From positions 42,480 through 106,479 of the forward strand of contig CAWAIL010000024.1 of the NCBI GenBank assembly GCA_963782085.1: a DNA stretch of 64,000 nucleotides, given 5' to 3'. The notes beneath the pieces were generated by a model, which saw nothing but the letters and a program-made list of their open reading frames with translations, had not been told where the DNA came from and did no database searches. A program made the translations under genes and the position numbers. Every line of letters starts with the position of its first letter. Position 1 is the stretch's first letter. Below, piece after piece: positions 1 to 64,000 of this stretch. This stretch comes from an uncultured Acidobacteriaceae bacterium (lineage in GTDB: Bacteria > Acidobacteriota > Terriglobia > Terriglobales > Acidobacteriaceae).

Positions 1-3000
1 CACTCGGACATGGCGGTGCCGTCTGGCCAAGGTTGGCAGATCCGATGACGGAATTGTGAATCTCGTTGAAATAGCCGTTGCTGAAGTGCAATGTCCCGGC
101 CGTAAGCTGGTTGGCCGGTCCGAATCCCATGCCCTTCATATAGAGGTTGGTTGATCCCTCCGCCCAGAAGCAATCGCCGTAGCAGCCTTGGACCGAAATG
201 TTCTCCCAGACTTGCGGGTTGAAGGTATTGAATGATGGACCAGCCGCAACCTCGGCAAACTGATCGCTAGCACCGTGGATGAACTTCGGATAAATCGTCA
301 CCTGGCCTGAAGAACAGGTGTAGCCATTCATTCCTGTGCCGTTCGAACAGAGAATTCGCACGCTCTCTCGGCTGTCGGCGTTCAGGCTCGTAACCGTGCA
401 GCCCGTCGCGGTGCCTGCTGTGTTCGTCGACTGCCAGACTGTCATCGTTTGTGCCACATAATCCACCGCAGCGATTGCGATATTCGCAGCATTAAAGGTC
501 GGATCCGAGCAGCCCGTAATCGTCGCGATTTCGCCCGGTACGAATCGTGCTGAACTGGCCAGCGTGAAAACTGTTTTCCCCAGGCTTCCAGCCGCCGTCC
601 TCGCCGCGGTGCCGCCCACCGATGCAGTGCCGGCAATCGTTATCGCCGTGCCCACCGGAAGATGAGCCAGGTTGCCGTTCGTAAATGCAGGCGTGAGTGT
701 CGCAGCCTGGTTTGCCATAGGTATCGCTGCGCCCAGCGTGCCCGTTACCTGCTCGCTCGTGATCGTTCCCGGAATCCAATTCTCGTATTGCACTCCCCAC
801 CCGGAGCCATCGCCGTGCCATTCCTCGTTATAAGGTGCCACCAGCATTGAACCGAGAATCAGGTCGCCTTGAAGCATGAACTTGATTCCTTCATTGCTTG
901 GCACCGACAGCGCCGACGGATTATCCCAATAGCAGCCTCCAGTGCAAGGCAGAAGAATCGTTCCGCTGTGCCCGGGAAGCCCTCCGTAAGCATTCACCGC
1001 AGCCTGCAGCGCCGAGTCAATAGACGTCTTCCCATCGATAATCGCGCCAAAGGCTCGAATATCCTCGAGCGGCGAATTCTCAGTCACCATTTGCGCCGCG
1101 GTCACAGTGCCTTGCACGGCAATTCCTTGCTTCCCGTCCGATGTAATCCCCGGCATTAAATTGCTCACCGCGGCCGCCGTGCTCGCCACATCGCTCAAAT
1201 TGTTCGCAGGCAGCAGATTCCCGCTCGCCGTTCCAGTCACATTTCCAGTGAGCGGCCCGCTAAACCCTGGCGCGGACAATGTACCCGTCAGCGTGCCGCC
1301 GCTTGCTGAAATACCACCCAGGCTCGCCAGAGCCGCAGCAGCCGTCGAAGCACCAGTCCCGCCCGCGCTCACCGGTACCGTGCTCGTTCCTCCAACCGTC
1401 GTCCCATTCGTCGTGTAATAGGCGATCTGTCCCGTACTGCCCGAATTGACCGCGCCGTTCGCTGCCTCCCGATCCCGTTCCGCAGGCGACCCGGTATTCG
1501 TGATGTATCCGGAGTTATCGATCTGCAGGCAGTAGTGTCCCTGACGAAGCCGCCAGCCCCGGAAACTTGATGCTTGTCGGCCCCAGAAATGCCGCAACCA
1601 GGTTCGCGCTCGATCCCGAGTAGATATCCGTCTCCGCTCCCGATCCGCTTCATAATTCAGCCGGATATGTCCGGTCGAGTTGCTCGCATCGATATAAGTG
1701 TCTCCGCTATTCGTGCTTTGATACGCCTTGAAGCTGTCCAACCCGCCAGTCGCCGAGTTAAGCGCCCAGTTATTGCTCGCATCCTTCACCATGTACCACT
1801 GGCTGTTGCCATTCCAGTCCTTGTAAGTGTAACGATCCCTTCTGGCTCGTCGTAAGTCCGGGCCACAGGTAGTAATCCACCTCTGCATCGGCGTTGTTGC
1901 GCACCGTCATGGTTCCCGTCGATTGCGACGTTCCACCCACCAGCAGACGTCCCATTAAACTGCGCATTGCCCGCATTGCTCACCGTCGCCACTGTCGTCT
2001 GCGTCGCGCCGCCGCTGAGCCAAAAGTCACGCCGCCCGTTCCGGCGTTCGTTCGAGCAGTTGAAGCACCATGCTCCCGTCCCCGCTGCGTTCAATCGCCG
2101 TTTGGTTGTTTGTGCTGCTCTGCCCGTGGTTCCACTGCCGATCTGCAACCGGTACACGTTGTTCAGCAGATCCTGAATCTGGTAAAGCTGCTGCCCGCCC
2201 GTCGCGTCGCTAAGCCCGTCGATCCACCGGTAGCCGTAGTCTGTCTGGATCTCGTTCAGCAGCCCGCGCTCGTTCCCCGTCCCAATCCCCAGCCGGAAGT
2301 GATTGGTCAGCGTCGCGTCCTGCTGGCTTCCGTACCAGTCACCATTCAAGGCGTTGAAACTCCGGTGAAATGTATCGAGGAAGCTGTTGCGCGTTCCGTT
2401 GTCGGTCAGCTTTCCGGTGAACATCGTGCCGCCGGTCATCCAGCTGTTGTACGCGCTCCCCGCGTCCGCCACCACCTGGCTCGTCGAGTTCTCGTTCCGC
2501 AGTCCCACGATCGTGTTGTTCTGCGCGTTCGGCCCTAAGTGCAGTGCCGTCGAGCATCCCTCTACATCTCCTCCCGTAAACGTGTTTCCGTCGCCCTGTT
2601 GTAAGTTGATTCCATAAGTCCCGCTGATCGGGTTCCCTCCGCTCGTCGGGCAATCGATATGCAGCCGCACAAATGTGCTCGCATTCATCCAATCCGTCGT
2701 CGCCGGATTCGTCACCTGGTGCCCGATCGCATTCACCGCCGTCCCGAATCCGCCGAACTGGTCGTCCAGGAACGTTCCGCCCGTGTAATTCCCGGTTCCA
2801 TCCAGCGTCATGCCCGTCTGGTTTGAGTTACCCAGGAAATACAAGCTCTCAAGGTCCATCTCCTGCGTCCGGATATGCAACCAATCCCTGCGCCGTCGCG
2901 CTCGTCGCTGCCGTCGTATTGATCACCACATTGTCCAGGTGGAAGCCCGGAGTATCCACCGCATAAGTCGGATCGCCCACCTGCACCATCGCGCCCGATC

Positions 3001-5541
3001 CGGAGTAGGCAAACGCCGTTCCGCCCTGGCTTCCGCTCGCCGTGCTTCCGCCGCGCAGCGCGCATCCGCGCAGCGACACATTCCGCGTTCCCGCCGTCAC
3101 CACAATCTGATTCGCCGTCGTGATCGTCGCGCACGGCAGCAGATACCGACGTGTTTCCGGTCGAGATCGTCAGAGTTCGATCCCATCGACAGGTTGCCCG
3201 TGAAATTCCGCGCATCGCACGTCCCGCCGTAACTCGCGTTCACCGCATTCACGCACGCCTGAATCTTCGCGCCAATATCCGCACCCGGAAATTGATCCAC
3301 CTGGTACGCGCTGCCAACGGTGCTCGCTTCCAGCCAAGTGCGGTATAAGTGCCTCCGCCCGGCAGCGCTCCCCCGCCGCCATCCAATTGCGTTCCATAAC
3401 TCGCCGAGCTCCCCGCATTCCACACCGTGTATCCGCCGTTGCCCTTCAGCAGGTTTCCGGCAAAGAACGTCATATTCTGCCCGCCGATCAGATTCACCGG
3501 CGCGGCCGTGTCCCACGTCCCCGTCGCGTTCATGCTCGCCGTCGTCGTCGACGAGCAGCCCACCCCGCCCTGCGTCACGGTCACGCCTGAAATTGATCCG
3601 TTCGCGTTCACTGCCGCATTCGCCTGCGCCGTGCAGCTCCCACTGAATGCAACCGGCACGCTCGCCCCATACGGATCCCAGCCCAAGCCCGTGCTCGTTC
3701 CCCAGCGTCACCGCAGTCACCGCGCCGCCCGCCGCCGTCACCGTCAACGCCGGCTGCACCGCGTTCCACGTCGGCATCACCACCGCATTCCGCACCGTCC
3801 ATCCCTGCGCGTTTCCCGCTCAGGTCCAGCACCAGCCCCGTCGGCGGCTCGCCCGTCGCCGAGGAATTTCCCGCCAGCGCCACCACGTTATCCAGCACAT
3901 TGTTCGATCCCGCCGCCGCCGTAAATGCGTGCGTCGCCTGGATCGTCACGTTCTGCCAGCGATTCGAATCCGCATTCAATCCCGCCGGCGCCGTCACCGG
4001 CAGCGCCGGAATCGCCACGCCCGTATTCAGTCCGCGAATGTCGATATTCCGGAACTCGCTCCACTGCGGCCACTGCGCCAGATACATCCCGCACGTATGC
4101 GTCGAGTGCGCTCCCGGATACTGCGCCGCCATCGGATCCGCGCCCGTCGTCGCAATCTCCACGTTCTCAATCTCCGCCACGCGCAGCCCGTTTCCGCCCG
4201 CGCCCGTCGTGGCCTGCATCGCAATCGCGCAATTGCCCACCCACCATGCCTGCGCCCGATCCCGCCGTTCCCGTCAGTCCGTTTCCGCCCGGCGAAAAAA
4301 TCGAATTCGTCTTCCATCGGCCGGCTCATCTGGCAGGTTCCCGCCGTCGCGCGGCCCTCCGCCGGCGAGCACGAGACATCCACGCTCTGGTCCACATAAA
4401 TCGTCAGATCGTGCAGCCGCGTATAACTCAGAATGTTCGTCGCGTCCGGCCCGCTTGCCAGCACATCCTGTCCCGGAAATCCCATCAGCGCCGAAACCTG
4501 CTTGCCCAGTCCTCCAATCGATTCCCCATGCCAGCTCAGCGTCCGCGTCTTGCATGTTCCTTGTGGAATCGTCAGCGCCACACCGTGCGCATTCTGCATA
4601 GTTCAGCGCTGCCTGCAGCGCATTCGTGTCGTCGGTCACGCCATCGCACACCGCGCCGAATTCCTTCACGCTGCGCTCCGTTTGCTGCGCCGCCATCGTC
4701 CGCAGATCCGTCACCTTCACGCCGTTCGAATTCGTGAACGCTATCCGTTCCCGCATAGTTCGGCGGAATCGTCATCGCCCCGTTCGTCCCCGCCGCATTC
4801 ATCGCCGCCTGCAGCGTCGTCTGCGCGCTTCGCTGCCGTTGGCGCTTGCACTCCGTTCACCGCTCGGTGTCGTCAGCGCGCCCGTCATGTTTCCGCCCGC
4901 CAGCGGAACCGCTGTCGCCACCTGCGTGTCCACATAATGTTTGTTCGCCGCCTGCAACGGTTGCGTCGGATCGCCATTCAAATACAGCGGCCCGGTCAGC
5001 GTGCCGCCCGCCGCAGTCAGAAGGCTCCCGTTCCAGCTCTTCTATCGCCTGGTCCACATATGCCTTGCTCACCGTCTGCACGGCCTGCGCTGCCGGCATC
5101 ATTTGCGCCTGCACCTGCCGCCAGGCTCGCCTGCGCCGCCGCCGGAACGACCCAGTACTGCGTGCTCGCCGTCCCGTCGCTCATGTAGTAAACGGCCGTG
5201 TAGTACTCTCCCGCGGGTGTCGCGCCTAGATTCGGCGCGAGGTTCACGCTCACAAATCCATCCGGCGCAATCGTCACCGTCGTCGAGTCCGCGGCCACCG
5301 CCTGGCCCGCCGCCGTCGTAAACGAAGGCCAGCTTATCACCAGTGTTCCCGCGCCCGGCTGCCCGTTCGCCAGGTACACCGTCCCCTGCACCGTCGTCGT
5401 GCTCACCGCCTGCGCCAGCGCCATCGCCGCCAGAATCGCCATCAGCAAAAGTGCAGCAATTCCGCGACCCAGAAGATTCACACATTTCGTTTTCATCGTT
5501 GCACCATGCCGCCGTTCATTTTCTGTGAGCTTCATTTCCAT
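1..5541 (-). CDS. Giant secreted protein with phage tail-fibre/tailspike-like repeats and several beta-helix (pectate-lyase-3-like) modules; runs off the left edge; several apparent frameshifts
   Basis: Joined ORFs 5017-5595, 4857-5114, 4799-4981, 4274-4756, 4027-4599, 3608-4240, 3249-3686, 2849-3103 and 1786-2880, plus a manual reading to base 1. Signal peptide (GIAALLLMAILAAMALA-QAV). Motifs GDPTQPLQAANKHYVD, VKEFGAVCDGVTDDTNALQAA, GGTGASTAAAALASLG, NNLSDVASTAAAVSNL and DIRAFGAIIDGKTSIDSALQAA. Start could be 5541, 5535 or 5496. Confidence 0.75.
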
Positions 5542-5613
5542 CGCTTCCTTCTTTGCTGCGAAAATCCTGACACCGCGGAAATCTATCCCCGCCAACCTGA
5601 ATTCGCAACCGCG

Positions 5614-5763
5614 TACTAACTACTAAGATCACTAACTGATCCCCGGTCCCTTACCCTTACCCTTACCCTTACCCTGACCCCTGATCCCTGATCCCTTACC
5701 CTTACCCTTACCCTGACCCTGACCCCTGACCCCTGATCCCTGACCCTGATCCCTGACAACTAA
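5614..5763. repeat. Short tandem 6-7-mer repeats (CCCTTA / CCCTGA / CCCTGAT); G-quadruplex-prone on the minus strand
   Basis: ccttacccttacccttacccttaccctgacccctgatccctgatcccttacccttaccc... read directly from the sequence. Confidence 0.9.
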
Positions 5764-6270
5764 TTACTGTCCCTCCGGCTCTTTCCCTCCCGTGCCCAAC
5801 TCGGATTGTCCTTCCACTGCCTCATCGGTTTCGCTCTCCCATTCCTCTTCCGATCCCAGCAGATCCGCAGCCGTCAGCCCGCCGTGCCGGCTCGATAGCG
5901 CACCGCCCTTCTTCTTTTTTTCAATCAGAGAGAACATCATTTCCGTGCTGCGCTTATCTCCGTCCACTACTTTATGCACCAGAGCTTTGGCAATTTCGGT
6001 GCTCTTGGCCCGAATCGCCTCTTTGACAGCTTGGCGAAGCACCTTCCTTACTTTCTTGCTCTTCTTCCCAGCGTCATTCTTATTTCCGTTTCTATTTCCA
6101 GTGCCTGGTTTCGCCTCTTGTTTCGCGCTACTGTCAGTGTTCCCAGTAACATCCGGACTTGTTGCTTCTACGGCTACCTTTGCAGGTCCGTCCTCGCGAA
6201 CTGGCTCATTCTTAATTCCAGCCCGCTTACCCCGCTTACTTAGCACTTTGTCAAGCTTGTTAATCGCCAT
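5764..6270 (-). CDS. Lys-rich hypothetical protein resembling DUF5681/terminase-small-subunit-like proteins
   Basis: Intact ORF. Basic N-terminus, helical segment IAKALVHKVVDGDKRSTEMMFSLI (resembles ...LVxKAxxGDxxAxxxL...), acidic tail. Family assignment is by motif recall only. Confidence 0.5.
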   Translation of the reverse strand: MAINKLDKVLSKRGKRAGIKNEPVREDGPAKVAVEATSPDVTGNTDSSAKQEAKPGTGNRNGNKNDAGKKSKKVRKVLRQAVKEAIRAKSTEIAKALVHKVVDGDKRSTEMMFSLIEKKKKGGALSSRHGGLTAADLLGSEEEWESETDEAVEGQSELGTGGKEPEGQ

Positions 6271-6310
6271 ATTCCCGCCACCTTTGCCCTTCAACCTCTC
6301 CAGAAACACG

Positions 6311-6338
6311 AAGGGGCAGCTGCAATCAGCTGCCCCTT
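6311..6338 (-). terminator. Perfect 12-bp stem hairpin, probable intrinsic terminator or attenuator
   Basis: AAGGGGCAGCTG-caat-CAGCTGCCCCTT, followed by CGTGTTT on the minus strand. Confidence 0.6.
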
Positions 6339-6446
6339 CCGGTCCATCATTGCTCCAGCGCTTCGTTGTCGAGTTCCTGCTTGTTGCCAGGCGGAACGTT
6401 CGCTGTTCTTTTACGCCCCTTCGAACAACTTCTTTGCCACTGACTA

Positions 6447-6554
6447 CAGCTTAACCAAAATCACTTTAATTATCGGCACTGTTTGCAAAAAATATTTGCT
6501 GACCAGTTTCAGCAACTTACATCCAAAATCGCGACCGGGGCACTTGACAAGTTC
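6447..6554. repeat. 108-bp degenerate direct repeat, copy 1 (AT-rich, promoter- or site-like)
   Basis: Aligns without gaps to 7264-7371; 79/108 identical by manual count. Confidence 0.85.
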
Positions 6555-6733
6555 AAAAGTAGGCGTCGCCGTCGGCCAAAAAGCCTGCCTTTGACTCCGG
6601 AAACCAGACATCGTCGGAAGCACGAAATCACTCGGTCGCGATATTAGCCCCGGGTGTCTGATCCCTGGTCGTGTTCTCTAGTCCCTGATCCTGAGTATCT
6701 AAGTCTCTAGCCGCATGTGCTTATACCAATGTC

Positions 6734-6789
6734 GGGTGCCCCATCCATGGAACGGCATCATCGTTTCATGGGTGGGAAAGCACGAAATC
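6734..6789 (+). repeat. REP-like palindromic repeat (GGGTGCCCC...GGGTGGGA family)
   Basis: gggtgccccatccatggaacg...cgtttcatgggtgggaaagcacgaa hairpin; shares its head with REPs at 37229, 38395, 63433 and 63555. Confidence 0.6.
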
Positions 6790-6803
6790 ACACCATTGCA
6801 GTA

Positions 6804-7157
6804 CTAGTCTTCCTTGCTCGCCAGCTTTCTCCTCCACTGCTGTCTCTCCGCCAACTCAAGAATCGTCTTTCCCCCACGCGGCACAATTGCATACACCAGC
6901 TTGCAGTCCATTGCTCCAGCTGCTTTTTCCAACGAATTCAGACTGATCGCCTTCTTGTCCTCGCTCTTTTCCAAGCGGTGAATCACCGATTTGTTCACAC
7001 CAAGGTCCCGCGCAATATCCGTCACATGCGCGCCCAATGCCAGCCTTACCCTTCTTAGCCAGTGCGGATAATAAGATGCCTTCTTGCCCGCAATTCTGAA
7101 AAACTTCAACTCCCGGTCCAGTTTCTCCCGTTCAATCGCTCGTTTCTCGCTCACCAT
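6804..7157 (-). CDS. XRE-type HTH protein, mobile mystery protein A-like
   Basis: WLRRVRLALG...IARDLGVNKSVIHRLEKSE...ISLNSLEKAAGAMDCKLVYAIVP matches the family pattern (W.RA.R.ALG...LEKSE....TL..L..AA.AL.C...YA.VP). Confidence 0.75.
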   Translation of the reverse strand: MVSEKRAIEREKLDRELKFFRIAGKKASYYPHWLRRVRLALGAHVTDIARDLGVNKSVIHRLEKSEDKKAISLNSLEKAAGAMDCKLVYAIVPRGGKTILELAERQQWRRKLASKED

Positions 7158-7263
7158 CGATCTCTTCCTCGCCTTCCAGTCCTTTTGGTATTTGGTTCCC
7201 TTGGTTCCGTCAAATTACTTATCTGGCTTTCTCAATTCTCTTCTCTCTCATCTCTACCTTCCC

Positions 7264-7371
7264 CAGCTTAACCAAATACATGGTAATTACTAGCAATGTT
7301 CGCAAACTATATTTACACCGCATTTTGAATCACTTACAAACAAAATCTCGATTCGGGCACTTGACAAGGTC
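7264..7371. repeat. 108-bp degenerate direct repeat, copy 2
   Basis: See 6447-6554; shared blocks CAGCTTAACCAAA, ACTTACA, CAAAATC and GGGCACTTGACAAG. Confidence 0.85.
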
Positions 7372-7577
7372 AAGGAGCTCAGCTTCTTCGATCCATCCCT
7401 CTTTCTGGTTCAGCTTGAAATGAACAACCGGCGTCTTCCGCTGGCAGATTGAGAGTTTGTCTCCAACTGACTGCACAAAGTTGATCTGTTTGGCGGATGC
7501 ATTAAGCGTGGAAATGCACTGAATCGTATCCGGAGAATGAACGGGGCGCCTGCGTCGCGCATAAAAGCGCCCAATCA

Positions 7578-8399
7578 TCAGTTGGCGCTCGGGCGCTCGA
7601 TGCGCTCCACGGTGTATACCGGCAAGATGTCCTCTTGCCGCTTCAGTTCGAGACCGAGTTTGCCTAGGACCGTGAAGATCGTTGGGAGACCGGCGAAGGG
7701 GTTCGCGGCTGGGGTGGCATTCGGTGGCGGAGGGGGCAGCCGCATGGGGACCCAGCCTTCCGTGTTTACGGTGAACAGCCCGCTGAGCGCCGTGCGGTTC
7801 ACGACTGGCAAATCCGTCCAGTTCCCAATGTAATGGGCAAGGTCGTCCATATCGATGGCTTTTGCATTCAGGGGATGGCCCAAGCCGCCAACAAAGTTAT
7901 GGCAACCTTCCGGGTCGGTATCGAAGGTGCAGTCCTTCTCGGCGATGGCCGACTTCTGGAGCTTCGGACCTCCGCTGGCTACGGTGAGAGCATAAACTGG
8001 CATCGTTTTATTCTCAACGCCGCATCACGAGTCTGAAACGATCGGCGAGCAATCTGCGGATCATTTGCTGAATTCGGCTTCGTACTTCGCCGTCCTGAAG
8101 ACTGGGAGGGATGGCGTTGGCGGGCGCTTTCGCTTCGATATCGTACCTCTCACGAACGGTCCAGTCGGGAAGAGGGGAAAGACGCGGCGAAGGGTTGACC
8201 GGCACGTCGTAAGCGTAACTCAAAAGCGTAATCACAGGGACCGCACGTCGCAATCAAGTCACCGTTAGGCAGCACTTGCATGCGCGCGTTGCGCGGGTCG
8301 GCTGAGCGGGCAGGGCTTTATGGTGATCGTTGCAAATGCTTGCGACTGAGCGACGGCAGGCAAAGCCACGAGCAAGTATACGACCGCTCGGCAGAACAT
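7578..8399 (-). CDS. TIGR03435/DUF3738 family secreted protein (frameshifted)
   Basis: Signal peptide MFCRAVVYLLVALPAVAQ; motifs YDIEAKAP, LLADRFRL, PVYALTVASGGPKL, PVVNRTAL, LGLELK, VERIERPSAN. Confidence 0.85.
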
Positions 8400-8549
8400 G
8401 GACACGGTCCACCCTCCATAGCAGGATTCGACACCTGTAAAGCAGAGTTTGTTCCCGGCCAGCCGGTTCCCCGTCGGGTTAGCTCACAAATGCCAACTGG
8501 CGTTCCCGATGTCACATCGAGCTGCCGCGAATCGCAATGATCATGAAAC

Positions 8550-8694
8550 ATTCGCCACTTTTTCGATTTCTAACGACCTCCAGGTCGAGGAATTCGCAAA
8601 AACCACCACCTGTAGGTCTACGCTTTTTCGAATTGCGAATGCGTCACTTTCTGCCCGCCTCTCTTCGGTCGATTTCATCCACCCGCAGGTCATC
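8550..8694. repeat. 145-bp element with spaced ACCTGCAGGT-like palindromes, copy 1 (inverted relative to 13869-14013)
   Basis: Palindromes at 8575, 8607 and 8680. Core 8603-8656 is 50/54 identical to the reverse complement of 13907-13960. Confidence 0.85.
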
Positions 8695-8773
8695 GCTAAA
8701 AGCCAGCTTCCAGCCCACGCCACGCTGACTTGCTGGCTCGCTGACTCGCCGACTTGCTGATACGATCTTCCCT

Positions 8774-10941
8774 ATGCTTCGTTCGTCTCGCGGTCTTCTC
8801 CAGGTCGCAGCGGCACTGGCAATATCATCGATGGCTGCCCTCTCTTCTGCCGCACAGGACATGGCCGCGCCTTCAGCCTCGAGTGCCGCGCGTGTGAACA
8901 AAATTCTTACCAGCATCGCTCGCGCGCGCATGATTGGACAGGTAGCCGTATCGCCCGACGGCAAGCGCCTCGCGTGGGTGGTGGGGAACGAAATTCGCGT
9001 GGCTCCCATTGATAATCCTGCAGCTGGCCAGCGCGTCACCGCCGCCGCCGTCGCCCGATCAGCAATGTGCAGAATCTGGCCTCGCCTGGTCCCCGGATTC
9101 GGCAGCGCTTGTCTTTTCCTCTGATTGCGCACAACCCGGCGAACAGCTCGACCTTTACCTCTCCCATCTCGACGGCAATGTCCCGCAACGTCTCACTGCA
9201 CTCCACGGCGATGTCGCTGCGCCTGCCTTCTCGCCCGACGGCAAGTGCATTGCATTCCTTTACGTCGAAGGGGCCACGCGGCCTGCGGGCGCGCTCGCCG
9301 CTATGGACGCGCCCTCCGGCGTCATCGGCGAAGATCACATCGAGGTGCAGCGCGTCGCCGCTGTTTCTGCCGACTCCGGCCAGCCTGCCACTGGCGATTT
9401 CCTCACGCCCGCCAACCTCCACGTCTACGAATTCGACTGGTCGCCCGATTCCAAATCTCTGGCCTACATCGCCGCCGATCCACCCGGCGAAAACAACTGG
9501 TGGGTCGCCAAGCTCTATGCGTCCCGCATAATCGAACGCATCGAGTTTCAAGGGAAGGTTGTTACCCGCGATATTGTGGGCGACACCCCACGTCAAATCC
9601 TCGACCCCGTCACCGTCTCCGGCCCGCTCCACGGCCTGCAAATCGCCGTTCCCCGCTGGTCGCCCGACGGCAAAGCCATCGCCTTCATCGGCGGCCTGAT
9701 GAGCGATCAGGGCGTCACCGGCGGCGACGTCTGGCTTGTCTCCTCTGCGGGCGGCCAGCCTCGCAATCTCACTCCCGGACGGCCCACTTCTTCGCAATGG
9801 ATCGCATGGGACGGCGACGGAAACATCTTCTCCGCCGAGGTTGCTGGCGGCAACTCCCAACTCGTACGCCTCAGCATTTCCGGCGACCGCACAAGCGAAA
9901 GCGTTGCAACCAGTTTCTCAGCGCCACTCTTTTGTCTTCCGATTTCCGTTGGCTCAGCTCGCTCCGCCACCAGAGAATCTCGCCATCATCCGACCGCTCT
10001 CTTTTCGTTTTTCTCGCCAGCAGCTTCAATCATCCGCCGGAGATCTTCGCATCTGGGTCAGCCGCGCCGCTCGCCGAGTCTTCCGGTGACTTTGCCGGCC
10101 TCACTCAGCTCTCCCATTTCAACGACGCAGTCAAGCCACTTCAGGGCCGTTCCGAATCGCTCATCTGGACCAACGAAAACTTCCACATCCAGGGCTGGCT
10201 CCTGCTCCCCGCCAACTACGATCCGGCGAAAAAGTACCCGCTCATCGTCGAGGTCCACGGCGGTCCTGCCGCGTCGATTCAATCGCACTGGGGAATGGGA
10301 GGTGGCCGCTTCAGCGCCAGCGGTCTTTTCCGAACTCGGCTATTTCGTCCTCAAGCCCAATCCGCGCGGCAGCTACGGTCAGGGCGAGGCCTTCACCCAG
10401 GCCAACCGCAAAGACTTCGGCTACGGCGACCTGCGCGACATTCTCGCCGGCGTCGACACCGTCCTTGCGCAAATATCCCGTCGATCCCAATCGCGTCGGC
10501 ATCGCCGGCTGGAGCTACGGCGGATTCATGACCATGTTCGCCGTCACCCAGACCCATCGCTTCCGCGCCGCGGTCGCCGGAGCCGGCATCTCCGATTGGC
10601 TTTCCTACTACGGCGAAAACTCCATCGACCAGTGGATGATTCCGTACTTCGGCGCATCGGTTTACGACGACCCGCAGGTCTACGCCAAAAGTTCCGCCAT
10701 CAAGTTCATCAAGAACGTCACCACCCCCACCCTGTCTGTCGTGGGCGATCGCGACGGCGAATGCCCCGCGCCGCAGTCCTTCGAGTTCTGGCACGCCCTG
10801 CGCGATCTGCATGTTCCCAGCGCAGTTGGTCGTTTATCCCGAACGAGGGCCACGGGCTTGTCCGATCCCGCCCATCGCCGCGATGTTTTGCAGCGCGCCG
10901 TCGACTGGTTTGCGCGGTACATGCCCGCGAACTCGAAGTGA
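8774..10941 (+). CDS. Secreted S9 family peptidase (dipeptidyl-aminopeptidase/acylaminoacyl-peptidase-like) with TolB-like propeller; frameshifted
   Basis: Signal peptide; repeated WSPDG/FSPDG; VEVHGGP; NPRGSYGQG; catalytic GWSYGG; VVGDRDGEC; EGHG. Confidence 0.9.
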
Positions 10942-11297
10942 ACTCCGTGCACACGATGCGATCTTAGCTCGCTCGCATCCGGGGCGCCGTAACGAGTGCG
11001 CTTTTCCTGCTCGCCAACCGAGCTCCGCGGAGTCTATTGGATCAAAGGCTTTGCCCGTTCCAGACAATGCCAGAGGTAGCCCCATCCTGATACACTTTTT
11101 CTCTTGGAGATTTCAGTGTGCGTTTCGCCTCTTCGGCCGCATGCGGCAGCGTGCCGCCGGGGCTCTCGCGGCTGCGGCTCCGACCGGTTGCCCGCCGGCC
11201 GTGGACCAGGGCAGATGATGGGCGGCATATAACTCATTTTTCTTTACGTGTTTTTGAGACCGTTCCGCGGTTCGACGGCGCGGAACGGGGAGGATTC

Positions 11298-13790
11298 ATG
11301 CGGCGGTTCTTGACGCTTGTTTGTTTGCTTGGCCTGGCCCTTCCGGCCGGGATTTCGATCTCCGGCTGCGTGCGCAACCCGGCAGGGAACTATTGCAACG
11401 GCCTCGGCTACGGGTTGAACGACACCGCGGTTGCGTCCATCACGCTGCAGCCGCAGATCGCCGGCATTTCGCTGGCCTACGGTCAGACAATCCAGGTGCA
11501 ATCGCCCACCGCGCATTCACCTGCAAGGGCAGATCCGGCTTCGATTAGCTTCATCGCTCTATCAGCTACGGCACCACCAACAATCAACTGGTAGACATTT
11601 CGCCCGTCGGCGAGCATCTGCGCCGGCACCTGGAACCGCAATACCGGCGGCGGCATCGCCGACTACACCTACTGCAACTACCCCAATCCATTGCCCTCGA
11701 CCGGCGGCTTGCCTTACGCCATTGCCTACATCACGGCCACTGCCGATTCGGTCACATCGAATCCCGTCACTGTCTACATTCACGCACCGATCTCCAGCAT
11801 CAGTCTGGTCACCACTCCTCTAGCCGGCGCTCCAGCGCAGGGATGCTACTCGCAGAACCAGCAGGCAGCACTCGATGCCGAGGCCTTCTACAGCTCTGAA
11901 CGGCGCGCCAACGACTCCTTGTGCGGGCCTGGGTCGGCGACCTTGCCCGAGTGTTCGAACTCCATCGGCACGCTCAATTTCTCGGTCGGCAACTGCGTCG
12001 GTGGCCACGATCAACCCCACCACCAACGTGATTACCGCGCAGCAGCCCGGCACGACGTCATCACCGCGACCATCGCGCAGTCGGCTTCGTCGGCCGGCTA
12101 CTTCTCCACCTGCCCGCCCGCATCGATCAATGTCTGCCTTGCCAATGGAAGCACCAAAGGCGTCGTCACGCAGGGCGTCACGCAGAACCTCACAACCACG
12201 GTCGTCGATACGCATGGGCAATCCGATCACAGGCATTGAATCTGGAATATCAGTCCACCAATCCCATTGATATTACTGCGTCCGCGGCGGCGGCTCCATC
12301 ACGCCCAGCATTCCCCGGCGTCGCATCGGTATACGCGATCTGCAAGCCCGTCCACTTGCAATCCCGCTCCCATCAACGAATTCGGCCTCAACGGGACCGG
12401 GCTGTCCATCGCTTCCAATCCTGTCAGACATCATTGTTCCCGGCACCACCAGCGACTTTGTCTGGTTCGGCGGCGCCGGGTCAGTCGCAATATTTCTCTT
12501 CGATTGAACTGCTCACACGGCACGCCCGGCTCCACCGTGCGCCTGCCCTACGTGCCCAACTCCATGGTCATGGATCAGGCGGCAACAGCCTCTTTTTCGG
12601 TTCGCCTCGCGAGCTGATGGTCTACTCCACCGGCAGCAACGCCTCACCAGCAGGACACCGGCGCTCCCGGCGTGGTGCTCGCCGTCTCTCCCAACGGCGA
12701 CCATTGCTCATCAACGATCAGATCCGCGGGCTGTTTTACCTCTACAACACCACCTCCGGTACGGCGCTGACGTCGTAGGCGGCCTCGGGAATTGCTGCCG
12801 CCTGGACGCCGGATTCCAATACTCTCTACATCGTCGACAGCGCGGCGCTCGGCGGCGGCCACACCAATACACTTTATGTCCACAACACCAACTCCGGCTG
12901 GAGCACCTACGATCTGACCTCGTCCGGTGGCGCAAAGAATCTGGCGGTCACGGTTCCCGGGCATTGGCGCATATCTCGCCGGCAATCCAACAGTCGCCCA
13001 CACCTGGTGCCCCACCGGCACGGTCGGCAACAACGCCAGCATTCAGTTCTATCCGCAGAGCGACACGCTCAACATTCCCAACAATATTCTCGGCGCAACT
13101 TCCGACGGGCTGCACATTCTGGGTGCGGAGCTTGCCGGCGGTGCAATAAATCTGAACGACATCGGATTGAACATCCCGCCATCGACACAATTTCCTTCGG
13201 CGGCATGCCCTGTGACGATCGCTGGTACATCGCAAACGCTGGGTCCGCTTTCAACGAATCCCGTGCTGAACGGAACAGTAAATCTGGCGGGGATTACGAA
13301 CGCAACTTCTGTAAACCAGGTTTTGACAGGGAGCGCGCCGTCGACCGCCTCAGTAACGACGGCTGCGCCGATTGCGTTTATCACGTACAACACTCCGAGC
13401 ACGACGACGACGGCTGCGCCCTTGCCATATTACCTGCCGCATGCAAATGGGTTGGGTACGACTGGAGATGTGACGTTTGCCGACAGCACATCGGCAACGC
13501 CGCCAACTGCACCGTTGGCAGGGGCCTTCAGCCCGGATAACAGTCTCTTCTTCGTATCGACGGCAGGCGATAACAAGATTCACTTCGTCAGCATTCCGAC
13601 AAGCGTCAGCAGTTCGGCGCCGCCGGTCGAGAACACCACTCAGTTCCCGCCGTTCAGTCCGAATCTTCCCGCATGCACACCGGTTTCGGCGGGAGGCACC
13701 GATGCGGGCTGCCTGTACCCTGCTGCGCCGCCTGCGAACACTTTCGTGCCTGCGACGGTAGTGACGGTGAAGCCGAGGTCGGTAACGTAA
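11298..13790 (+). CDS. Large Thr/Ser/Gly-rich lipoprotein with probable Ig-like and beta-propeller domains; frameshifted
   Basis: Lipobox ISISGC after a hydrophobic signal; joined ORFs 11118-11594, 11691-12239, 12236-12778, 12267-12617 and 12927-13790. Confidence 0.7.
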
Positions 13791-13868
13791 GGCGCTCGGA
13801 TTTCAAGGAAAACAGGACAAAACAGGACAATATCTGCACGCCTGCAGGTCGTCGATTCGAAAAAATCA

Positions 13869-14013
13869 GATGACCTGCAGGTGCACGTTTTTTGCGAGAG
13901 AGACTAGGGCAAAAAGTGGCGCATTCGCAATTCGAAAAAACGTAGACCTGCAGGTGGTGGAATTGGAAAAAGTGACGACCTGCAAGTGGTCAGAAAGCGG
14001 AAAAGTGACGCAT
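13869..14013. repeat. 145-bp ACCTGCAGGT-palindrome element, copy 2 (extra palindrome at 13839)
   Basis: GACCTGCAGGTG at 13872 and 13945, GACCTGCAAGTG at 13977, CGCCTGCAGGTC at 13839. Confidence 0.85.
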
Positions 14014-14305
14014 TCTGCGCCCGCGAAGCGATCCCTGGGGCGCGAGAAGGTGGTTCGCCGAGTTTGAGGAGTGGCCTTCAAGATTGAAACTCGTGGCATT
14101 GCACGCTCTTGCGGTGCGATTGAAAGCGCGCCTGGCGCAAGAATCGGATGGCCGGGATTCGTGCCATACCGCCCGGAAGTTCTCCGCTGCACAACGAACT
14201 TCTGGACGGGCACTTAGCTTTGTGCCATACAACTCCGCAAAGGGCAAGGTTCGACCTCGATCCAGGGGGTCTTGGGCGCGTGCCCCTGCACGATAGAATC
14301 GACAC

Positions 14306-15176
14306 ATGATCAAGGGGATTTCATTTCTGCGGCCTGCCGGCAGCGCAGGCGCATTCGAGCGGCTTTCCAGTTTTTTTTCTGCGCTCGGATTCGGGCATGG
14401 AAAGGGTTGGGTAGAGCAAGAAAGCAAGGGCGCTGCATTTCTGGCGCCACTAGGCAATCTCGAGATTGTGGATGGGCGTTTCCCATCGACGGCCGAGATC
14501 CTGGTCGAAGTGACAAGTCTCGATTCCGCGCACCAGGCGGCGGAGGCGTGGCTGCGAGCGAATGGCGGGGAAACGGCCGCAACGAGGCTCTCGCCGATTG
14601 AGGAGACGCATTGGAAATCGCGGATCTTTACGGCGGAGCCTGAGCCGGGATTCAAAGTCAGCTTCTGGGCGTGGACTGATCCAGCAAGAAGCAAGCCGGT
14701 GGCGGTTGCAGGCGATCTTTCCGCCGAAGGAATGAAGTTTGCAATTATCGTTGCGCGTTGGAATGCGGTGATTACGGACCGCCTGCTGGAAGGTGCGCTG
14801 GATGCGCTGCTGCGCAGCGGGGCCGATCGCGACGACGTCGAGATTGTTCGCGTGCCGGGCGCATGGGAGATTCCGGCCGCGGCACGGACGATTGCGAATG
14901 CAGGCAGCGTGAGACGCGATTATTACGCTGGGGTGCTTGCTGCGCGGCGAAACCGCGCATTACGAGGCGATCTATAACGAAGTGGCGCGGGGCATTGGCC
15001 AGTCGCAGCAGGAGACCGGGATTCCGCACAGCTTTGGCGTGCTGACCTGCGAGACGCTGGAGCAGGCTCTGAATCGCGCCGGGATCAAGGCGGGGAACAA
15101 AGGATTTGAAGCTGCGGCCGCGGCCATTGAGATGGTGAGCCTGAAGCGAAAGCTGCTCGAAGGCGGCCGCGCTTGA
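14306..15176 (+). CDS. ribH: 6,7-dimethyl-8-ribityllumazine synthase with an N-terminal VOC/glyoxalase-like domain (one frameshift near 14910)
   Basis: IIVARWNAVITDRLLEGA, VPGAWEIP, RGETAHYE, FGVLT, NKGFEAA; ~140-aa in-frame N-terminal extension; precedes nusB. Confidence 0.9.
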
Positions 15177-15607
15177 CCTCGGGGCAGCATCACACGCCGG
15201 CCGCCGCAAGTCGCGCGAGCTGGCGATGCAGATGCTGTTTCAGGCGGACATGGGCAAGCAGACGCCGGACCAGGTGCAGTGCGACTTTCTGGAAGGCGGG
15301 CGACGAAGTGGAGCCGGAGGTGCGCGGCTTTGCCGAAGACCTGTTCCGCGTGGCGCAGGCGCAGCAGGAGAAGATCGACGAGTTGATTGTGGCCCACTCA
15401 AAGCACTGGCGCCTCGATCGCATGCCGGCAGTGGATCGCAACCTGCTGCGCATGGCGGTGGCCGAGATGATCGGCTTCAAGCGCACGCCATTTCCGATCG
15501 TGATCAACGAGGCACTGGAGATCGGGCGCCGCTATTCCGGCCCCGAATCCATCAACTTCCTGAACGGCGTTCTCGATTCGATTGCGCGAGACTTGATCGC
15601 GAAGTAA
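15173..15607 (+). CDS. nusB: Transcription antitermination factor NusB (frameshifted 5' part)
   Basis: RRKSRELAMQMLFQ; WRLDRMPAVDRNLLRMAVAEM; IVINEALEIGRRYS..SINFLNGVLD. Confidence 0.95.
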   Translation: MTSGQHHTPAAASRASWRCRCCFRRTWASRRRTRCSATFWKAGDEVEPEVRGFAEDLFRVAQAQQEKIDELIVAHSKHWRLDRMPAVDRNLLRMAVAEMIGFKRTPFPIVINEALEIGRRYSGPESINFLNGVLDSIARDLIAK

Positions 15608-15662
15608 ATCGACGTGAATTTATGATCGGCCGAAGATTCGATTCCGGCTGGAGGCTCGAAGG

Positions 15663-16166
15663 ATGAAAGTGATTTGGTTCGCACCCGCTGCATGCATAAG
15701 CCTCGCGCTGGCAACGGCGATTGGATTCTCAGTCCCGGCGAGGGCGCAATCGGCCGGCGACAACGAGCGCGTGGTCGGGTTGATGCAGGCCGACAAGATT
15801 TCGTTTAGCAAGACGAATTCGCCCTCGGTGTGGGTGATTCACGCCAAGGGCACCAACCTGCTGGACATCAAGGAGATTGTGGCAGTGGGAGGAGGCACGG
15901 GCGACGATGCCACGCTGGTGGTGTTTGCAACCCTTGCGGAGAAAAAGAATATACCTGCGACCGCCGATTTTATGCGCACCCTGCTGGAGCAGAATCACAA
16001 GATGGATCGCGTGAAGATTGGATTCGATAACGATGGCGACCTGGAAGTGCGCATCGATTCGATGCTGCGCGTGACCGACGCCAAGGAATTTCAGTGGATC
16101 GTGAACCAGGTAATGAATGCTTCAGACCAGCTCTACGGGATGATCCAGGGCCAGCTGGTGAAGTAG
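15663..16166 (+). CDS. Secreted YbjN-like (T3SS-chaperone fold) hypothetical protein
   Basis: Signal peptide; LLEQNHKMDRVKIGFDNDGDL motif. Confidence 0.55.
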   Translation: MKVIWFAPAACISLALATAIGFSVPARAQSAGDNERVVGLMQADKISFSKTNSPSVWVIHAKGTNLLDIKEIVAVGGGTGDDATLVVFATLAEKKNIPATADFMRTLLEQNHKMDRVKIGFDNDGDLEVRIDSMLRVTDAKEFQWIVNQVMNASDQLYGMIQGQLVK

Positions 16167-16170
16167 GCCC

Positions 16171-16773
16171 TCAGGCGAGCGTCATACCGATGCGTTTGGC
16201 GCGAGCAAGCGTGCCCCGGGAGAGGGCGTGATGAGATTCTCCGGCGGCCAACCCGATCCATAACCTGGCCACTGGTTTTGCCCCCATCATTTTGGCGGAG
16301 ATGCGCAAGGCGCGAGCAGCGCCCGTGGCGAGAGGAATCAAAAATCCGGGGATTCCCGCGGAAGCCACCAGCACTGCTTTGCGCGGTTGATGTTTGGTGC
16401 GGAGCGCAGGCGCGTTCTGGCCCCAGGGCCAATAGGTGTAGCCGAGCAGTCGCTCCTGAAATCTGCGAAAGATGGCAGTGACGTTGTAATAGTTGACTGG
16501 CGAGGCCAGGACGATGGCGTCGGCCGCATCCACTGCATTAAGAATCTGCTGAATGCCATCGATCTGCGAACACCTTACGCGCGCTTCGCCGGGTGCCTGG
16601 GTGCAATGCCGGCAGTTGGTGCAGAATTCTATTGGCTGATCACTGAGGCGGATCATTTGCGTGACAGCGCCCTTGGAGCGGGCGGCGTCGAGGATTGCTT
16701 CCACGGCGCTCTCGGTGACGCCGCCTTTGCGGTAACTGCCGATGATTGCTACAACGCGTGCGCTCATTGTCAT
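16171..16773 (-). CDS. Flavodoxin family / iron-sulfur flavoprotein-like
   Basis: IIGSYRKGGVT; CTNCRHC...C; ADAIVLASPVNYYNVTA. Confidence 0.85.
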   Translation of the reverse strand: MTMSARVVAIIGSYRKGGVTESAVEAILDAARSKGAVTQMIRLSDQPIEFCTNCRHCTQAPGEARVRCSQIDGIQQILNAVDAADAIVLASPVNYYNVTAIFRRFQERLLGYTYWPWGQNAPALRTKHQPRKAVLVASAGIPGFLIPLATGAARALRISAKMMGAKPVARLWIGLAAGESHHALSRGTLARAKRIGMTLA

Positions 16774-16907
16774 TCACCTGCTGAATTCAGGCGGATGTTA
16801 GCCCGATTTCCGGACTCTGTGCGGTGACCAGGAGCACAACTGGTAACCCAGGTTCCGAGCGCCGGATGGCTGGAATTGCCGGGCTTTGGCCCTGCTATCC
16901 TTGATGT

Positions 16908-17468
16908 GTGATTTCTCACAAACATGCCAGGGGGGCCTTTGCTTTCGCGTTGCTTTTGGCGCTGACTTTGGCGGCTTGCCACCGGGAAGAGCAGGCTGTG
17001 GAGGGCGTGGCAAAAACTGCCGCCAAGGCCGAGCACCAGGTGCAGGCTACGGAGACTGCGCTCGACAACGATCGCGCGCAGTTGGAGCAGATTCCGCTGC
17101 CTACGAAGAGCCTTTACATCGATGTCCACGATCCTTCGCAGTGGCAGAACCCTTTTCTTGCGATTGGTCCTGACACGATCACGCTGAGGATTCTTCTGCC
17201 GGATGCAAATCCGAGCCCGGTTGGGCAGGGAACGCTGCTTCGCATTGAGGCCGCACGACGCCAGGAACTGGAACTGCGGCCGAGCGAGCTGGACGAGGCG
17301 ATTGTCGCGATTCCCTCCGGTGCGTGGCATTATGGGCGCGTAATTGCTGTTGCGGAGTCAGTGGTGGCCGCGCCACAGGATCGCGCGAAAACGCGTCGCA
17401 ATGTGGAGATCGCGATCAAGCGACTGAATGACCTGGGGATTGTGGTGGAGGAGTGGCCGGGGCGGTAA
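16908..17468 (+). CDS. Hypothetical lipoprotein
   Basis: Lipobox LAAC; intact 186-aa ORF. Confidence 0.7.
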   Translation: MISHKHARGAFAFALLLALTLAACHREEQAVEGVAKTAAKAEHQVQATETALDNDRAQLEQIPLPTKSLYIDVHDPSQWQNPFLAIGPDTITLRILLPDANPSPVGQGTLLRIEAARRQELELRPSELDEAIVAIPSGAWHYGRVIAVAESVVAAPQDRAKTRRNVEIAIKRLNDLGIVVEEWPGR

Positions 17469-17568
17469 AGACAGGGAGCAAGGGAGCGAGAGTGAGGGTG
17501 CGAGGATTTGCTCTCTGTGTTTGTGATTTGCGCGACTGTGATGTTCGGGGCTGCGCTACCATTGCAGC

Positions 17569-20500
17569 GTGAGTACGTCATCGTTTTCGATCCTTTCCAA
17601 TTCAGGTGATACCGGCTCGGGGCCTGTAAATTTGGGTCCGCTGGAGCATGAGCGGTTTGCGTCTCATCGCGAGCTTGAGGCACTGCTCAAGAAAAATTTG
17701 CGCGGCGAAGTGCGCTTCGATCTGGGCTCGCGCGCGCTTTATGCTGCCGACGCGTCGAATTACCGCCAGCTTCCGATCGGCGTGGTTTTTCCGCGCGATG
17801 CGGCCGATGTGGAGGCGGCGCTGGCTGCGTGCCGCGCGACCGGGGCAGCGGTTTTGCCGCGCGGCGCGGGCACCAGCCTCGCCGGCCAGTGCGTGAACGT
17901 GGCGGTGGTCTTTGACTATTCGCGGTACATGAACGCGCTCGAGCGCGATTGATCCCGCGAAGCAAAGCTGGCGCGCGTTGAGCCGGGGATTGTTCTCGAC
18001 CGGCTGCGCGATGCCGCCGAGTTGCATCACCTGACCTATGCGCCCGATCCGGCGACGCACTCGCGCTGCACGCTGGGCGGCATGATCGGCAACAACAGCT
18101 GCGGCGTGCATGGCCTGCTGGGCGGCAAAGTCGTGGACAACGTCGAATCGCTGGACATTGTGCTCTACGACGGAACGCGCATGACGGTGGGCGCGACGCC
18201 GCCCGAGCAACTGGACGCGCTGATTCGCGGCGGCGGGCGCGTGGGCGAGATTTATGCGGGGCTGGCGCGCATCCGCGACAGATATGCTCGCGCTGATTCG
18301 CGAAAAGTTTCCGCGCATTCCGCGCCGCGTTTCGGGATACAACCTCGACGAGCTGCTGCCGGAGAACAATTTTCATGTGGCGCGTGCGCTGGTTGGGTCG
18401 GAGGGAACCTGCGCGAATGTTGTGTCGGCAACGCTGAACCTGACGGCCAGCCCGCCGTTTCGCGTGCTGACGGTGCTGGCATTCGACGATCCGTATCTTG
18501 CGGCCGATGCGGTTCCGCTGGCGCTTGAGCATGGGCCCATCGGGCTGGAGGGCTTCGATTCGCTGCTGGTCGACTTCATGCGGCGCAAAGGGTCTGGCGC
18601 TGACGCGAGCTGGAGCAGCTGCCGCCGGGCAGTGGGTTTTCTGCTGGTGGAGATGGGCGCGTGGTCGGCCGAGGAAGCGCGCGCCAAGGCCGAAGCACTG
18701 GCGCACGCGGCGCAGACGTGGCCGTCGCCGCCGGTGGCGCATATCTGCACGCCGGAAGAGGCGGAGCGGTGTGGCATGTGCGCGAGTCGGCGCTGGGCGC
18801 GATGGTTTTTGTGCCGGGCGAGCCGGATCGCTGGGAGGGATGGGAAGATGCGGCCGTTCCGCCGGCACAGTTGGGCAATTATCTGCGCGCGATCAGCAAG
18901 CTGATGGCGGAGTACGGCTATCGCAGCCCGCTGTACGGGCATTACGGGCAGGGGTGCGTGCACATGCGCATCAACTTCGACTTCCGCAGCGCGCAAGGGA
19001 ATTCGGAAATTTCGCGAGTTTATTGATCGCGCTGCGGACGTGGTGCTTTCGTTTGGCGGCTCGCTGTCCGGGGAGCATGGCGATGGGCAGTCGCGCGCCG
19101 CGCTGTTGCCCAAGATGTTCGGGCCGGAGCTGGTGGAGGCCTTCCGCGAATTCAAGGCGCTATGGGATCCGGACAATCGCATGAATCCGGGCAAGCTCTC
19201 CGATGCGGTGCGGGTCTACGACCCGGTGGAGAACCTGCGCCACAGGCCGCCGGAGACCAGGCGCCGAGCGCGCATGCGAGCATCGCTTGAGACGCATTTT
19301 GCTTTCGCAGCCAGACCACGGCTCGTTTGAGCGACGCCACCGAGCGTTGCGTGGGCGTGGGGGCCTGCCGCAACACGAAGGGCGGCGTGATGTGCCCCAG
19401 CTACCGGGCGACGGGCGAAGAGCAGCACTCGACGCGAGGCCGTGCGCATCTGCTCTGGGAGATGCTGGCCGGGTCGCTGCGCGAAGAGGGATTCGAGAGC
19501 GAAGCGGTGCACGAGGCGCTCGATCTGTGCCTGAGCTGCAAAGCCTGCAAGTCGGAGTGCCCGGTGCAGGTGGACATGGCGGCCTACAAGTCGGAGTTTC
19601 TGGCGCAGCATTACAAGGGACGGCTGCACCCGCTGCATCACTACATCTTTGGCTTTGCGGATCGCCTTGCCCGTTACGGCTCCTTGCGCCGGCGCTCACC
19701 AACGCGATCCTGACCGGCCCGCTCACCAGCCCGCTCGATCAAGCGCATTGCCGGCGTTGCGCAAGAGCGCCAGCTGCCGCGGCTGGCACCAAAAGCTATC
19801 AAAACGCACGAAGATTCGTTCGTCGCGACAAACCGGCGCGCGCAAAGACGCAGTGCGGACGAGTACGGCAACCGTCCTGCTTTGGCCCGACACCTGGAAC
19901 AACTACTATCATCCGCAGTCGCTGTCCGCTGCCGAATCAGTGCTTGCTTCAGCGGGATTTCAGGTGGAAACTCCCAGCGGACATATCTGCTGCGGCAGGC
20001 CGCTTTATGACTTCGGTTTGCTCGATGCCGCCCGCTCGTATCTCGCACGTGTGCTCGAAGCGCATGGCTCCGCAGATCGACGCGGGAACTGCCGTTCATT
20101 TTTCTCGAGCCGAGCTGCGCCAGCGTCTTCAAAGACGAGCTGCTGGAGTTGTTCCCGAACGACGCCCGCGCAAAGCGCTTGAGCGAGCAGGTGTGGCTGC
20201 TGGCCGACTGGCTCGCCGAGCGAGCGCCTGATTTCGTCCCGGTCGGTCTGTCTGGCGCGCACATCCTGGTTCACGGCCATTGCCACCACAAGGCTGTCTT
20301 TGGGGGACCGGCGAATGAGATTGCGCTGCTGCGCAAGACCGGCGCAACGGTTGAACCGATCCAGGCCGGCTGTTGCGGAATGGCCGGTCCCTTCGGTTTT
20401 GAAGCGGACAAATTTGAAGTCTCGCGAACGATTGCCAACCAGGACCTGTTGCCCGTGGTCAAGGCCTCCGATCAGGCGACGATCATCGTCGCCGACGGCT

Positions 20501-20592
20501 TCAGCTGCCGCGAACAGATCGACCAACTCGGCCATCGGCAGGCGGTGCATTTCGCCGAGGTACTGGCGCGGAGTTGCGGTCGGGAGGAGTGA
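17569..20592 (+). CDS. FAD-binding and Fe-S-binding oxidoreductase (YdiJ/GlcD-GlcF fusion type); frameshifted
   Basis: YAADASNY, PRGAGTSLAGQ, TLGGMIGNNSCG, SGEHGDG, CVGVGAC, CLSCKACKSECP, CCGRP, HGHCHHK, CCGMAG, GFSCREQI. Confidence 0.9.
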
Positions 20593-20765
20593 CCTTCGAG
20601 CAACTCTGAGGCCGATTCTCGCGTCGAACGCGGGGAGGTTCCTGTGAAGGCACTCCTTGTCGAGACCGCAATCCTGAACATCAGCGAGAGGCATCTTGCG
20701 GTAGACTGGAGTGTTGCATGGGCTCAGGGAACTAATACTCGCAGCAAAAAGTTGGAGGATTCGAC

Positions 20766-21195
20766 ATGGCAGAGGAAAACAAGAGTTATGGATTGGCCTG
20801 GTTCCTGGCGGGATTAGGCGTTGGCGCTCTGGTTGGTATTCTCTACGCGCCAAAGAGCGGCAAGGAGACGCGCGAGGATATCGCGAATAGCGCCCGTGAG
20901 GGCACGGAGTATCTTCGCGTCAAAACCCGTGAGGCCGCGGAGAACGTGAGTGCACTTGTGGACAAGAGCAAGGAGCAGGTCAGCGCAATTGTCGACAAGG
21001 GCAAGGAGCAGGTGACCGAGTATGTCGACCGCGGCAGCGATGCGATCGATCGCGGACGCGCGCAGTGGGAAGAGTTTGTTGAGCGCGGCAAGAACGATTG
21101 TGGCAGATCAGACGAATCGCGTGGGCGCGGCCGTAGACGCTGGCCGCCAGGCTTACAAGACGTCGAGCAACGAGCCGGATACTCACGAGTACTGA
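20766..21195 (+). CDS. YtxH domain-containing protein (frameshift near 21095)
   Basis: FLAGLGVGALVGILYAPKSGKETRE signature; LEA-like repeats; corrected frame ends NEPDTHEY*. Confidence 0.85.
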
Positions 21196-21384
21196 GGACA
21201 GGCGGTTTTCATCGGAGCCACTGTCTGGATACGGTGTTCCTTTTCCGGTCGTTTTTCTTTTTCGGCGCCGCATGCGATTGGTGGAACAAGACTTCGCGGT
21301 GGCCGGGAGTGGGCCGCCTTCAGTCAGAGGCGGCTCGATCAGTTCTGAGTCAAATCCGCAGAGTTGCTGAACGAGATCACAACC

Positions 21385-21930
21385 ATGCAAATCTCCAATC
21401 AAGTGCTCCAGCTTGCCTTGTTCGCTCTTGTTGCGCTGGCCATGCTCGTGCAAGCGATCGTTTTACTCGCTGCCTTTCTTGCGATGCGGAAGGCCGCGAA
21501 GTCAATGAGCGAGAAGCTCGAAGAAGTTCGCACGGCGGTGATGCCTGTTATTGCAACGTCGCGCGAACTGATCACGACTTCCCGAGACCTGATCACGAAA
21601 CTCGCCCCAAGGATCGACGCGGCAAGCGAAGATCTGGTTTCGGCGATTCACACGGTTCGCGTCCAGGCTACCGAACTTCAGGCCGTTACGAATGAGATGG
21701 TTGAGCGGGCCCGGGGCCAGGCCAACCGGCTCGACTCCATCATGACGAATGTTTTCGATGCGATGGATCGCGCCGGCGGCTTTGTAGCCGACTGCATCAA
21801 CAAGCCGATGCGACAATTCTCCGCATTGCTGAATTCTGCCAAGGCGGTGGTTGAGTCGCTGCGTTCTTCATCTGCCACAAATCGAACACCATCGAACCAC
21901 GCGCCTGGTGACCACGATATGTTCGTGTAG
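21385..21930 (+). CDS. DUF948/YtxG-like membrane-anchored coiled-coil protein
   Basis: N-terminal TM helix then a long amphipathic helix; adjacent to the YtxH gene. Confidence 0.6.
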   Translation: MQISNQVLQLALFALVALAMLVQAIVLLAAFLAMRKAAKSMSEKLEEVRTAVMPVIATSRELITTSRDLITKLAPRIDAASEDLVSAIHTVRVQATELQAVTNEMVERARGQANRLDSIMTNVFDAMDRAGGFVADCINKPMRQFSALLNSAKAVVESLRSSSATNRTPSNHAPGDHDMFV

Positions 21931-22072
21931 CGATTCGTCCCGGTTTAATAGCCGATCCAGATTGCTTTTCCAGACGGCTCGTTCCCCAAAAAATGAGGTT
22001 GGCGATTCAGTTAGGATCTCTATTTGACGGCCAGCCGTGTCCTGTTAGAGCGCGGTCTGAGATGGGAGAACG

Positions 22073-22684
22073 ATGCGCGTCATTGATCCAGGCCAACTGG
22101 AATACAGCGACATCTACAAGCTGATGATCGGCATGATTGTGCCACGGCCAATTGCGTTCGTTTCGACAATTGACCCAGCGGGCATTCGGAACCTGGCGCC
22201 GTTCAGCTACTTCACGGCATGCAGTTCCAATCCTCCGGTTGTCTGTTTTTGTACCTCCGTCCGGTCCGGTCCGAGGCCGCACAAAGACACGTTGAACAAT
22301 ATTGAAGCCACCGGGGAATTCGTCGTAAACATTGTTTCGGAAGAGATCGCGGAGCAGATGAATAAAACCTCCGCAGATGTTCCGGCGGACGTGGATGAAT
22401 TTGCGCTTTCGGGGCTGACCCCGCTGGCGAGCGACCTGGTAAACCCGCCCCGCGTGGCGGAAAGCAAGGTGCAGATGGAGTGCCGGCTGCATCAGATTGT
22501 TCGCGTAAGCGACAAGCCGGGCGGAGGAATTCTGGTGCTTGGCGAGGTTCTGCGATTTCATGTGCTCGAGTCGCTAATGGACGGAAACAAGATCGACCCC
22601 GATCAGTTAAATGCAATTGGGCGCATGGGAGGTCCGACTTACGTCCGCACGCACGACCGTTTTGAGATGCAACGGCCGAAATAA
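22073..22684 (+). CDS. Flavin reductase family protein (DIM6/NTAB)
   Basis: VPRPIAFVST, NLAPFSYF, KDTLNNIEATGEFVVN, IGRMGG. Confidence 0.9.
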   Translation: MRVIDPGQLEYSDIYKLMIGMIVPRPIAFVSTIDPAGIRNLAPFSYFTACSSNPPVVCFCTSVRSGPRPHKDTLNNIEATGEFVVNIVSEEIAEQMNKTSADVPADVDEFALSGLTPLASDLVNPPRVAESKVQMECRLHQIVRVSDKPGGGILVLGEVLRFHVLESLMDGNKIDPDQLNAIGRMGGPTYVRTHDRFEMQRPK

Positions 22685-22761
22685 ATTCGGTGTGGTCTGT
22701 CGGAAATTTCGGGTGCAGGGCACTTCTTGAGAGAGAATGCAGAAGTTAGGGAGGTCGCCAG

Positions 22762-23823
22762 ATGAATTCACCTAGCCGTTGGTTGCTTGCCTTAGGTCTT
22801 GCCATATTGACTAATTGCGGATTCGCGCAGTCGACGCCGAATCCCTCGCTGCTGGTCCTCTCAAAGCAGGATCATTCGCTTGCGATCGTCGATCCAAATA
22901 CTTTGAAGGTTGTTGCGCGCGTTCCGGTGGGAAATGATCCTCACGAAGTGATTGCGTCGTCTGACGGCAAGACGGCTTATGTTTCGAATTACGGATTCGG
23001 CGCTTACCATACGCTTGCGGTCGTCGACCTGATCGCGCAAAAGGCGCTTCCAGCGATCGAACTCGGTGCGCTGAAGGGTCCGCACGGGTTGGCTTTTCGC
23101 GATGGAAAGGTCTGGTTCACTGCCGAGGCTGCCAAAGCCATCGGCAGCTACGAACCATCGTCAGGCCAAATCGACTGGATCATGGGAATGGGCCAGAATC
23201 GCACACACATGCTGTTCGTATTTCCGGGGGCAAAGCGGATTCTGACGACGAACGTGAACTCCGGCACGGTGACAATCCTGGAGAACACCGAGGGTCAGAC
23301 TCCGATGACTCCTCCGCCTGGAGCTGTCCCGCCGCCGATCGGAGTTCGGCCGCCAGGCCCGCCGATACCGCAAGGAGGCGATTGGCAGGAGACCGTGGTT
23401 CCGGTGGGCCGCGGCTCCGAAGGCTTCGATGTTTCTCCCGATGGCAAAGAGGCCTGGGTTGCAAACGCGGGCGACGGCACGATTTCGATCATCGACATTT
23501 CCGCAAAGCGAGTGATCGAGACGCTCTCAGCCAACGTGCCAGGCGCCAACCGGCTGAAGTTCACGCCTGACGGCAAGATGGTGCTGGTATCTGCCGGCCC
23601 TGATTTTGTGATTCTCGATTCGGCGACGCGGAAAGAGATCAAGAGGCTGAAGACCGGCCGAGGTTCTGGCGGTGTTCTCGTCACACCCGACGGGCTGCGA
23701 GCATTCGAGGCGTGCAGCCCAGACAACTATGTCGCTGTCATCGACATGAAAACGCTTGAGGTGGTTGGTCACATCGACTCGGGCGGAAATCCGGACGGAA
23801 TGGCGTGGGCTGTGCAGCAATAG
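22762..23823 (+). CDS. Secreted YncE/YVTN beta-propeller protein
   Basis: Signal peptide; VPVGNDPHE, VGRGSEGFDVSPDGKEAWVAN; internal Pro-rich loop. Confidence 0.85.
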   Translation: MNSPSRWLLALGLAILTNCGFAQSTPNPSLLVLSKQDHSLAIVDPNTLKVVARVPVGNDPHEVIASSDGKTAYVSNYGFGAYHTLAVVDLIAQKALPAIELGALKGPHGLAFRDGKVWFTAEAAKAIGSYEPSSGQIDWIMGMGQNRTHMLFVFPGAKRILTTNVNSGTVTILENTEGQTPMTPPPGAVPPPIGVRPPGPPIPQGGDWQETVVPVGRGSEGFDVSPDGKEAWVANAGDGTISIIDISAKRVIETLSANVPGANRLKFTPDGKMVLVSAGPDFVILDSATRKEIKRLKTGRGSGGVLVTPDGLRAFEACSPDNYVAVIDMKTLEVVGHIDSGGNPDGMAWAVQQ

Positions 23824-23876
23824 CTGGCCGGGTCAGCTGGGAGACGGTGGCTCGACGGCGAGCAGCAGACGATCAG

Positions 23877-25001
<1,125 letters not shown>

Positions 25002-25031
25002 TGATCCATGAAGTGCATTTCTGATTCGGAC

Positions 25032-26194
<1,163 letters not shown>

Positions 26195-26319
26195 CTGGAA
26201 TGACTCCTGATTTAAATTGTACGGGGAATCGGGCTGCAGCGCGAATCGGACGAGCATCACAAAGGTGGGCCAATTAGAATTCGAGATACGCGGCGGGAAA
26301 GTGGTTAGAGCGAGGGCGG

Positions 26320-27264
26320 ATGGCGGAAATTAGGCAGCGGAAGCGGGCGGCGAAGGCGACAGAAGCGCCACGGATTCTTATTGTAGGCAAAAATGGCCAG
26401 CTCGGACTGGAATTAGAGAAGGCTTTTGCCGGGTTCGGGACTGCGACAGCGGTTGGACGAGAGACGATTGATCTTTCCGATGCGGCGCAAATCCGTGAGC
26501 TGGTGCGCAGTGCGGAGCCAGATGTGATTTTGAATGCTGCAGCGTATACGGCGGTCGATCGCGCGGAAACGGAGAGCGATCTGGCGCTTGCGATCAACAG
26601 TCGAGCGCCGCGGGTTCTGGCTGAAGAGGCGAAGAAGCGCGGGGCACTGCTGGTTCACTACTCGACGGACTATGTATTTGATGGCAAGAAGCAAGGGCCG
26701 TGGATTGAATCCGACGCTCCCTTGCCGCTGAATATTTATGGCGCGAGCAAGTTGGCGGGGGAGCAGGCGCTTGAGGAAGTTGGCGGGAATTATCTGATTT
26801 TTCGGACGAGCTGGGTCTATGGGCCGCATGGGAAGAACTTTCTTTCTACAATGTTGCGACTCGCGAAAGAGAAAGACAGCTTATCGGTCGTGGATGACCA
26901 GATTGGCGCGCCGACTACGTCGATTGAGCTGGGGCGGGCGACGCATGCAATCGTAACCGGTTTGCTGGCCGATCGATTTGGCAGTTTGCAGGAGTGTTCG
27001 GGAATCTACCATATGACGTGCGCGGGCTCGACGTCGTGGTTCGGATTTGCGCAGGCGATTTTCGCAAAGGCAGGAAAGTTGATTGGAGGCAAGTCGCCGA
27101 AGCTGAATGCGATTTCGACGAAGGACTATCCGACTCCCGCGACTCGTCCGCTGAATTCTGTGCTTTCAAATGCCAAGCTTCATGCGCGATTTGGCGTGAA
27201 GCTTGCTGGATGGGAGACGGCGCTTAACCAGGTGATGAAAAGGCTCAAGGCCCAGAGCAAGTGA
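26320..27264 (+). CDS. rfbD: dTDP-4-dehydrorhamnose reductase
   Basis: GKNGQLG, NAAAYTAVDRAE, STDYVFDG, YGASK, RTSWVY, DQIGAPT. Confidence 0.95.
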   Translation: MAEIRQRKRAAKATEAPRILIVGKNGQLGLELEKAFAGFGTATAVGRETIDLSDAAQIRELVRSAEPDVILNAAAYTAVDRAETESDLALAINSRAPRVLAEEAKKRGALLVHYSTDYVFDGKKQGPWIESDAPLPLNIYGASKLAGEQALEEVGGNYLIFRTSWVYGPHGKNFLSTMLRLAKEKDSLSVVDDQIGAPTTSIELGRATHAIVTGLLADRFGSLQECSGIYHMTCAGSTSWFGFAQAIFAKAGKLIGGKSPKLNAISTKDYPTPATRPLNSVLSNAKLHARFGVKLAGWETALNQVMKRLKAQSK

Positions 27265-27283
27265 AGGTCGGAGGCGTTTTTCG

Positions 27284-28066
27284 ATGAAGGATTTTGAAAA
27301 TCGGGTTGCAATTGTTACCGGAACCACGGGCATCGGCCGCGCGATTGCGTGGCGGTTGGCTGTTGGCGGATGCAAGGTTGTTGCCTGCGGCATTGAGGAC
27401 GCAGCGAATCACGAGCTGAAGAGCGAAGCCGCGAAAAGCGGACTTGCAATGCGGGTCGAGCGCTGCGACGTGAGCCAGGCAGAGCAAGTGCGAGGAGTAG
27501 TTGCGACAACTGTCGCTGGATTTGGCGGGCTCGACATTCTTGTGAATGCAGCGGCGATCCACCCATTTGGCGATGCGGTCGAGACCGATCCGGAGACTTG
27601 GAATCGCTGCATGACGGTGAATGTGGGAGGGGCCTATCTGCTGGCGCATTTCGGCATTCCGGAGATGCGGAAGCGCGGCGGCGGCTCAATTTTGAATATT
27701 TCTTCCGTACAAGGGCGAGCGTGCCAAAAAGGTGTGGCAGCATACGCCACAACGAAAGGCGCACTGCACAGCCTGACGCGTGCGCTCGCGCTCGATCACG
27801 CAGTGGATCAAATTCGCGTGAATTCGATCAGCCCTGGAAGCATTCGCACGCCGATGCTGGCACGGTCAGCTGCGCACTTTGGAGCCGACCTCCCAGTGGA
27901 GGAAATCTTTGAACGCTTTGGCGCGGCGCACCCACTCAAGCGTATTGGAACGCCGGAAGAAGTGGCCGAGCTCGCGGCTTTTCTGGTTTCAGATAAAGCA
28001 GGATTCTGCACAGGTGGAGATTACTTGATTGATGGCGGATTGCTTGCCGGCATCGGTGTGCAGTGA
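27284..28066 (+). CDS. SDR family oxidoreductase
   Basis: TGTTGIG, NAA, SSVQ, YATTK, RVNSISPG. Confidence 0.92.
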   Translation: MKDFENRVAIVTGTTGIGRAIAWRLAVGGCKVVACGIEDAANHELKSEAAKSGLAMRVERCDVSQAEQVRGVVATTVAGFGGLDILVNAAAIHPFGDAVETDPETWNRCMTVNVGGAYLLAHFGIPEMRKRGGGSILNISSVQGRACQKGVAAYATTKGALHSLTRALALDHAVDQIRVNSISPGSIRTPMLARSAAHFGADLPVEEIFERFGAAHPLKRIGTPEEVAELAAFLVSDKAGFCTGGDYLIDGGLLAGIGVQ

Positions 28067-28974
28067 TCGGCGATCCTGTTTGTGTTGCACAAACCGGCGA
28101 TGCATGCGGGGAAGGCGCCGTGTGGCATGCAGCCCATCAAGCGCTCTACTGGACCGACATCAACCGGTTTCTGATTCACCGTTACTTTCCGGCGAACGGC
28201 GATGTGCGGACGTGGAAGTTCGATGAGCCGGTCACAGCTCTCACGCTTACTGAAAAGGCGGATACGATTGTCGTCGTGCTCGGTTCAAGCGTCATTGTTT
28301 GGGAACCGGAAACTGACGCTCGCAGCAAGCCGATTTTGCAGCTCGATGGTTGGCCGAAGGTACGATACAACGATGCGCGCGCCGATCCGAGAGGCTCGCT
28401 TTGGGTTGGATCGATGCTGAACAATGTCAATCCTGATGGCTCAGTGCATGAGATTAAAGGGAACGATGGCGAACTCCTTCGTCTCGATCCTGATGGCGAA
28501 GTGACAGTTTGGCGGCGTGGGATCGGAATTTCGAACACGGTCGCGTGGAGCCCGGATAAACGAAAATTCTATTTTGCCGATTCACTTGCCAACATTATCT
28601 GGGTTTACGATTACGATCCTGAAAGTGGCAGTATCGCGAACGAAAGGCCTTTTCTGAAGGATTTCCCGCGCGGATTGCCGGACGGATCGACAGTAGATTC
28701 CAAAGGCTATTTGTGGAACTGCCGTTTTTACGGCGGATGCATTGTGCGCGTAGCGCCTGACGGAACAATCGATCGAATCGTGGAAATGCCTGTGCGCAAC
28801 CCAACCACGTGTACATTCGGCGGGGATGAACTGAAGACGCTCTATGTAACAAGCGCCGGCAGCGACGGTTCACCTGAAGATCGGTTTGCCGGCGGACTCT
28901 ACGCGATAACAACGGATGTGGCCGGCCAGCAGGAAAACAAGTATCGAGATCGAGAGCCATCCAGCAGGATCTGA
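28063..28974 (+). CDS. SMP-30/gluconolactonase family protein
   Basis: GEGAVW, RYNDA, ISNTVAWSPD, PDGSTVD, TCTFGG; overlaps the SDR stop codon (GTGA). Confidence 0.92.
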   Translation: MIGDPVCVAQTGDACGEGAVWHAAHQALYWTDINRFLIHRYFPANGDVRTWKFDEPVTALTLTEKADTIVVVLGSSVIVWEPETDARSKPILQLDGWPKVRYNDARADPRGSLWVGSMLNNVNPDGSVHEIKGNDGELLRLDPDGEVTVWRRGIGISNTVAWSPDKRKFYFADSLANIIWVYDYDPESGSIANERPFLKDFPRGLPDGSTVDSKGYLWNCRFYGGCIVRVAPDGTIDRIVEMPVRNPTTCTFGGDELKTLYVTSAGSDGSPEDRFAGGLYAITTDVAGQQENKYRDREPSSRI

Positions 28975-28982
28975 TTGCGGCT

Positions 28983-30054
28983 TCAGTTGCCGGGTTCTCT
29001 CAGATACATCTCCAGCAGCATCCGCGCCGCACGAAAGGATGTGGTCCGTCCGGCGACTACTTCGTGCTCCAGCGCTTCAAGGCTATGGCGTACTAATGGG
29101 TGCACGTCGAACCTCTGCTTCAGTGCCTGCTCGATCATCTCGTGCATCCATCGCTTCTGTTGCTCGCGGCGTGCGCGTGCAAACCACCCGTTTGACTCGC
29201 GTCAATTTCACGTACTCCAGAACGCACTCCCACAACTCGTGAGATGCCGGTGCCCGTGTGTGCCGAGCAGGTCAGATCGCGCGTGGTGTCCAGCCTGACT
29301 CGGCGGCGGGAAAATAGTGCAGCGCATTTTGCGCCTCGGTGCGCGCGTGCTGCGCAGCAGCTCGTGTTTGCGCCGTCGGCCTTGTTCACGGCAACCAGAT
29401 CGGCCAGCTCCATCACGCCGCGTTTGATCCCCTGCAGCTCATCGCCCGCTCCGGCCAGCGTGATCAGCAGAAAGAAGTCCACCATCTCGTGCACCGCGGT
29501 CTCTGACTGGCCCACGCCGACGGTCTCAACCAGAATGTTCTGATATCCCGCCGCCTCGCACAGCAGCATCGCCTCGCGCGTTCGCTGCGCCACGCCGCCC
29601 GGCCATGCCGCGCGAGGGCGACGGCCGGATGAATGCCATCTCGCTCGCGGCCAGCGTCGTCATCCGCGTCTTGTCGCCCAGGATGCTGCCGCCCGAAATC
29701 TGGCTGCTCGGATCGATCGCCAGCACCGCGACTTTTTGTCTTTTGCTCTGCGATCAGAAATCTGCCCAGCGCTTCAATCAGGCTGCTTTTGCCTGCGCCG
29801 GGCACGCCGGTGATGCCCACGCGAATTGAATTGCCGCTGTGCGGCAGGCAATCTTCCACAATCTGCTCGGCCAGCTCGCGATCCGCGCTCGCGCGCGCTC
29901 TCGATCAAGCGTGACGGCGCGCGCAAGCATCGCGCGGTCGCCGCGCAGGATGCCGTCGTGATATTCCTCGCGTGAGAGCGGCGCGCGCTCTCTTTGCCAG
30001 CTGCGGCGCCTCCGGCGTCTCGCATCCCGGCAGTTCGCGCAGCGCGCTCTTCAT
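28983..30054 (-). CDS. meaB: Methylmalonyl-CoA mutase-associated GTPase (frameshifted)
   Basis: [51 protein letters not shown]. Confidence 0.93.
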
Positions 30055-30059
30055 GGCGT

Positions 30060-32229
30060 TCACCTCTCCATGCCAGTCAGCGGCGACGCTGGCACTAGCA
30101 TCTCCAGAATCTTTTGCGCCGCCATGGGGATCACCGTGCCCGGCCCGTAGATTCCCGCCACGCCCGCGTCATACAGGAACTCGTAGTCCTGCGGCGGAAT
30201 CACGCCGCCCACCACGACGAGAATGTCGTCGCGGCCCAGCGCGCGCAGCTCGTGAATCAGTTGCGGCACCAGCGTCTTGTGCCCCGCGGCCAGGCTCGAT
30301 ACGCCCACCACGTGCACGTCGCTATCGATGGCAAATCGCGCCACTTCGCGCGGCGTCTGGAAGAGCGGCCCATGTCCACATCGAATCCGATGTCGGCAAA
30401 CGCCGTCGCAATCACTTTCGCGCCGCGGTCGTGCCCATCCTGGCCCATCTTCGCCACCAGAATGCGCGGCCGCCGTCCCTCTTCGTGCTCAAACTCCTCC
30501 ACCATCCGCCGCGCCTTCTTGAACTCCTCGCCATTGGCGCTCTCTGCGGAGTAGACGCCGGCGATGGTGCGCGTTGTGGCTTCATACGGCCCCACACATT
30601 TTCGAGAGCCGAGGAAATCTCGCCCAGCGTCGCGCGTTTCCGCGCCGCATCAACCGCGCACTCCAGCAGATTGCCCTCGCCGCTTCGCAGCGCAACGTTC
30701 CAGCCGCTCCAGCGATTCGCGCACTGCGCTTGCGTTGCGCTCGCGTCTTCAATTCGCTCGAGCCGCTTGATCTGTGCCATCGCGCACCGCATCGTTGTCG
30801 ATGTCGAGCACCGGAATCTCCGGCTCTTCGGTCGCTATGATACGCATTCACGCCCACAATCACGTCGCGGCCCGAATCGATGGCCGCCTGCCTGCGCGCG
30901 GCTGCTTCTTCAATGCGCATCTTGGGCAGACCCGTTTCGATCGCTTTCGCCATTCCGCCCAGCCTCTCAATCTCCTGGATCAGATCCCACGCGGCGTGCA
31001 TAAGCTCGTGCGTCAGCCGCTCCACGTAATACGATCCCGCCCACGGATCGACCACATGCGTGATGCCGGTTTCCAGTCTGCAGATAAAGCTGCGTGTTGC
31101 GCGCGATGCGCGCAGAAAAATCGGTCGGCAGCGCCAGCGCTTCGTCCAGCGCATTGGTATGCAGCGATTGCGTGGCTCCGAAGGCCGCGGCCATCGCTTC
31201 AACGCAGGTGCGCACCACGTTGTTGTACGGATCCTGCGCCGTCAGGCTCCATCCTGAAGTCTGCGAGTGTGCGCGCAGCGCCAGCGATTTCGGGTTCTTT
31301 GCGCCGAAGCTCTTCACGATTTTCGCCCACAACATGCGTGCCGCGCGCATCTTGGCAATCTCCATGAAGTGGTTCATGCCGATGCCCCAGAAGAACGAGA
31401 TCCGCGGCGCAAACGTCATCGACATCGAGGCCTGCGGCTATCCCGGTGCGCAGGTACTCCAGCCCATCAGCCAGCGTGTAGGCCAGTTCGAGATCCGCCG
31501 TCGCGCCCGCCTCCTGCATGTGATATCCGCTCACGCTGATGCAGTTGAACTTCGGCATCTTCGCCGCGCAGTAGCGGAAAATGTCGCCGATGATCCGCAT
31601 CGATCCCGCGGGCGGATAGATGTACGTGTTGCGGACCATGAACTCCTTCAGGATGTCGTTCTGAATGGTCCCGCTCAGCTGCTTCCGGCGCCACGCCCTG
31701 TTCTTCGGCGGCGACAATATAGAACGCCATGATCGGCAGCACCGCGCCGTTCATGGTCATCGAAACCGACATCTGATCCAGCGGGATGCGGCGAAACAGG
31801 ATCTTCATGTCGAGGATGGAGTCGATGGCCACGCCCGCCTTGCCCACGTCGCCCGCGACGCGCTCATGGTCGGAATCGTAGCCGCGGTGCGTGGCCAGAT
31901 CGAATGCCACTGAAAGTCCGCGCTGCCCGGCCGCAAGATTGCGTCGGTAAAACGCATTCGATTCTTCTGCCGTTGAGAATCCCGCGTATTGCCGGATCGT
32001 CCACGGCCGCATCGCATACATCGTGGCGTAGGGGCCGCGCAGATAAGGGGGAATCCCGGCCGCGTAGTTCGAGGTGCTCCAGTCCTGCCAGATCCTCGCG
32101 CGTATAGAAACTCTTGATCGCGATGTGTTCGGGCGAAAGCCACTCGGCGGCAGCCGGTGCCCCGCTGGCTGGGCTCGCCGGCTCCCAGTCGAGCTTCGTG
32201 AAATCGATTTTTGCAAAATCTGGCCGCAT
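30060..32229 (-). CDS. mutB: Methylmalonyl-CoA mutase, large (B12-binding) subunit (frameshifted)
   Basis: [60 protein letters not shown]. Confidence 0.95.
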
Positions 32230-32231
32230 GA

Positions 32232-34015
32232 TTAATCCTTGATTCCCAAACGTTCCTGCCACTTCGTCAAGACTTCCAGCGGATTGCTGCGCACGTGCAT
32301 AAAATCTGCGCAACTCCAGCTGCGCGCAAGCTCTTCCGCGTTCTCAGGATTTCCCGCCACGATCACCGGCGTTTTGCGGCGTAGTGCTTGCAGCTTCGGC
32401 ATCAGATCTGCCACAATCGCCGTCATATTCTTCGTCGGCGCTGCAGAGGACGATCAGGTCAGCCTCGACGCCGGCAATTTCTTCCGCTTTCTTGAATCGT
32501 TTTGCAAAGTTTCAAATCCGGCGCAGGCAAAGAAATTCGCTGCGAAATTCGAGCGCGCCGCGCGCATTTTATCATCGCCGATCTCCGCAAGCAGCACGCG
32601 CGGTGCGTGTTCTCCTGCTGCGGCATGCCGCTCGGTGCGCAGGCGCAACTCCTCATAGTGCGAGCGTTCCGCGCGCGGTCTCGGCACTCATTCGCTCGCT
32701 TCGATCGGCGCGCTCCAGCGCCTGCTCTGCGGGGTTCGCGAATTGATTTGTTCCCACGAAAACACGCGCGACGCCGGCGCAACGGCCATTCTCGCGCGCC
32801 GCCGATCGATTGCTGGAGCAACCGCGGCAATCGTCGCCATCCGCTTGCGCCTTCCGGTAGCCGCCGCGCGCCTCGATCTCCTGCATGAGCTTCCAGCCCT
32901 CGCGCGCGAGCAAATCGGTAATAGTCTCGAGATAATACGATCCGCCGGCCAGCATCGGCCACGCGGCCCAGCCACGCTTCGTGCTTCAGCAGGAGCTGCG
33001 TATTGCGCGCCAGCCGCCGGCTGGCCTCATCCGGCTGACTTGTAGCATGCGTCGAAGGGCGCGACAATCGACAGAGTCTGCGCCGCCGAGAACCGCGGCC
33101 ATGGCTTCGGTGGTGGCGCGCAAAATATTGACGTGCGGATCGTAGAGAGTCTTGTTCCACGCGAAGTGCGCGCGGCGATTTGCGCGCGGGATGCTTCCGG
33201 TGAGATGCCGCCAAAGCTATCCGCAACGCGCGGCCCACACCATGCGAAATGCGCGCAGCTTGGCAATCTGAAAGAAGTAGTTCGCGCCGATGGCGAAGCT
33301 GAATTCGATTGCGGCGGCGGCGCGGCTTAGATCGACGCCGCGATCCTGCATGGCGGCAAGAAAATCGATGCCCGCGGCAAGCGCGAGGCCGATTTCTTCC
33401 GCCGCGGTCGCGCCCGCGTCTTCGAATGCATCGCCGTGAATGGTGAACGGCACAAAGCCCTCGGGCGCGGCAGCGACAATGCGCGGCTGCAAACTCGAAG
33501 TTGGCCATTGCGCATCGCATCCAGTGGAAACGCGCGGCGTGTGCGGGTGCGCCTTGAGGTGCTCGATCAAAAGCTGCACCAGCTGCTTCATCGGCGCGAC
33601 TGCAAAATGGACCGGGACCTCGACCAGATTTGCGAGCAGCAGTTCGAAGTCGGCAAGCTTTGCGAAGTGGAACAGAGGCGAATGCAATTCCTTCGGCGCC
33701 GGCGGCAACCGCTGCGCAGGGCGGTTTGCGTTCGCGGATTCAACTCGGTCGCGTCGATTTCTTCGCGGATCGGCCAGTCGCCCGTCGACGCGTGCCGCAC
33801 GCCGAAAAGGGAAATACGCCGGGGGCCGCATCCAGGCACGGCGATCTTCTTCAGGTCTTCTGCGCGATAATAGGGCTTAACCGCCAGCCCCTCTTCGCTT
33901 CGCCAGATCAATCGTTTCTCGTAGTCGGCGCCCTTCAGATCGCGCGCAATTGCGGCTTCCCACTCCGCCGTGCTGACCGGAGGGAACTCGTCGAAGCAGA
34001 TGTTCCGTTAGCCAT
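32232..34015 (-). CDS. mutA: Methylmalonyl-CoA mutase small subunit (frameshifted)
   Basis: EFPPVSTAEWE..DLKG, KPYY, FFQIAKLRA, GGSYYLE, FVGTNQFAN, ARSNFAANFF; lacks the DxHxxG motif. Confidence 0.85.
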
Positions 34016-34023
34016 GCCTTCTG

Positions 34024-34502
34024 TCATTTGCCCTCGGGGTCTTCCACCATCTCCAACAGAACTCCAAATGGATGGTCGGCTCGCGACTTGGGATGAACAA
34101 AAAAGACGGTCGTTCCTCGCGAACCTTTGCGCGGAGCTTTGTCGATAAGTTGAAAACCCTCAGTCCTGCATCGCATCGAAGGCGCGCTGCGCGCTGTCAA
34201 CGCGAAAAGCCACATGGGCCAATCCGCCGCGCCCGCCGTTTTTGTCGATGAGCTTCTGAACCGGCGAGTCGGGAGAAAGCGGCTCCAGCAGCTGAATCAG
34301 ATTCGGTCCGTCGCCAATTTCAAGCAGCGCCTCGCGCACTTGGTCGGTTCCGCGCACTTCTTCGCGATGAATCTCTCTGAATCCCAGGGATTTCGTATGC
34401 ATTGACCTGGCCTTCAAGCTCACCCTGCTTCACCGCGATCGCCACGTGGTCAACGAATTTGATCCCAGGAACGTGCCCCAGCTCGCCTTGCTCCGCAATC
34501 AT
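34024..34502 (-). CDS. mce: Methylmalonyl-CoA epimerase (frameshifted)
   Basis: DHVAIAV, IQLLEPL, GLAHVAFRVD, FVHPK, GVLLE; position in the operon. Confidence 0.88.
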
Positions 34503-34543
34503 CCGCTTTCCTTCTTTACTCTGTAATGCCTAATTTATCGCGG

Positions 34544-34921
34544 TTATTCAAGTTCGGCGAGGATTTGATTTTGTTTGACTGGGTCGCCCTGGGCGACGTG
34601 GATGCTCTTCACGATTCCCGCATGCGGGGCGGCGATGTTGGTTTCCATCTTCATTGCCTCAAGCATCAGCAGCACTTCCCCAGCTTCCACCTGCTGGCCA
34701 GGTTTCGCGTTTACTTTGATCACCAGGCCCATCAAGGGGCTGCGGGCGATTTTGTTGTCGCTGTCCCATGCGCTGTTGTGGGCTGGCGGATGCGCGCTGA
34801 CGGATGCGTAGTTTGCGGTACGATGAGGGGTTTGAGGCGGAGCCTCGGGGCCATCGTCTTCTTCGACGACCTCGACATCAACCTCGTATGCCTTGCCGTC
34901 GATTGTGATCCGGAGCTTCAA
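34544..34921 (-). CDS. Biotin carboxyl carrier protein (transcarboxylase 1.3S/MmdC-like)
   Basis: MKLRITIDGKAYEVDVE N-terminus; EAMKME biotinylation motif. Confidence 0.9.
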   Translation of the reverse strand: MKLRITIDGKAYEVDVEVVEEDDGPEAPPQTPHRTANYASVSAHPPAHNSAWDSDNKIARSPLMGLVIKVNAKPGQQVEAGEVLLMLEAMKMETNIAAPHAGIVKSIHVAQGDPVKQNQILAELE

Positions 34922-34954
34922 CGTCAGATGCCTTTCCAGAGGAATTGTGATGGA

Positions 34955-35399
34955 TTAAGCTCTCGGCCGAGGTGTGTGAGATGTCTGCACGATGACTCGC
35001 CCCTGCTGTGCCCAGGCGCCCGCCGCGTTCTCCGCCGGCTGAGCGTGTGCAGCGCGAATTTGCGCTTTCTTCCCAAGAAAAGTCGTTGCGGCTGCCGTGA
35101 TGACAGCCAAAGTTTCCGGCTGCAACGGCTCCGATTCGGGTTCGGAGGTTTCCGCCGATGCGCTATTGTTTACGTTGTCGGTCTTCGGCGGCGACTTTGA
35201 TTCTCCAGTGGACATCTCATCGATGCGTCGATGAAGCGTCTCCATGCCGGCGGCAAGTGCGCCGAGGCTTTGGTCGAATTTCATTTGCCGTTCGGCAACA
35301 GCCTTATGCAACGCGCGCAGGAATGCGGATATAAACCAACGTGCAGCCGGCAGCGGTTAGCCCGGTCGCGAGCAGGACGTCGGACCAATTCATTTTCAT
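34955..35399 (-). CDS. Small accessory subunit (OadG/MmdD/epsilon-like) of the carboxyltransferase complex (probable frameshift near 35320)
   Basis: N-terminal hydrophobic segment; ETLAVITAAATTFLG and AWAQQGR motifs; lies between the carboxyltransferase and BCCP genes. Confidence 0.6.
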
Positions 35400-35412
35400 G
35401 CGTTGCCACCTT

Positions 35413-36991
35413 TCAGAGCGGAATCAGCCCGTGCTTTTTCTGCGGCCGCAGCTCGCGCTTGCCGTGCAGCGATTCAAGCGCCCGCGCCAGATACCTCCGC
35501 GTCTCCGCTGGCTCAATGATGTCGTCCACCAGCCGTCGCCCCGCCGCCACATAAGGATTCGAAAACGTGTCGCGGTACTCGTCGACCATTTCCTTGCGCC
35601 GCGCAGCTTTGTCCTCGGCCGCGTCAATCTCCTCGCCGGAACACAATCTCCGCCGCGCCCTCGGCGCCCATCACCGCAATCTCCGCCGTCGGCCACGCCA
35701 CCACGCGGTCCGCGCCCAGACCCTTCGAGCACATGGCAATGTACGCGCCGCCATACGCCTTGCGCAGAACCACCGTGATCTTCGGCACCGTCGCCGCCGA
35801 ATAGGCAAACAGCAGCTTCGCTCCATGCCGGATGATTCCGCCGCGCTCCTGCTCCACGCCCGGCAAGAATCCCGGCACATCCACAAACGTCAGCAGCGGA
35901 ATGTTGAACGCATTGCAGAAGCGCACAAACCGCGCCGACTTGTCTGACGCATCGATGTCGAGCGCGCCGGCCAGCACGCACGGCTGGTTGGCAACGATTC
36001 CCACGGGTCGTCCCTGCAAGCCGTCCAAACCCGATCACGATGTTCGCGGCAAACTCCGGCTGAATCTCAAGAAAATCCTCGTTGTCCACCACGCGCACAA
36101 TCACGTCGCGCACGTCGTAGGCCACCTTGGGGTCGGCGGGAACAACGTCGTTCATCTCGGAGTCGGCCTTCAATTCGCCCGTTGAAAGGCAGCCGCGGCG
36201 GATCTTCAAGATTGTTCGCAGGCAAAAAGCTCAGCAGCCGCCGGCAAAGCTGCAATCGCCTCGTCGTCGTCGCGCGCAATCAGGTGCACCACGCCGGAGT
36301 AGTGCATCTGCGACTGCGGGCCGCCCAGATCCTCGGCGCTCACCTCTTCGCCCGTCACCTGCTTGATGACCTGCGGTCCGGTAATGAACATGCGCGCCTG
36401 CTCGGTCTGGATCACGAAATCCGTGAGCGCCGGACTATACGCCGCGCCGCCCGCGCATGGCCCGCAGATCAGCGAGATCTGCGGCACCGTTCCCGAGAGC
36501 ATCACGTTGTGATAGAAAACCCGCGCATATCCGGCCAGGCTGTCGATGCCTTCCTGCACGCGCGCGCCGCCCGAGTCGTTGATAAAGATGAAGGGGCTGC
36601 CGGTCTTCAGGCTCATGGCCATCATCTCGGCCACTTTGTTGCAGTGCGTCTCGCCCGCCGCGCCGCCGGCCACGGTAAAGTCCTGGCTCGCCAGGTGCAC
36701 CAGCCGGCCATCGATGGTCGCGCATCCGGTCACCACTCCATCGGCAGGCAGTTCTTTGTCGGCCATTCCGAAATACGTCGCCCGATGCCGCGCAAACAGC
36801 CCGATCTCTTCAAAGCTGTCTCGATCCACCAGCCGCTCCACGCGTTCGCGCGCCGACAGCTTGCCGGTTGCGTGCTGGCGCTCAATGCGATCTTTGCCGC
36901 CGCCGAGTTCCAGCTCGGCGCGCTTCGCCTCAAGCTCGGCAATCTTGTCGCCAATCGTTTTCTTCTTTTCGACCTCTTCGCCGGTGATCAT
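35413..36991 (-). CDS. Acyl-CoA carboxyltransferase, methylmalonyl-CoA carboxyltransferase 12S-like (frameshifted)
   Basis: [74 protein letters not shown]. Confidence 0.92.
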
Positions 36992-37228
36992 TTACGCTCC
37001 TGGGGCAAACATGGGCGTTAGAGAACGCGCCCGAACGACCCGCCGTTCGTGCTTTGGTTCGAACTTGATTGACTGGGGTCATTCTAGGGCGCAAGGCGAG
37101 GGCAGCGATGTGATCAAGTTCACTCAACATGCGCGGGAAAATATGCCTGTTTTCAGCAAGTTGAGTGACTTCGACGGGTAGCCGAGGTGAGAAGGCGATA
37201 GGTGCCGAGTGGAGACGTGATCCACGGG

Positions 37229-37331
37229 CTCCCCGGTCCCCAAAGGCGAGGGACCCTTCGACTTCGCTCAGGGCAGGCTCGGGGCACCCTCAGGGTGGAT
37301 AAGATTGTGAATGAGACCGGGGCCACCTGCC
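37229..37331 (-). repeat. Composite REP (GGTGCCCC-GGTCCCTCG...GGGGACCGGGG) with a nested CTTCGACTTCGCTCAGGGCAGG insert
   Basis: Reverse complement matches REPs at 38395 and 63433; 37284-37326 is repeated at 38553-38595 with 1 mismatch. Confidence 0.8.
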
Positions 37332-38314
37332 TACCACTTCACTAGTTCCACGCGCCGGTTTTTCGCTTTGCCATCCTCAGTGTCATTTGAGGCGACGGGC
37401 GCGTAGAAACCGCAGCCAAACGAGCTCAACCGATCAGCCGCAATACCGTACGTCGAGGTCAGCTCGCGCACTACTGCTGCAGCCCTACGACGGCTCAGGT
37501 CGAGGTTGTAGTCCGGCTTTCCTTGATTGTCACTATGCCCTACCACTGAAACTCTAAGGCTTCGGTTGGCTGTGAGCAGCTTCGCAATCTCCTGCAAGGT
37601 AGCCTGCGAATCAGGCCGCACGGAATCTTTGTCTGTATCGAAATAGATTCCGTACAGTGCGATCTTGCCGGAATCCGCCAGCGAGCGCGACATCTCTCCG
37701 GCATTCACGAACGCCATGTTCTTTTCCATCTGCTGAGGTGTCACCACCACTAACTCCGCAAGCGCAATATCCTTCTTCACCACTGACTGAAGCCGATCCG
37801 GCATATTTCCGTCTCTATAGGAGGTGACAAAGACGTAGTAGTACGTTGGTGAAGCATCCTTCGACTTGCCCACCAGCACGCGTTCCTGCGCCTGATTGTA
37901 GGTGAGGATATCGGCAATCTTGTCTTCAACCTGTATAGGGGTAAGGGTCGGTCCAAACCATCCGCCGTCGCTCGCACCTTTTTCGTAAAGCGTCACAAGA
38001 TTCAATCGCTGAAATTCGAGTTTGTAGTTACGAAGAAGCTCCGTTGGTGTTCTGCCCGCAGGGGCTGCATACGTGTACCTGCTTACCAAGCCCTCGATCT
38101 TCAGGCTCTTTGTATACTTCGGAGGATCTTGCGATGTGGGCGGACCCATCGGCAGCAGGAATTCGTCGAACCTTGGCTCTCTGTACCCAATAATCTCGCT
38201 GCCCTCGTAGCGCTTCATTCCCGGCGGGTCTTTCGAGCCCGGAAGATCCGCCGCAAGAGCGGCCATTCTGAATGCCACCATAAGCGATAGGAGTGTGAGA
38301 GCTCGTGTGGACAT
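37331..38314 (-). CDS. Secreted OmpA-family protein with a DUF4892-like N-terminal region
   Basis: Signal peptide; DLPGSKDPPGMKRYEGSEI; YGIYFDTDK, VGHSD, LSRRRA, NRRVE. Confidence 0.9.
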   Translation of the reverse strand: MSTRALTLLSLMVAFRMAALAADLPGSKDPPGMKRYEGSEIIGYREPRFDEFLLPMGPPTSQDPPKYTKSLKIEGLVSRYTYAAPAGRTPTELLRNYKLEFQRLNLVTLYEKGASDGGWFGPTLTPIQVEDKIADILTYNQAQERVLVGKSKDASPTYYYVFVTSYRDGNMPDRLQSVVKKDIALAELVVVTPQQMEKNMAFVNAGEMSRSLADSGKIALYGIYFDTDKDSVRPDSQATLQEIAKLLTANRSLRVSVVGHSDNQGKPDYNLDLSRRRAAAVVRELTSTYGIAADRLSSFGCGFYAPVASNDTEDGKAKNRRVELVKW

Positions 38315-38348
38315 GGTCTGGCCTCCAAGGGTCCGGAACAGTCTATAC

Positions 38349-38430
38349 CGGCGGGTGGCCCGGTCCCAGTGACATTTTCCTAACCACGATGTGTGGGTGC
38401 CCCCGGTCCCTCGCTTTTGGGGCCGGGGAG
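38349..38430 (+). repeat. Composite REP, inverted relative to 37229-37331
   Basis: GGCGGGTGGCCCGGTCCC...GGGTGCCCCCGGTCCCTCGCTTTTGGGGCCGGGGAG. Confidence 0.8.
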
Positions 38431-38485
38431 GGAAGTTTCACAGATCACTGCCAACGGATTCGAGATCAGAGTATCCTCGCAGTTC

Positions 38486-38554
38486 ATGAAAGGCGCACGC
38501 ATCCGTTACCAGCAAACCGGGGAGTTCCACTTCCTCGCCTTCAGCTGTTATCGC
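38486..38554 (+). pseudogene. 5' remnant of a REP-associated tyrosine transposase (RAYT, Y1 HUH)
   Basis: MKGARIRYQQTGEFHFLAFSCYR resembles the RAYT N-terminus (RY...G..HF.TFSCY); it is cut off by a repeat copy. Confidence 0.7.
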
Positions 38555-38613
38555 ACCCTCAGGGTGGATAAGGTTGTGAATGAGACCGGGGCCACGGGCC
38601 CGAGCTTTCGTTT

Positions 38614-38662
38614 GCGCGGGTCTGGAGACCCGCACGACAGCCGGACTGGAGTCCGGCGCTAC
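38614..38662 (-). repeat. 49-bp GTAG double-hairpin REP
   Basis: Reverse complement GTAGCGCCGGACTCCAGTCCGGCTGTCGTGCGGGTCTCCAGACCCGCGC; same length and architecture as 57374 and 58493. Confidence 0.85.
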
Positions 38663-38737
38663 GATCGCAGCCACATCAAGCGCGGCGTGGCGACTTGTCC
38701 GCGGACGGCAAGCAGAGCGTTTCGGATCGGTCTCCTG

Positions 38738-40046
38738 TTACGAGAACCGCGTCCTTCGCCACAGCAGCGTTCCGCACAGAACCAGCGGGATCATCGTGCC
38801 TAAGATCAGCACAATCATCCAGGGAACGTTGACATAAATGTGCTGCGCGCGCGTGCCCACGGCCAGCCAGACAAAGATGCCGGTGGCCACGCAGCATAAT
38901 CAGCACCTCCCACCAGCGGCGCGGGTGCTTGTCGTCGGCCAGAGGATCGTTGCCGGCCACCACGGCGGCTACATTTTCCGTGTCGAGACTCGTAGCGGTC
39001 GCACTCGCGATGCATCGCCGCGTTCCAGTTCTCCATCTCCGAAGGCGGCGGCTCGGCCATGCTGATCGAAACCGCGCCGACAATCATGATGGTCGATCCG
39101 GCAATGATCAGAGCCTTCCGCCTGTCGGCAATGCCAGCAAACTCGCCAAACACCAGCGCGCCCCACGCCAAGGCCCCAAAGCTGGTTGGTGTTCGAGAGC
39201 GGAATGCCGCGCCCGATGCCGATATACTTCGCCGCATAATGCTGAAACAGGTCGCCGATGACCCAGCAGAATCCGCCGACGAAACGGCCAGAAGAGCATG
39301 GTGCGCGCGCGCGTGCAGTTCTGCGAGCAGCGGGGACGATGCCGCCGTATAAAAGATCGCAGCCGAGCAGACAGGACCGTTCCCAGTTCGCCAAAGGTGA
39401 AAATCGTCACGAACGACAGCGGATTCATGCCGCTGATGTACGCCTTGCGGTAGGGAATGTACATGGTGCCGAACATGCAGCCCGCGCCCAGCGCGGCAAT
39501 GATGCCGATGGCGGCCTTGCCCGGCGTGCCCGCATTCTGCTGCGCCGTGGCCACGGCCAGCACCGCCGCGCCAAACACAATCGCCGCCGCGCCGCCAATC
39601 ACCTTCGCCCAGTCTTTCGCTCGCGATCCGCGCAGCTCTTTGAACAGCAGGCAGCCCCACGCAAGAGCCCCACCAGGCTGTTCGTATTCCACAGCGGAAA
39701 CGCAATCGCCAGGCCCACGTTGCGCACGGCAAAAATGGTCAGCGTATTGCCCACCGCCCACAGCATTCCGCCCAGCAGCGCCCACACCATCAGGTGCGGC
39801 TTTTCGCGCAGGTCGTCGAACAGGAATCCCGTGCCTTTCAGCAGCGTGGGAACCGTCCAGCGCGCCACAAACGCGCCCATCACCATCCCCATCGAGATGA
39901 GAACGGAGAGAAGCCCTCGTTCACCAGCTTGGTCGGCGCTTCCGCGCTGCCCAGCCACACCGCGGCGGCCAGCCCGCAAAACACGCCCAGCTTGTGCAAT
40001 GAAATGCGTCGACCGCGCTGGCGCGGATGGTCGTCTGCTCGCTCAT
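38738..40046 (-). CDS. GRP-family (DMT superfamily) sugar transporter, probable inositol uptake (frameshifted)
   Basis: Multiple TM helices; GMLWAVGN..VGLAIAFPLWNTN, IGIGRGIPLSNTN..WGALVFGE; last gene of the iol operon. Confidence 0.8.
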
Positions 40047-40159
40047 GCGCTTCACCTCAGCGTCATCAGCAGTGTGGTTCCCAGAATCAGCACGACCACA
40101 GGCACCCAGAGATGCACGTCAGGTCAGAATGCAAACTCAACCTGTCGGATTGTCTTCGA

Positions 40160-41193
40160 TCAGCAGACGACCTCCGCAAGCTTCACCGGCCGGTGCTCGT
40201 CAAACGATTTGCGCGCCGCCAGCGCCATCACCACCGGCACGCGGCCGTCGGCTCCCGTCACCGGCGTCGGCTTGCCTTCGAGCACCGCCTGCATAAACAG
40301 CTGCGAGCTCCAGCGCAAAGCTCTCCGGTATAGCGTTCCATGAAGAAGTTCAGCGGCAGATCAGTGTAGACAGATTTCCCGCTGCTGACCACAACTTCGT
40401 TGGGATAGCGATTTTCGCTCGCGATCTTGCCCTTGCTGCCCAGGATCTCCACGCGCTGGTCGTAGCCAAACACCGCCTTGCGGCTGTTGTCGATGGTGCC
40501 GATCGCGCCGTTCTTGAAGCGCAGCACCACGAGCGCCGTATCCAGGTCGCCCGCCTTGCCGATCTCCGGGTTCGACCAGCACGCCGCCCGCCGTGTAGAT
40601 CTCTTCCACTTCGTCGCCGATCAGAAAGCGCGCCATGTCGAAGTCGTGAATCATCATGTCGAGAAAGATGTCCGCCCGAGGTGCGGAGATACGCGATCGG
40701 CGGCGGCGCGGGATCGCGGCTGATGATGTGCATCAGGCTCGGCTTGCCGATCTCGCCGCTTCGCCACGGCCTGCCGCACGCGCCTGAAGTTCGAGTCGAA
40801 GCGCCGGTTGAACCCGATCTGCAGTTTCACGCCCGGCCTTTGCACCGCCGCCAGCGCCATGTCGATCTTGTCCAGAGCTGAACGCGATCGGCTTCTCGCA
40901 GAAAATGTGCTTGCCGGCCTTGCGCCGCCTGCACAATCAGGTCGGCGTGCGTGCCGGTTGGCGAGCAGATCAGCACCGCCTCGATCTTTTGGATCGCCAA
41001 TGATCTCCTCGGCCGACGCGACCACCTTGGGAATACCGCACCGCGCCGCCAAGTGCCTGCGGCTGCCTCGCGATTCATGTCGGCGATCGCAACGATCTCC
41101 GCCTCCGGCAAGCCGGAAGGCCAGCGTCTCCGCATGAACGCGCCCAATCCGTCCCGCACCAATGATTCCGAAATGAAGTTTCTTTCCGCTCAT
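40160..41193 (-). CDS. iolG: Inositol 2-dehydrogenase (frameshifted)
   Basis: GAGRIGRVH, CSPTGTH, FCEKP, GFNRRFD, SRDP, DMMIHDFD, GYDQRVE. Confidence 0.92.
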
Positions 41194-41316
41194 TCTTTCC
41201 CTCGCAAAACTGCTCAGCTTCTCAGCTCCTGAGCTTCGTCGTCATCCGTTAGCGCCGGCATTCCTGAATTCGCGGCAAGACTGGAACGTTAACGGCTAGA
41301 CAGCTAAAGGCTGTTC

Positions 41317-42256
41317 TTACGTAAAATTCGCTTCAATCGACCGAAGATACTCGCGGCTGCGCGCCGCGCTTTCCTTCGGCGTTCCCATGCCCGGCAGAAT
41401 GTCCTGCTCCACCAGCACGTATCCTTTGTAGTCGCGTGCGCGCCAGCCAGCGCAACAGGGCAGGGAAGTCGACGCATCCTTTGCCCAGCTCGGGGTACAG
41501 GCCGTTCCGCATCGCCGTAAAGTAATCCCACTCTTCTTCGCGGCTGCGGCGCGCGACATTCGGCTCCAGATCTTTCAGATGGATGTACCAGATGCGCTCC
41601 TTGAAGCGGTTGAGCGCAGCGACGACGTCGACATCCTCGCTGCCCGTGCCGTGCACGTAGTGGCCGGCGTCGAACACCAGTCCGAGCCGCTCGGGATTGG
41701 TCAGGTCGAGAAGCGTCGCGATCTCGTCCGGCGTCTCCACATAGCCCGCGCAATGGTGATGAAACACCGTGCGCAGTCCCGTCTCGTCGAACACCGCATG
41801 CGCAATCTCGGTCGGCGCCGCTCGCAAAGGTCTTCCACTCGTCTTTGCGTCAGTCCGGCGTTCGGCCGTGATGCGTCCGGCCAGCTTGGTGCGTCGCAGG
41901 ATCGGTGCCGTTATCGTCGGCCAGCACCAGGAACGGCGCCTGCGTTGTGGCCACCGCGGCGATCAGCTTCGCCGTCTTCACGGCTCGCTCGCCGCGCCCT
42001 CCGCGTGCGCCGCAGGATTCTTCATCGCCACCGGCACAAACGCGCCCAGCATCACCACGTTGTTGCGCTTCGCCAGTTCCTCGCTCAGCCGCACCGCGTC
42101 GGTCGGCATGTAGCCCCAGTCGCCCAGCTCCGTTCCCGTGTAGCCGGTCTCCACCAGCTCGTCCAGCATCTGGTTGAACGGAATCGCCTGGCTTTGGTCC
42201 TGGTGCTCCAGCGTGCCCCACGAACACGGCGCATTGCCCACCAACAGCTCTTTCAT
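41317..42256 (-). CDS. iolE: IolE-like myo-inosose-2 dehydratase (TIM barrel; frameshifted)
   Basis: [47 protein letters not shown]; iol context. Confidence 0.75.
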
Positions 42257-42302
42257 GCGTTCTCCTTGCACCGCTTTTCGTGCCCTGTTTTCAGACTGCC
42301 AT

Positions 42303-42316
42303 CTTACACGTGTGCA
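42303..42316. promoter_or_regulatory. Putative LacI-type operator upstream of iolE
   Basis: CTTACACGTGTGCA, a variant of TGCACACGTGTGCA. Confidence 0.65.
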
Positions 42317-42353
42317 TCGGGTTGAGCTAAATTCCACTACGGCTAGAGCTGCT

Positions 42354-43825
42354 TTAGAACTTCCGGCTCCACTCCTTCGGCCAGCGTTCCACCACAACCT
42401 TGGTCTGCGTGAAGAACTCCACCGCGTGGTGCGCCTGCGCGTGCAGATCGCCGAAAAAGCTTTCGCCCCATCCGCTGAACGGGAAGGTCGACATCGGCGC
42501 GGCCACGCCCACGTTGATGCCCACGTTGCCCGCGTTCACTTCATAGCGGAAGCGCCGTGCATTGGCGCCATCGGTCGTGAAGATGCACGCCATGTTGCCG
42601 TAGCTGCGCCCATTCACCAGCGCGATCGCTTCTTCAATCGTTTGCGCGTGGATCAGGCTCAGCACCGGCCCAAAGATCTCCGTCCGCGCCGTCTCGGAAT
42701 CCGGCGGAACGTCGTCGAGCACCGTGGGCAGCACGAAATAGCCGTCTTCGTAGTCCGCCACTTTCTTGCCGCGCCCATCCACAATCACGCGCGCGCCGGC
42801 CTGCTCGCCCTTCGCAATCAGTCCTTCGATCCGCGTCTTGCTCTCGGCGGAAATCACCGGGCCCATCTCCACGCCCGGCGCCGCGCCGTAGCCCGTCTTG
42901 CGGTTCTTCGCCGCCGCCGCAATCTGCTCCGTGAAATTTGGCCGCGCATCGCCCACCGTGATCGCCACCGATGCCGCCAGGCAGCGCTGTCCCGCGCAAC
43001 CAAACGCGGAATCGGCCAGAATCCGCGTCGTCATCTCCATGTCCGCGTCCGGCATCACCACCACCGGATTCTTCGCGCCGCCCTGGCACTGCGCGCGCTT
43101 TCCGTTCGCCGCCGCGCGGCTGTAAATGTACTTCGCCGTCGCCGTCGATCCCACAAAGCTCACCGCGCGGATTCCCGGATGGTCGAGAATCGCGTTCACC
43201 GCATCGCGTCCGCCGTTCACCAGCTGCATCACGCCCGGCGGAAAGCCCGCCGCCTGAATCAGGCTGAAAAGTTTCTGCGAAGTGATGGGCACGCGCTCCG
43301 ACGGCTTGAGCAGAAAGCAGTTTCCCGCCGCCACCGCGTAAGGCAAAAACCAGAACGCAATCATGCCCGGAAAATTGAACGGCACAATCGCCGCCACCAC
43401 GCCCAGCGGCTGCCGGATCATGTGCTCGTCAATGCCCGCGCGCAATGTCTTCGCAGTTCGTGCCCTGCATCATCATCGGCATGCCGCAGGCCGTCTCGAC
43501 GTTCTCCACCGCGCGCAGAATCTCCGCCTTGCTCTCCGCCAGCGTCTTGCCGCACTCGTTGGTGATGGAGAGCGCCAGCTCGTCGCGATGCTGCTCCAGC
43601 AGCGTCTTCAGCCTGAACAGCGGCTGCACGCGATCCACCACCGGCGTCCGCCGCCACTGCGATAAACGCGCGCTCGGCCACTTCCACCGCCGCGTTCACA
43701 TCCGTTGCCGGCGAAAGCGGAACCTCCGCCAGCACCTTTGCTGATGCCGGGTTGATCACGTTCAGCGCATCGCTCGCGCTCGATGCGCGCCAAGCGCCAT
43801 CAATAAAATTCTGCAACCGCTCCAT
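42354..43825 (-). CDS. iolA: CoA-acylating (methyl)malonate-semialdehyde dehydrogenase (one frameshift)
   Basis: PFNFP, KPSERVP, FVGST, GGAKN, GCAGQRC, EIFGP, GVAAPM..FPFSGW..SFFGDLH. Confidence 0.92.
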
Positions 43826-43839
43826 CGTCTGTTCTCTCC

Positions 43840-45723
43840 TCAGAGGTAATGCCGTTCGCGCTTACGCGCCTCTTCATACCTTGCCCGCGCCTCGCGCACG
43901 CTCTCCATCTCCGAAACTTCGGCCACCGCAACATCCCACCACGAGTCGTAACCCGGCACGCCGACCGAAGCATCCGTCTCCACCACAATCACTGTGGTCC
44001 GGTCCAGCGCCTTGGCTTCCTCGAGCGCCTTCTTCAACTCGTCCAGGTTCGCCGCCTTGATCGCATGCGCGCCCAGGCTGCGCGCGTTGGCCGCAAAGTC
44101 CACCTTCAGCAGCTCGCCATCCAGCTGCCCGGTCTTCGCATCGCGCGCGCGATAGCGCGTTCCGAATCCGCCCTGCCCCAGCGATCGGCTCAAGGCTGCC
44201 GATGCTGGCGAAGCCGTGATTGTCCACCAGCACGATGATGATCTTAATGCCTTCCTGCACCGATGTCACAATCTCCGTGGGCATCATCAGGTAGGTGCCG
44301 TCGCCGAGAAACACAAACACCTCGCGGCTCGGGATCGGCCAGCTTCGCGCCCATCGCGCCGGGAATCTCGTAGCCCATGCACGAGTAGCCGTATTCCATG
44401 TGATAGCCGTTCGGCGTGCGCGTGCGCCACAGCTTGTGCAGGTCGCCGGGATGGCTGCCCGCCGCCGACAGCAGCACGTCGCGCTCGCCCGCCGCCTCCC
44501 ACATCGCGCCAATCACTTCGCTCTGCGCCGGCTTGCCCGCGCAATTCGAATCCTGCTTGTTCAGATGGAAGAGCCGATCGACTTCCGCGTCCCACTTCGC
44601 TTTCAGCTCCGCAATCTCCGCCGCATACGCCGCGCTCACCTTGATGTCCGCCAGCGCCGCGCTCAATTGCTCCAGCGCCACGCGCGCGTCGGCCACCACA
44701 GGAATCGCGCCCACTTTGTACGCGTCGAACTCCGCCGTGTTGATGTTCACGAACGTCACATCCGGATTCTGGAACGCCGTCATCGACGCCGACGTGAAGT
44801 CGGAATAGCGCGTTCCGATGCCGATGACCAGATCGGCCGCATGTCGCCAGCCGATTCGCTGCCAGCGATGCCCGTCGCGCCGATCGCGCCCACCACCTGC
44901 GCATGATCCCATGCGAGCGAGCCTTTGCCCGCCTGCGTCTCCGCCACGGGAATGCCGGTCTTCGCAACAAAATCGCTCGAGCGCCTGCGAAGCTTCGCTC
45001 ATCAGCACGCCGCCGCCCGCCACAATCAGCGGCCGCTCCGCCGCGCGAATCGCCTTCAACCGCGCGCTCCAGCGAAACACGATCCGGCTCGCCGCGCCGG
45101 ATCAGCCACACGCGCTTCTCGAAAAGCTCTTCGGGATAGTCGTACGCTTCGGTCTGCACATCCTGCGGCAGCGCCAGCGTCACTGCGCCGCAATCGGACG
45201 GCGAAGTCAGCACGCGCATCGCTTCAGGCAGCGACGTGATCAGTTGTTCCGGCCGGTAGATGCGGTCCCAGTAGCGCGACACCGGCTTGAAGCAGTCGTT
45301 CACGCCGATGTCCTGCGTGGCCGGCGACTCAATTTGCTGCAGCACCGGCGCCACATTGCGCCGCGCAAAAATATCGCCGGGCAGCAGCAGCACCGGCAGC
45401 CGGTTGATGGTCGCCAGCGCCGCGCCGGTAATCATGTTCGTCGCGCCCGGCCCAATCGACGATGTGCACGCAAACGTGCGCAGCCGGTTGCTGGCTTTGG
45501 CAAAGCCCGTCGCCATGTGCACGCCCGCCTGCTCGTTGCGCACCAGGATGTAAGGAAAATCGGGATTCTGCTGCAGCGCCTGGCCGATCCCGGCCACGTT
45601 GCCGTGCCCGAAGATGCCCAGCATGCCGGCGAAGAACGCATGCTCGCGGCCGTCCCGCTCCACATGCTGCTGCTTCAGGAACTGGATCAGCGCCTGCGCC
45701 ATCGTCATGCGCCGCGTCTTCAT
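43840..45723 (-). CDS. iolD: 3D-(3,5/4)-trihydroxycyclohexane-1,2-dione acylhydrolase (frameshifted)
   Basis: GIFGHGNVAG, RNEQ, SIGPGATN, PGDLHKLW, EYGYSCMGYE, GDGTYLM, SWWDV. Confidence 0.95.
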
Positions 45724-45797
45724 GCCCGTTCCCTCGTTTCCTTCAGGTCAGCGCCGTGACTTGCCGAACATACTCACGCCCGACCGCGGTGCAGGCC

Positions 45798-46617
45798 TCA
45801 CCTTTTCACCATCGGCAACCTCGGGTCTTTTCCTTCCAACTCGCTCTTCACCCACGCATAATCCGGATCGTCTGAGCGGCCAGCGACCGCGCCGAACCCG
45901 CCAGCGCGTTCAGATAATACACGTTGTATCCATGCGCGGCCACCACCGGATGATATCCCTCCGGAACCAGCACCAGTTCGCCGTCGCGCACGGTCATGCG
46001 TTTCGTCGATGCGCCTGTCCGCGGTGTACACCTTCTGCACCGCGAATCCCTCCGGCCGCTCGATCCGGTAGTAGTAAATCTCTTCGAGATCCACTTCGCC
46101 CGGCGGGTTGTGCACGTCGTGCTTATGCGGCGGAAAGCTCGACCAGTTGCCCGCCGGCGTGAATACTTCCACCACCATCAGCCGCTGCGCCAGAAATCCG
46201 GCGGCAGCATGGAGTTGATCTGCCGCGTCGCATTTCCGCCGCCGCGAATCTCGATTCCCACATGTGTCCGGCGTGACCAGCCGCGCCGGATATTCTTCTT
46301 CGGCCTTGCAGTAGCAAAACGCCAAGTCGCAGCCGCCTCAGTGGTGACGATGAACGAAGTGCGGATGGGCAGATAAAGCGTGTAGGGCAGTCCATCGAAA
46401 ACCGTTGGCGCGCTTGCCAATCTCGTGCCACTCGCCGCGCGAACTGGTCACCGAGCAAACGCCGCCCAGCACCACAATGGCCAGTTCCCGTTCCGGCCGT
46501 CTCGCCGTAATAGTTCTGACCGCGCTCGAGCTTGCGCGTTTCAAACGAAAGAAATTCATATCCGAAATCTTCAATCCGGTTGCGGAATTTCTCCGGGCGG
46601 ACCAACAATTCACTCAT
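45798..46617 (-). CDS. iolB: 5-deoxy-glucuronate isomerase (frameshifted)
   Basis: EVFTPAGNWSSFPPHKHD, LEEIYYY, PEGYHPV, YYLN. Confidence 0.93.
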
Positions 46618-46821
46618 GAATCACATCTCCTGCGGCGCCGTCAAGTTTAGGCGCAATCGCAAATCCGCGTCGTTCAATTTCCAGGTCGGTTCTCGCAGAA
46701 TGAGCCGCAACTTTAGATGCGGGAGCGCCCTGCAAATCTGGAAATGGAGCGACTTTTCGAATTTGCGTAAGGGCCTTCCAGGTTTGGCTGAACCTGGAAG
46801 GGGAAGTGCAACAAGGCCCGA

Positions 46822-46874
46822 TGCACACGTGTGCAAGCCATCTCTATAATCTCTCAGTTTCGGTGCCCTGTCAA
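46822..46874 (-). promoter_or_regulatory. sigma70 promoter of the iolB operon plus a perfect 14-bp operator
   Basis: Minus strand TTGACA-17 nt-GATTAT (46874-46846), followed by palindrome TGCACACGTGTGCA at 46822-46835. Confidence 0.75.
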
Positions 46875-47113
46875 CCGGTCTCTCGAATTTTTCTTCCGGC
46901 CGGCCAAGTGACTGGATAAGCAATAGATACACTCGAAGACAGCGGGACCGCGAAGGGCGGTAAAATCGATTTGTCAAACGGTCTTGTTTGCCGCTCGATC
47001 GGCTCCGCGAGGATCAGGAAAACTCCCGGCGTTTTTCATCCCTCCTAATCTCTTGGCGCGTTTCCGGTATCGGCCCCCAAAATTGCCGCGGAATTTTTGT
47101 AACGACGCTTTTC

Positions 47114-47161
47114 TTGACCGTGATTTCCTGCGGTGTTAGGTTGGTTCTGCACACGTTTGCA
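47114..47161 (+). promoter_or_regulatory. sigma70 promoter of the transaldolase gene plus operator
   Basis: TTGACC-17 nt-TAGGTT (TG-extended), then TGCACACGTTTGCA at 47148-47161, then GGAGG RBS. Confidence 0.75.
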
Positions 47162-47176
47162 TCGCCGGAGGATCTC

Positions 47177-48280
47177 ATGGCTGTTACCGATACCGCGCTC
47201 CAATTCAAAAGCCCGCTCCACAAAATGACGCAGACCACCCCCACCTGCCTGTGGAACGATTCGGCCGCCATCGAAGAGCTCACGTATTCCATCGAGCACG
47301 GAGCGGTCGGCGCCACCTGCAATCCATCCATCGCAGTCGAGCGTGCTGAAGCAGGAGATGCGCAGCCTGGAAGCCGCGCATTCTCGAATTTGCCGCGGAC
47401 GCTGCCAACGGCGACAGAAGACGAAATCTCGTGGCGCATCGTCGAGGAAATTTCGGCAAATGCCGCGCAACTGCTGATGCCCATCTTCGAGCGCGAAAAA
47501 GGTCGCAACGGACGCCTCTCCATCCAGACCGATCCGCGCAACTACCGCAATGCGGACGCCATGCTGGTGCAGGCCATCCGCTTCAGCCAACTTGCGCCCA
47601 ACATGATCGTGAAAATCGCCGCTACGCGCGCCGGCATCCCCGCGATTGAAGAAGCTACCTACCGCGGCATCAGCATCAATGCCACCGTCAGCTTTACCCT
47701 CCCTCAGGCAATCGCAGTGGCCGAGGCCGTCGAGCGCGGCCTCAAGCGTCGCGAAGCGGAAGGCCTCGACATATCAACCATGGGCCCGGTTTGCACGCTC
47801 ATGGTCGGCCGGCTTGACGACTGGCTCAAGGTGCTGCACGACAAGCACAATCTCTCCGTCGATCCCGGCTATCTGGAGTGGGCCGGCGTTGCCGTCTTCA
47901 AGAAGGCGTACAAGATTTATCGCGAGCGCGGCTACCGCCTGCGCCTGCTCTCGGCTGCATTCCGCAATCACATGCACTGGAGCGAGTTCATCGGCGGCGA
48001 CGTGGTCATCTCCCCGCCGTGCGCCTGGCAAAAACGCTACAACGAAAGCGACATTGAAGTCGTTTCGCGCATCGACACGCCCGTTGAGCCGCGCATCGTC
48101 GAAACGCTGCTCAAGAAATTCCCTGACTTCGAGCGCGCCTATTCAGAAAATGGAATGAAGGCGGAAGAGTTCGATACGTTCGGCTCAACGCGGAGAACTC
48201 TTCGCCAATTTATTGCTGCCTGCGCGGAGATGAATGCGATCGTGCGGGATGTGATGCTGCCGAATCCGGATAACGAGTAG
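47177..48280 (+). CDS. Atypical transaldolase-family protein
   Basis: WNDS, GATCNP, GRLSIQTDPR, Schiff-base VKIAAT, INATVSF, MVGRLDD, AAFRN; ATG 47177 with GGAGG RBS. Confidence 0.88.
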   Translation: MAVTDTALQFKSPLHKMTQTTPTCLWNDSAAIEELTYSIEHGAVGATCNPSIAVERAEAGDAQPGSRAFSNLPRTLPTATEDEISWRIVEEISANAAQLLMPIFEREKGRNGRLSIQTDPRNYRNADAMLVQAIRFSQLAPNMIVKIAATRAGIPAIEEATYRGISINATVSFTLPQAIAVAEAVERGLKRREAEGLDISTMGPVCTLMVGRLDDWLKVLHDKHNLSVDPGYLEWAGVAVFKKAYKIYRERGYRLRLLSAAFRNHMHWSEFIGGDVVISPPCAWQKRYNESDIEVVSRIDTPVEPRIVETLLKKFPDFERAYSENGMKAEEFDTFGSTRRTLRQFIAACAEMNAIVRDVMLPNPDNE

Positions 48281-48346
48281 CGGAGAACCTGGTAGCGACA
48301 GATCGCGGGCTTCGGACCTCGCTCCTTCGCAACCGTCCTCCCTGAT

Positions 48347-48976
48347 CTACTTCAACCACATTTGCGGATTGCTGGTCGAAACTGCGCTCAGGCCCTGGGC
48401 CAGAAGCGCCTCTACTTCTTTCAAGTTCGAGATCAGCCCGCCTCCAACCACAGGCAGGTCAAGACCGAGCAGTTGCACTCGATCGATGAACTTCGGCGCA
48501 ACCAGGGCAGGCAGAATTTCCAAGGCATGCACGGGGGAATTCTTCAGCTGGTTGGTGATGGTATCCATCGCGCCGCTGTCGAGCAGGAACGTGCGTTGAA
48601 TAGCATAGAGACCAATCGACAATGCATGGCGTAACGGATCGAGATGGGTGGAGATGATTCCGCGGGCGCCGACCTTCTTCAGATAGTTCACTGCGTAACG
48701 GTCGCGGGAAAATCCATTCAATAGATCCAGATTCACAATCGGAATCTTGTCCGCGCCGAGAATCTGCTGGATCATTGATTCGATGTTCTCTGGGTCGCCG
48801 GCAAGCAGGTAAACCAGTTTGCCGCGCGATGCAACTGCCTGCTCGACAAATTCTGGCTTGCGGATGGCGGGGATGATCGGCGTCTCCTGGCAAAAAATGC
48901 GCAGTGGAGTCAGCGAGGGATCGGACGACTTTGCTATATTTTTTCCCAGGTCATTTCCTCCGCTGCCCATTGGCAT
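48347..48976 (-). CDS. GlpP-family glycerol-3-phosphate-responsive antiterminator-like protein (start uncertain)
   Basis: PIIPAIR, VNLDLLNG, GIISTH, IQRTFLLDS, EILPA, GGGLI, AVSTS. Confidence 0.85.
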   Translation of the reverse strand: MPMGSGGNDLGKNIAKSSDPSLTPLRIFCQETPIIPAIRKPEFVEQAVASRGKLVYLLAGDPENIESMIQQILGADKIPIVNLDLLNGFSRDRYAVNYLKKVGARGIISTHLDPLRHALSIGLYAIQRTFLLDSGAMDTITNQLKNSPVHALEILPALVAPKFIDRVQLLGLDLPVVGGGLISNLKEVEALLAQGLSAVSTSNPQMWLK

Positions 48977-50039
48977 TTGCCTTTCCCGTTGACTGCCTGA
49001 CAATCAGTTCCGACTTAACCCTGATCTGGGAGACTGACTCTTCGCCCGAAATAAGTTTCAAGAGCGCCTCCGTGGCGATCTGCCCCATGCGCCGCATGGG
49101 CTGGCGGACGGTGGTCAGTGGCGGCTCCAGATAAGAAGCAAAAAACAGGTCATCAAATCCCGTGACCGAGATGTCGTGCGGCACTCGCAGCCCACGCGCA
49201 TGGATCGCGTGCATTGCGCCGATAGCAGTCATGTCGTTATAGCAGCAGATTGCCGTCGGAGGCTGTTCCAGGGCCAGCAATCCATTCACAGCCTCGCATG
49301 CGGCTTCAGGGCGGCCATCGCCCGCAACGGCAAGCTCCGGGTGAAATGCGATTCCGGCTGCATCGAGCGCCTGTTTGTATCCGGTCAGGCGCTCCGTGTC
49401 TGAGTGATAGCCCGAGCGATCCCCCACATACGCAATGCGCGTGTGGCCAAGTTCGATCAGATGTTCGGCGGCCGCGCGGCTGCCTTCGATGTTTTCGATC
49501 ATTACGCAATGAACAAATTCACCGGGATACTGATCGTTGACGATCACAACCGGGACCATCATTTCCGCGATCAGCGGAAGATACATCGCGCCCACGCGCG
49601 AAGAGGTGACGACGATGCCGTCGACGCGTTGCTCGGCGAACGTCTGCACCATTTTGCGTTCACGTTCGGGTTCAGCATTGGAGTTTGCGAGAAAAACGCT
49701 GTAGCCGTGATCGTTGGCTGCCTGCTCGATGCCGAGAGCGACTTCGCCGGCAAACGGGTCGTTCACCGAGGTGACGACCAGGCCGATGGTGCGCGTTCTC
49801 CGTGTCACAAGGCCGCGGGCAACAGCGCTGGCGCGGTAGCCCGCATCCTCTGCAATCTTTCTTATCTTGGCTGCCGTTTTGGCGTTGACCAGGGGGCTGT
49901 TCTGCAGCGCGCGCGAGACGGTGGGGTGCGACACCTTTGCCAGGCGCGCGATGTCTTTGATCGAAGGCTGCCGGTGCATTCTTTTGGCGGCTGCCGACTG
50001 TGCCGCGCCAGGCGCTTTTCCCCCATCTTTCTGCAACAT
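48951..50039 (-). CDS. LacI family transcriptional regulator (probable iol repressor)
   Basis: SIKDIARLAKVSHPTVSRAL, ARGL, NDMTAIG, GFDD, LTTVRQP; AGGAG RBS before ATG 50039. Confidence 0.93.
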   Translation of the reverse strand: MLQKDGGKAPGAAQSAAAKRMHRQPSIKDIARLAKVSHPTVSRALQNSPLVNAKTAAKIRKIAEDAGYRASAVARGLVTRRTRTIGLVVTSVNDPFAGEVALGIEQAANDHGYSVFLANSNAEPERERKMVQTFAEQRVDGIVVTSSRVGAMYLPLIAEMMVPVVIVNDQYPGEFVHCVMIENIEGSRAAAEHLIELGHTRIAYVGDRSGYHSDTERLTGYKQALDAAGIAFHPELAVAGDGRPEAACEAVNGLLALEQPPTAICCYNDMTAIGAMHAIHARGLRVPHDISVTGFDDLFFASYLEPPLTTVRQPMRRMGQIATEALLKLISGEESVSQIRVKSELIVRQSTGKANANGQRRK

Positions 50040-50055
50040 GCTGAAAACTCCTGAA

Positions 50056-50069
50056 TGCACACGTGTACG
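50056..50069. promoter_or_regulatory. Putative autoregulatory operator upstream of the LacI gene
   Basis: TGCACACGTGTACG, downstream of minus-strand TTGACT-17 nt-GAGACT. Confidence 0.65.
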
Positions 50070-50163
50070 GCAGCCCCCAGTCTCCAGCAATCCGTGGTCG
50101 AAGTCAATGGGTTTCAGGCGCAGCAGGGCCGGGACGTTAATCTGTTCAACAGTGCATCAGTCT

Positions 50164-51567
50164 ATGCAAGCTTCCGCACCGCTTGAGCGCCGCATCGGTT
50201 TGCGTTCTGCAGTGCTCTTCAACCTGCTGGAGATGATCGGAGTTGGCCCGTTCATCACTTTGCCGCTCGTGATTGCAGCCGCGGGCTACAAACTTTCAGT
50301 CTGGGCGTGGGCTCTGGGAGCGGCGATTGCAATTGCCGATGGACTGGTCTGGGCAGAACTGGGCGCAGCATTTCCCTTGGCTGGCGGTTCGTATGCGTTT
50401 CTTCGCGAGATTTACGGACCGAAGCGCGAGGGCAACTGGCTGAGCTTTCTCTACGTCTGGCAGCTCTCGTTTACGGCGCCGCTCTCGATTGCTTCCGGCT
50501 GCATCGGCCTTTCAGGATTTCTTGCGGTTTTCTGGCCGGGGTTGCAGGCCGCTCCGGTTGCAGCGTTGCCCAATTTGCACTATGCGAACTTTGCTGCTGC
50601 GGCAACGTGTTTGCTGGTCACTGCGCTGCTCTATCGCAACATCGGTTCTGTGGTGCGCATGGCCTGGGTGCTGTTTGTCGGTGTGATGGCTGCGATTGCC
50701 GGGGTGATCACTTCAGGATTTGCCCACGCTGCGGCAACGGGCGGCTGGCACATGCCGGCGGCGCCTGCTGTGGCGGCCGGGGTAGCGCTTGGCGGGCTGG
50801 CGCAAGGCACTCTGCTTGCCACCTATTGCTATTGGGGCTACTACAACATTTGCTTTCTTGGCGGGGAAGTGCGGCGGCCGGAGCGCACTATTCCGCGCGC
50901 GATTCTGATTTCTGTTGTGCTTGTTTCTGCGTTTTATATTGTGATGAACCTCGCCGCGCTGCCGGCCTTCAAGGGCGTGGCCGCCGACGCAGGGTCCGCG
51001 GCGATGCGGGTTCAACTCGTCGCTGACATCGCGCGGTCGGCGTTCGGAACGTGGGCTGGTTACGCGATTGCCGCGCTCATCATCTGGACTGCGTTCGCCT
51101 CAGTTTTCTCATTGCAACTCGGCTACTCGCGCGTGCCCTACGCCGCTGCTCGCGATGGAAACTACTTTCGCTTTCTCGATGCCGTCCATCCCAAGCACGG
51201 AATTCCGCACCGATCGCTGGTCGCGCTTGGAGTGGTCGGAGCGCTCTTCTGCTTCTTTACGCTGGCGCAGGTGATCACGATGCTTGTGATCACGCGCATT
51301 TTGTTGCAATTCTTTCTGCAGCAATTTGGGGTGATCTATCTCCGCGTGCGCCAGCCGAATCTCGTGCGGCCGTTTCGCATGCCGCTTTATCCGCTGCCAC
51401 CGCTGGTTGCCATGGCGGGATTCGGGTTTCTGCTTGTCTATCGCGCTCATGCGTTTATGGAACTGGGAGTTGCCGCCGGCATTGCGATTTCAGGAACGCT
51501 GATCTACCTGATACGCGCAGTGCGATTGCGCGAATGGCCATTTGCGCAGGCAAAGGAGCAGGCTTAG
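50164..51567 (+). CDS. APC family amino acid permease
   Basis: MIGVGPFIT, AELGAAFPLAGGSY, YWGYYN..GGEV..P, SRVPYAAARDG, RPFRMPLYP. Confidence 0.92.
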   Translation: MQASAPLERRIGLRSAVLFNLLEMIGVGPFITLPLVIAAAGYKLSVWAWALGAAIAIADGLVWAELGAAFPLAGGSYAFLREIYGPKREGNWLSFLYVWQLSFTAPLSIASGCIGLSGFLAVFWPGLQAAPVAALPNLHYANFAAAATCLLVTALLYRNIGSVVRMAWVLFVGVMAAIAGVITSGFAHAAATGGWHMPAAPAVAAGVALGGLAQGTLLATYCYWGYYNICFLGGEVRRPERTIPRAILISVVLVSAFYIVMNLAALPAFKGVAADAGSAAMRVQLVADIARSAFGTWAGYAIAALIIWTAFASVFSLQLGYSRVPYAAARDGNYFRFLDAVHPKHGIPHRSLVALGVVGALFCFFTLAQVITMLVITRILLQFFLQQFGVIYLRVRQPNLVRPFRMPLYPLPPLVAMAGFGFLLVYRAHAFMELGVAAGIAISGTLIYLIRAVRLREWPFAQAKEQA

Positions 51568-51621
51568 CACGACGAGCTGCGGCCGGCTGCAGCTCGATCG
51601 ATGCGATGTCATACTGTTCGT

Positions 51622-52401
51622 ATGAAGGCAACGAGCCACGACGCAGAAATTCTGGATCAGTTCACGCGACAGGCTGAGCCTTTTGTTCAGCGCCACGGAT
51701 ATCGAAGCGATCCGCTGCTCGATCTGATGGCCGAATGTGCCGAGGTCAAGCCAGAGGACTCAGTTCTCGATGTCGCCTGCGGCCCGGGAATCATTTCGTG
51801 TTATTTTGCGCGCCTCGCCCGGACAGTGACCGGCGTAGACGTTGTGCCGGCGATGCTGGAGCGCGCGCGGCGTTACCAGGCTGAGCAAAAGGTTGAGAAC
51901 GTCGAGTGGCAGCTTGGATCCTCGACCGAACTTCCGTTTGGCGACAGTACATTCGATTGCGCTGTCACACGATTTTCATTTCATCATTTTCTTGAGCCGT
52001 TGGCGGCGCTGCGTGAGATGAAGCGCGTGACGCGGCCCGGAGGAATGGTGCTGGTTTGCGATGTGGCGCCGCGCAAGGAAACGCAGGCAGCCTTCAATCA
52101 TTGGGAGATATTGCGCGATCCGTCGCATACGCGGGCACTGACTGAGGCTGAATTCATGGCGCTGGGAAGGGAAGCGGGCCTTGAACTGCGGCGGCTGGAG
52201 AAATCGATACTCGATCGCGACCTCGAAGGCTTGCTCGCGGGGTCGTTTCCCAAAGAGGGTGATGCTGAACGCATTCGCACGCTGTTTGAAGCCGACATCC
52301 GGGCTGGCACTGACACGCTTGGAGTTGCAGGGAGGCGCGAAAATGGCGAAATCCACATTACTTACCCGATTGTGGTTTTCGCGTGGCGTAATCCCGAATA
52401 G
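51622..52401 (+). CDS. Class I SAM-dependent methyltransferase
   Basis: VLDVACGPG, LPFGDSTFD, FHHF, RDPSH. Confidence 0.9.
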   Translation: MKATSHDAEILDQFTRQAEPFVQRHGYRSDPLLDLMAECAEVKPEDSVLDVACGPGIISCYFARLARTVTGVDVVPAMLERARRYQAEQKVENVEWQLGSSTELPFGDSTFDCAVTRFSFHHFLEPLAALREMKRVTRPGGMVLVCDVAPRKETQAAFNHWEILRDPSHTRALTEAEFMALGREAGLELRRLEKSILDRDLEGLLAGSFPKEGDAERIRTLFEADIRAGTDTLGVAGRRENGEIHITYPIVVFAWRNPE

Positions 52402-52506
52402 CGGGGTGGCGGCTTCCGGTCGACATGATTCCGACGAATCGTGTAACGTCGGGCCCCGTTCGACTGTCTAATGGATGTAGTTGTTCTTCTCCAAGTGAGG
52501 TCCACC

Positions 52507-53484
52507 GTGTTGATGGGCAAAGTACCTGACATCCCTTCGTCTGAGATCACTTCTCGCGACGATTACTTTCGATACCTCAGCCGCAGGCGGTTTCTGAAGG
52601 GAGCGGCCGCGGCGGGCGCAGCGGCTGTTGGTGCGGGTCGGCTGGCGAAATTTGTAGCGCCAGGCGAAGCTTTTGCCGGAACCAAGCTGCAAACTGTGTC
52701 GAGCCCTCTGACCACCACCGGCGAGCAATTGACGACGTTCGACGATATCACTCACTACAACAACTTTTACGAATTTGGCGTGGACAAGGGCGACCCCGCA
52801 AAGAATGCAGGCGTACTACCGACGAGGCCGTGGGCGGTGAAAGTCGAAGGCCTGGTCGCCAAACCACAAACCTTCGATATCGACGACCTGCTGAAATTGC
52901 ATCCGCTAGAAGACCGGGTTTATCGTCACCGCTGTGTTGAAGCGTGGAGCATGGTGATTCCGTGGGTCGGTTACTCACTCTCTGAATTCATCAAGCAATG
53001 TCAGCCGCTGTCGACGGCAAAGTACGTTCAATTCCTCTCGTACTACGACAAGCACGTGGAGAAGTGGACTGGCGAAAGCACCATCTTCTGGCCGTACTCC
53101 GAAGGCTTGCGCATGGATGAGGCAATGAATCCGTTGACTCTGCTGACGTTTGGCCTCTATGGCGAGACGCTTCCCAATCAGGATGGCGCGCCGGTTCGCA
53201 TCGTAATTCCGTGGAAGTACGGCTTCAAATCGGCCAAATCGATTGTGACAGTGCGCTTCGTTGCGAAGGAGCCGCATACGACTTGGAACGAGATGGCTTC
53301 GGATGAGTATGGTTTCTATTCCAATGTGAACCCCAATGTCGATCACCCGCGCTGGAGTCAGAAAACCGAGCGGCGCATCGGCCTGCCGTTTTACCAGCAG
53401 CGCCGCACGACACTCATGTTCAATGGCTACACCGATCAGGTAGCTTCGCTGTACACAGGGATGGACTTGAAAAAGTACTACTAG
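52507..53484 (+). CDS. msrP: Protein-methionine-sulfoxide reductase catalytic subunit
   Basis: DIPSSEIT, Tat motif [41 protein letters not shown]. Confidence 0.95.
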
Positions 53485-53520
53485 AGGTTTCTGGACTGCC
53501 GATTCGCCGGCTCGCTTACT

Positions 53521-54168
53521 ATGAAACGCTCGACACTGATCATTTTGAAAATTGTCACCTGGATCGGCTGCCTTTGGCTCGCAGGCTTGCTCGTGCTTGG
53601 CGCTGTGACCAACAATCTTGGGCCTGATCCAACGGCCAGGATCGCGTTTTCGACCGGACTGGCGACTCTGTATCTGCTCACGATCACCCTTGCCATCACG
53701 CCGCTGCGACGGTTGTTCCCGCAGCTCAATTGGCTCATCAAATTTCGCCGCCTGTTCGGACTCTTCGCTTTCTTCTATGCCACGCTTCACATGCTTACCT
53801 ACGTCGCACTCTATTCCGGATTCAGCATTGCGACGATGGAAGGTGATATAGCGCGGCGCCGCTTCATTACGATGGGCGTCGCGGCCTATTTGCTGCTGGT
53901 GCCTCTCGCGCTCACTTCCACAACCTGGGCGATCCGCAAATTGGGCGGCAGAAATTGGAACTGGCTGCACCGATTGATTTACCTTGCTGTGATTTGCGGT
54001 GTGATTCACTTCTGGTGGCAGGTTAAATCCGGGGTTTTGAAGCCGCTCGACATCACGATCGTGGTGGCGGTGCTTTTGCTGGCTCGGCCGGTGCTGAAAC
54101 TGTTGCAACGGCGCAAGATTCAAGCCGACGCTGAGCAAAGCAGCCTGCGCTCTCCGGTGGTGAATTGA
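53521..54168 (+). CDS. msrQ: Heme-binding membrane subunit MsrQ
   Basis: TPLR, RRLFGL, YATLH, LALTS, WLHRLIY; follows msrP. Confidence 0.93.
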   Translation: MKRSTLIILKIVTWIGCLWLAGLLVLGAVTNNLGPDPTARIAFSTGLATLYLLTITLAITPLRRLFPQLNWLIKFRRLFGLFAFFYATLHMLTYVALYSGFSIATMEGDIARRRFITMGVAAYLLLVPLALTSTTWAIRKLGGRNWNWLHRLIYLAVICGVIHFWWQVKSGVLKPLDITIVVAVLLLARPVLKLLQRRKIQADAEQSSLRSPVVN

Positions 54169-54171
54169 GCG

Positions 54172-55515
54172 CTAATGTGGGTTGTCCGCGGGGCCGTCGG
54201 GGGGTCCTCCCAGTACTTGATCCGCGTTTGACTCTCCCTGGCGGTTCGCCGGCGGATCGGGAACGGTGATGCTCACGTGGTCGACATCACCTGTGATCGC
54301 GATAGAAACCTCTGAGCCACCTGGAACTTCATTTGCGGCCGGGTTCATTGAAAAGGCGAAGCCGGAACTTACGACTTTTCCGAAGCCGTTTTCGTCATCG
54401 TTAATAGCAAACTTCGGGAGCGGATCGGCACTCGCGTCCGCGCGAAGAATGAAACTGCCTTCGGGTACCCATCGCATTTCAAACTCGCCATCCGGCGCAA
54501 TGGCGGTGCGGGCTGGTTCCTTTGTGTCCGCATAGAGCAGTTGCACCACCGCGCTGGCCGGAGGCTCGCCCGTGCTCTTCAGCACCACCTGGCCGCGAAT
54601 GGTGTGCAGTTTACTCAGCGGGATGGTGATGTCAGCATCTTTTGACGCGCCGCCGGTGTCCACCTTGATGGATTCAGCTTTGCTGGCTCTCAGTCCGTCG
54701 CCGACGTACACGTCCATGCCGCCCATCGCCTCGCCGAGCATCGCGGCTACCTGATCTTTCGCAGCCAGTTCAGCCGATGCGGTTGGTACCGACACGCTGA
54801 CCAGGTATTCGCCCGGCGGCACGCCAAGGATTCGAAAGTGGCCGCGATCGTCTGTTTTGTCGGGTTGCGATTCCCCATAGGATCGCTCATCGATCATCTC
54901 GGCCAATCGACTGCCTGTGTCCTGGCCGAGCGTTTTCAATTTGTAATGGAGCTCGAGGCCAATGGCAGGGCCGCCGTCGTCATACATCACGGTGCCGTCG
55001 ATCTCGGCGCCGCGTTCAAGGCGAATCGAGATTTGTGCGGGCTGGTCCGGCGAGATTGTCACGCTCGGAACCTGGGCCATGATCTTTTTGCGTTCGTCGT
55101 CTGGCAGCGATTCGATGTGAGTTTTCTTGAGGCTGGTGAGGAGATTCATATAGCCGGGCAATCCCGCCACAACGTAGTAGTCGCCCTGGCGAACGGATTT
55201 TATGGCAAACCGGCCTTCGAGATCGCTCGTTCCAGCGCTCTGAAAGCCCGAAGAATTGTCGGACGTATTGACCAGGAGAATCTGGGCGCCGCGCGCCGGC
55301 AAGTTCGTGTCGGCGCAATAGACGGTGCCACTGAGCGAGCCAGTTGGGACTTTTGTCCGAACGGGCCGAATTGGCTGGGGTATCGCGTCGGGCGGTGAGG
55401 TTTCATTCTGCGCCGGCACGGTTTGCTGCACTTCCTGCGCCGTACAATTCATTGCACAGGCTGCGGCCGTCAGCAGGACAACACGTGCGAACTGGGCAGG
55501 CCTTCTCATCGTCAT
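54172..55515 (-). CDS. Secreted carboxypeptidase-regulatory-like (repeated beta-sandwich) domain protein
   Basis: Signal peptide; GSLSGTVYCADT, SDLEGRF, LERGAEIDGTV.YDDG.P, TDDRGHFRILGVPPGEY. Confidence 0.75.
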   Translation of the reverse strand: MTMRRPAQFARVVLLTAAACAMNCTAQEVQQTVPAQNETSPPDAIPQPIRPVRTKVPTGSLSGTVYCADTNLPARGAQILLVNTSDNSSGFQSAGTSDLEGRFAIKSVRQGDYYVVAGLPGYMNLLTSLKKTHIESLPDDERKKIMAQVPSVTISPDQPAQISIRLERGAEIDGTVMYDDGGPAIGLELHYKLKTLGQDTGSRLAEMIDERSYGESQPDKTDDRGHFRILGVPPGEYLVSVSVPTASAELAAKDQVAAMLGEAMGGMDVYVGDGLRASKAESIKVDTGGASKDADITIPLSKLHTIRGQVVLKSTGEPPASAVVQLLYADTKEPARTAIAPDGEFEMRWVPEGSFILRADASADPLPKFAINDDENGFGKVVSSGFAFSMNPAANEVPGGSEVSIAITGDVDHVSITVPDPPANRQGESNADQVLGGPPDGPADNPH

Positions 55516-56239
55516 TCAATCTCGAGGACTTCAGAAAATTCGAGCATGCGCTGCGATACCGGCGCGTAGCTTTTACGGTGCAGCGGCGTGGGGCCGAGAC
55601 GGGCCAGGGCTGCAAGGTGTTCAGCCGTACAGTAGCCCTTGTGCATGGCGAGGCCGTAGCCCGGATACACCGAGTCGAGCTCCACCAGCAGCCGGTCACG
55701 ATGCACCTTGGCCAGAACGCTTGCGGCTGCAATGGAAAAGCTGGTTGCGTCGCCCTGTACAACGGACCGCTGCGTGCACGGCCATTCGATCGTATCGCGC
55801 CCATCAATGAGCAGATAATCCGGTACGATTACAAGCTGCTCCACGGCGAGGCTCATGGCCAGCAACGACGCGCGCCGGATGTTGATGCGATCGATCGTTT
55901 CCACGTCGACGGCTGCAACGGCCCACGCCACGGCCTTGGTGCGAATGACGACGTCAAATTCTTCGCGCCGCTCTTTTGTCAATTGCTTTGAATCGTTCAG
56001 ACCTTGCAGACGGCAGCCCTTTGGCAGGACGACGGCAGCAGCAACAACTGGCCCAAACATCGGCCCGCGACCGACTTCATCGAGCCCCGCGATGTGCACC
56101 GCGCCTGCGCGGCGCGCAGCATTTTCGAGTTTCCAACCGCAGACTGGATTCCCGCCCATGCGACCAGTATAGGAATCGCCGCTTTGCTGGCATCGGCTCG
56201 ATCCGTGTCGTTTGTGGAAAGCTGGGGCTGTTCCGCCAT
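55512..56239 (-). CDS. rnhB: Ribonuclease HII (5' end probably frameshifted)
   Basis: GLDEVGRGP, LNDSK, LIDG, GDA..SIAAASVLAKVHRD, HKGY, HRKSY. Confidence 0.93.
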
Positions 56240-56267
56240 GCTGAGTCTTGGATGCGGATCGAGAGCA

Positions 56268-56300
56268 AAAGCAAAGCCCCCAGCCTGATTGGCTGAGGGC
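56268..56300 (-). terminator. Intrinsic terminator after rplS
   Basis: Minus strand GCCCTCAGCC-aatca-GGCTGGGGGC-TTTGCTTTT. Confidence 0.7.
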
Positions 56301-56328
56301 CTGATTTTGGAAGCAGATTGACCGGAAA

Positions 56329-56700
56329 CTAGACGCGGGCCTTGCCGGTCTCGCGATCGATTTCCTTCAGACGGGCAGCCTTGCCGCGCAGTCCGCGCAT
56401 GTAAAACAGCTTGGCGCGCCGCACTTTGTAGCTGCGTATCTTCTCAATCTTGTCGATCACTTTGGAGTTGAAGGGGAAGATGCGCTCGACGCCCTGGCCG
56501 AAGCTCATTTTGCGAACGGTAAAGGTGCCCTGGGGGCCGTTATTGATCGCGATGACGAGGCCTTCAAAGGCCTGAAGCCGCTCTTTATCGCCTTCCTTGA
56601 TCTTGACCTGGACGCGAATCTGGTCGCCGGGAACAAATGCCGGCAAATCGGTGCGCTTAAGCTTATCAGCCAGGCGTTGCATAACTGGATGGATTGACAT
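56329..56700 (-). CDS. rplS: 50S ribosomal protein L19
   Basis: [44 protein letters not shown]. Confidence 0.98.
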
Positions 56701-56879
56701 GGTGACTTCCTGCTATTGATTTCAGAACCTCAAGTTTATCAAAGATTGGCAGGTTCCGCCTAATTCAGGCGATCGCGATCTGCACAGGAGGGCGTCACCA
56801 TTCGGGCTGGGGCAAGTGCAAATCTGCGCTATAGTTTCCCCTTGGGCGCGGTGCCAACGCGTCAGGACTCGAACCCGCT

Positions 56880-57365
56880 ATGGATGAAAAACGCAAACTG
56901 GACGAAAAACGCGAACTCCTTCGCCATACTCTTGCTACCCTTGCCTATCGCACAACGCGCGCCCTCGAAAATGCTCCTCTTCACTTTGCTGATTTTGATG
57001 GGGCTGGCCGCAAGCCGGTGCAGATTCTGGCCCACATGGGCGATCTGCTTGTCTGGTCGCTCTCGATCGCTCTGGGGAGTCCCACCTGGCACAGCACGCA
57101 GCCGCTGGAGTGGAACCAGGAAGAGCAGCGGTTCTATCGTTCTCTGGCTTCCTTCGATGCCTTCCTTGCGTCGAAGTCCACCCTTCACGCGCCGATCGAG
57201 CGACTGTTGCAGGGCCCTATCGCCGACGCACTCACGCATGTAGGCCAGCTCGCCATGCTGCGTCGAATGGCTGGCAAACCCGTGCGCGGCGAGGACTTCT
57301 ACCAGGCGGCCGTCACCATCGGCCAAGTGGGATCGGTTCAGCCTGCACCCGTGAAATCCTTCTGA
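56880..57365 (+). CDS. DinB-like four-helix protein
   Basis: ILAHMGD, DALTHVGQLAMLRR. Confidence 0.75.
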   Translation: MDEKRKLDEKRELLRHTLATLAYRTTRALENAPLHFADFDGAGRKPVQILAHMGDLLVWSLSIALGSPTWHSTQPLEWNQEEQRFYRSLASFDAFLASKSTLHAPIERLLQGPIADALTHVGQLAMLRRMAGKPVRGEDFYQAAVTIGQVGSVQPAPVKSF

Positions 57366-57373
57366 AACTCGTA

Positions 57374-57422
57374 GTAGCGCCGACCTCCAGGTCGGCTATC
57401 GTGCGGGCGTCCACGCCCGCAC
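57374..57422 (+). repeat. 49-bp GTAG double-hairpin REP
   Basis: GTAGCGCCGACCTCCAGGTCGGCTATCGTGCGGGCGTCCACGCCCGCAC. Confidence 0.85.
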
Positions 57423-57432
57423 TGGTGCTTTG

Positions 57433-57655
57433 CTATTTTCTCGGCTCATACCGCATCGCTACCGCGCCCGAGCCGAACTCGTTCCGGCTGACGAGCCTCA
57501 AGTTTAGCGGCTTCGAGAGCCCTGCAAACAACGTTGGCCCGTGACTCGCCAGCCTGGGCTGCACCATGAACTCGTACTCATCGATCAATCCCGGCTCCGC
57601 CAACGCGAGCGGAAGCATGACGCCTCCCACGAGCAGTCCCTTACCCGTCTCCCGC
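57433..57655 (-). pseudogene. C-terminal remnant of a RibD-C/dihydrofolate reductase family gene
   Basis: GKGLLVGG...GLIDEYEF.VQP..HGPTLF...FGSGAVAMRY; N-terminal portion absent. Confidence 0.7.
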
Positions 57656-57991
57656 ACCCGTCCAGGGTGATGTTGATCGAATACCGGAGCGGTCGCATCT
57701 TGCAAGAGTACCGCCGAAGCGGCAGGCGAGCAACGCCGTCCGATTCAGGTCCACGAGTAGTTCAGGCAATCCGTGCCGAATGCGGTTTGACAGCCGCCAG
57801 GGCATCTCCGCCTGGAACGATTGCTCCATGACGTGCCGCTGGCTTTCCTTTGTTTGAGAGCTTGTGAAGCGCGTTCGATTGGCATAGTGGCTCTTTTTAC
57901 GCTGAATTCCCCTGTGGAAAACATGTAAATTGTACAATCAACCGTTGACTTTAAAGGGAATACTCTGTCATAAATTGTTGATAAATATTAG

Positions 57992-58020
57992 AAACACGAT
58001 TTTACTTGACAATCGTGTTT
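57992..58020. promoter_or_regulatory. 10-9-10 inverted repeat overlapping a TTGACA box upstream of the TonB-like gene
   Basis: AAACACGATT-ttacttgac-AATCGTGTTT in an AT-rich intergenic region. Confidence 0.55.
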
Positions 58021-58070
58021 TATGAGGATAAAAATAATAACGGTTACTCTATCTCAATTGGAGGTTTTAT

Positions 58071-58463
58071 ATGCGCCGTATTTTGGCTACCAGTGTTCTT
58101 CTCCCCTCGCTGTTCCTCCCCGCAGCCGCGAACGCCAGCAAGCCTGTGGACGACGCTTCTGCCCCAACCCCCAAAGTTCGTGTGAGTACCGGTGTCATTG
58201 CGCCAGTGCTTCTGGGTTCCGAACACCTCTCCATCCCCGTCACTGCAAACGAACTCCCCATTCCCGCGGATGCCGAAGTCGGATTGACCCTCACTGTCGA
58301 TGAAAACGGTCGCCCGGAAGACGTTAAGGTCGTCAAGACGCTCACCCCGCTTTGGGATGCGCGCGTCGTTGACGCCGTTAGCCGTGCTCACTTCAAGCCC
58401 GGCACCATCAGCAACCAGCCCACACCCATTGAACTCAACCTGACAGTCGACATCGCCCACTAA
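58071..58463 (+). CDS. Small secreted TonB C-terminal domain protein
   Basis: Signal peptide; STGVIAP, LTVDENGRPEDVKVV, DARVVDAV..HFKPG; GGAGG RBS. Confidence 0.85.
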   Translation: MRRILATSVLLPSLFLPAAANASKPVDDASAPTPKVRVSTGVIAPVLLGSEHLSIPVTANELPIPADAEVGLTLTVDENGRPEDVKVVKTLTPLWDARVVDAVSRAHFKPGTISNQPTPIELNLTVDIAH

Positions 58464-58492
58464 ACCCCACCTCTCATGAGCCAACGGAAATT

Positions 58493-58541
58493 GTAGCGCC
58501 GGTCTCCTGACCGGCTGTCCTGAGGGCCTCCAGGCCCTCAG
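58493..58541 (+). repeat. 49-bp GTAG double-hairpin REP
   Basis: GTAGCGCCGGTCTCCTGACCGGCTGTCCTGAGGGCCTCCAGGCCCTCAG. Confidence 0.85.
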
Positions 58542-58617
58542 GTGCTTTGCCAAATCCTGGTTTGCTATTCCCCGAAAATTCAAAGCAGCATTCGTGCCGA
58601 ATCTCCGAAGCCAGCCA

Positions 58618-60258
58618 CTACTCGTCCGTCATCTGAAAATTCCGCGGGTTCGGCGGACTCGCAGTCCCGGCCTCGGCGCATTTCCGGTAAGCGTGGCCCT
58701 CGAGGCAATAGCTCGTTGAACTCCAGTGATCCAGCTGTCCGCCTTTGTCGTCGTTGAGATACGTCACCACATCCGAGAAATAGGTCACCTTCTTCCAATC
58801 CGGCGCGATGGACAGATCTCCGTCGCTCGCCTGGCCTTCGTAGCCGGAGTACTCGTCGCTGATATCGAGCGCGCTGCCGATCTCGCCCTTGGGAGAAATG
58901 GAATAGATGTGAAAATCCATCACCGGGCAGGCGCCGCATGCACCCGAGCCAAAGGGGCTCTGCGTGCTCATGTCAGGGCCTGAGCGCACCAGCATCCATC
59001 CATCGGGCAACGTCTTCGTTTCAAAGTGCTCCTTCGCGATGTAGAAGTTAGATCTGGTCTTGAAACCGCTATTTTCATACTCGAGTTTCGGTCCGCAAAC
59101 CGCCGAGCCATCAGCCTGGATCTTCCAGAAATGTTCTGTCGCTTTGAAGATGGGCGACACGCCGGCTGGATCGTACATGTAGCCGCCCGCTGGATTCTCG
59201 ATATCGTAAACGGTGCTCAAGTAAAGCGGACCTTTGCCGGCAAGCGGAAAATACCATGAGTGGTGTGGTTCGCCGTACATGTCTTCTTCCACTGGATTGG
59301 CACCGCAGGGAGTGATTTCGTGGCGGCGCGGTGCATCGAGCACAAGATGATTAAAACTGGATGGCTCGCCCCACACTCGTTTCGCTGAAGTGGTCGAGAT
59401 GGCTCCCATCTTCCTGCCGTCGGGCGCCGCGCTGAAAACATCCACCATCAGATACAAATCGCGGAGCCTCAATAGCTCCGCCGGAGGAAACGCAGTGAAG
59501 GGAATAGAGAAGTGAAAACTGTAGCCGGTGATTAGGTTTCTGTTTTCTTTCACGCCATTTGCGTTGGTTTCCGTTATCTGCTTGCCGTAGTCGGTGTTGA
59601 ATTCTGAACGAACTCCATCGGACTGCGGTTTGAGCGGCTGGGGCAGGTCATCTTTAAAGAGCGACGCATCAAGGCTCGACCAGGCCGTCGAGGCAAAATC
59701 CTCGAAGAGTGATTTGCTGGGCAGCGTGGGATTCCCGGCATCATCGCTCGCGGCCAGCCACTGCCGGGTAAACAGCCGCTCCAACTGTTTGCGGTAGTCG
59801 ACCTGCTGGTTGTACCAGCGCTCGCAGTCCTTGGTCTTGGGAACGCGCGGATCGCCCGGACCGCCGCCATTTTCGACCGGCGCGCAGTCGGCTGCGCTCT
59901 TCAGATCAATCTCGCCGAACTGGTTCCCATAGCCGATTGGCGGCATCTCCACGTCCGGCGCAGCGCTGAGCCAGACTTCGACATGATCACTCGCCAGCAT
60001 CTCTGATTTCTGTTTCGGCCAGCGGAGATCGTTGTCCGGGACCTGAACCTGCCCCCAGATATCGAGGCCCTGGTCGGAACTGCGTACCCAGATCTTGCCG
60101 GGGTGAGCGCCTGGAGCTTTTTGAATCAATTCCATCGTTGCCGGCAGCGCGTGAATGTCGCCTTGCGGCAAGCCGGAGTGAATGGCAATGACCGGCGTGG
60201 TTTGCGCGGATAAAAGCAGCGGCGCAAGAACTAGAACGAATGCGAGGGATCTGCGCAT
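58618..60258 (-). CDS. Secreted hypothetical protein
   Basis: Signal peptide MRRSLAFVLVLAPLLLSA; intact ORF; DHVEVWL and GACGACP motifs. Confidence 0.75.
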   Translation of the reverse strand: MRRSLAFVLVLAPLLLSAQTTPVIAIHSGLPQGDIHALPATMELIQKAPGAHPGKIWVRSSDQGLDIWGQVQVPDNDLRWPKQKSEMLASDHVEVWLSAAPDVEMPPIGYGNQFGEIDLKSAADCAPVENGGGPGDPRVPKTKDCERWYNQQVDYRKQLERLFTRQWLAASDDAGNPTLPSKSLFEDFASTAWSSLDASLFKDDLPQPLKPQSDGVRSEFNTDYGKQITETNANGVKENRNLITGYSFHFSIPFTAFPPAELLRLRDLYLMVDVFSAAPDGRKMGAISTTSAKRVWGEPSSFNHLVLDAPRRHEITPCGANPVEEDMYGEPHHSWYFPLAGKGPLYLSTVYDIENPAGGYMYDPAGVSPIFKATEHFWKIQADGSAVCGPKLEYENSGFKTRSNFYIAKEHFETKTLPDGWMLVRSGPDMSTQSPFGSGACGACPVMDFHIYSISPKGEIGSALDISDEYSGYEGQASDGDLSIAPDWKKVTYFSDVVTYLNDDKGGQLDHWSSTSYCLEGHAYRKCAEAGTASPPNPRNFQMTDE

Positions 60259-60522
60259 AAAGCCCCTTTCACGAAACTTGCCGGCGCGCGGCAGCGGCCG
60301 GCTGTTCTGTAGAGTGCAGGTACAGCGCCGAAAAACCGGCACACAAAGCAAAACACTTGTGAGAGGGCGATCGATTCAGAGCGTGTTGGATGTGACACGG
60401 GAGTGTCCGCGTTGACACGCAGGATGATCAGCTGCGGAGCGAGTCGAGGACGACATCCCGAACGGCCGCCGCCGAGAATTCGATCGCTTTTCGCCCGCTC
60501 TTCAGACTTACGTCGTGCAAAC

Positions 60523-63231
60523 CTAAAGAGCGGTCAATTGAATGGAAGCCGATCCGAGACCCGGCGATTCCGCTCGCACCACGATGGACCCTTTTTGCCC
60601 TAGCGGCTGCACAATGGCGAGACACTTCCCGTGATAGGTCATTGGTCGTCGTGATCTGAAGCTGGCGACATCTTTAGGGTTTGCAGTCCCGGCCGCCGCC
60701 AGCCGTCCAGCACCGCTCACAGACAGGGCCACGGAGACGGCTGCATCGGGAACCACATTCCCCGATTGGTCCAGGACCTCGACTTTGACGAAGGAGAGAT
60801 CGTTCGGATCACGTCTTATGGTCGACCGATCTGCCCGCATCCCAAGCTTTGCCGGTTTCCCTGCTGTCTTATATGCAATTTGCCCGATTTCCCTTCCGCC
60901 CTCCAAAGCAATCGCACGAATCTCACCAGGACTATACGGGACTTCAAATTCGGCCCTCAATTCCGTCTCTCGTGAAATCGCTTTCGAGCCGATCTCTTTG
61001 CCATTCAGTATCAGTCGGACCTGATCTCCTGAAGAGGCCACGCGGACCTTTACCGTTCTTCCTTCGAAACCAGGCCACGTCCAGCTCCGCAACTCATCTG
61101 ACCAACCCCAGGCGCTTATGATTTCAGTCCTTCCAACAGGGACAGGTCTCTGGACTGCCATCTCGAGTTTGCTCGTGCCCCACAGAACACGACGATAGAA
61201 TCCCTGCGGCTTGGTTTCGCCGATCAAATCAATGTCGCCGCAATACGAGTTGAACCAGGGAAATGGCAAGCGGATCGAGGAACCGTTGATGAAGAATGCT
61301 GCTGCGCTGCTTGGGGCGGGAACAGCCGGAGTCGCCTGGGATGGCGGAGTGGAAGAAGGCGGAGTACCTCCGGAAGCTGCCGCTGCTTGCGCTTGCTGGG
61401 TTGCAACGGCTCCTGAATTTGCTGGCGGCGGGCCGCCTTGACGCGGACTATCGAGCTGCGCGTTCCCAATTGCCGATTCGCCCAGGTAATCCATCCCAGT
61501 CCAGACGAAGTCCCCGATCACATAGGGAAACTTTTCCACGGCTTCCCAATTCTGAAAAGCCAGTCTTGGGAAAGATTCAGTTCCGACAATCACGCGGCTT
61601 GGAAATCGCCCATGAGCTTCTTCATAGCTGTTCACCAGGTAGTTGTAGCCCGCCACGTCGAGGTATTGAAAAGCCGGGTCGATTGAGTCTCCCCGGGAAT
61701 TGTTGATGGCAGCGGTAATGGGTCGAGTCGGATCCAGCTTCTTCGCAAACGCCGAAAGTTCTCTCGCAATCTCAATCCCGCGAGGCTTCAAACGCTCGGG
61801 GATTTCGTTGCCCAGGCTCCACAGGATTACGCAAGGATGATTTCGGTCGCGCAGAATCATCGACGACATGTCGCGCTGCCACCACTGCGCAAAGTCCAGG
61901 TGGTAATCGTCCGGGTTCTTTTCCTCTTCCCATTGATCGAAGGCCTCATCCAGCACCAGAATTCCCAGCCGGTCGCATGCGCCAAGGAAAGCTGGAGACG
62001 GAGGATTGTGGCTCGTTCGTATGGCATTGAACCCGTTCGCTTTCATCAATTCCACTCGGCGCTCTTCAGCGCGATCGATGGCGCAAGCACCCAGCAGCCC
62101 ATTATCGTGATGGACACAACCGCCCTTTAACTTGACGGATTGTCCGTTGATGCGAAGCCCATGTTCCGCATCGACTTCAACGCTTCTGATTCCGAATGTC
62201 GTTGCCGCGTGGTCCGCGACAGCCTCGCCCAGGACGAGTTCAGTTTCAGCCCTGTATAGGTGCGGAGTAGCTTGCGACCACAAGTTCGGGTTGCGCACGT
62301 CAATCTGCTGATGAACTTCGGCGATCTCGCCGGCGGCTACCGACTGCTTCGCTTCGTGCGTGCCCACGCTTGCATTGTCCCGATCGAGCAGGCGCGTAAG
62401 GATGATCACCTCTCGCGCCGTCTCCATCCTGTTTTCAACCTTGACTGCAACATCGACTCTTGCCTGTTCCGGACTCACTTCAGGGGAAGTAACGCACACT
62501 CCCCAGATCGGAATTCGAAGTTTTCCCGTCGTGTTGAGCCAGACGTGCCGGTAAATCCCTGAACCCGAATACCAGCGGCTGTTCTTGCCCTCGTTTCGCA
62601 CGCGCACAGCCACGACGTTTTCTCCGTCTCGCCGAAGATGCGGCGTCAAGTCATACGAAAAGGTCGTATACCCATAGGGATGATTCCCGAGCAGGGTCCC
62701 GTTGAGCCACACATCGCTATTCTTGTAGACCCCATCGAAGACGATCTCAACTTGCCCGTCCGATGGCACTGAAGCGGCCGAAAAGTGGCGCCGGTACCAA
62801 CCCGTTCCTCCCACCACCCATCCTGTGTCGCGGCCCCCTTGGCTTAGTTCTGTATCGAAGGGTCCCACCCGAATCGGCGTCACAGAAATTCCCCAAAGCG
62901 CACCTTCGCCGTTTTCCTCTCCTCCGCGATCGGGCAGCTCTTCCACGCTCCAGTCGTGCGGCAAATCCAGCATGCGCCAGCGGCTGTCATCAAATCCCGG
63001 AGCCTCAGCGCCCATTGCATCTCCGCGCAAAAATCGCCATCCCTTATCGAATGCTTGCGCGCGAGTGCCGGCCACAATCGATGACAAAGGACCCGTTGAA
63101 GAGGCATGCTTGTCCTCAGTTTGAGCAGATGATTCTGCAATAGCAGGCGTCACCGCAAAGACGGCCAAAGCCTTCAGCACCTCTCTGCGCCCCACACCCT
63201 TACCTTCGAACTCCCGAGCATTGTCTTCCAT
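60523..63231 (-). CDS. Glycoside hydrolase family 2 (beta-galactosidase-like), Tat-exported
   Basis: GRREVLK Tat-like signal; LPHDWS, GWYRR, SRWYSGSGIYR, GGCVHHD, RTSHNP, WSLGNE, GTES, VWTGMDYLGE. Confidence 0.93.
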   Translation of the reverse strand: MEDNAREFEGKGVGRREVLKALAVFAVTPAIAESSAQTEDKHASSTGPLSSIVAGTRAQAFDKGWRFLRGDAMGAEAPGFDDSRWRMLDLPHDWSVEELPDRGGEENGEGALWGISVTPIRVGPFDTELSQGGRDTGWVVGGTGWYRRHFSAASVPSDGQVEIVFDGVYKNSDVWLNGTLLGNHPYGYTTFSYDLTPHLRRDGENVVAVRVRNEGKNSRWYSGSGIYRHVWLNTTGKLRIPIWGVCVTSPEVSPEQARVDVAVKVENRMETAREVIILTRLLDRDNASVGTHEAKQSVAAGEIAEVHQQIDVRNPNLWSQATPHLYRAETELVLGEAVADHAATTFGIRSVEVDAEHGLRINGQSVKLKGGCVHHDNGLLGACAIDRAEERRVELMKANGFNAIRTSHNPPSPAFLGACDRLGILVLDEAFDQWEEEKNPDDYHLDFAQWWQRDMSSMILRDRNHPCVILWSLGNEIPERLKPRGIEIARELSAFAKKLDPTRPITAAINNSRGDSIDPAFQYLDVAGYNYLVNSYEEAHGRFPSRVIVGTESFPRLAFQNWEAVEKFPYVIGDFVWTGMDYLGESAIGNAQLDSPRQGGPPPANSGAVATQQAQAAAASGGTPPSSTPPSQATPAVPAPSSAAAFFINGSSIRLPFPWFNSYCGDIDLIGETKPQGFYRRVLWGTSKLEMAVQRPVPVGRTEIISAWGWSDELRSWTWPGFEGRTVKVRVASSGDQVRLILNGKEIGSKAISRETELRAEFEVPYSPGEIRAIALEGGREIGQIAYKTAGKPAKLGMRADRSTIRRDPNDLSFVKVEVLDQSGNVVPDAAVSVALSVSGAGRLAAAGTANPKDVASFRSRRPMTYHGKCLAIVQPLGQKGSIVVRAESPGLGSASIQLTAL

Positions 63232-63432
63232 AAATCCCTCGAAATCGTTTTCATTCTTCTGTGCGAGTAAAGTCCCTTCGGCATTCTTCACGGTTCTCTG
63301 CAAGATCTGAGCGCGACGCTTTTATGGTCGCTCGCAATCCGGCCTTCATGTTACAGAGCACTGTCAGTGTCTGTCTCTTGAGGCGGCTGCTGTTCTGAGA
63401 TACCAGTTTACGTTCTCATCCGCCGAGTTGGC

Positions 63433-63592
63433 AGGTGCCCCCGGTCCCTCGCACTTGGGGACCGGGGATGTACGACCCACCTATCACCGCCGACGGATTC
63501 TCGATTGAAGTATCCTCGGGCCCGTGGTCCAGGTCTGGCGCGAAACAAAATTATGGGGTGCCCCAGGTCTCCTTAGAGACCTGGGATAGCAC
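63433..63592 (+). repeat. Two GGTGCCCC-family REP hairpins
   Basis: ggtgcccccggtccctcgcacttggggaccgggga (63434-63468) and ggggtgccccaggtctccttagagacctggga (63555-63586). Confidence 0.8.
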
Positions 63593-63597
63593 AGCCC

Positions 63598-63805
63598 TCA
63601 GCCCAATGATTTCTTAATCTCGAATCCTGCAGGAACTTCGTACCTTCGTCGCGCCGCCGTCCACATCGATTCGATTTCAACCTTGCCGATCTCGCCTGTT
63701 GCATAGTGCCTGAAACTCGACCACGGCCAGTCCTCCTGCTTCGCCACAAGTCCTCGCGTTACGGGATTGCGATGCACGTATCCAGTTTTTCGGTGACCTT
63801 TTCCG
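63598..63805 (-). pseudogene. 3' remnant of a REP-associated tyrosine transposase (RAYT)
   Basis: Manual translation YVHRNPVTRGLVAKQEDWPWSSFRHYATGEIGKVEIESMWT matches the RAYT C-terminus (YIH.NPV..GL....DW.WSS); no HUH-containing part seen upstream. Confidence 0.8.
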
Positions 63806-64000
63806 ACCTGCTACTCCTGCTGACCAAATGCCTCCAGATCTTTCGGACATCTGGCGTCCTGGAGCACAAGGCAGCAAGGCTGCAAATTCAGGATGTCCCA
63901 CAGCGATTCCCTCTGGGATCGATTCAAAGCCGCTTGGGGCTGACGAGGCACCAAATGTGATTGGAACAGATGGGAGCCTCATATCGGAACAGGTATACGA

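Follow-up and report, generated by a model that had tools for sequence, protein, structure and literature searches.

A transaldolase-family enzyme as the candidate kinase-free ending of myo-inositol catabolism in an uncultured Acidobacteriaceae bacterium

Introduction

In the canonical myo-inositol pathway of Bacillus subtilis (IolG-E-D-B-C-J-A), the enzymes IolG, IolE, IolD and IolB produce 5-dehydro-2-deoxy-D-gluconate (DKG), i.e., 5-deoxy-D-fructuronate. DKG is a ketose with the C3/C4 configuration of fructose and an anionic group at its far end, similar to sulfofructose. The kinase IolC and the aldolase IolJ then act on it, and two variants of this ending were considered here as well, namely an IolC-DUF2090 fusion and IolC together with a DeoC-type aldolase. 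The aldolase alternatives described all act following phosphorylation (PMC9007349, PMC13311982). A kinase-free logic is found in the sulfo-TAL pathway, in which an isomerase yields an unphosphorylated anionic ketose and the transaldolase-family enzyme SqvA moves dihydroxyacetone from sulfofructose to glyceraldehyde 3-phosphate (GAP), with the C3 aldehyde left to an aldehyde dehydrogenase (PMC12890257). Transaldolases (TAL) and FSA use dihydroxyacetone (DHA) and not DHAP (PMC4012138); the catalytic triad of FSA is Q59-T109-Y131 (PMC13259622), and Tyr at the Phe178 site confers aldolase activity on TalB (PMC4012138, PMC13259622). No description of a kinase-free, transaldolase-type cleavage of DKG was found in the literature searched.

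The inositol cluster and its assembly

The window, i.e., the whole analysed stretch of 64,000 nt from an uncultured Acidobacteriaceae bacterium (GCA_963782085.1, contig CAWAIL010000024.1), contains the cluster at 38738..50069. Genes were called by family profile scans and by tblastn with the intact genes of a congener. Both confirmed the set of transporter, iolG, iolE, iolD, iolB and iolA that the original prediction had named, on the minus strand at about 38738-46617. A TAL_FSA gene on the plus strand is divergent from iolB and is followed by two minus-strand genes, one of the GlpP family and one of the LacI family:

38738..40046, minus strand: RhaT/GlcU/TMEM144-type (DMT) sugar transporter, likely for inositol uptake (PF07857/PF06800, TIGR00776, tblastn with congener protein; split by indels)
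40160..41193, minus strand: iolG, inositol 2-dehydrogenase (TIGR04380, tblastn; split by indels, 3' end approximate)
41290..42256, minus strand: iolE, inosose dehydratase (TIGR04379, 77% identical to the IolE of a congener; split by indels, 3' end approximate)
42303..42316: weak copy of the operator, with 3 mismatches, upstream of iolE (motif scan)
42354..43825, minus strand: iolA, CoA-acylating (methyl)malonate-semialdehyde dehydrogenase, MMSDH (TIGR01722, 84-97% identity to congener; split by indels)
43840..45723, minus strand: iolD, trihydroxycyclohexanedione hydrolase (TIGR04377 in three pieces, tblastn; split by indels, 3' end approximate)
45790..46617, minus strand: iolB, 5-deoxyglucuronate isomerase (TIGR04378, PF04962; split by indels, 3' end approximate)
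46822..46835: LacI-type operator TGCACACGTGTGCA, a perfect palindrome (motif scan)
46822..46850, plus strand: sigma-70-like promoter toward the transaldolase gene, -35 hexamer inside the operator (consensus match only)
46846..46874, minus strand: sigma-70-like promoter toward iolB, its -10 box closely followed by the operator (consensus match only)
47148..47161: second copy of the operator, with 1 mismatch, 15 bp ahead of the transaldolase start codon (motif scan; similar site near the TAL start in 7/8 congeners)
47177..48280, plus strand: transaldolase-family enzyme, 366-367 aa (PF00923, alignments, AlphaFold model of a relative, Foldseek)
48347..48971, minus strand: GlpP-family gene (glycerol-3-phosphate-responsive antiterminator-like), start approximate (PF04309)
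48951..50039, minus strand: LacI-family regulator, likely the IolR-like cluster repressor (PF00356/PF13377)
50056..50069: operator copy upstream of the LacI gene, 2 mismatches (motif scan; kept in 6/8 congeners)

The cluster thus shares the upper enzymes IolG, IolE, IolD and IolB as well as the IolA function with the canonical pathway, although in pieces owing to indels, and differs from it by a TAL-family gene in the slot of IolC and the DKG-phosphate aldolase. That neither IolC nor IolJ lies in the window, as had been claimed, was borne out by tblastn with three IolC, two class I aldolases and one class II aldolase, which gave zero matches.

Frameshifts interrupt all six minus-strand genes from transporter to iolB, and compensating indels garble residues 54-72 of TAL. 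These frameshifts are most likely assembly errors, since the adjacent mutase and carboxyltransferase genes are likewise split (tblastn), the corresponding genes are intact in congeners with few exceptions, and the iolB indels are missing from contigs of two studies. None of the contigs compared extends across the full cluster.

Fold and active site of the enzyme

With 131 bits against PF00923 (cut-off 27) the enzyme is a member of the transaldolase/FSA superfamily, whereas it reaches at most 111 bits with transaldolase-specific profiles, whose cut-offs are 234-712. A relative of 86% identity was modelled with AlphaFold on an alignment that includes several frameshifted rows; the model has a pLDDT of 96 and Foldseek TM scores of 0.76-0.80 to transaldolases. 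The fold is shared with the classical enzymes (E. coli TalB; C. glutamicum, 3r5e; N. gonorrhoeae, 3clm), and the Corynebacterium/Neisseria type is nearest, with 23% and 18% identity and a TM of about 0.8. SqvA/SftT (PDB 8bc3), in contrast, has about 220 aa and matches only over a short stretch, so that the likeness to sulfo-TAL lies in the logic of the pathway, not in orthology. SqvA/SftT also belongs to a sulfoquinovose cluster, whereas the enzyme here has iol genes as neighbours.

The key residues are Lys146 (Schiff-base), Asp28, Asn49, Gln117, Met209, Arg212 and Arg263, and equivalents of TalB Asp17, Asn35, Lys132, Asn154, Thr156, Arg181, Arg228 and Phe302 are present. In an alignment of the clade (112 rows) the donor site is kept, with Lys, Asn and Thr in 112/112 and Asp in 111/112, as are both phosphate-pocket arginines (TalB Arg181 and Arg228; 112/112). 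Asn168 and Thr207 align with the TalB residues that hold a free C1-OH. Compared with TalB, however, all 112 rows carry Gln for Glu96 (Gln117), Met for Phe178 (Met209, the position of FSA Tyr131) and Ala for Ser226, and mostly Thr replaces Ser176. As Glu96 is exchanged throughout, the enzyme lacks a residue by which transaldolases are defined. Gln117 aligns with FsaA Gln59, and the enzyme has the Schiff-base lysine and the DHA-type donor chemistry in common with FsaA as well; it differs by the missing Tyr131, by Asn and Thr at FSA Leu107 and Ala129, by Arg at Lys168 and by its much larger size. The active site is therefore neither that of a canonical transaldolase nor that of a canonical FSA, and its sequence is compatible with either transfer or release of the dihydroxyacetone unit. 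TAL-like proteins of 28-31% identity (G016, G020, G238 and Shinella plasmids) share the Gln and were not counted, as they belong neither to the clade nor to iol clusters.

IolC and IolJ in this genome and its relatives

This noisy genome has a completeness rating of 58%, and the absence of IolC and IolJ is consequently argued from relatives. As had been predicted, the whole-genome search returned no IolC, no IolC-DUF2090 fusion and no cluster-linked IolJ in this genome or in near-complete congeners. The best IolC score is 114 bits in this genome and at most 107 bits in the eight congeners with the enzyme, compared with a cut-off of 300 bits and with 280-395 bits for cluster-linked IolC. A hidden IolC in this genome was rejected, as the setting of the best PfkB match is that of a KDG kinase/KDPG aldolase locus. 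A class II FBA and a stand-alone DUF2090-like gene were each found once, both on other contigs and with neither iol neighbours nor operator. Scored for presence only, a DeoC-type aldolase occurs in 0/5 near-complete congeners and DUF2090 above its cut-off in 2/5. DhaK was found neither in these five nor in this genome, while glycerol kinase is present in 5/5.

If the enzyme replaced IolJ only, an unrecognised kinase would form DKG 6-phosphate, which would be cleaved to DHAP and malonate semialdehyde. Several unassigned PfkB kinases per genome and a ribokinase-like PfkB gene 5-7 kb from the cluster in two genomes (G218, G254) would fit this, as would the existence of non-IolJ aldolases, i.e., DUF2090 (PMC9007349) and the class II FBA proposed for D. 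welbionis (PMC13311982). A PfkB-type match was found in just 1/80 genome loci of the enzyme, nevertheless, and a weak one in 1/80 metagenome loci. Together with the context of the best PfkB gene here, the preference of TAL and FSA for DHA, and Asn168 and Thr207, which match the TalB residues that hold a free C1-OH, this renders a replacement of IolJ only very unlikely.

Distribution and genomic linkage

Within the genus, 8/36 congeners carry the enzyme (76-85% identity); they are the same eight that carry iolD, and IolC occurs in none. In 7/8 its gene is divergent from iolB, and no other catabolic enzyme of the compact iol cluster is left unassigned. This exact tracking of iolD (8 and 8 of 36) bears on the reading that a transaldolase of the ordinary pentose-phosphate pathway, or a decayed cluster, stands here by chance, to which the source annotation as merely 'transaldolase' and the six frameshifted genes might point. 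Two further transaldolases of this genome are canonical (Glu/Phe), with separate canonical ones in 5/5 congeners, the score of the enzyme is far under every transaldolase cut-off, and the indels also affect unrelated neighbours and are missing from related contigs. This reading is largely refuted, and we give it next to no weight.

The original prediction expected the clade inside iol clusters and anti-correlated with iolC/iolJ. The first part holds across several phyla: iolD accompanies the enzyme in 51 and iolB in 48 of 80 genome loci, and in 27 and 23 of 80 metagenome loci, with IolC in none of either set. In places the enzyme takes the slot of iolC and the aldolase (iolE-TAL-iolD and iolA-TAL-iolD-iolB versus iolB-iolC-aldolase-iolD), and MMSDH directly adjoins it even in some non-iol loci. 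A minority, however, lies in other clusters: iolB/D/E are absent nearby in 28/80 genome loci, one carrier (G179) lacks iolD, 6/22 Chloroflexota carriers are placed elsewhere, and nested subclades occur in Zn-dehydrogenase/M24/SDR and in molybdoenzyme/PEP-utiliser/cupin/split-transketolase clusters. A sample of 250 Actinomycetota genomes gave one new carrier, and the 13 kb of sequence available for it contained no iol genes.

The anti-correlation is evident among carriers, congeners and Chloroflexota. In 50 carrier genomes IolC exceeds its cut-off in none and iolB is found in 43 (7/50 without iolB); 68 iolB-bearing Chloroflexota comprise 24 with IolC only, 14 with the enzyme only and none with both. 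Most of the genomes compared are incomplete MAGs, and related ones do not count as independent. The anti-correlation is not absolute, as one cluster of Clavibacter insidiosus pCI3 unites an intact member of the clade with iolC and a DeoC-type aldolase. This plasmid is the only cultured close match, and no cultured carrier without iolC was found among the homologues listed. A SIP study (PMC13617567) reports iolG/E/D/B without iolC/iolJ in Megamonas MAGs; Megamonas was rejected as a cultured example, because iolC and iolJ are listed for three species in Table S2 of PMC9430895.

The coexistence in pCI3, the nested subclades in non-iol clusters and 10/19 iolD-bearing Acidobacteriota with neither IolC nor the enzyme would suit an accessory protein whose substrate is a different keto-acid, derived for instance from another cyclitol or from a sugar acid of the fructuronate type, with a main route ending in an unrecognised enzyme. 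We regard this as quite unlikely, given that the enzyme alone is unassigned among the catabolic genes of the compact cluster in 7/8 congeners, that no other candidate recurs in 80 loci, and that most 'neither' genomes are without a full upper pathway (iolD stands beside iolB in only 3/20 inspected Chloroflexota loci).

Operator, promoters and regulator

The exact palindrome TGCACACGTGTGCA occurs once in the 5.23 Mb genome, where it overlaps promoter-like sites that face in opposite directions, toward iolB and toward the transaldolase gene. Scanning the window gave matches at 46822 (0 mismatches), 47148 (1), 50056 (2) and 42303 (3); with up to 3 mismatches, 7 sites were counted versus a mean of 3.6 in shuffles, which is near chance as 5/100 shuffles reached 7. 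Genome-wide, three sites have at most 1 mismatch, and two of them are in the iolB-TAL spacer, where 2 sigma-70-like sites were found versus 0.3 expected in shuffles. The claim of one operator shared by iolB, the transaldolase gene and iolE is thus well borne out for the spacer, while the iolE copy is weak here (3 mismatches) and has 1-2 mismatches in two relatives (L101, L094). The LacI repressor would derepress iolB-D-A, iolE-G-transporter and the transaldolase gene jointly. In genome G266 a LacI of 66% identity and the same operator stand ahead of a canonical iolB-iolC cluster.

An extra operator-like site (C2:156527) was rejected as a link to a kinase, its neighbours being, by eye, DedA-like and chlorite-dismutase-like ORFs. 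The class II FBA of this genome lies 15 kb from this site.

Proposed pathway

The outcome of the genomic predictions supports a kinase-free reading of the cluster. The enzyme probably replaces both IolC and IolJ by cleaving unphosphorylated DKG to malonate semialdehyde, which would be passed to IolA. That the dihydroxyacetone unit is passed to GAP to give fructose 6-phosphate (F6P) we judge an even call. Lys146 would form the Schiff base at the keto carbon of DKG, Asn168 and Thr207 would hold the free CH2OH, and Arg212 and Arg263 might bind first the DKG carboxylate and next the phosphate of the acceptor. The missing acid-base function would be supplied otherwise, possibly by the substrate carboxylate or by a conserved His.

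Alternatively, an FSA-like aldolase would cleave DKG equally without a kinase and release free dihydroxyacetone, followed by phosphorylation by glycerol kinase, an enzyme able to phosphorylate dihydroxyacetone. The FSA state (Gln) at the TalB Glu96 site, glycerol kinase in all five congeners and the GlpP-family gene, which accompanies the cluster in the genus, would agree with this; the latter adjoins TAL in 7/80 loci and was not found in 4/4 congeners without iol cluster. Against it stand Met at the site of the activity-conferring Tyr131, the lack of DhaK in the congeners, and 85 loci without a recurrent DHA- or glycerol-kinase ORF cluster (from representative N-termini). Release is possible but unlikely, and transfer appears more likely because there is neither DhaK nor an FSA-type Tyr and because both arginines are kept in every row.

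A wider proposal is more tentative than transfer itself: an undescribed, widespread Gln/Met transaldolase subfamily might cleave carboxylate-terminated unphosphorylated ketoses, perhaps with the substrate carboxylate as catalyst, and an 'inositol-TAL' pathway might operate in soil Acidobacteriota, in Chloroflexota/Dormibacterota and in further phyla. With a split-transketolase variant (G628) added, the inositol endings would then equal the kinase/TAL/TK set of sulfoglycolysis.

Significance

Genome scoring for inositol use counts IolC among four core genes regarded as essential (PMC9430895), so that organisms with a TAL ending look incomplete. Since the enzyme is found in 8/8 iolD-bearing congeners and in 14 of the 38 Chloroflexota with iolB and an identified ending, it may account for a real part of the turnover of phytate-derived inositol in soil. 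If the triose is transferred to GAP, inositol carbon would enter directly as F6P. The net ATP cost should equal that of the canonical route when F6P passes an ATP-dependent PFK, and the gain would thus come from channelling carbon into hexose phosphates, not necessarily from saved energy. Finally, the Gln/Met active site offers a natural test of the choice between transfer and hydrolysis in transaldolase-family enzymes.

Gene content and assembly state of the iol locus

Pfam and NCBIfam scans, together with tblastn searches using the intact proteins of G034, a congener (a genome of the host's genus), placed six genes on the minus strand: a transporter gene of the RhaT/TMEM144 type, then iolG, iolE, iolA, iolD and iolB. 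Divergent from these is a PF00923 gene encoding the transaldolase-family protein (TAL), beyond which come a gene of the GlpP family and a LacI gene. The elements discussed below are:

30400-36991: methylmalonyl-CoA mutase subunits, biotin carrier and carboxyltransferase, just downstream of the iol genes
42303: match to TGCACACGTGTGCA with three mismatches
46822: exact match to TGCACACGTGTGCA
47148: match to TGCACACGTGTGCA with one mismatch
47177-48280, plus strand: TAL, divergent from iolB
48347-48971: gene of the GlpP family (antiterminator-like), lying downstream of the LacI gene
50056: match to TGCACACGTGTGCA with two mismatches

Contig C24, which carries the window, belongs to an assembly of 25 contigs, 5.23 Mb and 57.7% completeness, and since close homologs are labelled Terracidiphilus sp., the genome is that of a member of the Acidobacteriaceae. 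Indels split all six minus-strand genes and, as judged by tblastn, also the nearby mutase and carboxyltransferase genes, and TAL residues 54-72 are scrambled in the window copy. The six iolB indels are absent from contigs of two studies, and three gaps occur in contigs covering the 5' part of TAL. We read the gene breaks across the cluster as assembly errors. That the cluster is decaying, or that TAL is merely a housekeeping enzyme, is most improbable; a separate housekeeping transaldolase is present in all five near-complete TAL carriers.

The mutase, biotin carrier and carboxyltransferase genes lie at the same place in most congeners. The GlpP-like gene accompanies the iol cluster in the host genus and was not found in four congeners without this cluster, and in three congeners (L011:3246-6038, L012:4213-6939, L014:13081-15852) a Ser/Thr-kinase-like gene of approximately 920 aa, its kinase nature judged from the N-terminus, lies between TAL and the glpP-like gene.

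A predicted common operator for TAL and iolB

The original observation that TAL carries the same putative operator as iolB holds. The exact and the one-mismatch site both lie in the iolB-TAL spacer, which thereby contains two of the three sites with at most one mismatch genome-wide (12 with at most two), and the exact sequence occurs as a single copy in the genome, while at three mismatches the window-wide count is near chance level. Two sigma-70-like promoters in divergent orientation, against 0.3 expected, flank the exact operator; the promoter facing TAL has its -35 box inside it, and the one facing iolB has its -10 box before it. The operator pair is also found in this spacer in 7/8 congeners. 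In genome G266 this motif stands ahead of a canonical lacI-iolB-iolC-aldolase-iolD cluster whose LacI is 66% identical to that of the window. We infer that the LacI protein of the window cluster binds the predicted operator.

Search for IolC and its aldolase in the host genus

In the canonical route, the IolB product 5-dehydro-2-deoxy-D-gluconate (DKG) is phosphorylated by IolC and then cleaved by IolJ. No IolC match over the cut-off of 300 bits was found in the host genome, where the best match scores 114 bits and sits in a KDG-type gene context. For IolJ and DUF2090 the host genome likewise yielded only one class II FBA and one stand-alone DUF2090-like gene, both on other contigs and without iol neighbours.

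Because the host assembly is poor, relatives were examined as well. Among 36 congeners, each at least 85% complete, TAL occurs at 76-85% identity in eight, iolD exceeds the cut-off in the identical eight, TAL is divergent from iolB in seven of them, and no IolC match in these eight exceeds 107 bits. In another genus, four genomes contain iolD without TAL, and three of these four show an IolC-like match of 280-288 bits, a count resting partly on the unpublished genome G046. In five near-complete TAL carriers we found no copy of the class I aldolase that goes together with IolC elsewhere in the Acidobacteriota; two of the five have a DUF2090 match over the cut-off.

Distribution of the TAL clade

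A scan covering 10 of 64 parts confirmed 527 genome loci with TAL relatives. Among the best 80 of these, 51 contain iolD, 48 iolB and none IolC, and the direct neighbour of TAL is an iol-type gene in 53; iolB, iolD and iolE are all missing in 28, partly owing to contig ends. According to record titles the loci stem from Acidobacteriota, Dormibacterota/Chloroflexota, Actinomycetota, Verrucomicrobiota, Spirochaetota and Methylomirabilota, with clear iol clusters in all except the Verrucomicrobiota and Spirochaetota loci. Moreover, 80 metagenome loci contain iolD in 27 cases, iolB in 23 and IolC in none. Fifty of the 80 carrier genomes were searched whole, 25 picked because their locus showed no more than a single weak iol gene and 25 with clusters. 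IolB was found in 43, including 18 of the former 25, and IolC exceeded the cut-off in none of the 50 (best match 176 bits). A ribokinase-like gene lies 5-7 kb from TAL in two genomes (G218 and G254); a hidden kinase is nevertheless quite unlikely in our estimate.

The predicted anti-correlation of the clade with IolC is borne out in Chloroflexota, the phylum of the compared genome G345. Of 301 genomes, 22 contain the clade, 68 iolB and 24 IolC (23 over the cut-off, one at 295 bits; at most seven candidates were scored per genome). Among the 68 with iolB, 24 have only IolC, 14 only TAL, none both and 30 neither (Fisher p = 0.0012, which is overstated because kin are not independent). In 250 Acidobacteriota the clade occurs in four and iolD in 19, the latter dividing into three with TAL, six with IolC, none with both and ten with neither (p = 0.52, not significant alone); in the stretch examined, these ten show iolD, some of them together with iolE, but no iolB.

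At L035, L036, L037 and L040 (Acidobacteriota) the iolD is divergent (48% identity) and in some cases accompanied by iolE; neither iolB nor IolC nor a transaldolase was found in the stretch examined. Of 20 Chloroflexota loci with neither gene that were inspected, iolD lies beside iolB in only three, and one of these three has a split transketolase. A split transketolase ends the iolE-iolG-iolD-iolB-iolG cluster of G628 (L237:4049-11834), a genome without IolC or TAL-clade match, and by analogy with sulfo-TK it is possibly a third, transketolase-type ending.

Exceptions and contexts outside inositol degradation

That the clade resides in iol clusters applies to its majority, and a minority lies elsewhere. 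Eight of the 22 Chloroflexota carriers lack an iolB match; in two of them the locus is an iol cluster truncated by the contig end, whereas the remaining six have TAL in clusters of another kind, with genes for a molybdoenzyme, PEP-utiliser, cupin, MMSDH or split transketolase. Varying subsets of these genes, the molybdoenzyme being of the xanthine-dehydrogenase type, accompany TAL at L133-L135, L137-L139 and L146. An acidobacterial subclade is accompanied by a Zn-dehydrogenase, an M24-family protein and an SDR: at L022, L074, L092, L108, L117 and L118 the Zn-dependent dehydrogenase lies with TAL in a non-iol cluster, to which several loci add the M24-family protein, the SDR, an IclR regulator, an aldo-keto reductase or a Gfo/Idh/MocA oxidoreductase. 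The carrier G179 lacks iolD. On plasmid pCI3 of Clavibacter insidiosus (L235:1653-15074), a TAL member with 57% identity and active-site residues identical to those of the clade occurs in a full iol cluster together with iolC, a DeoC-type aldolase, iolB and iolD; an accessory role of TAL is still an unlikely reading overall. In a quick IQ-TREE analysis of the 137 rows left after removal of five duplicates and the scrambled window copy, 107 rows form one clade (SH-aLRT 96) within which the non-iol contexts are nested. Taken together, these results suggest that TAL is mostly, and not exclusively, an inositol enzyme.

Further variants were observed in single genomes. In G032 (L015:1987-11683) a two-component pair and a phytase-like histidine acid phosphatase (PF00328) are inserted between iolD and TAL, which is followed by a different MMSDH paralogue. 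At L066:7077-7894 a broken DeoC-type aldolase adjoins iolB with TAL also present and no IolC match in the genome, which looks like a canonical ending on its way to loss. In G020 (L021:5484-14761) the genes around a distant Gln-type TAL relative (28-29% identity) encode two 2-hydroxy-3-oxopropionate reductases, a KduD-like SDR and a split transketolase; this setting hints that a fructuronate-type acid may be cleaved there to tartronate semialdehyde. In G091 (L025:4668-5573) the cluster lacks iolA but has a beta-hydroxyacid dehydrogenase next to its iol transporter, and this enzyme could form 3-hydroxypropionate by reducing malonate semialdehyde.

Active site and proposed reaction

The AlphaFold model of P0004, a relative 86% identical to the window TAL (pLDDT 96), finds its best fold matches in Neisseria and Corynebacterium transaldolases (TM 0.76-0.80, 18-23% identity). 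We aligned 112 clade rows, including five duplicates, with Escherichia coli TalB and FsaA. In TalB numbering, Asn35, Lys132, Asn154, Thr156, Arg181, Arg228 and Phe302 are kept in all 112 and the Asp17 equivalent in 111, while Glu96 is replaced by Gln, Phe178 by Met and Ser226 by Ala in all 112. A histidine (266 in P0004) is conserved as well. FSA possesses a Gln59-Thr109-Tyr131 water network, residue swaps interconverting aldolase and transaldolase (excerpts of PMC13259622), and the single change F178Y is described to confer aldolase activity on TalB (excerpts of PMC4012138). Since the clade has the Gln of FSA but lacks its Tyr, its residue pattern places it in the transaldolase/FSA superfamily, outside both subfamily definitions.

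DKG is 5-deoxy-D-fructuronate, with a free CH2OH-CO end, the next two carbons fructose-configured and a terminal carboxylate. In the proposed reaction, retro-aldol cleavage of unphosphorylated DKG by TAL would yield malonate semialdehyde, the substrate of IolA, and an enzyme-bound dihydroxyacetone unit. This would be the same treatment of an anionic ketose as by sulfofructose transaldolase, which hands the dihydroxyacetone unit to GAP (portions of PMC12890257). We favour transfer of the unit, at about even chances, because DhaK was found neither in 5/5 congeners nor in the host genome, and because the clade lacks the FSA-type Tyr but retains both arginines. Release of free dihydroxyacetone, a less likely alternative, would suit the Gln at the Glu96 position, the glycerol kinase in 5/5 congeners and the GlpP-like gene linked to the cluster.

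Standing of the finding

In the literature searched, mostly outside subscription journals and including, in part, PMC9430895 with its supplement 2, PMC7736159, PMC13617567, PMC13311982, PMC12482443 and PMC9007349, no paper was found that connects iol clusters with a transaldolase, although supplements may mention the gene; the word "transaldolase" does not occur in the five inositol papers that were text-searched for it. The kinase-free iol cluster with TAL is genomically real and well supported, and its reaction is predicted. On genomic grounds it represents the known inositol pathway in an altered form, which would proceed via a subfamily of transaldolases that is uncharacterised and whose active site is unusual.
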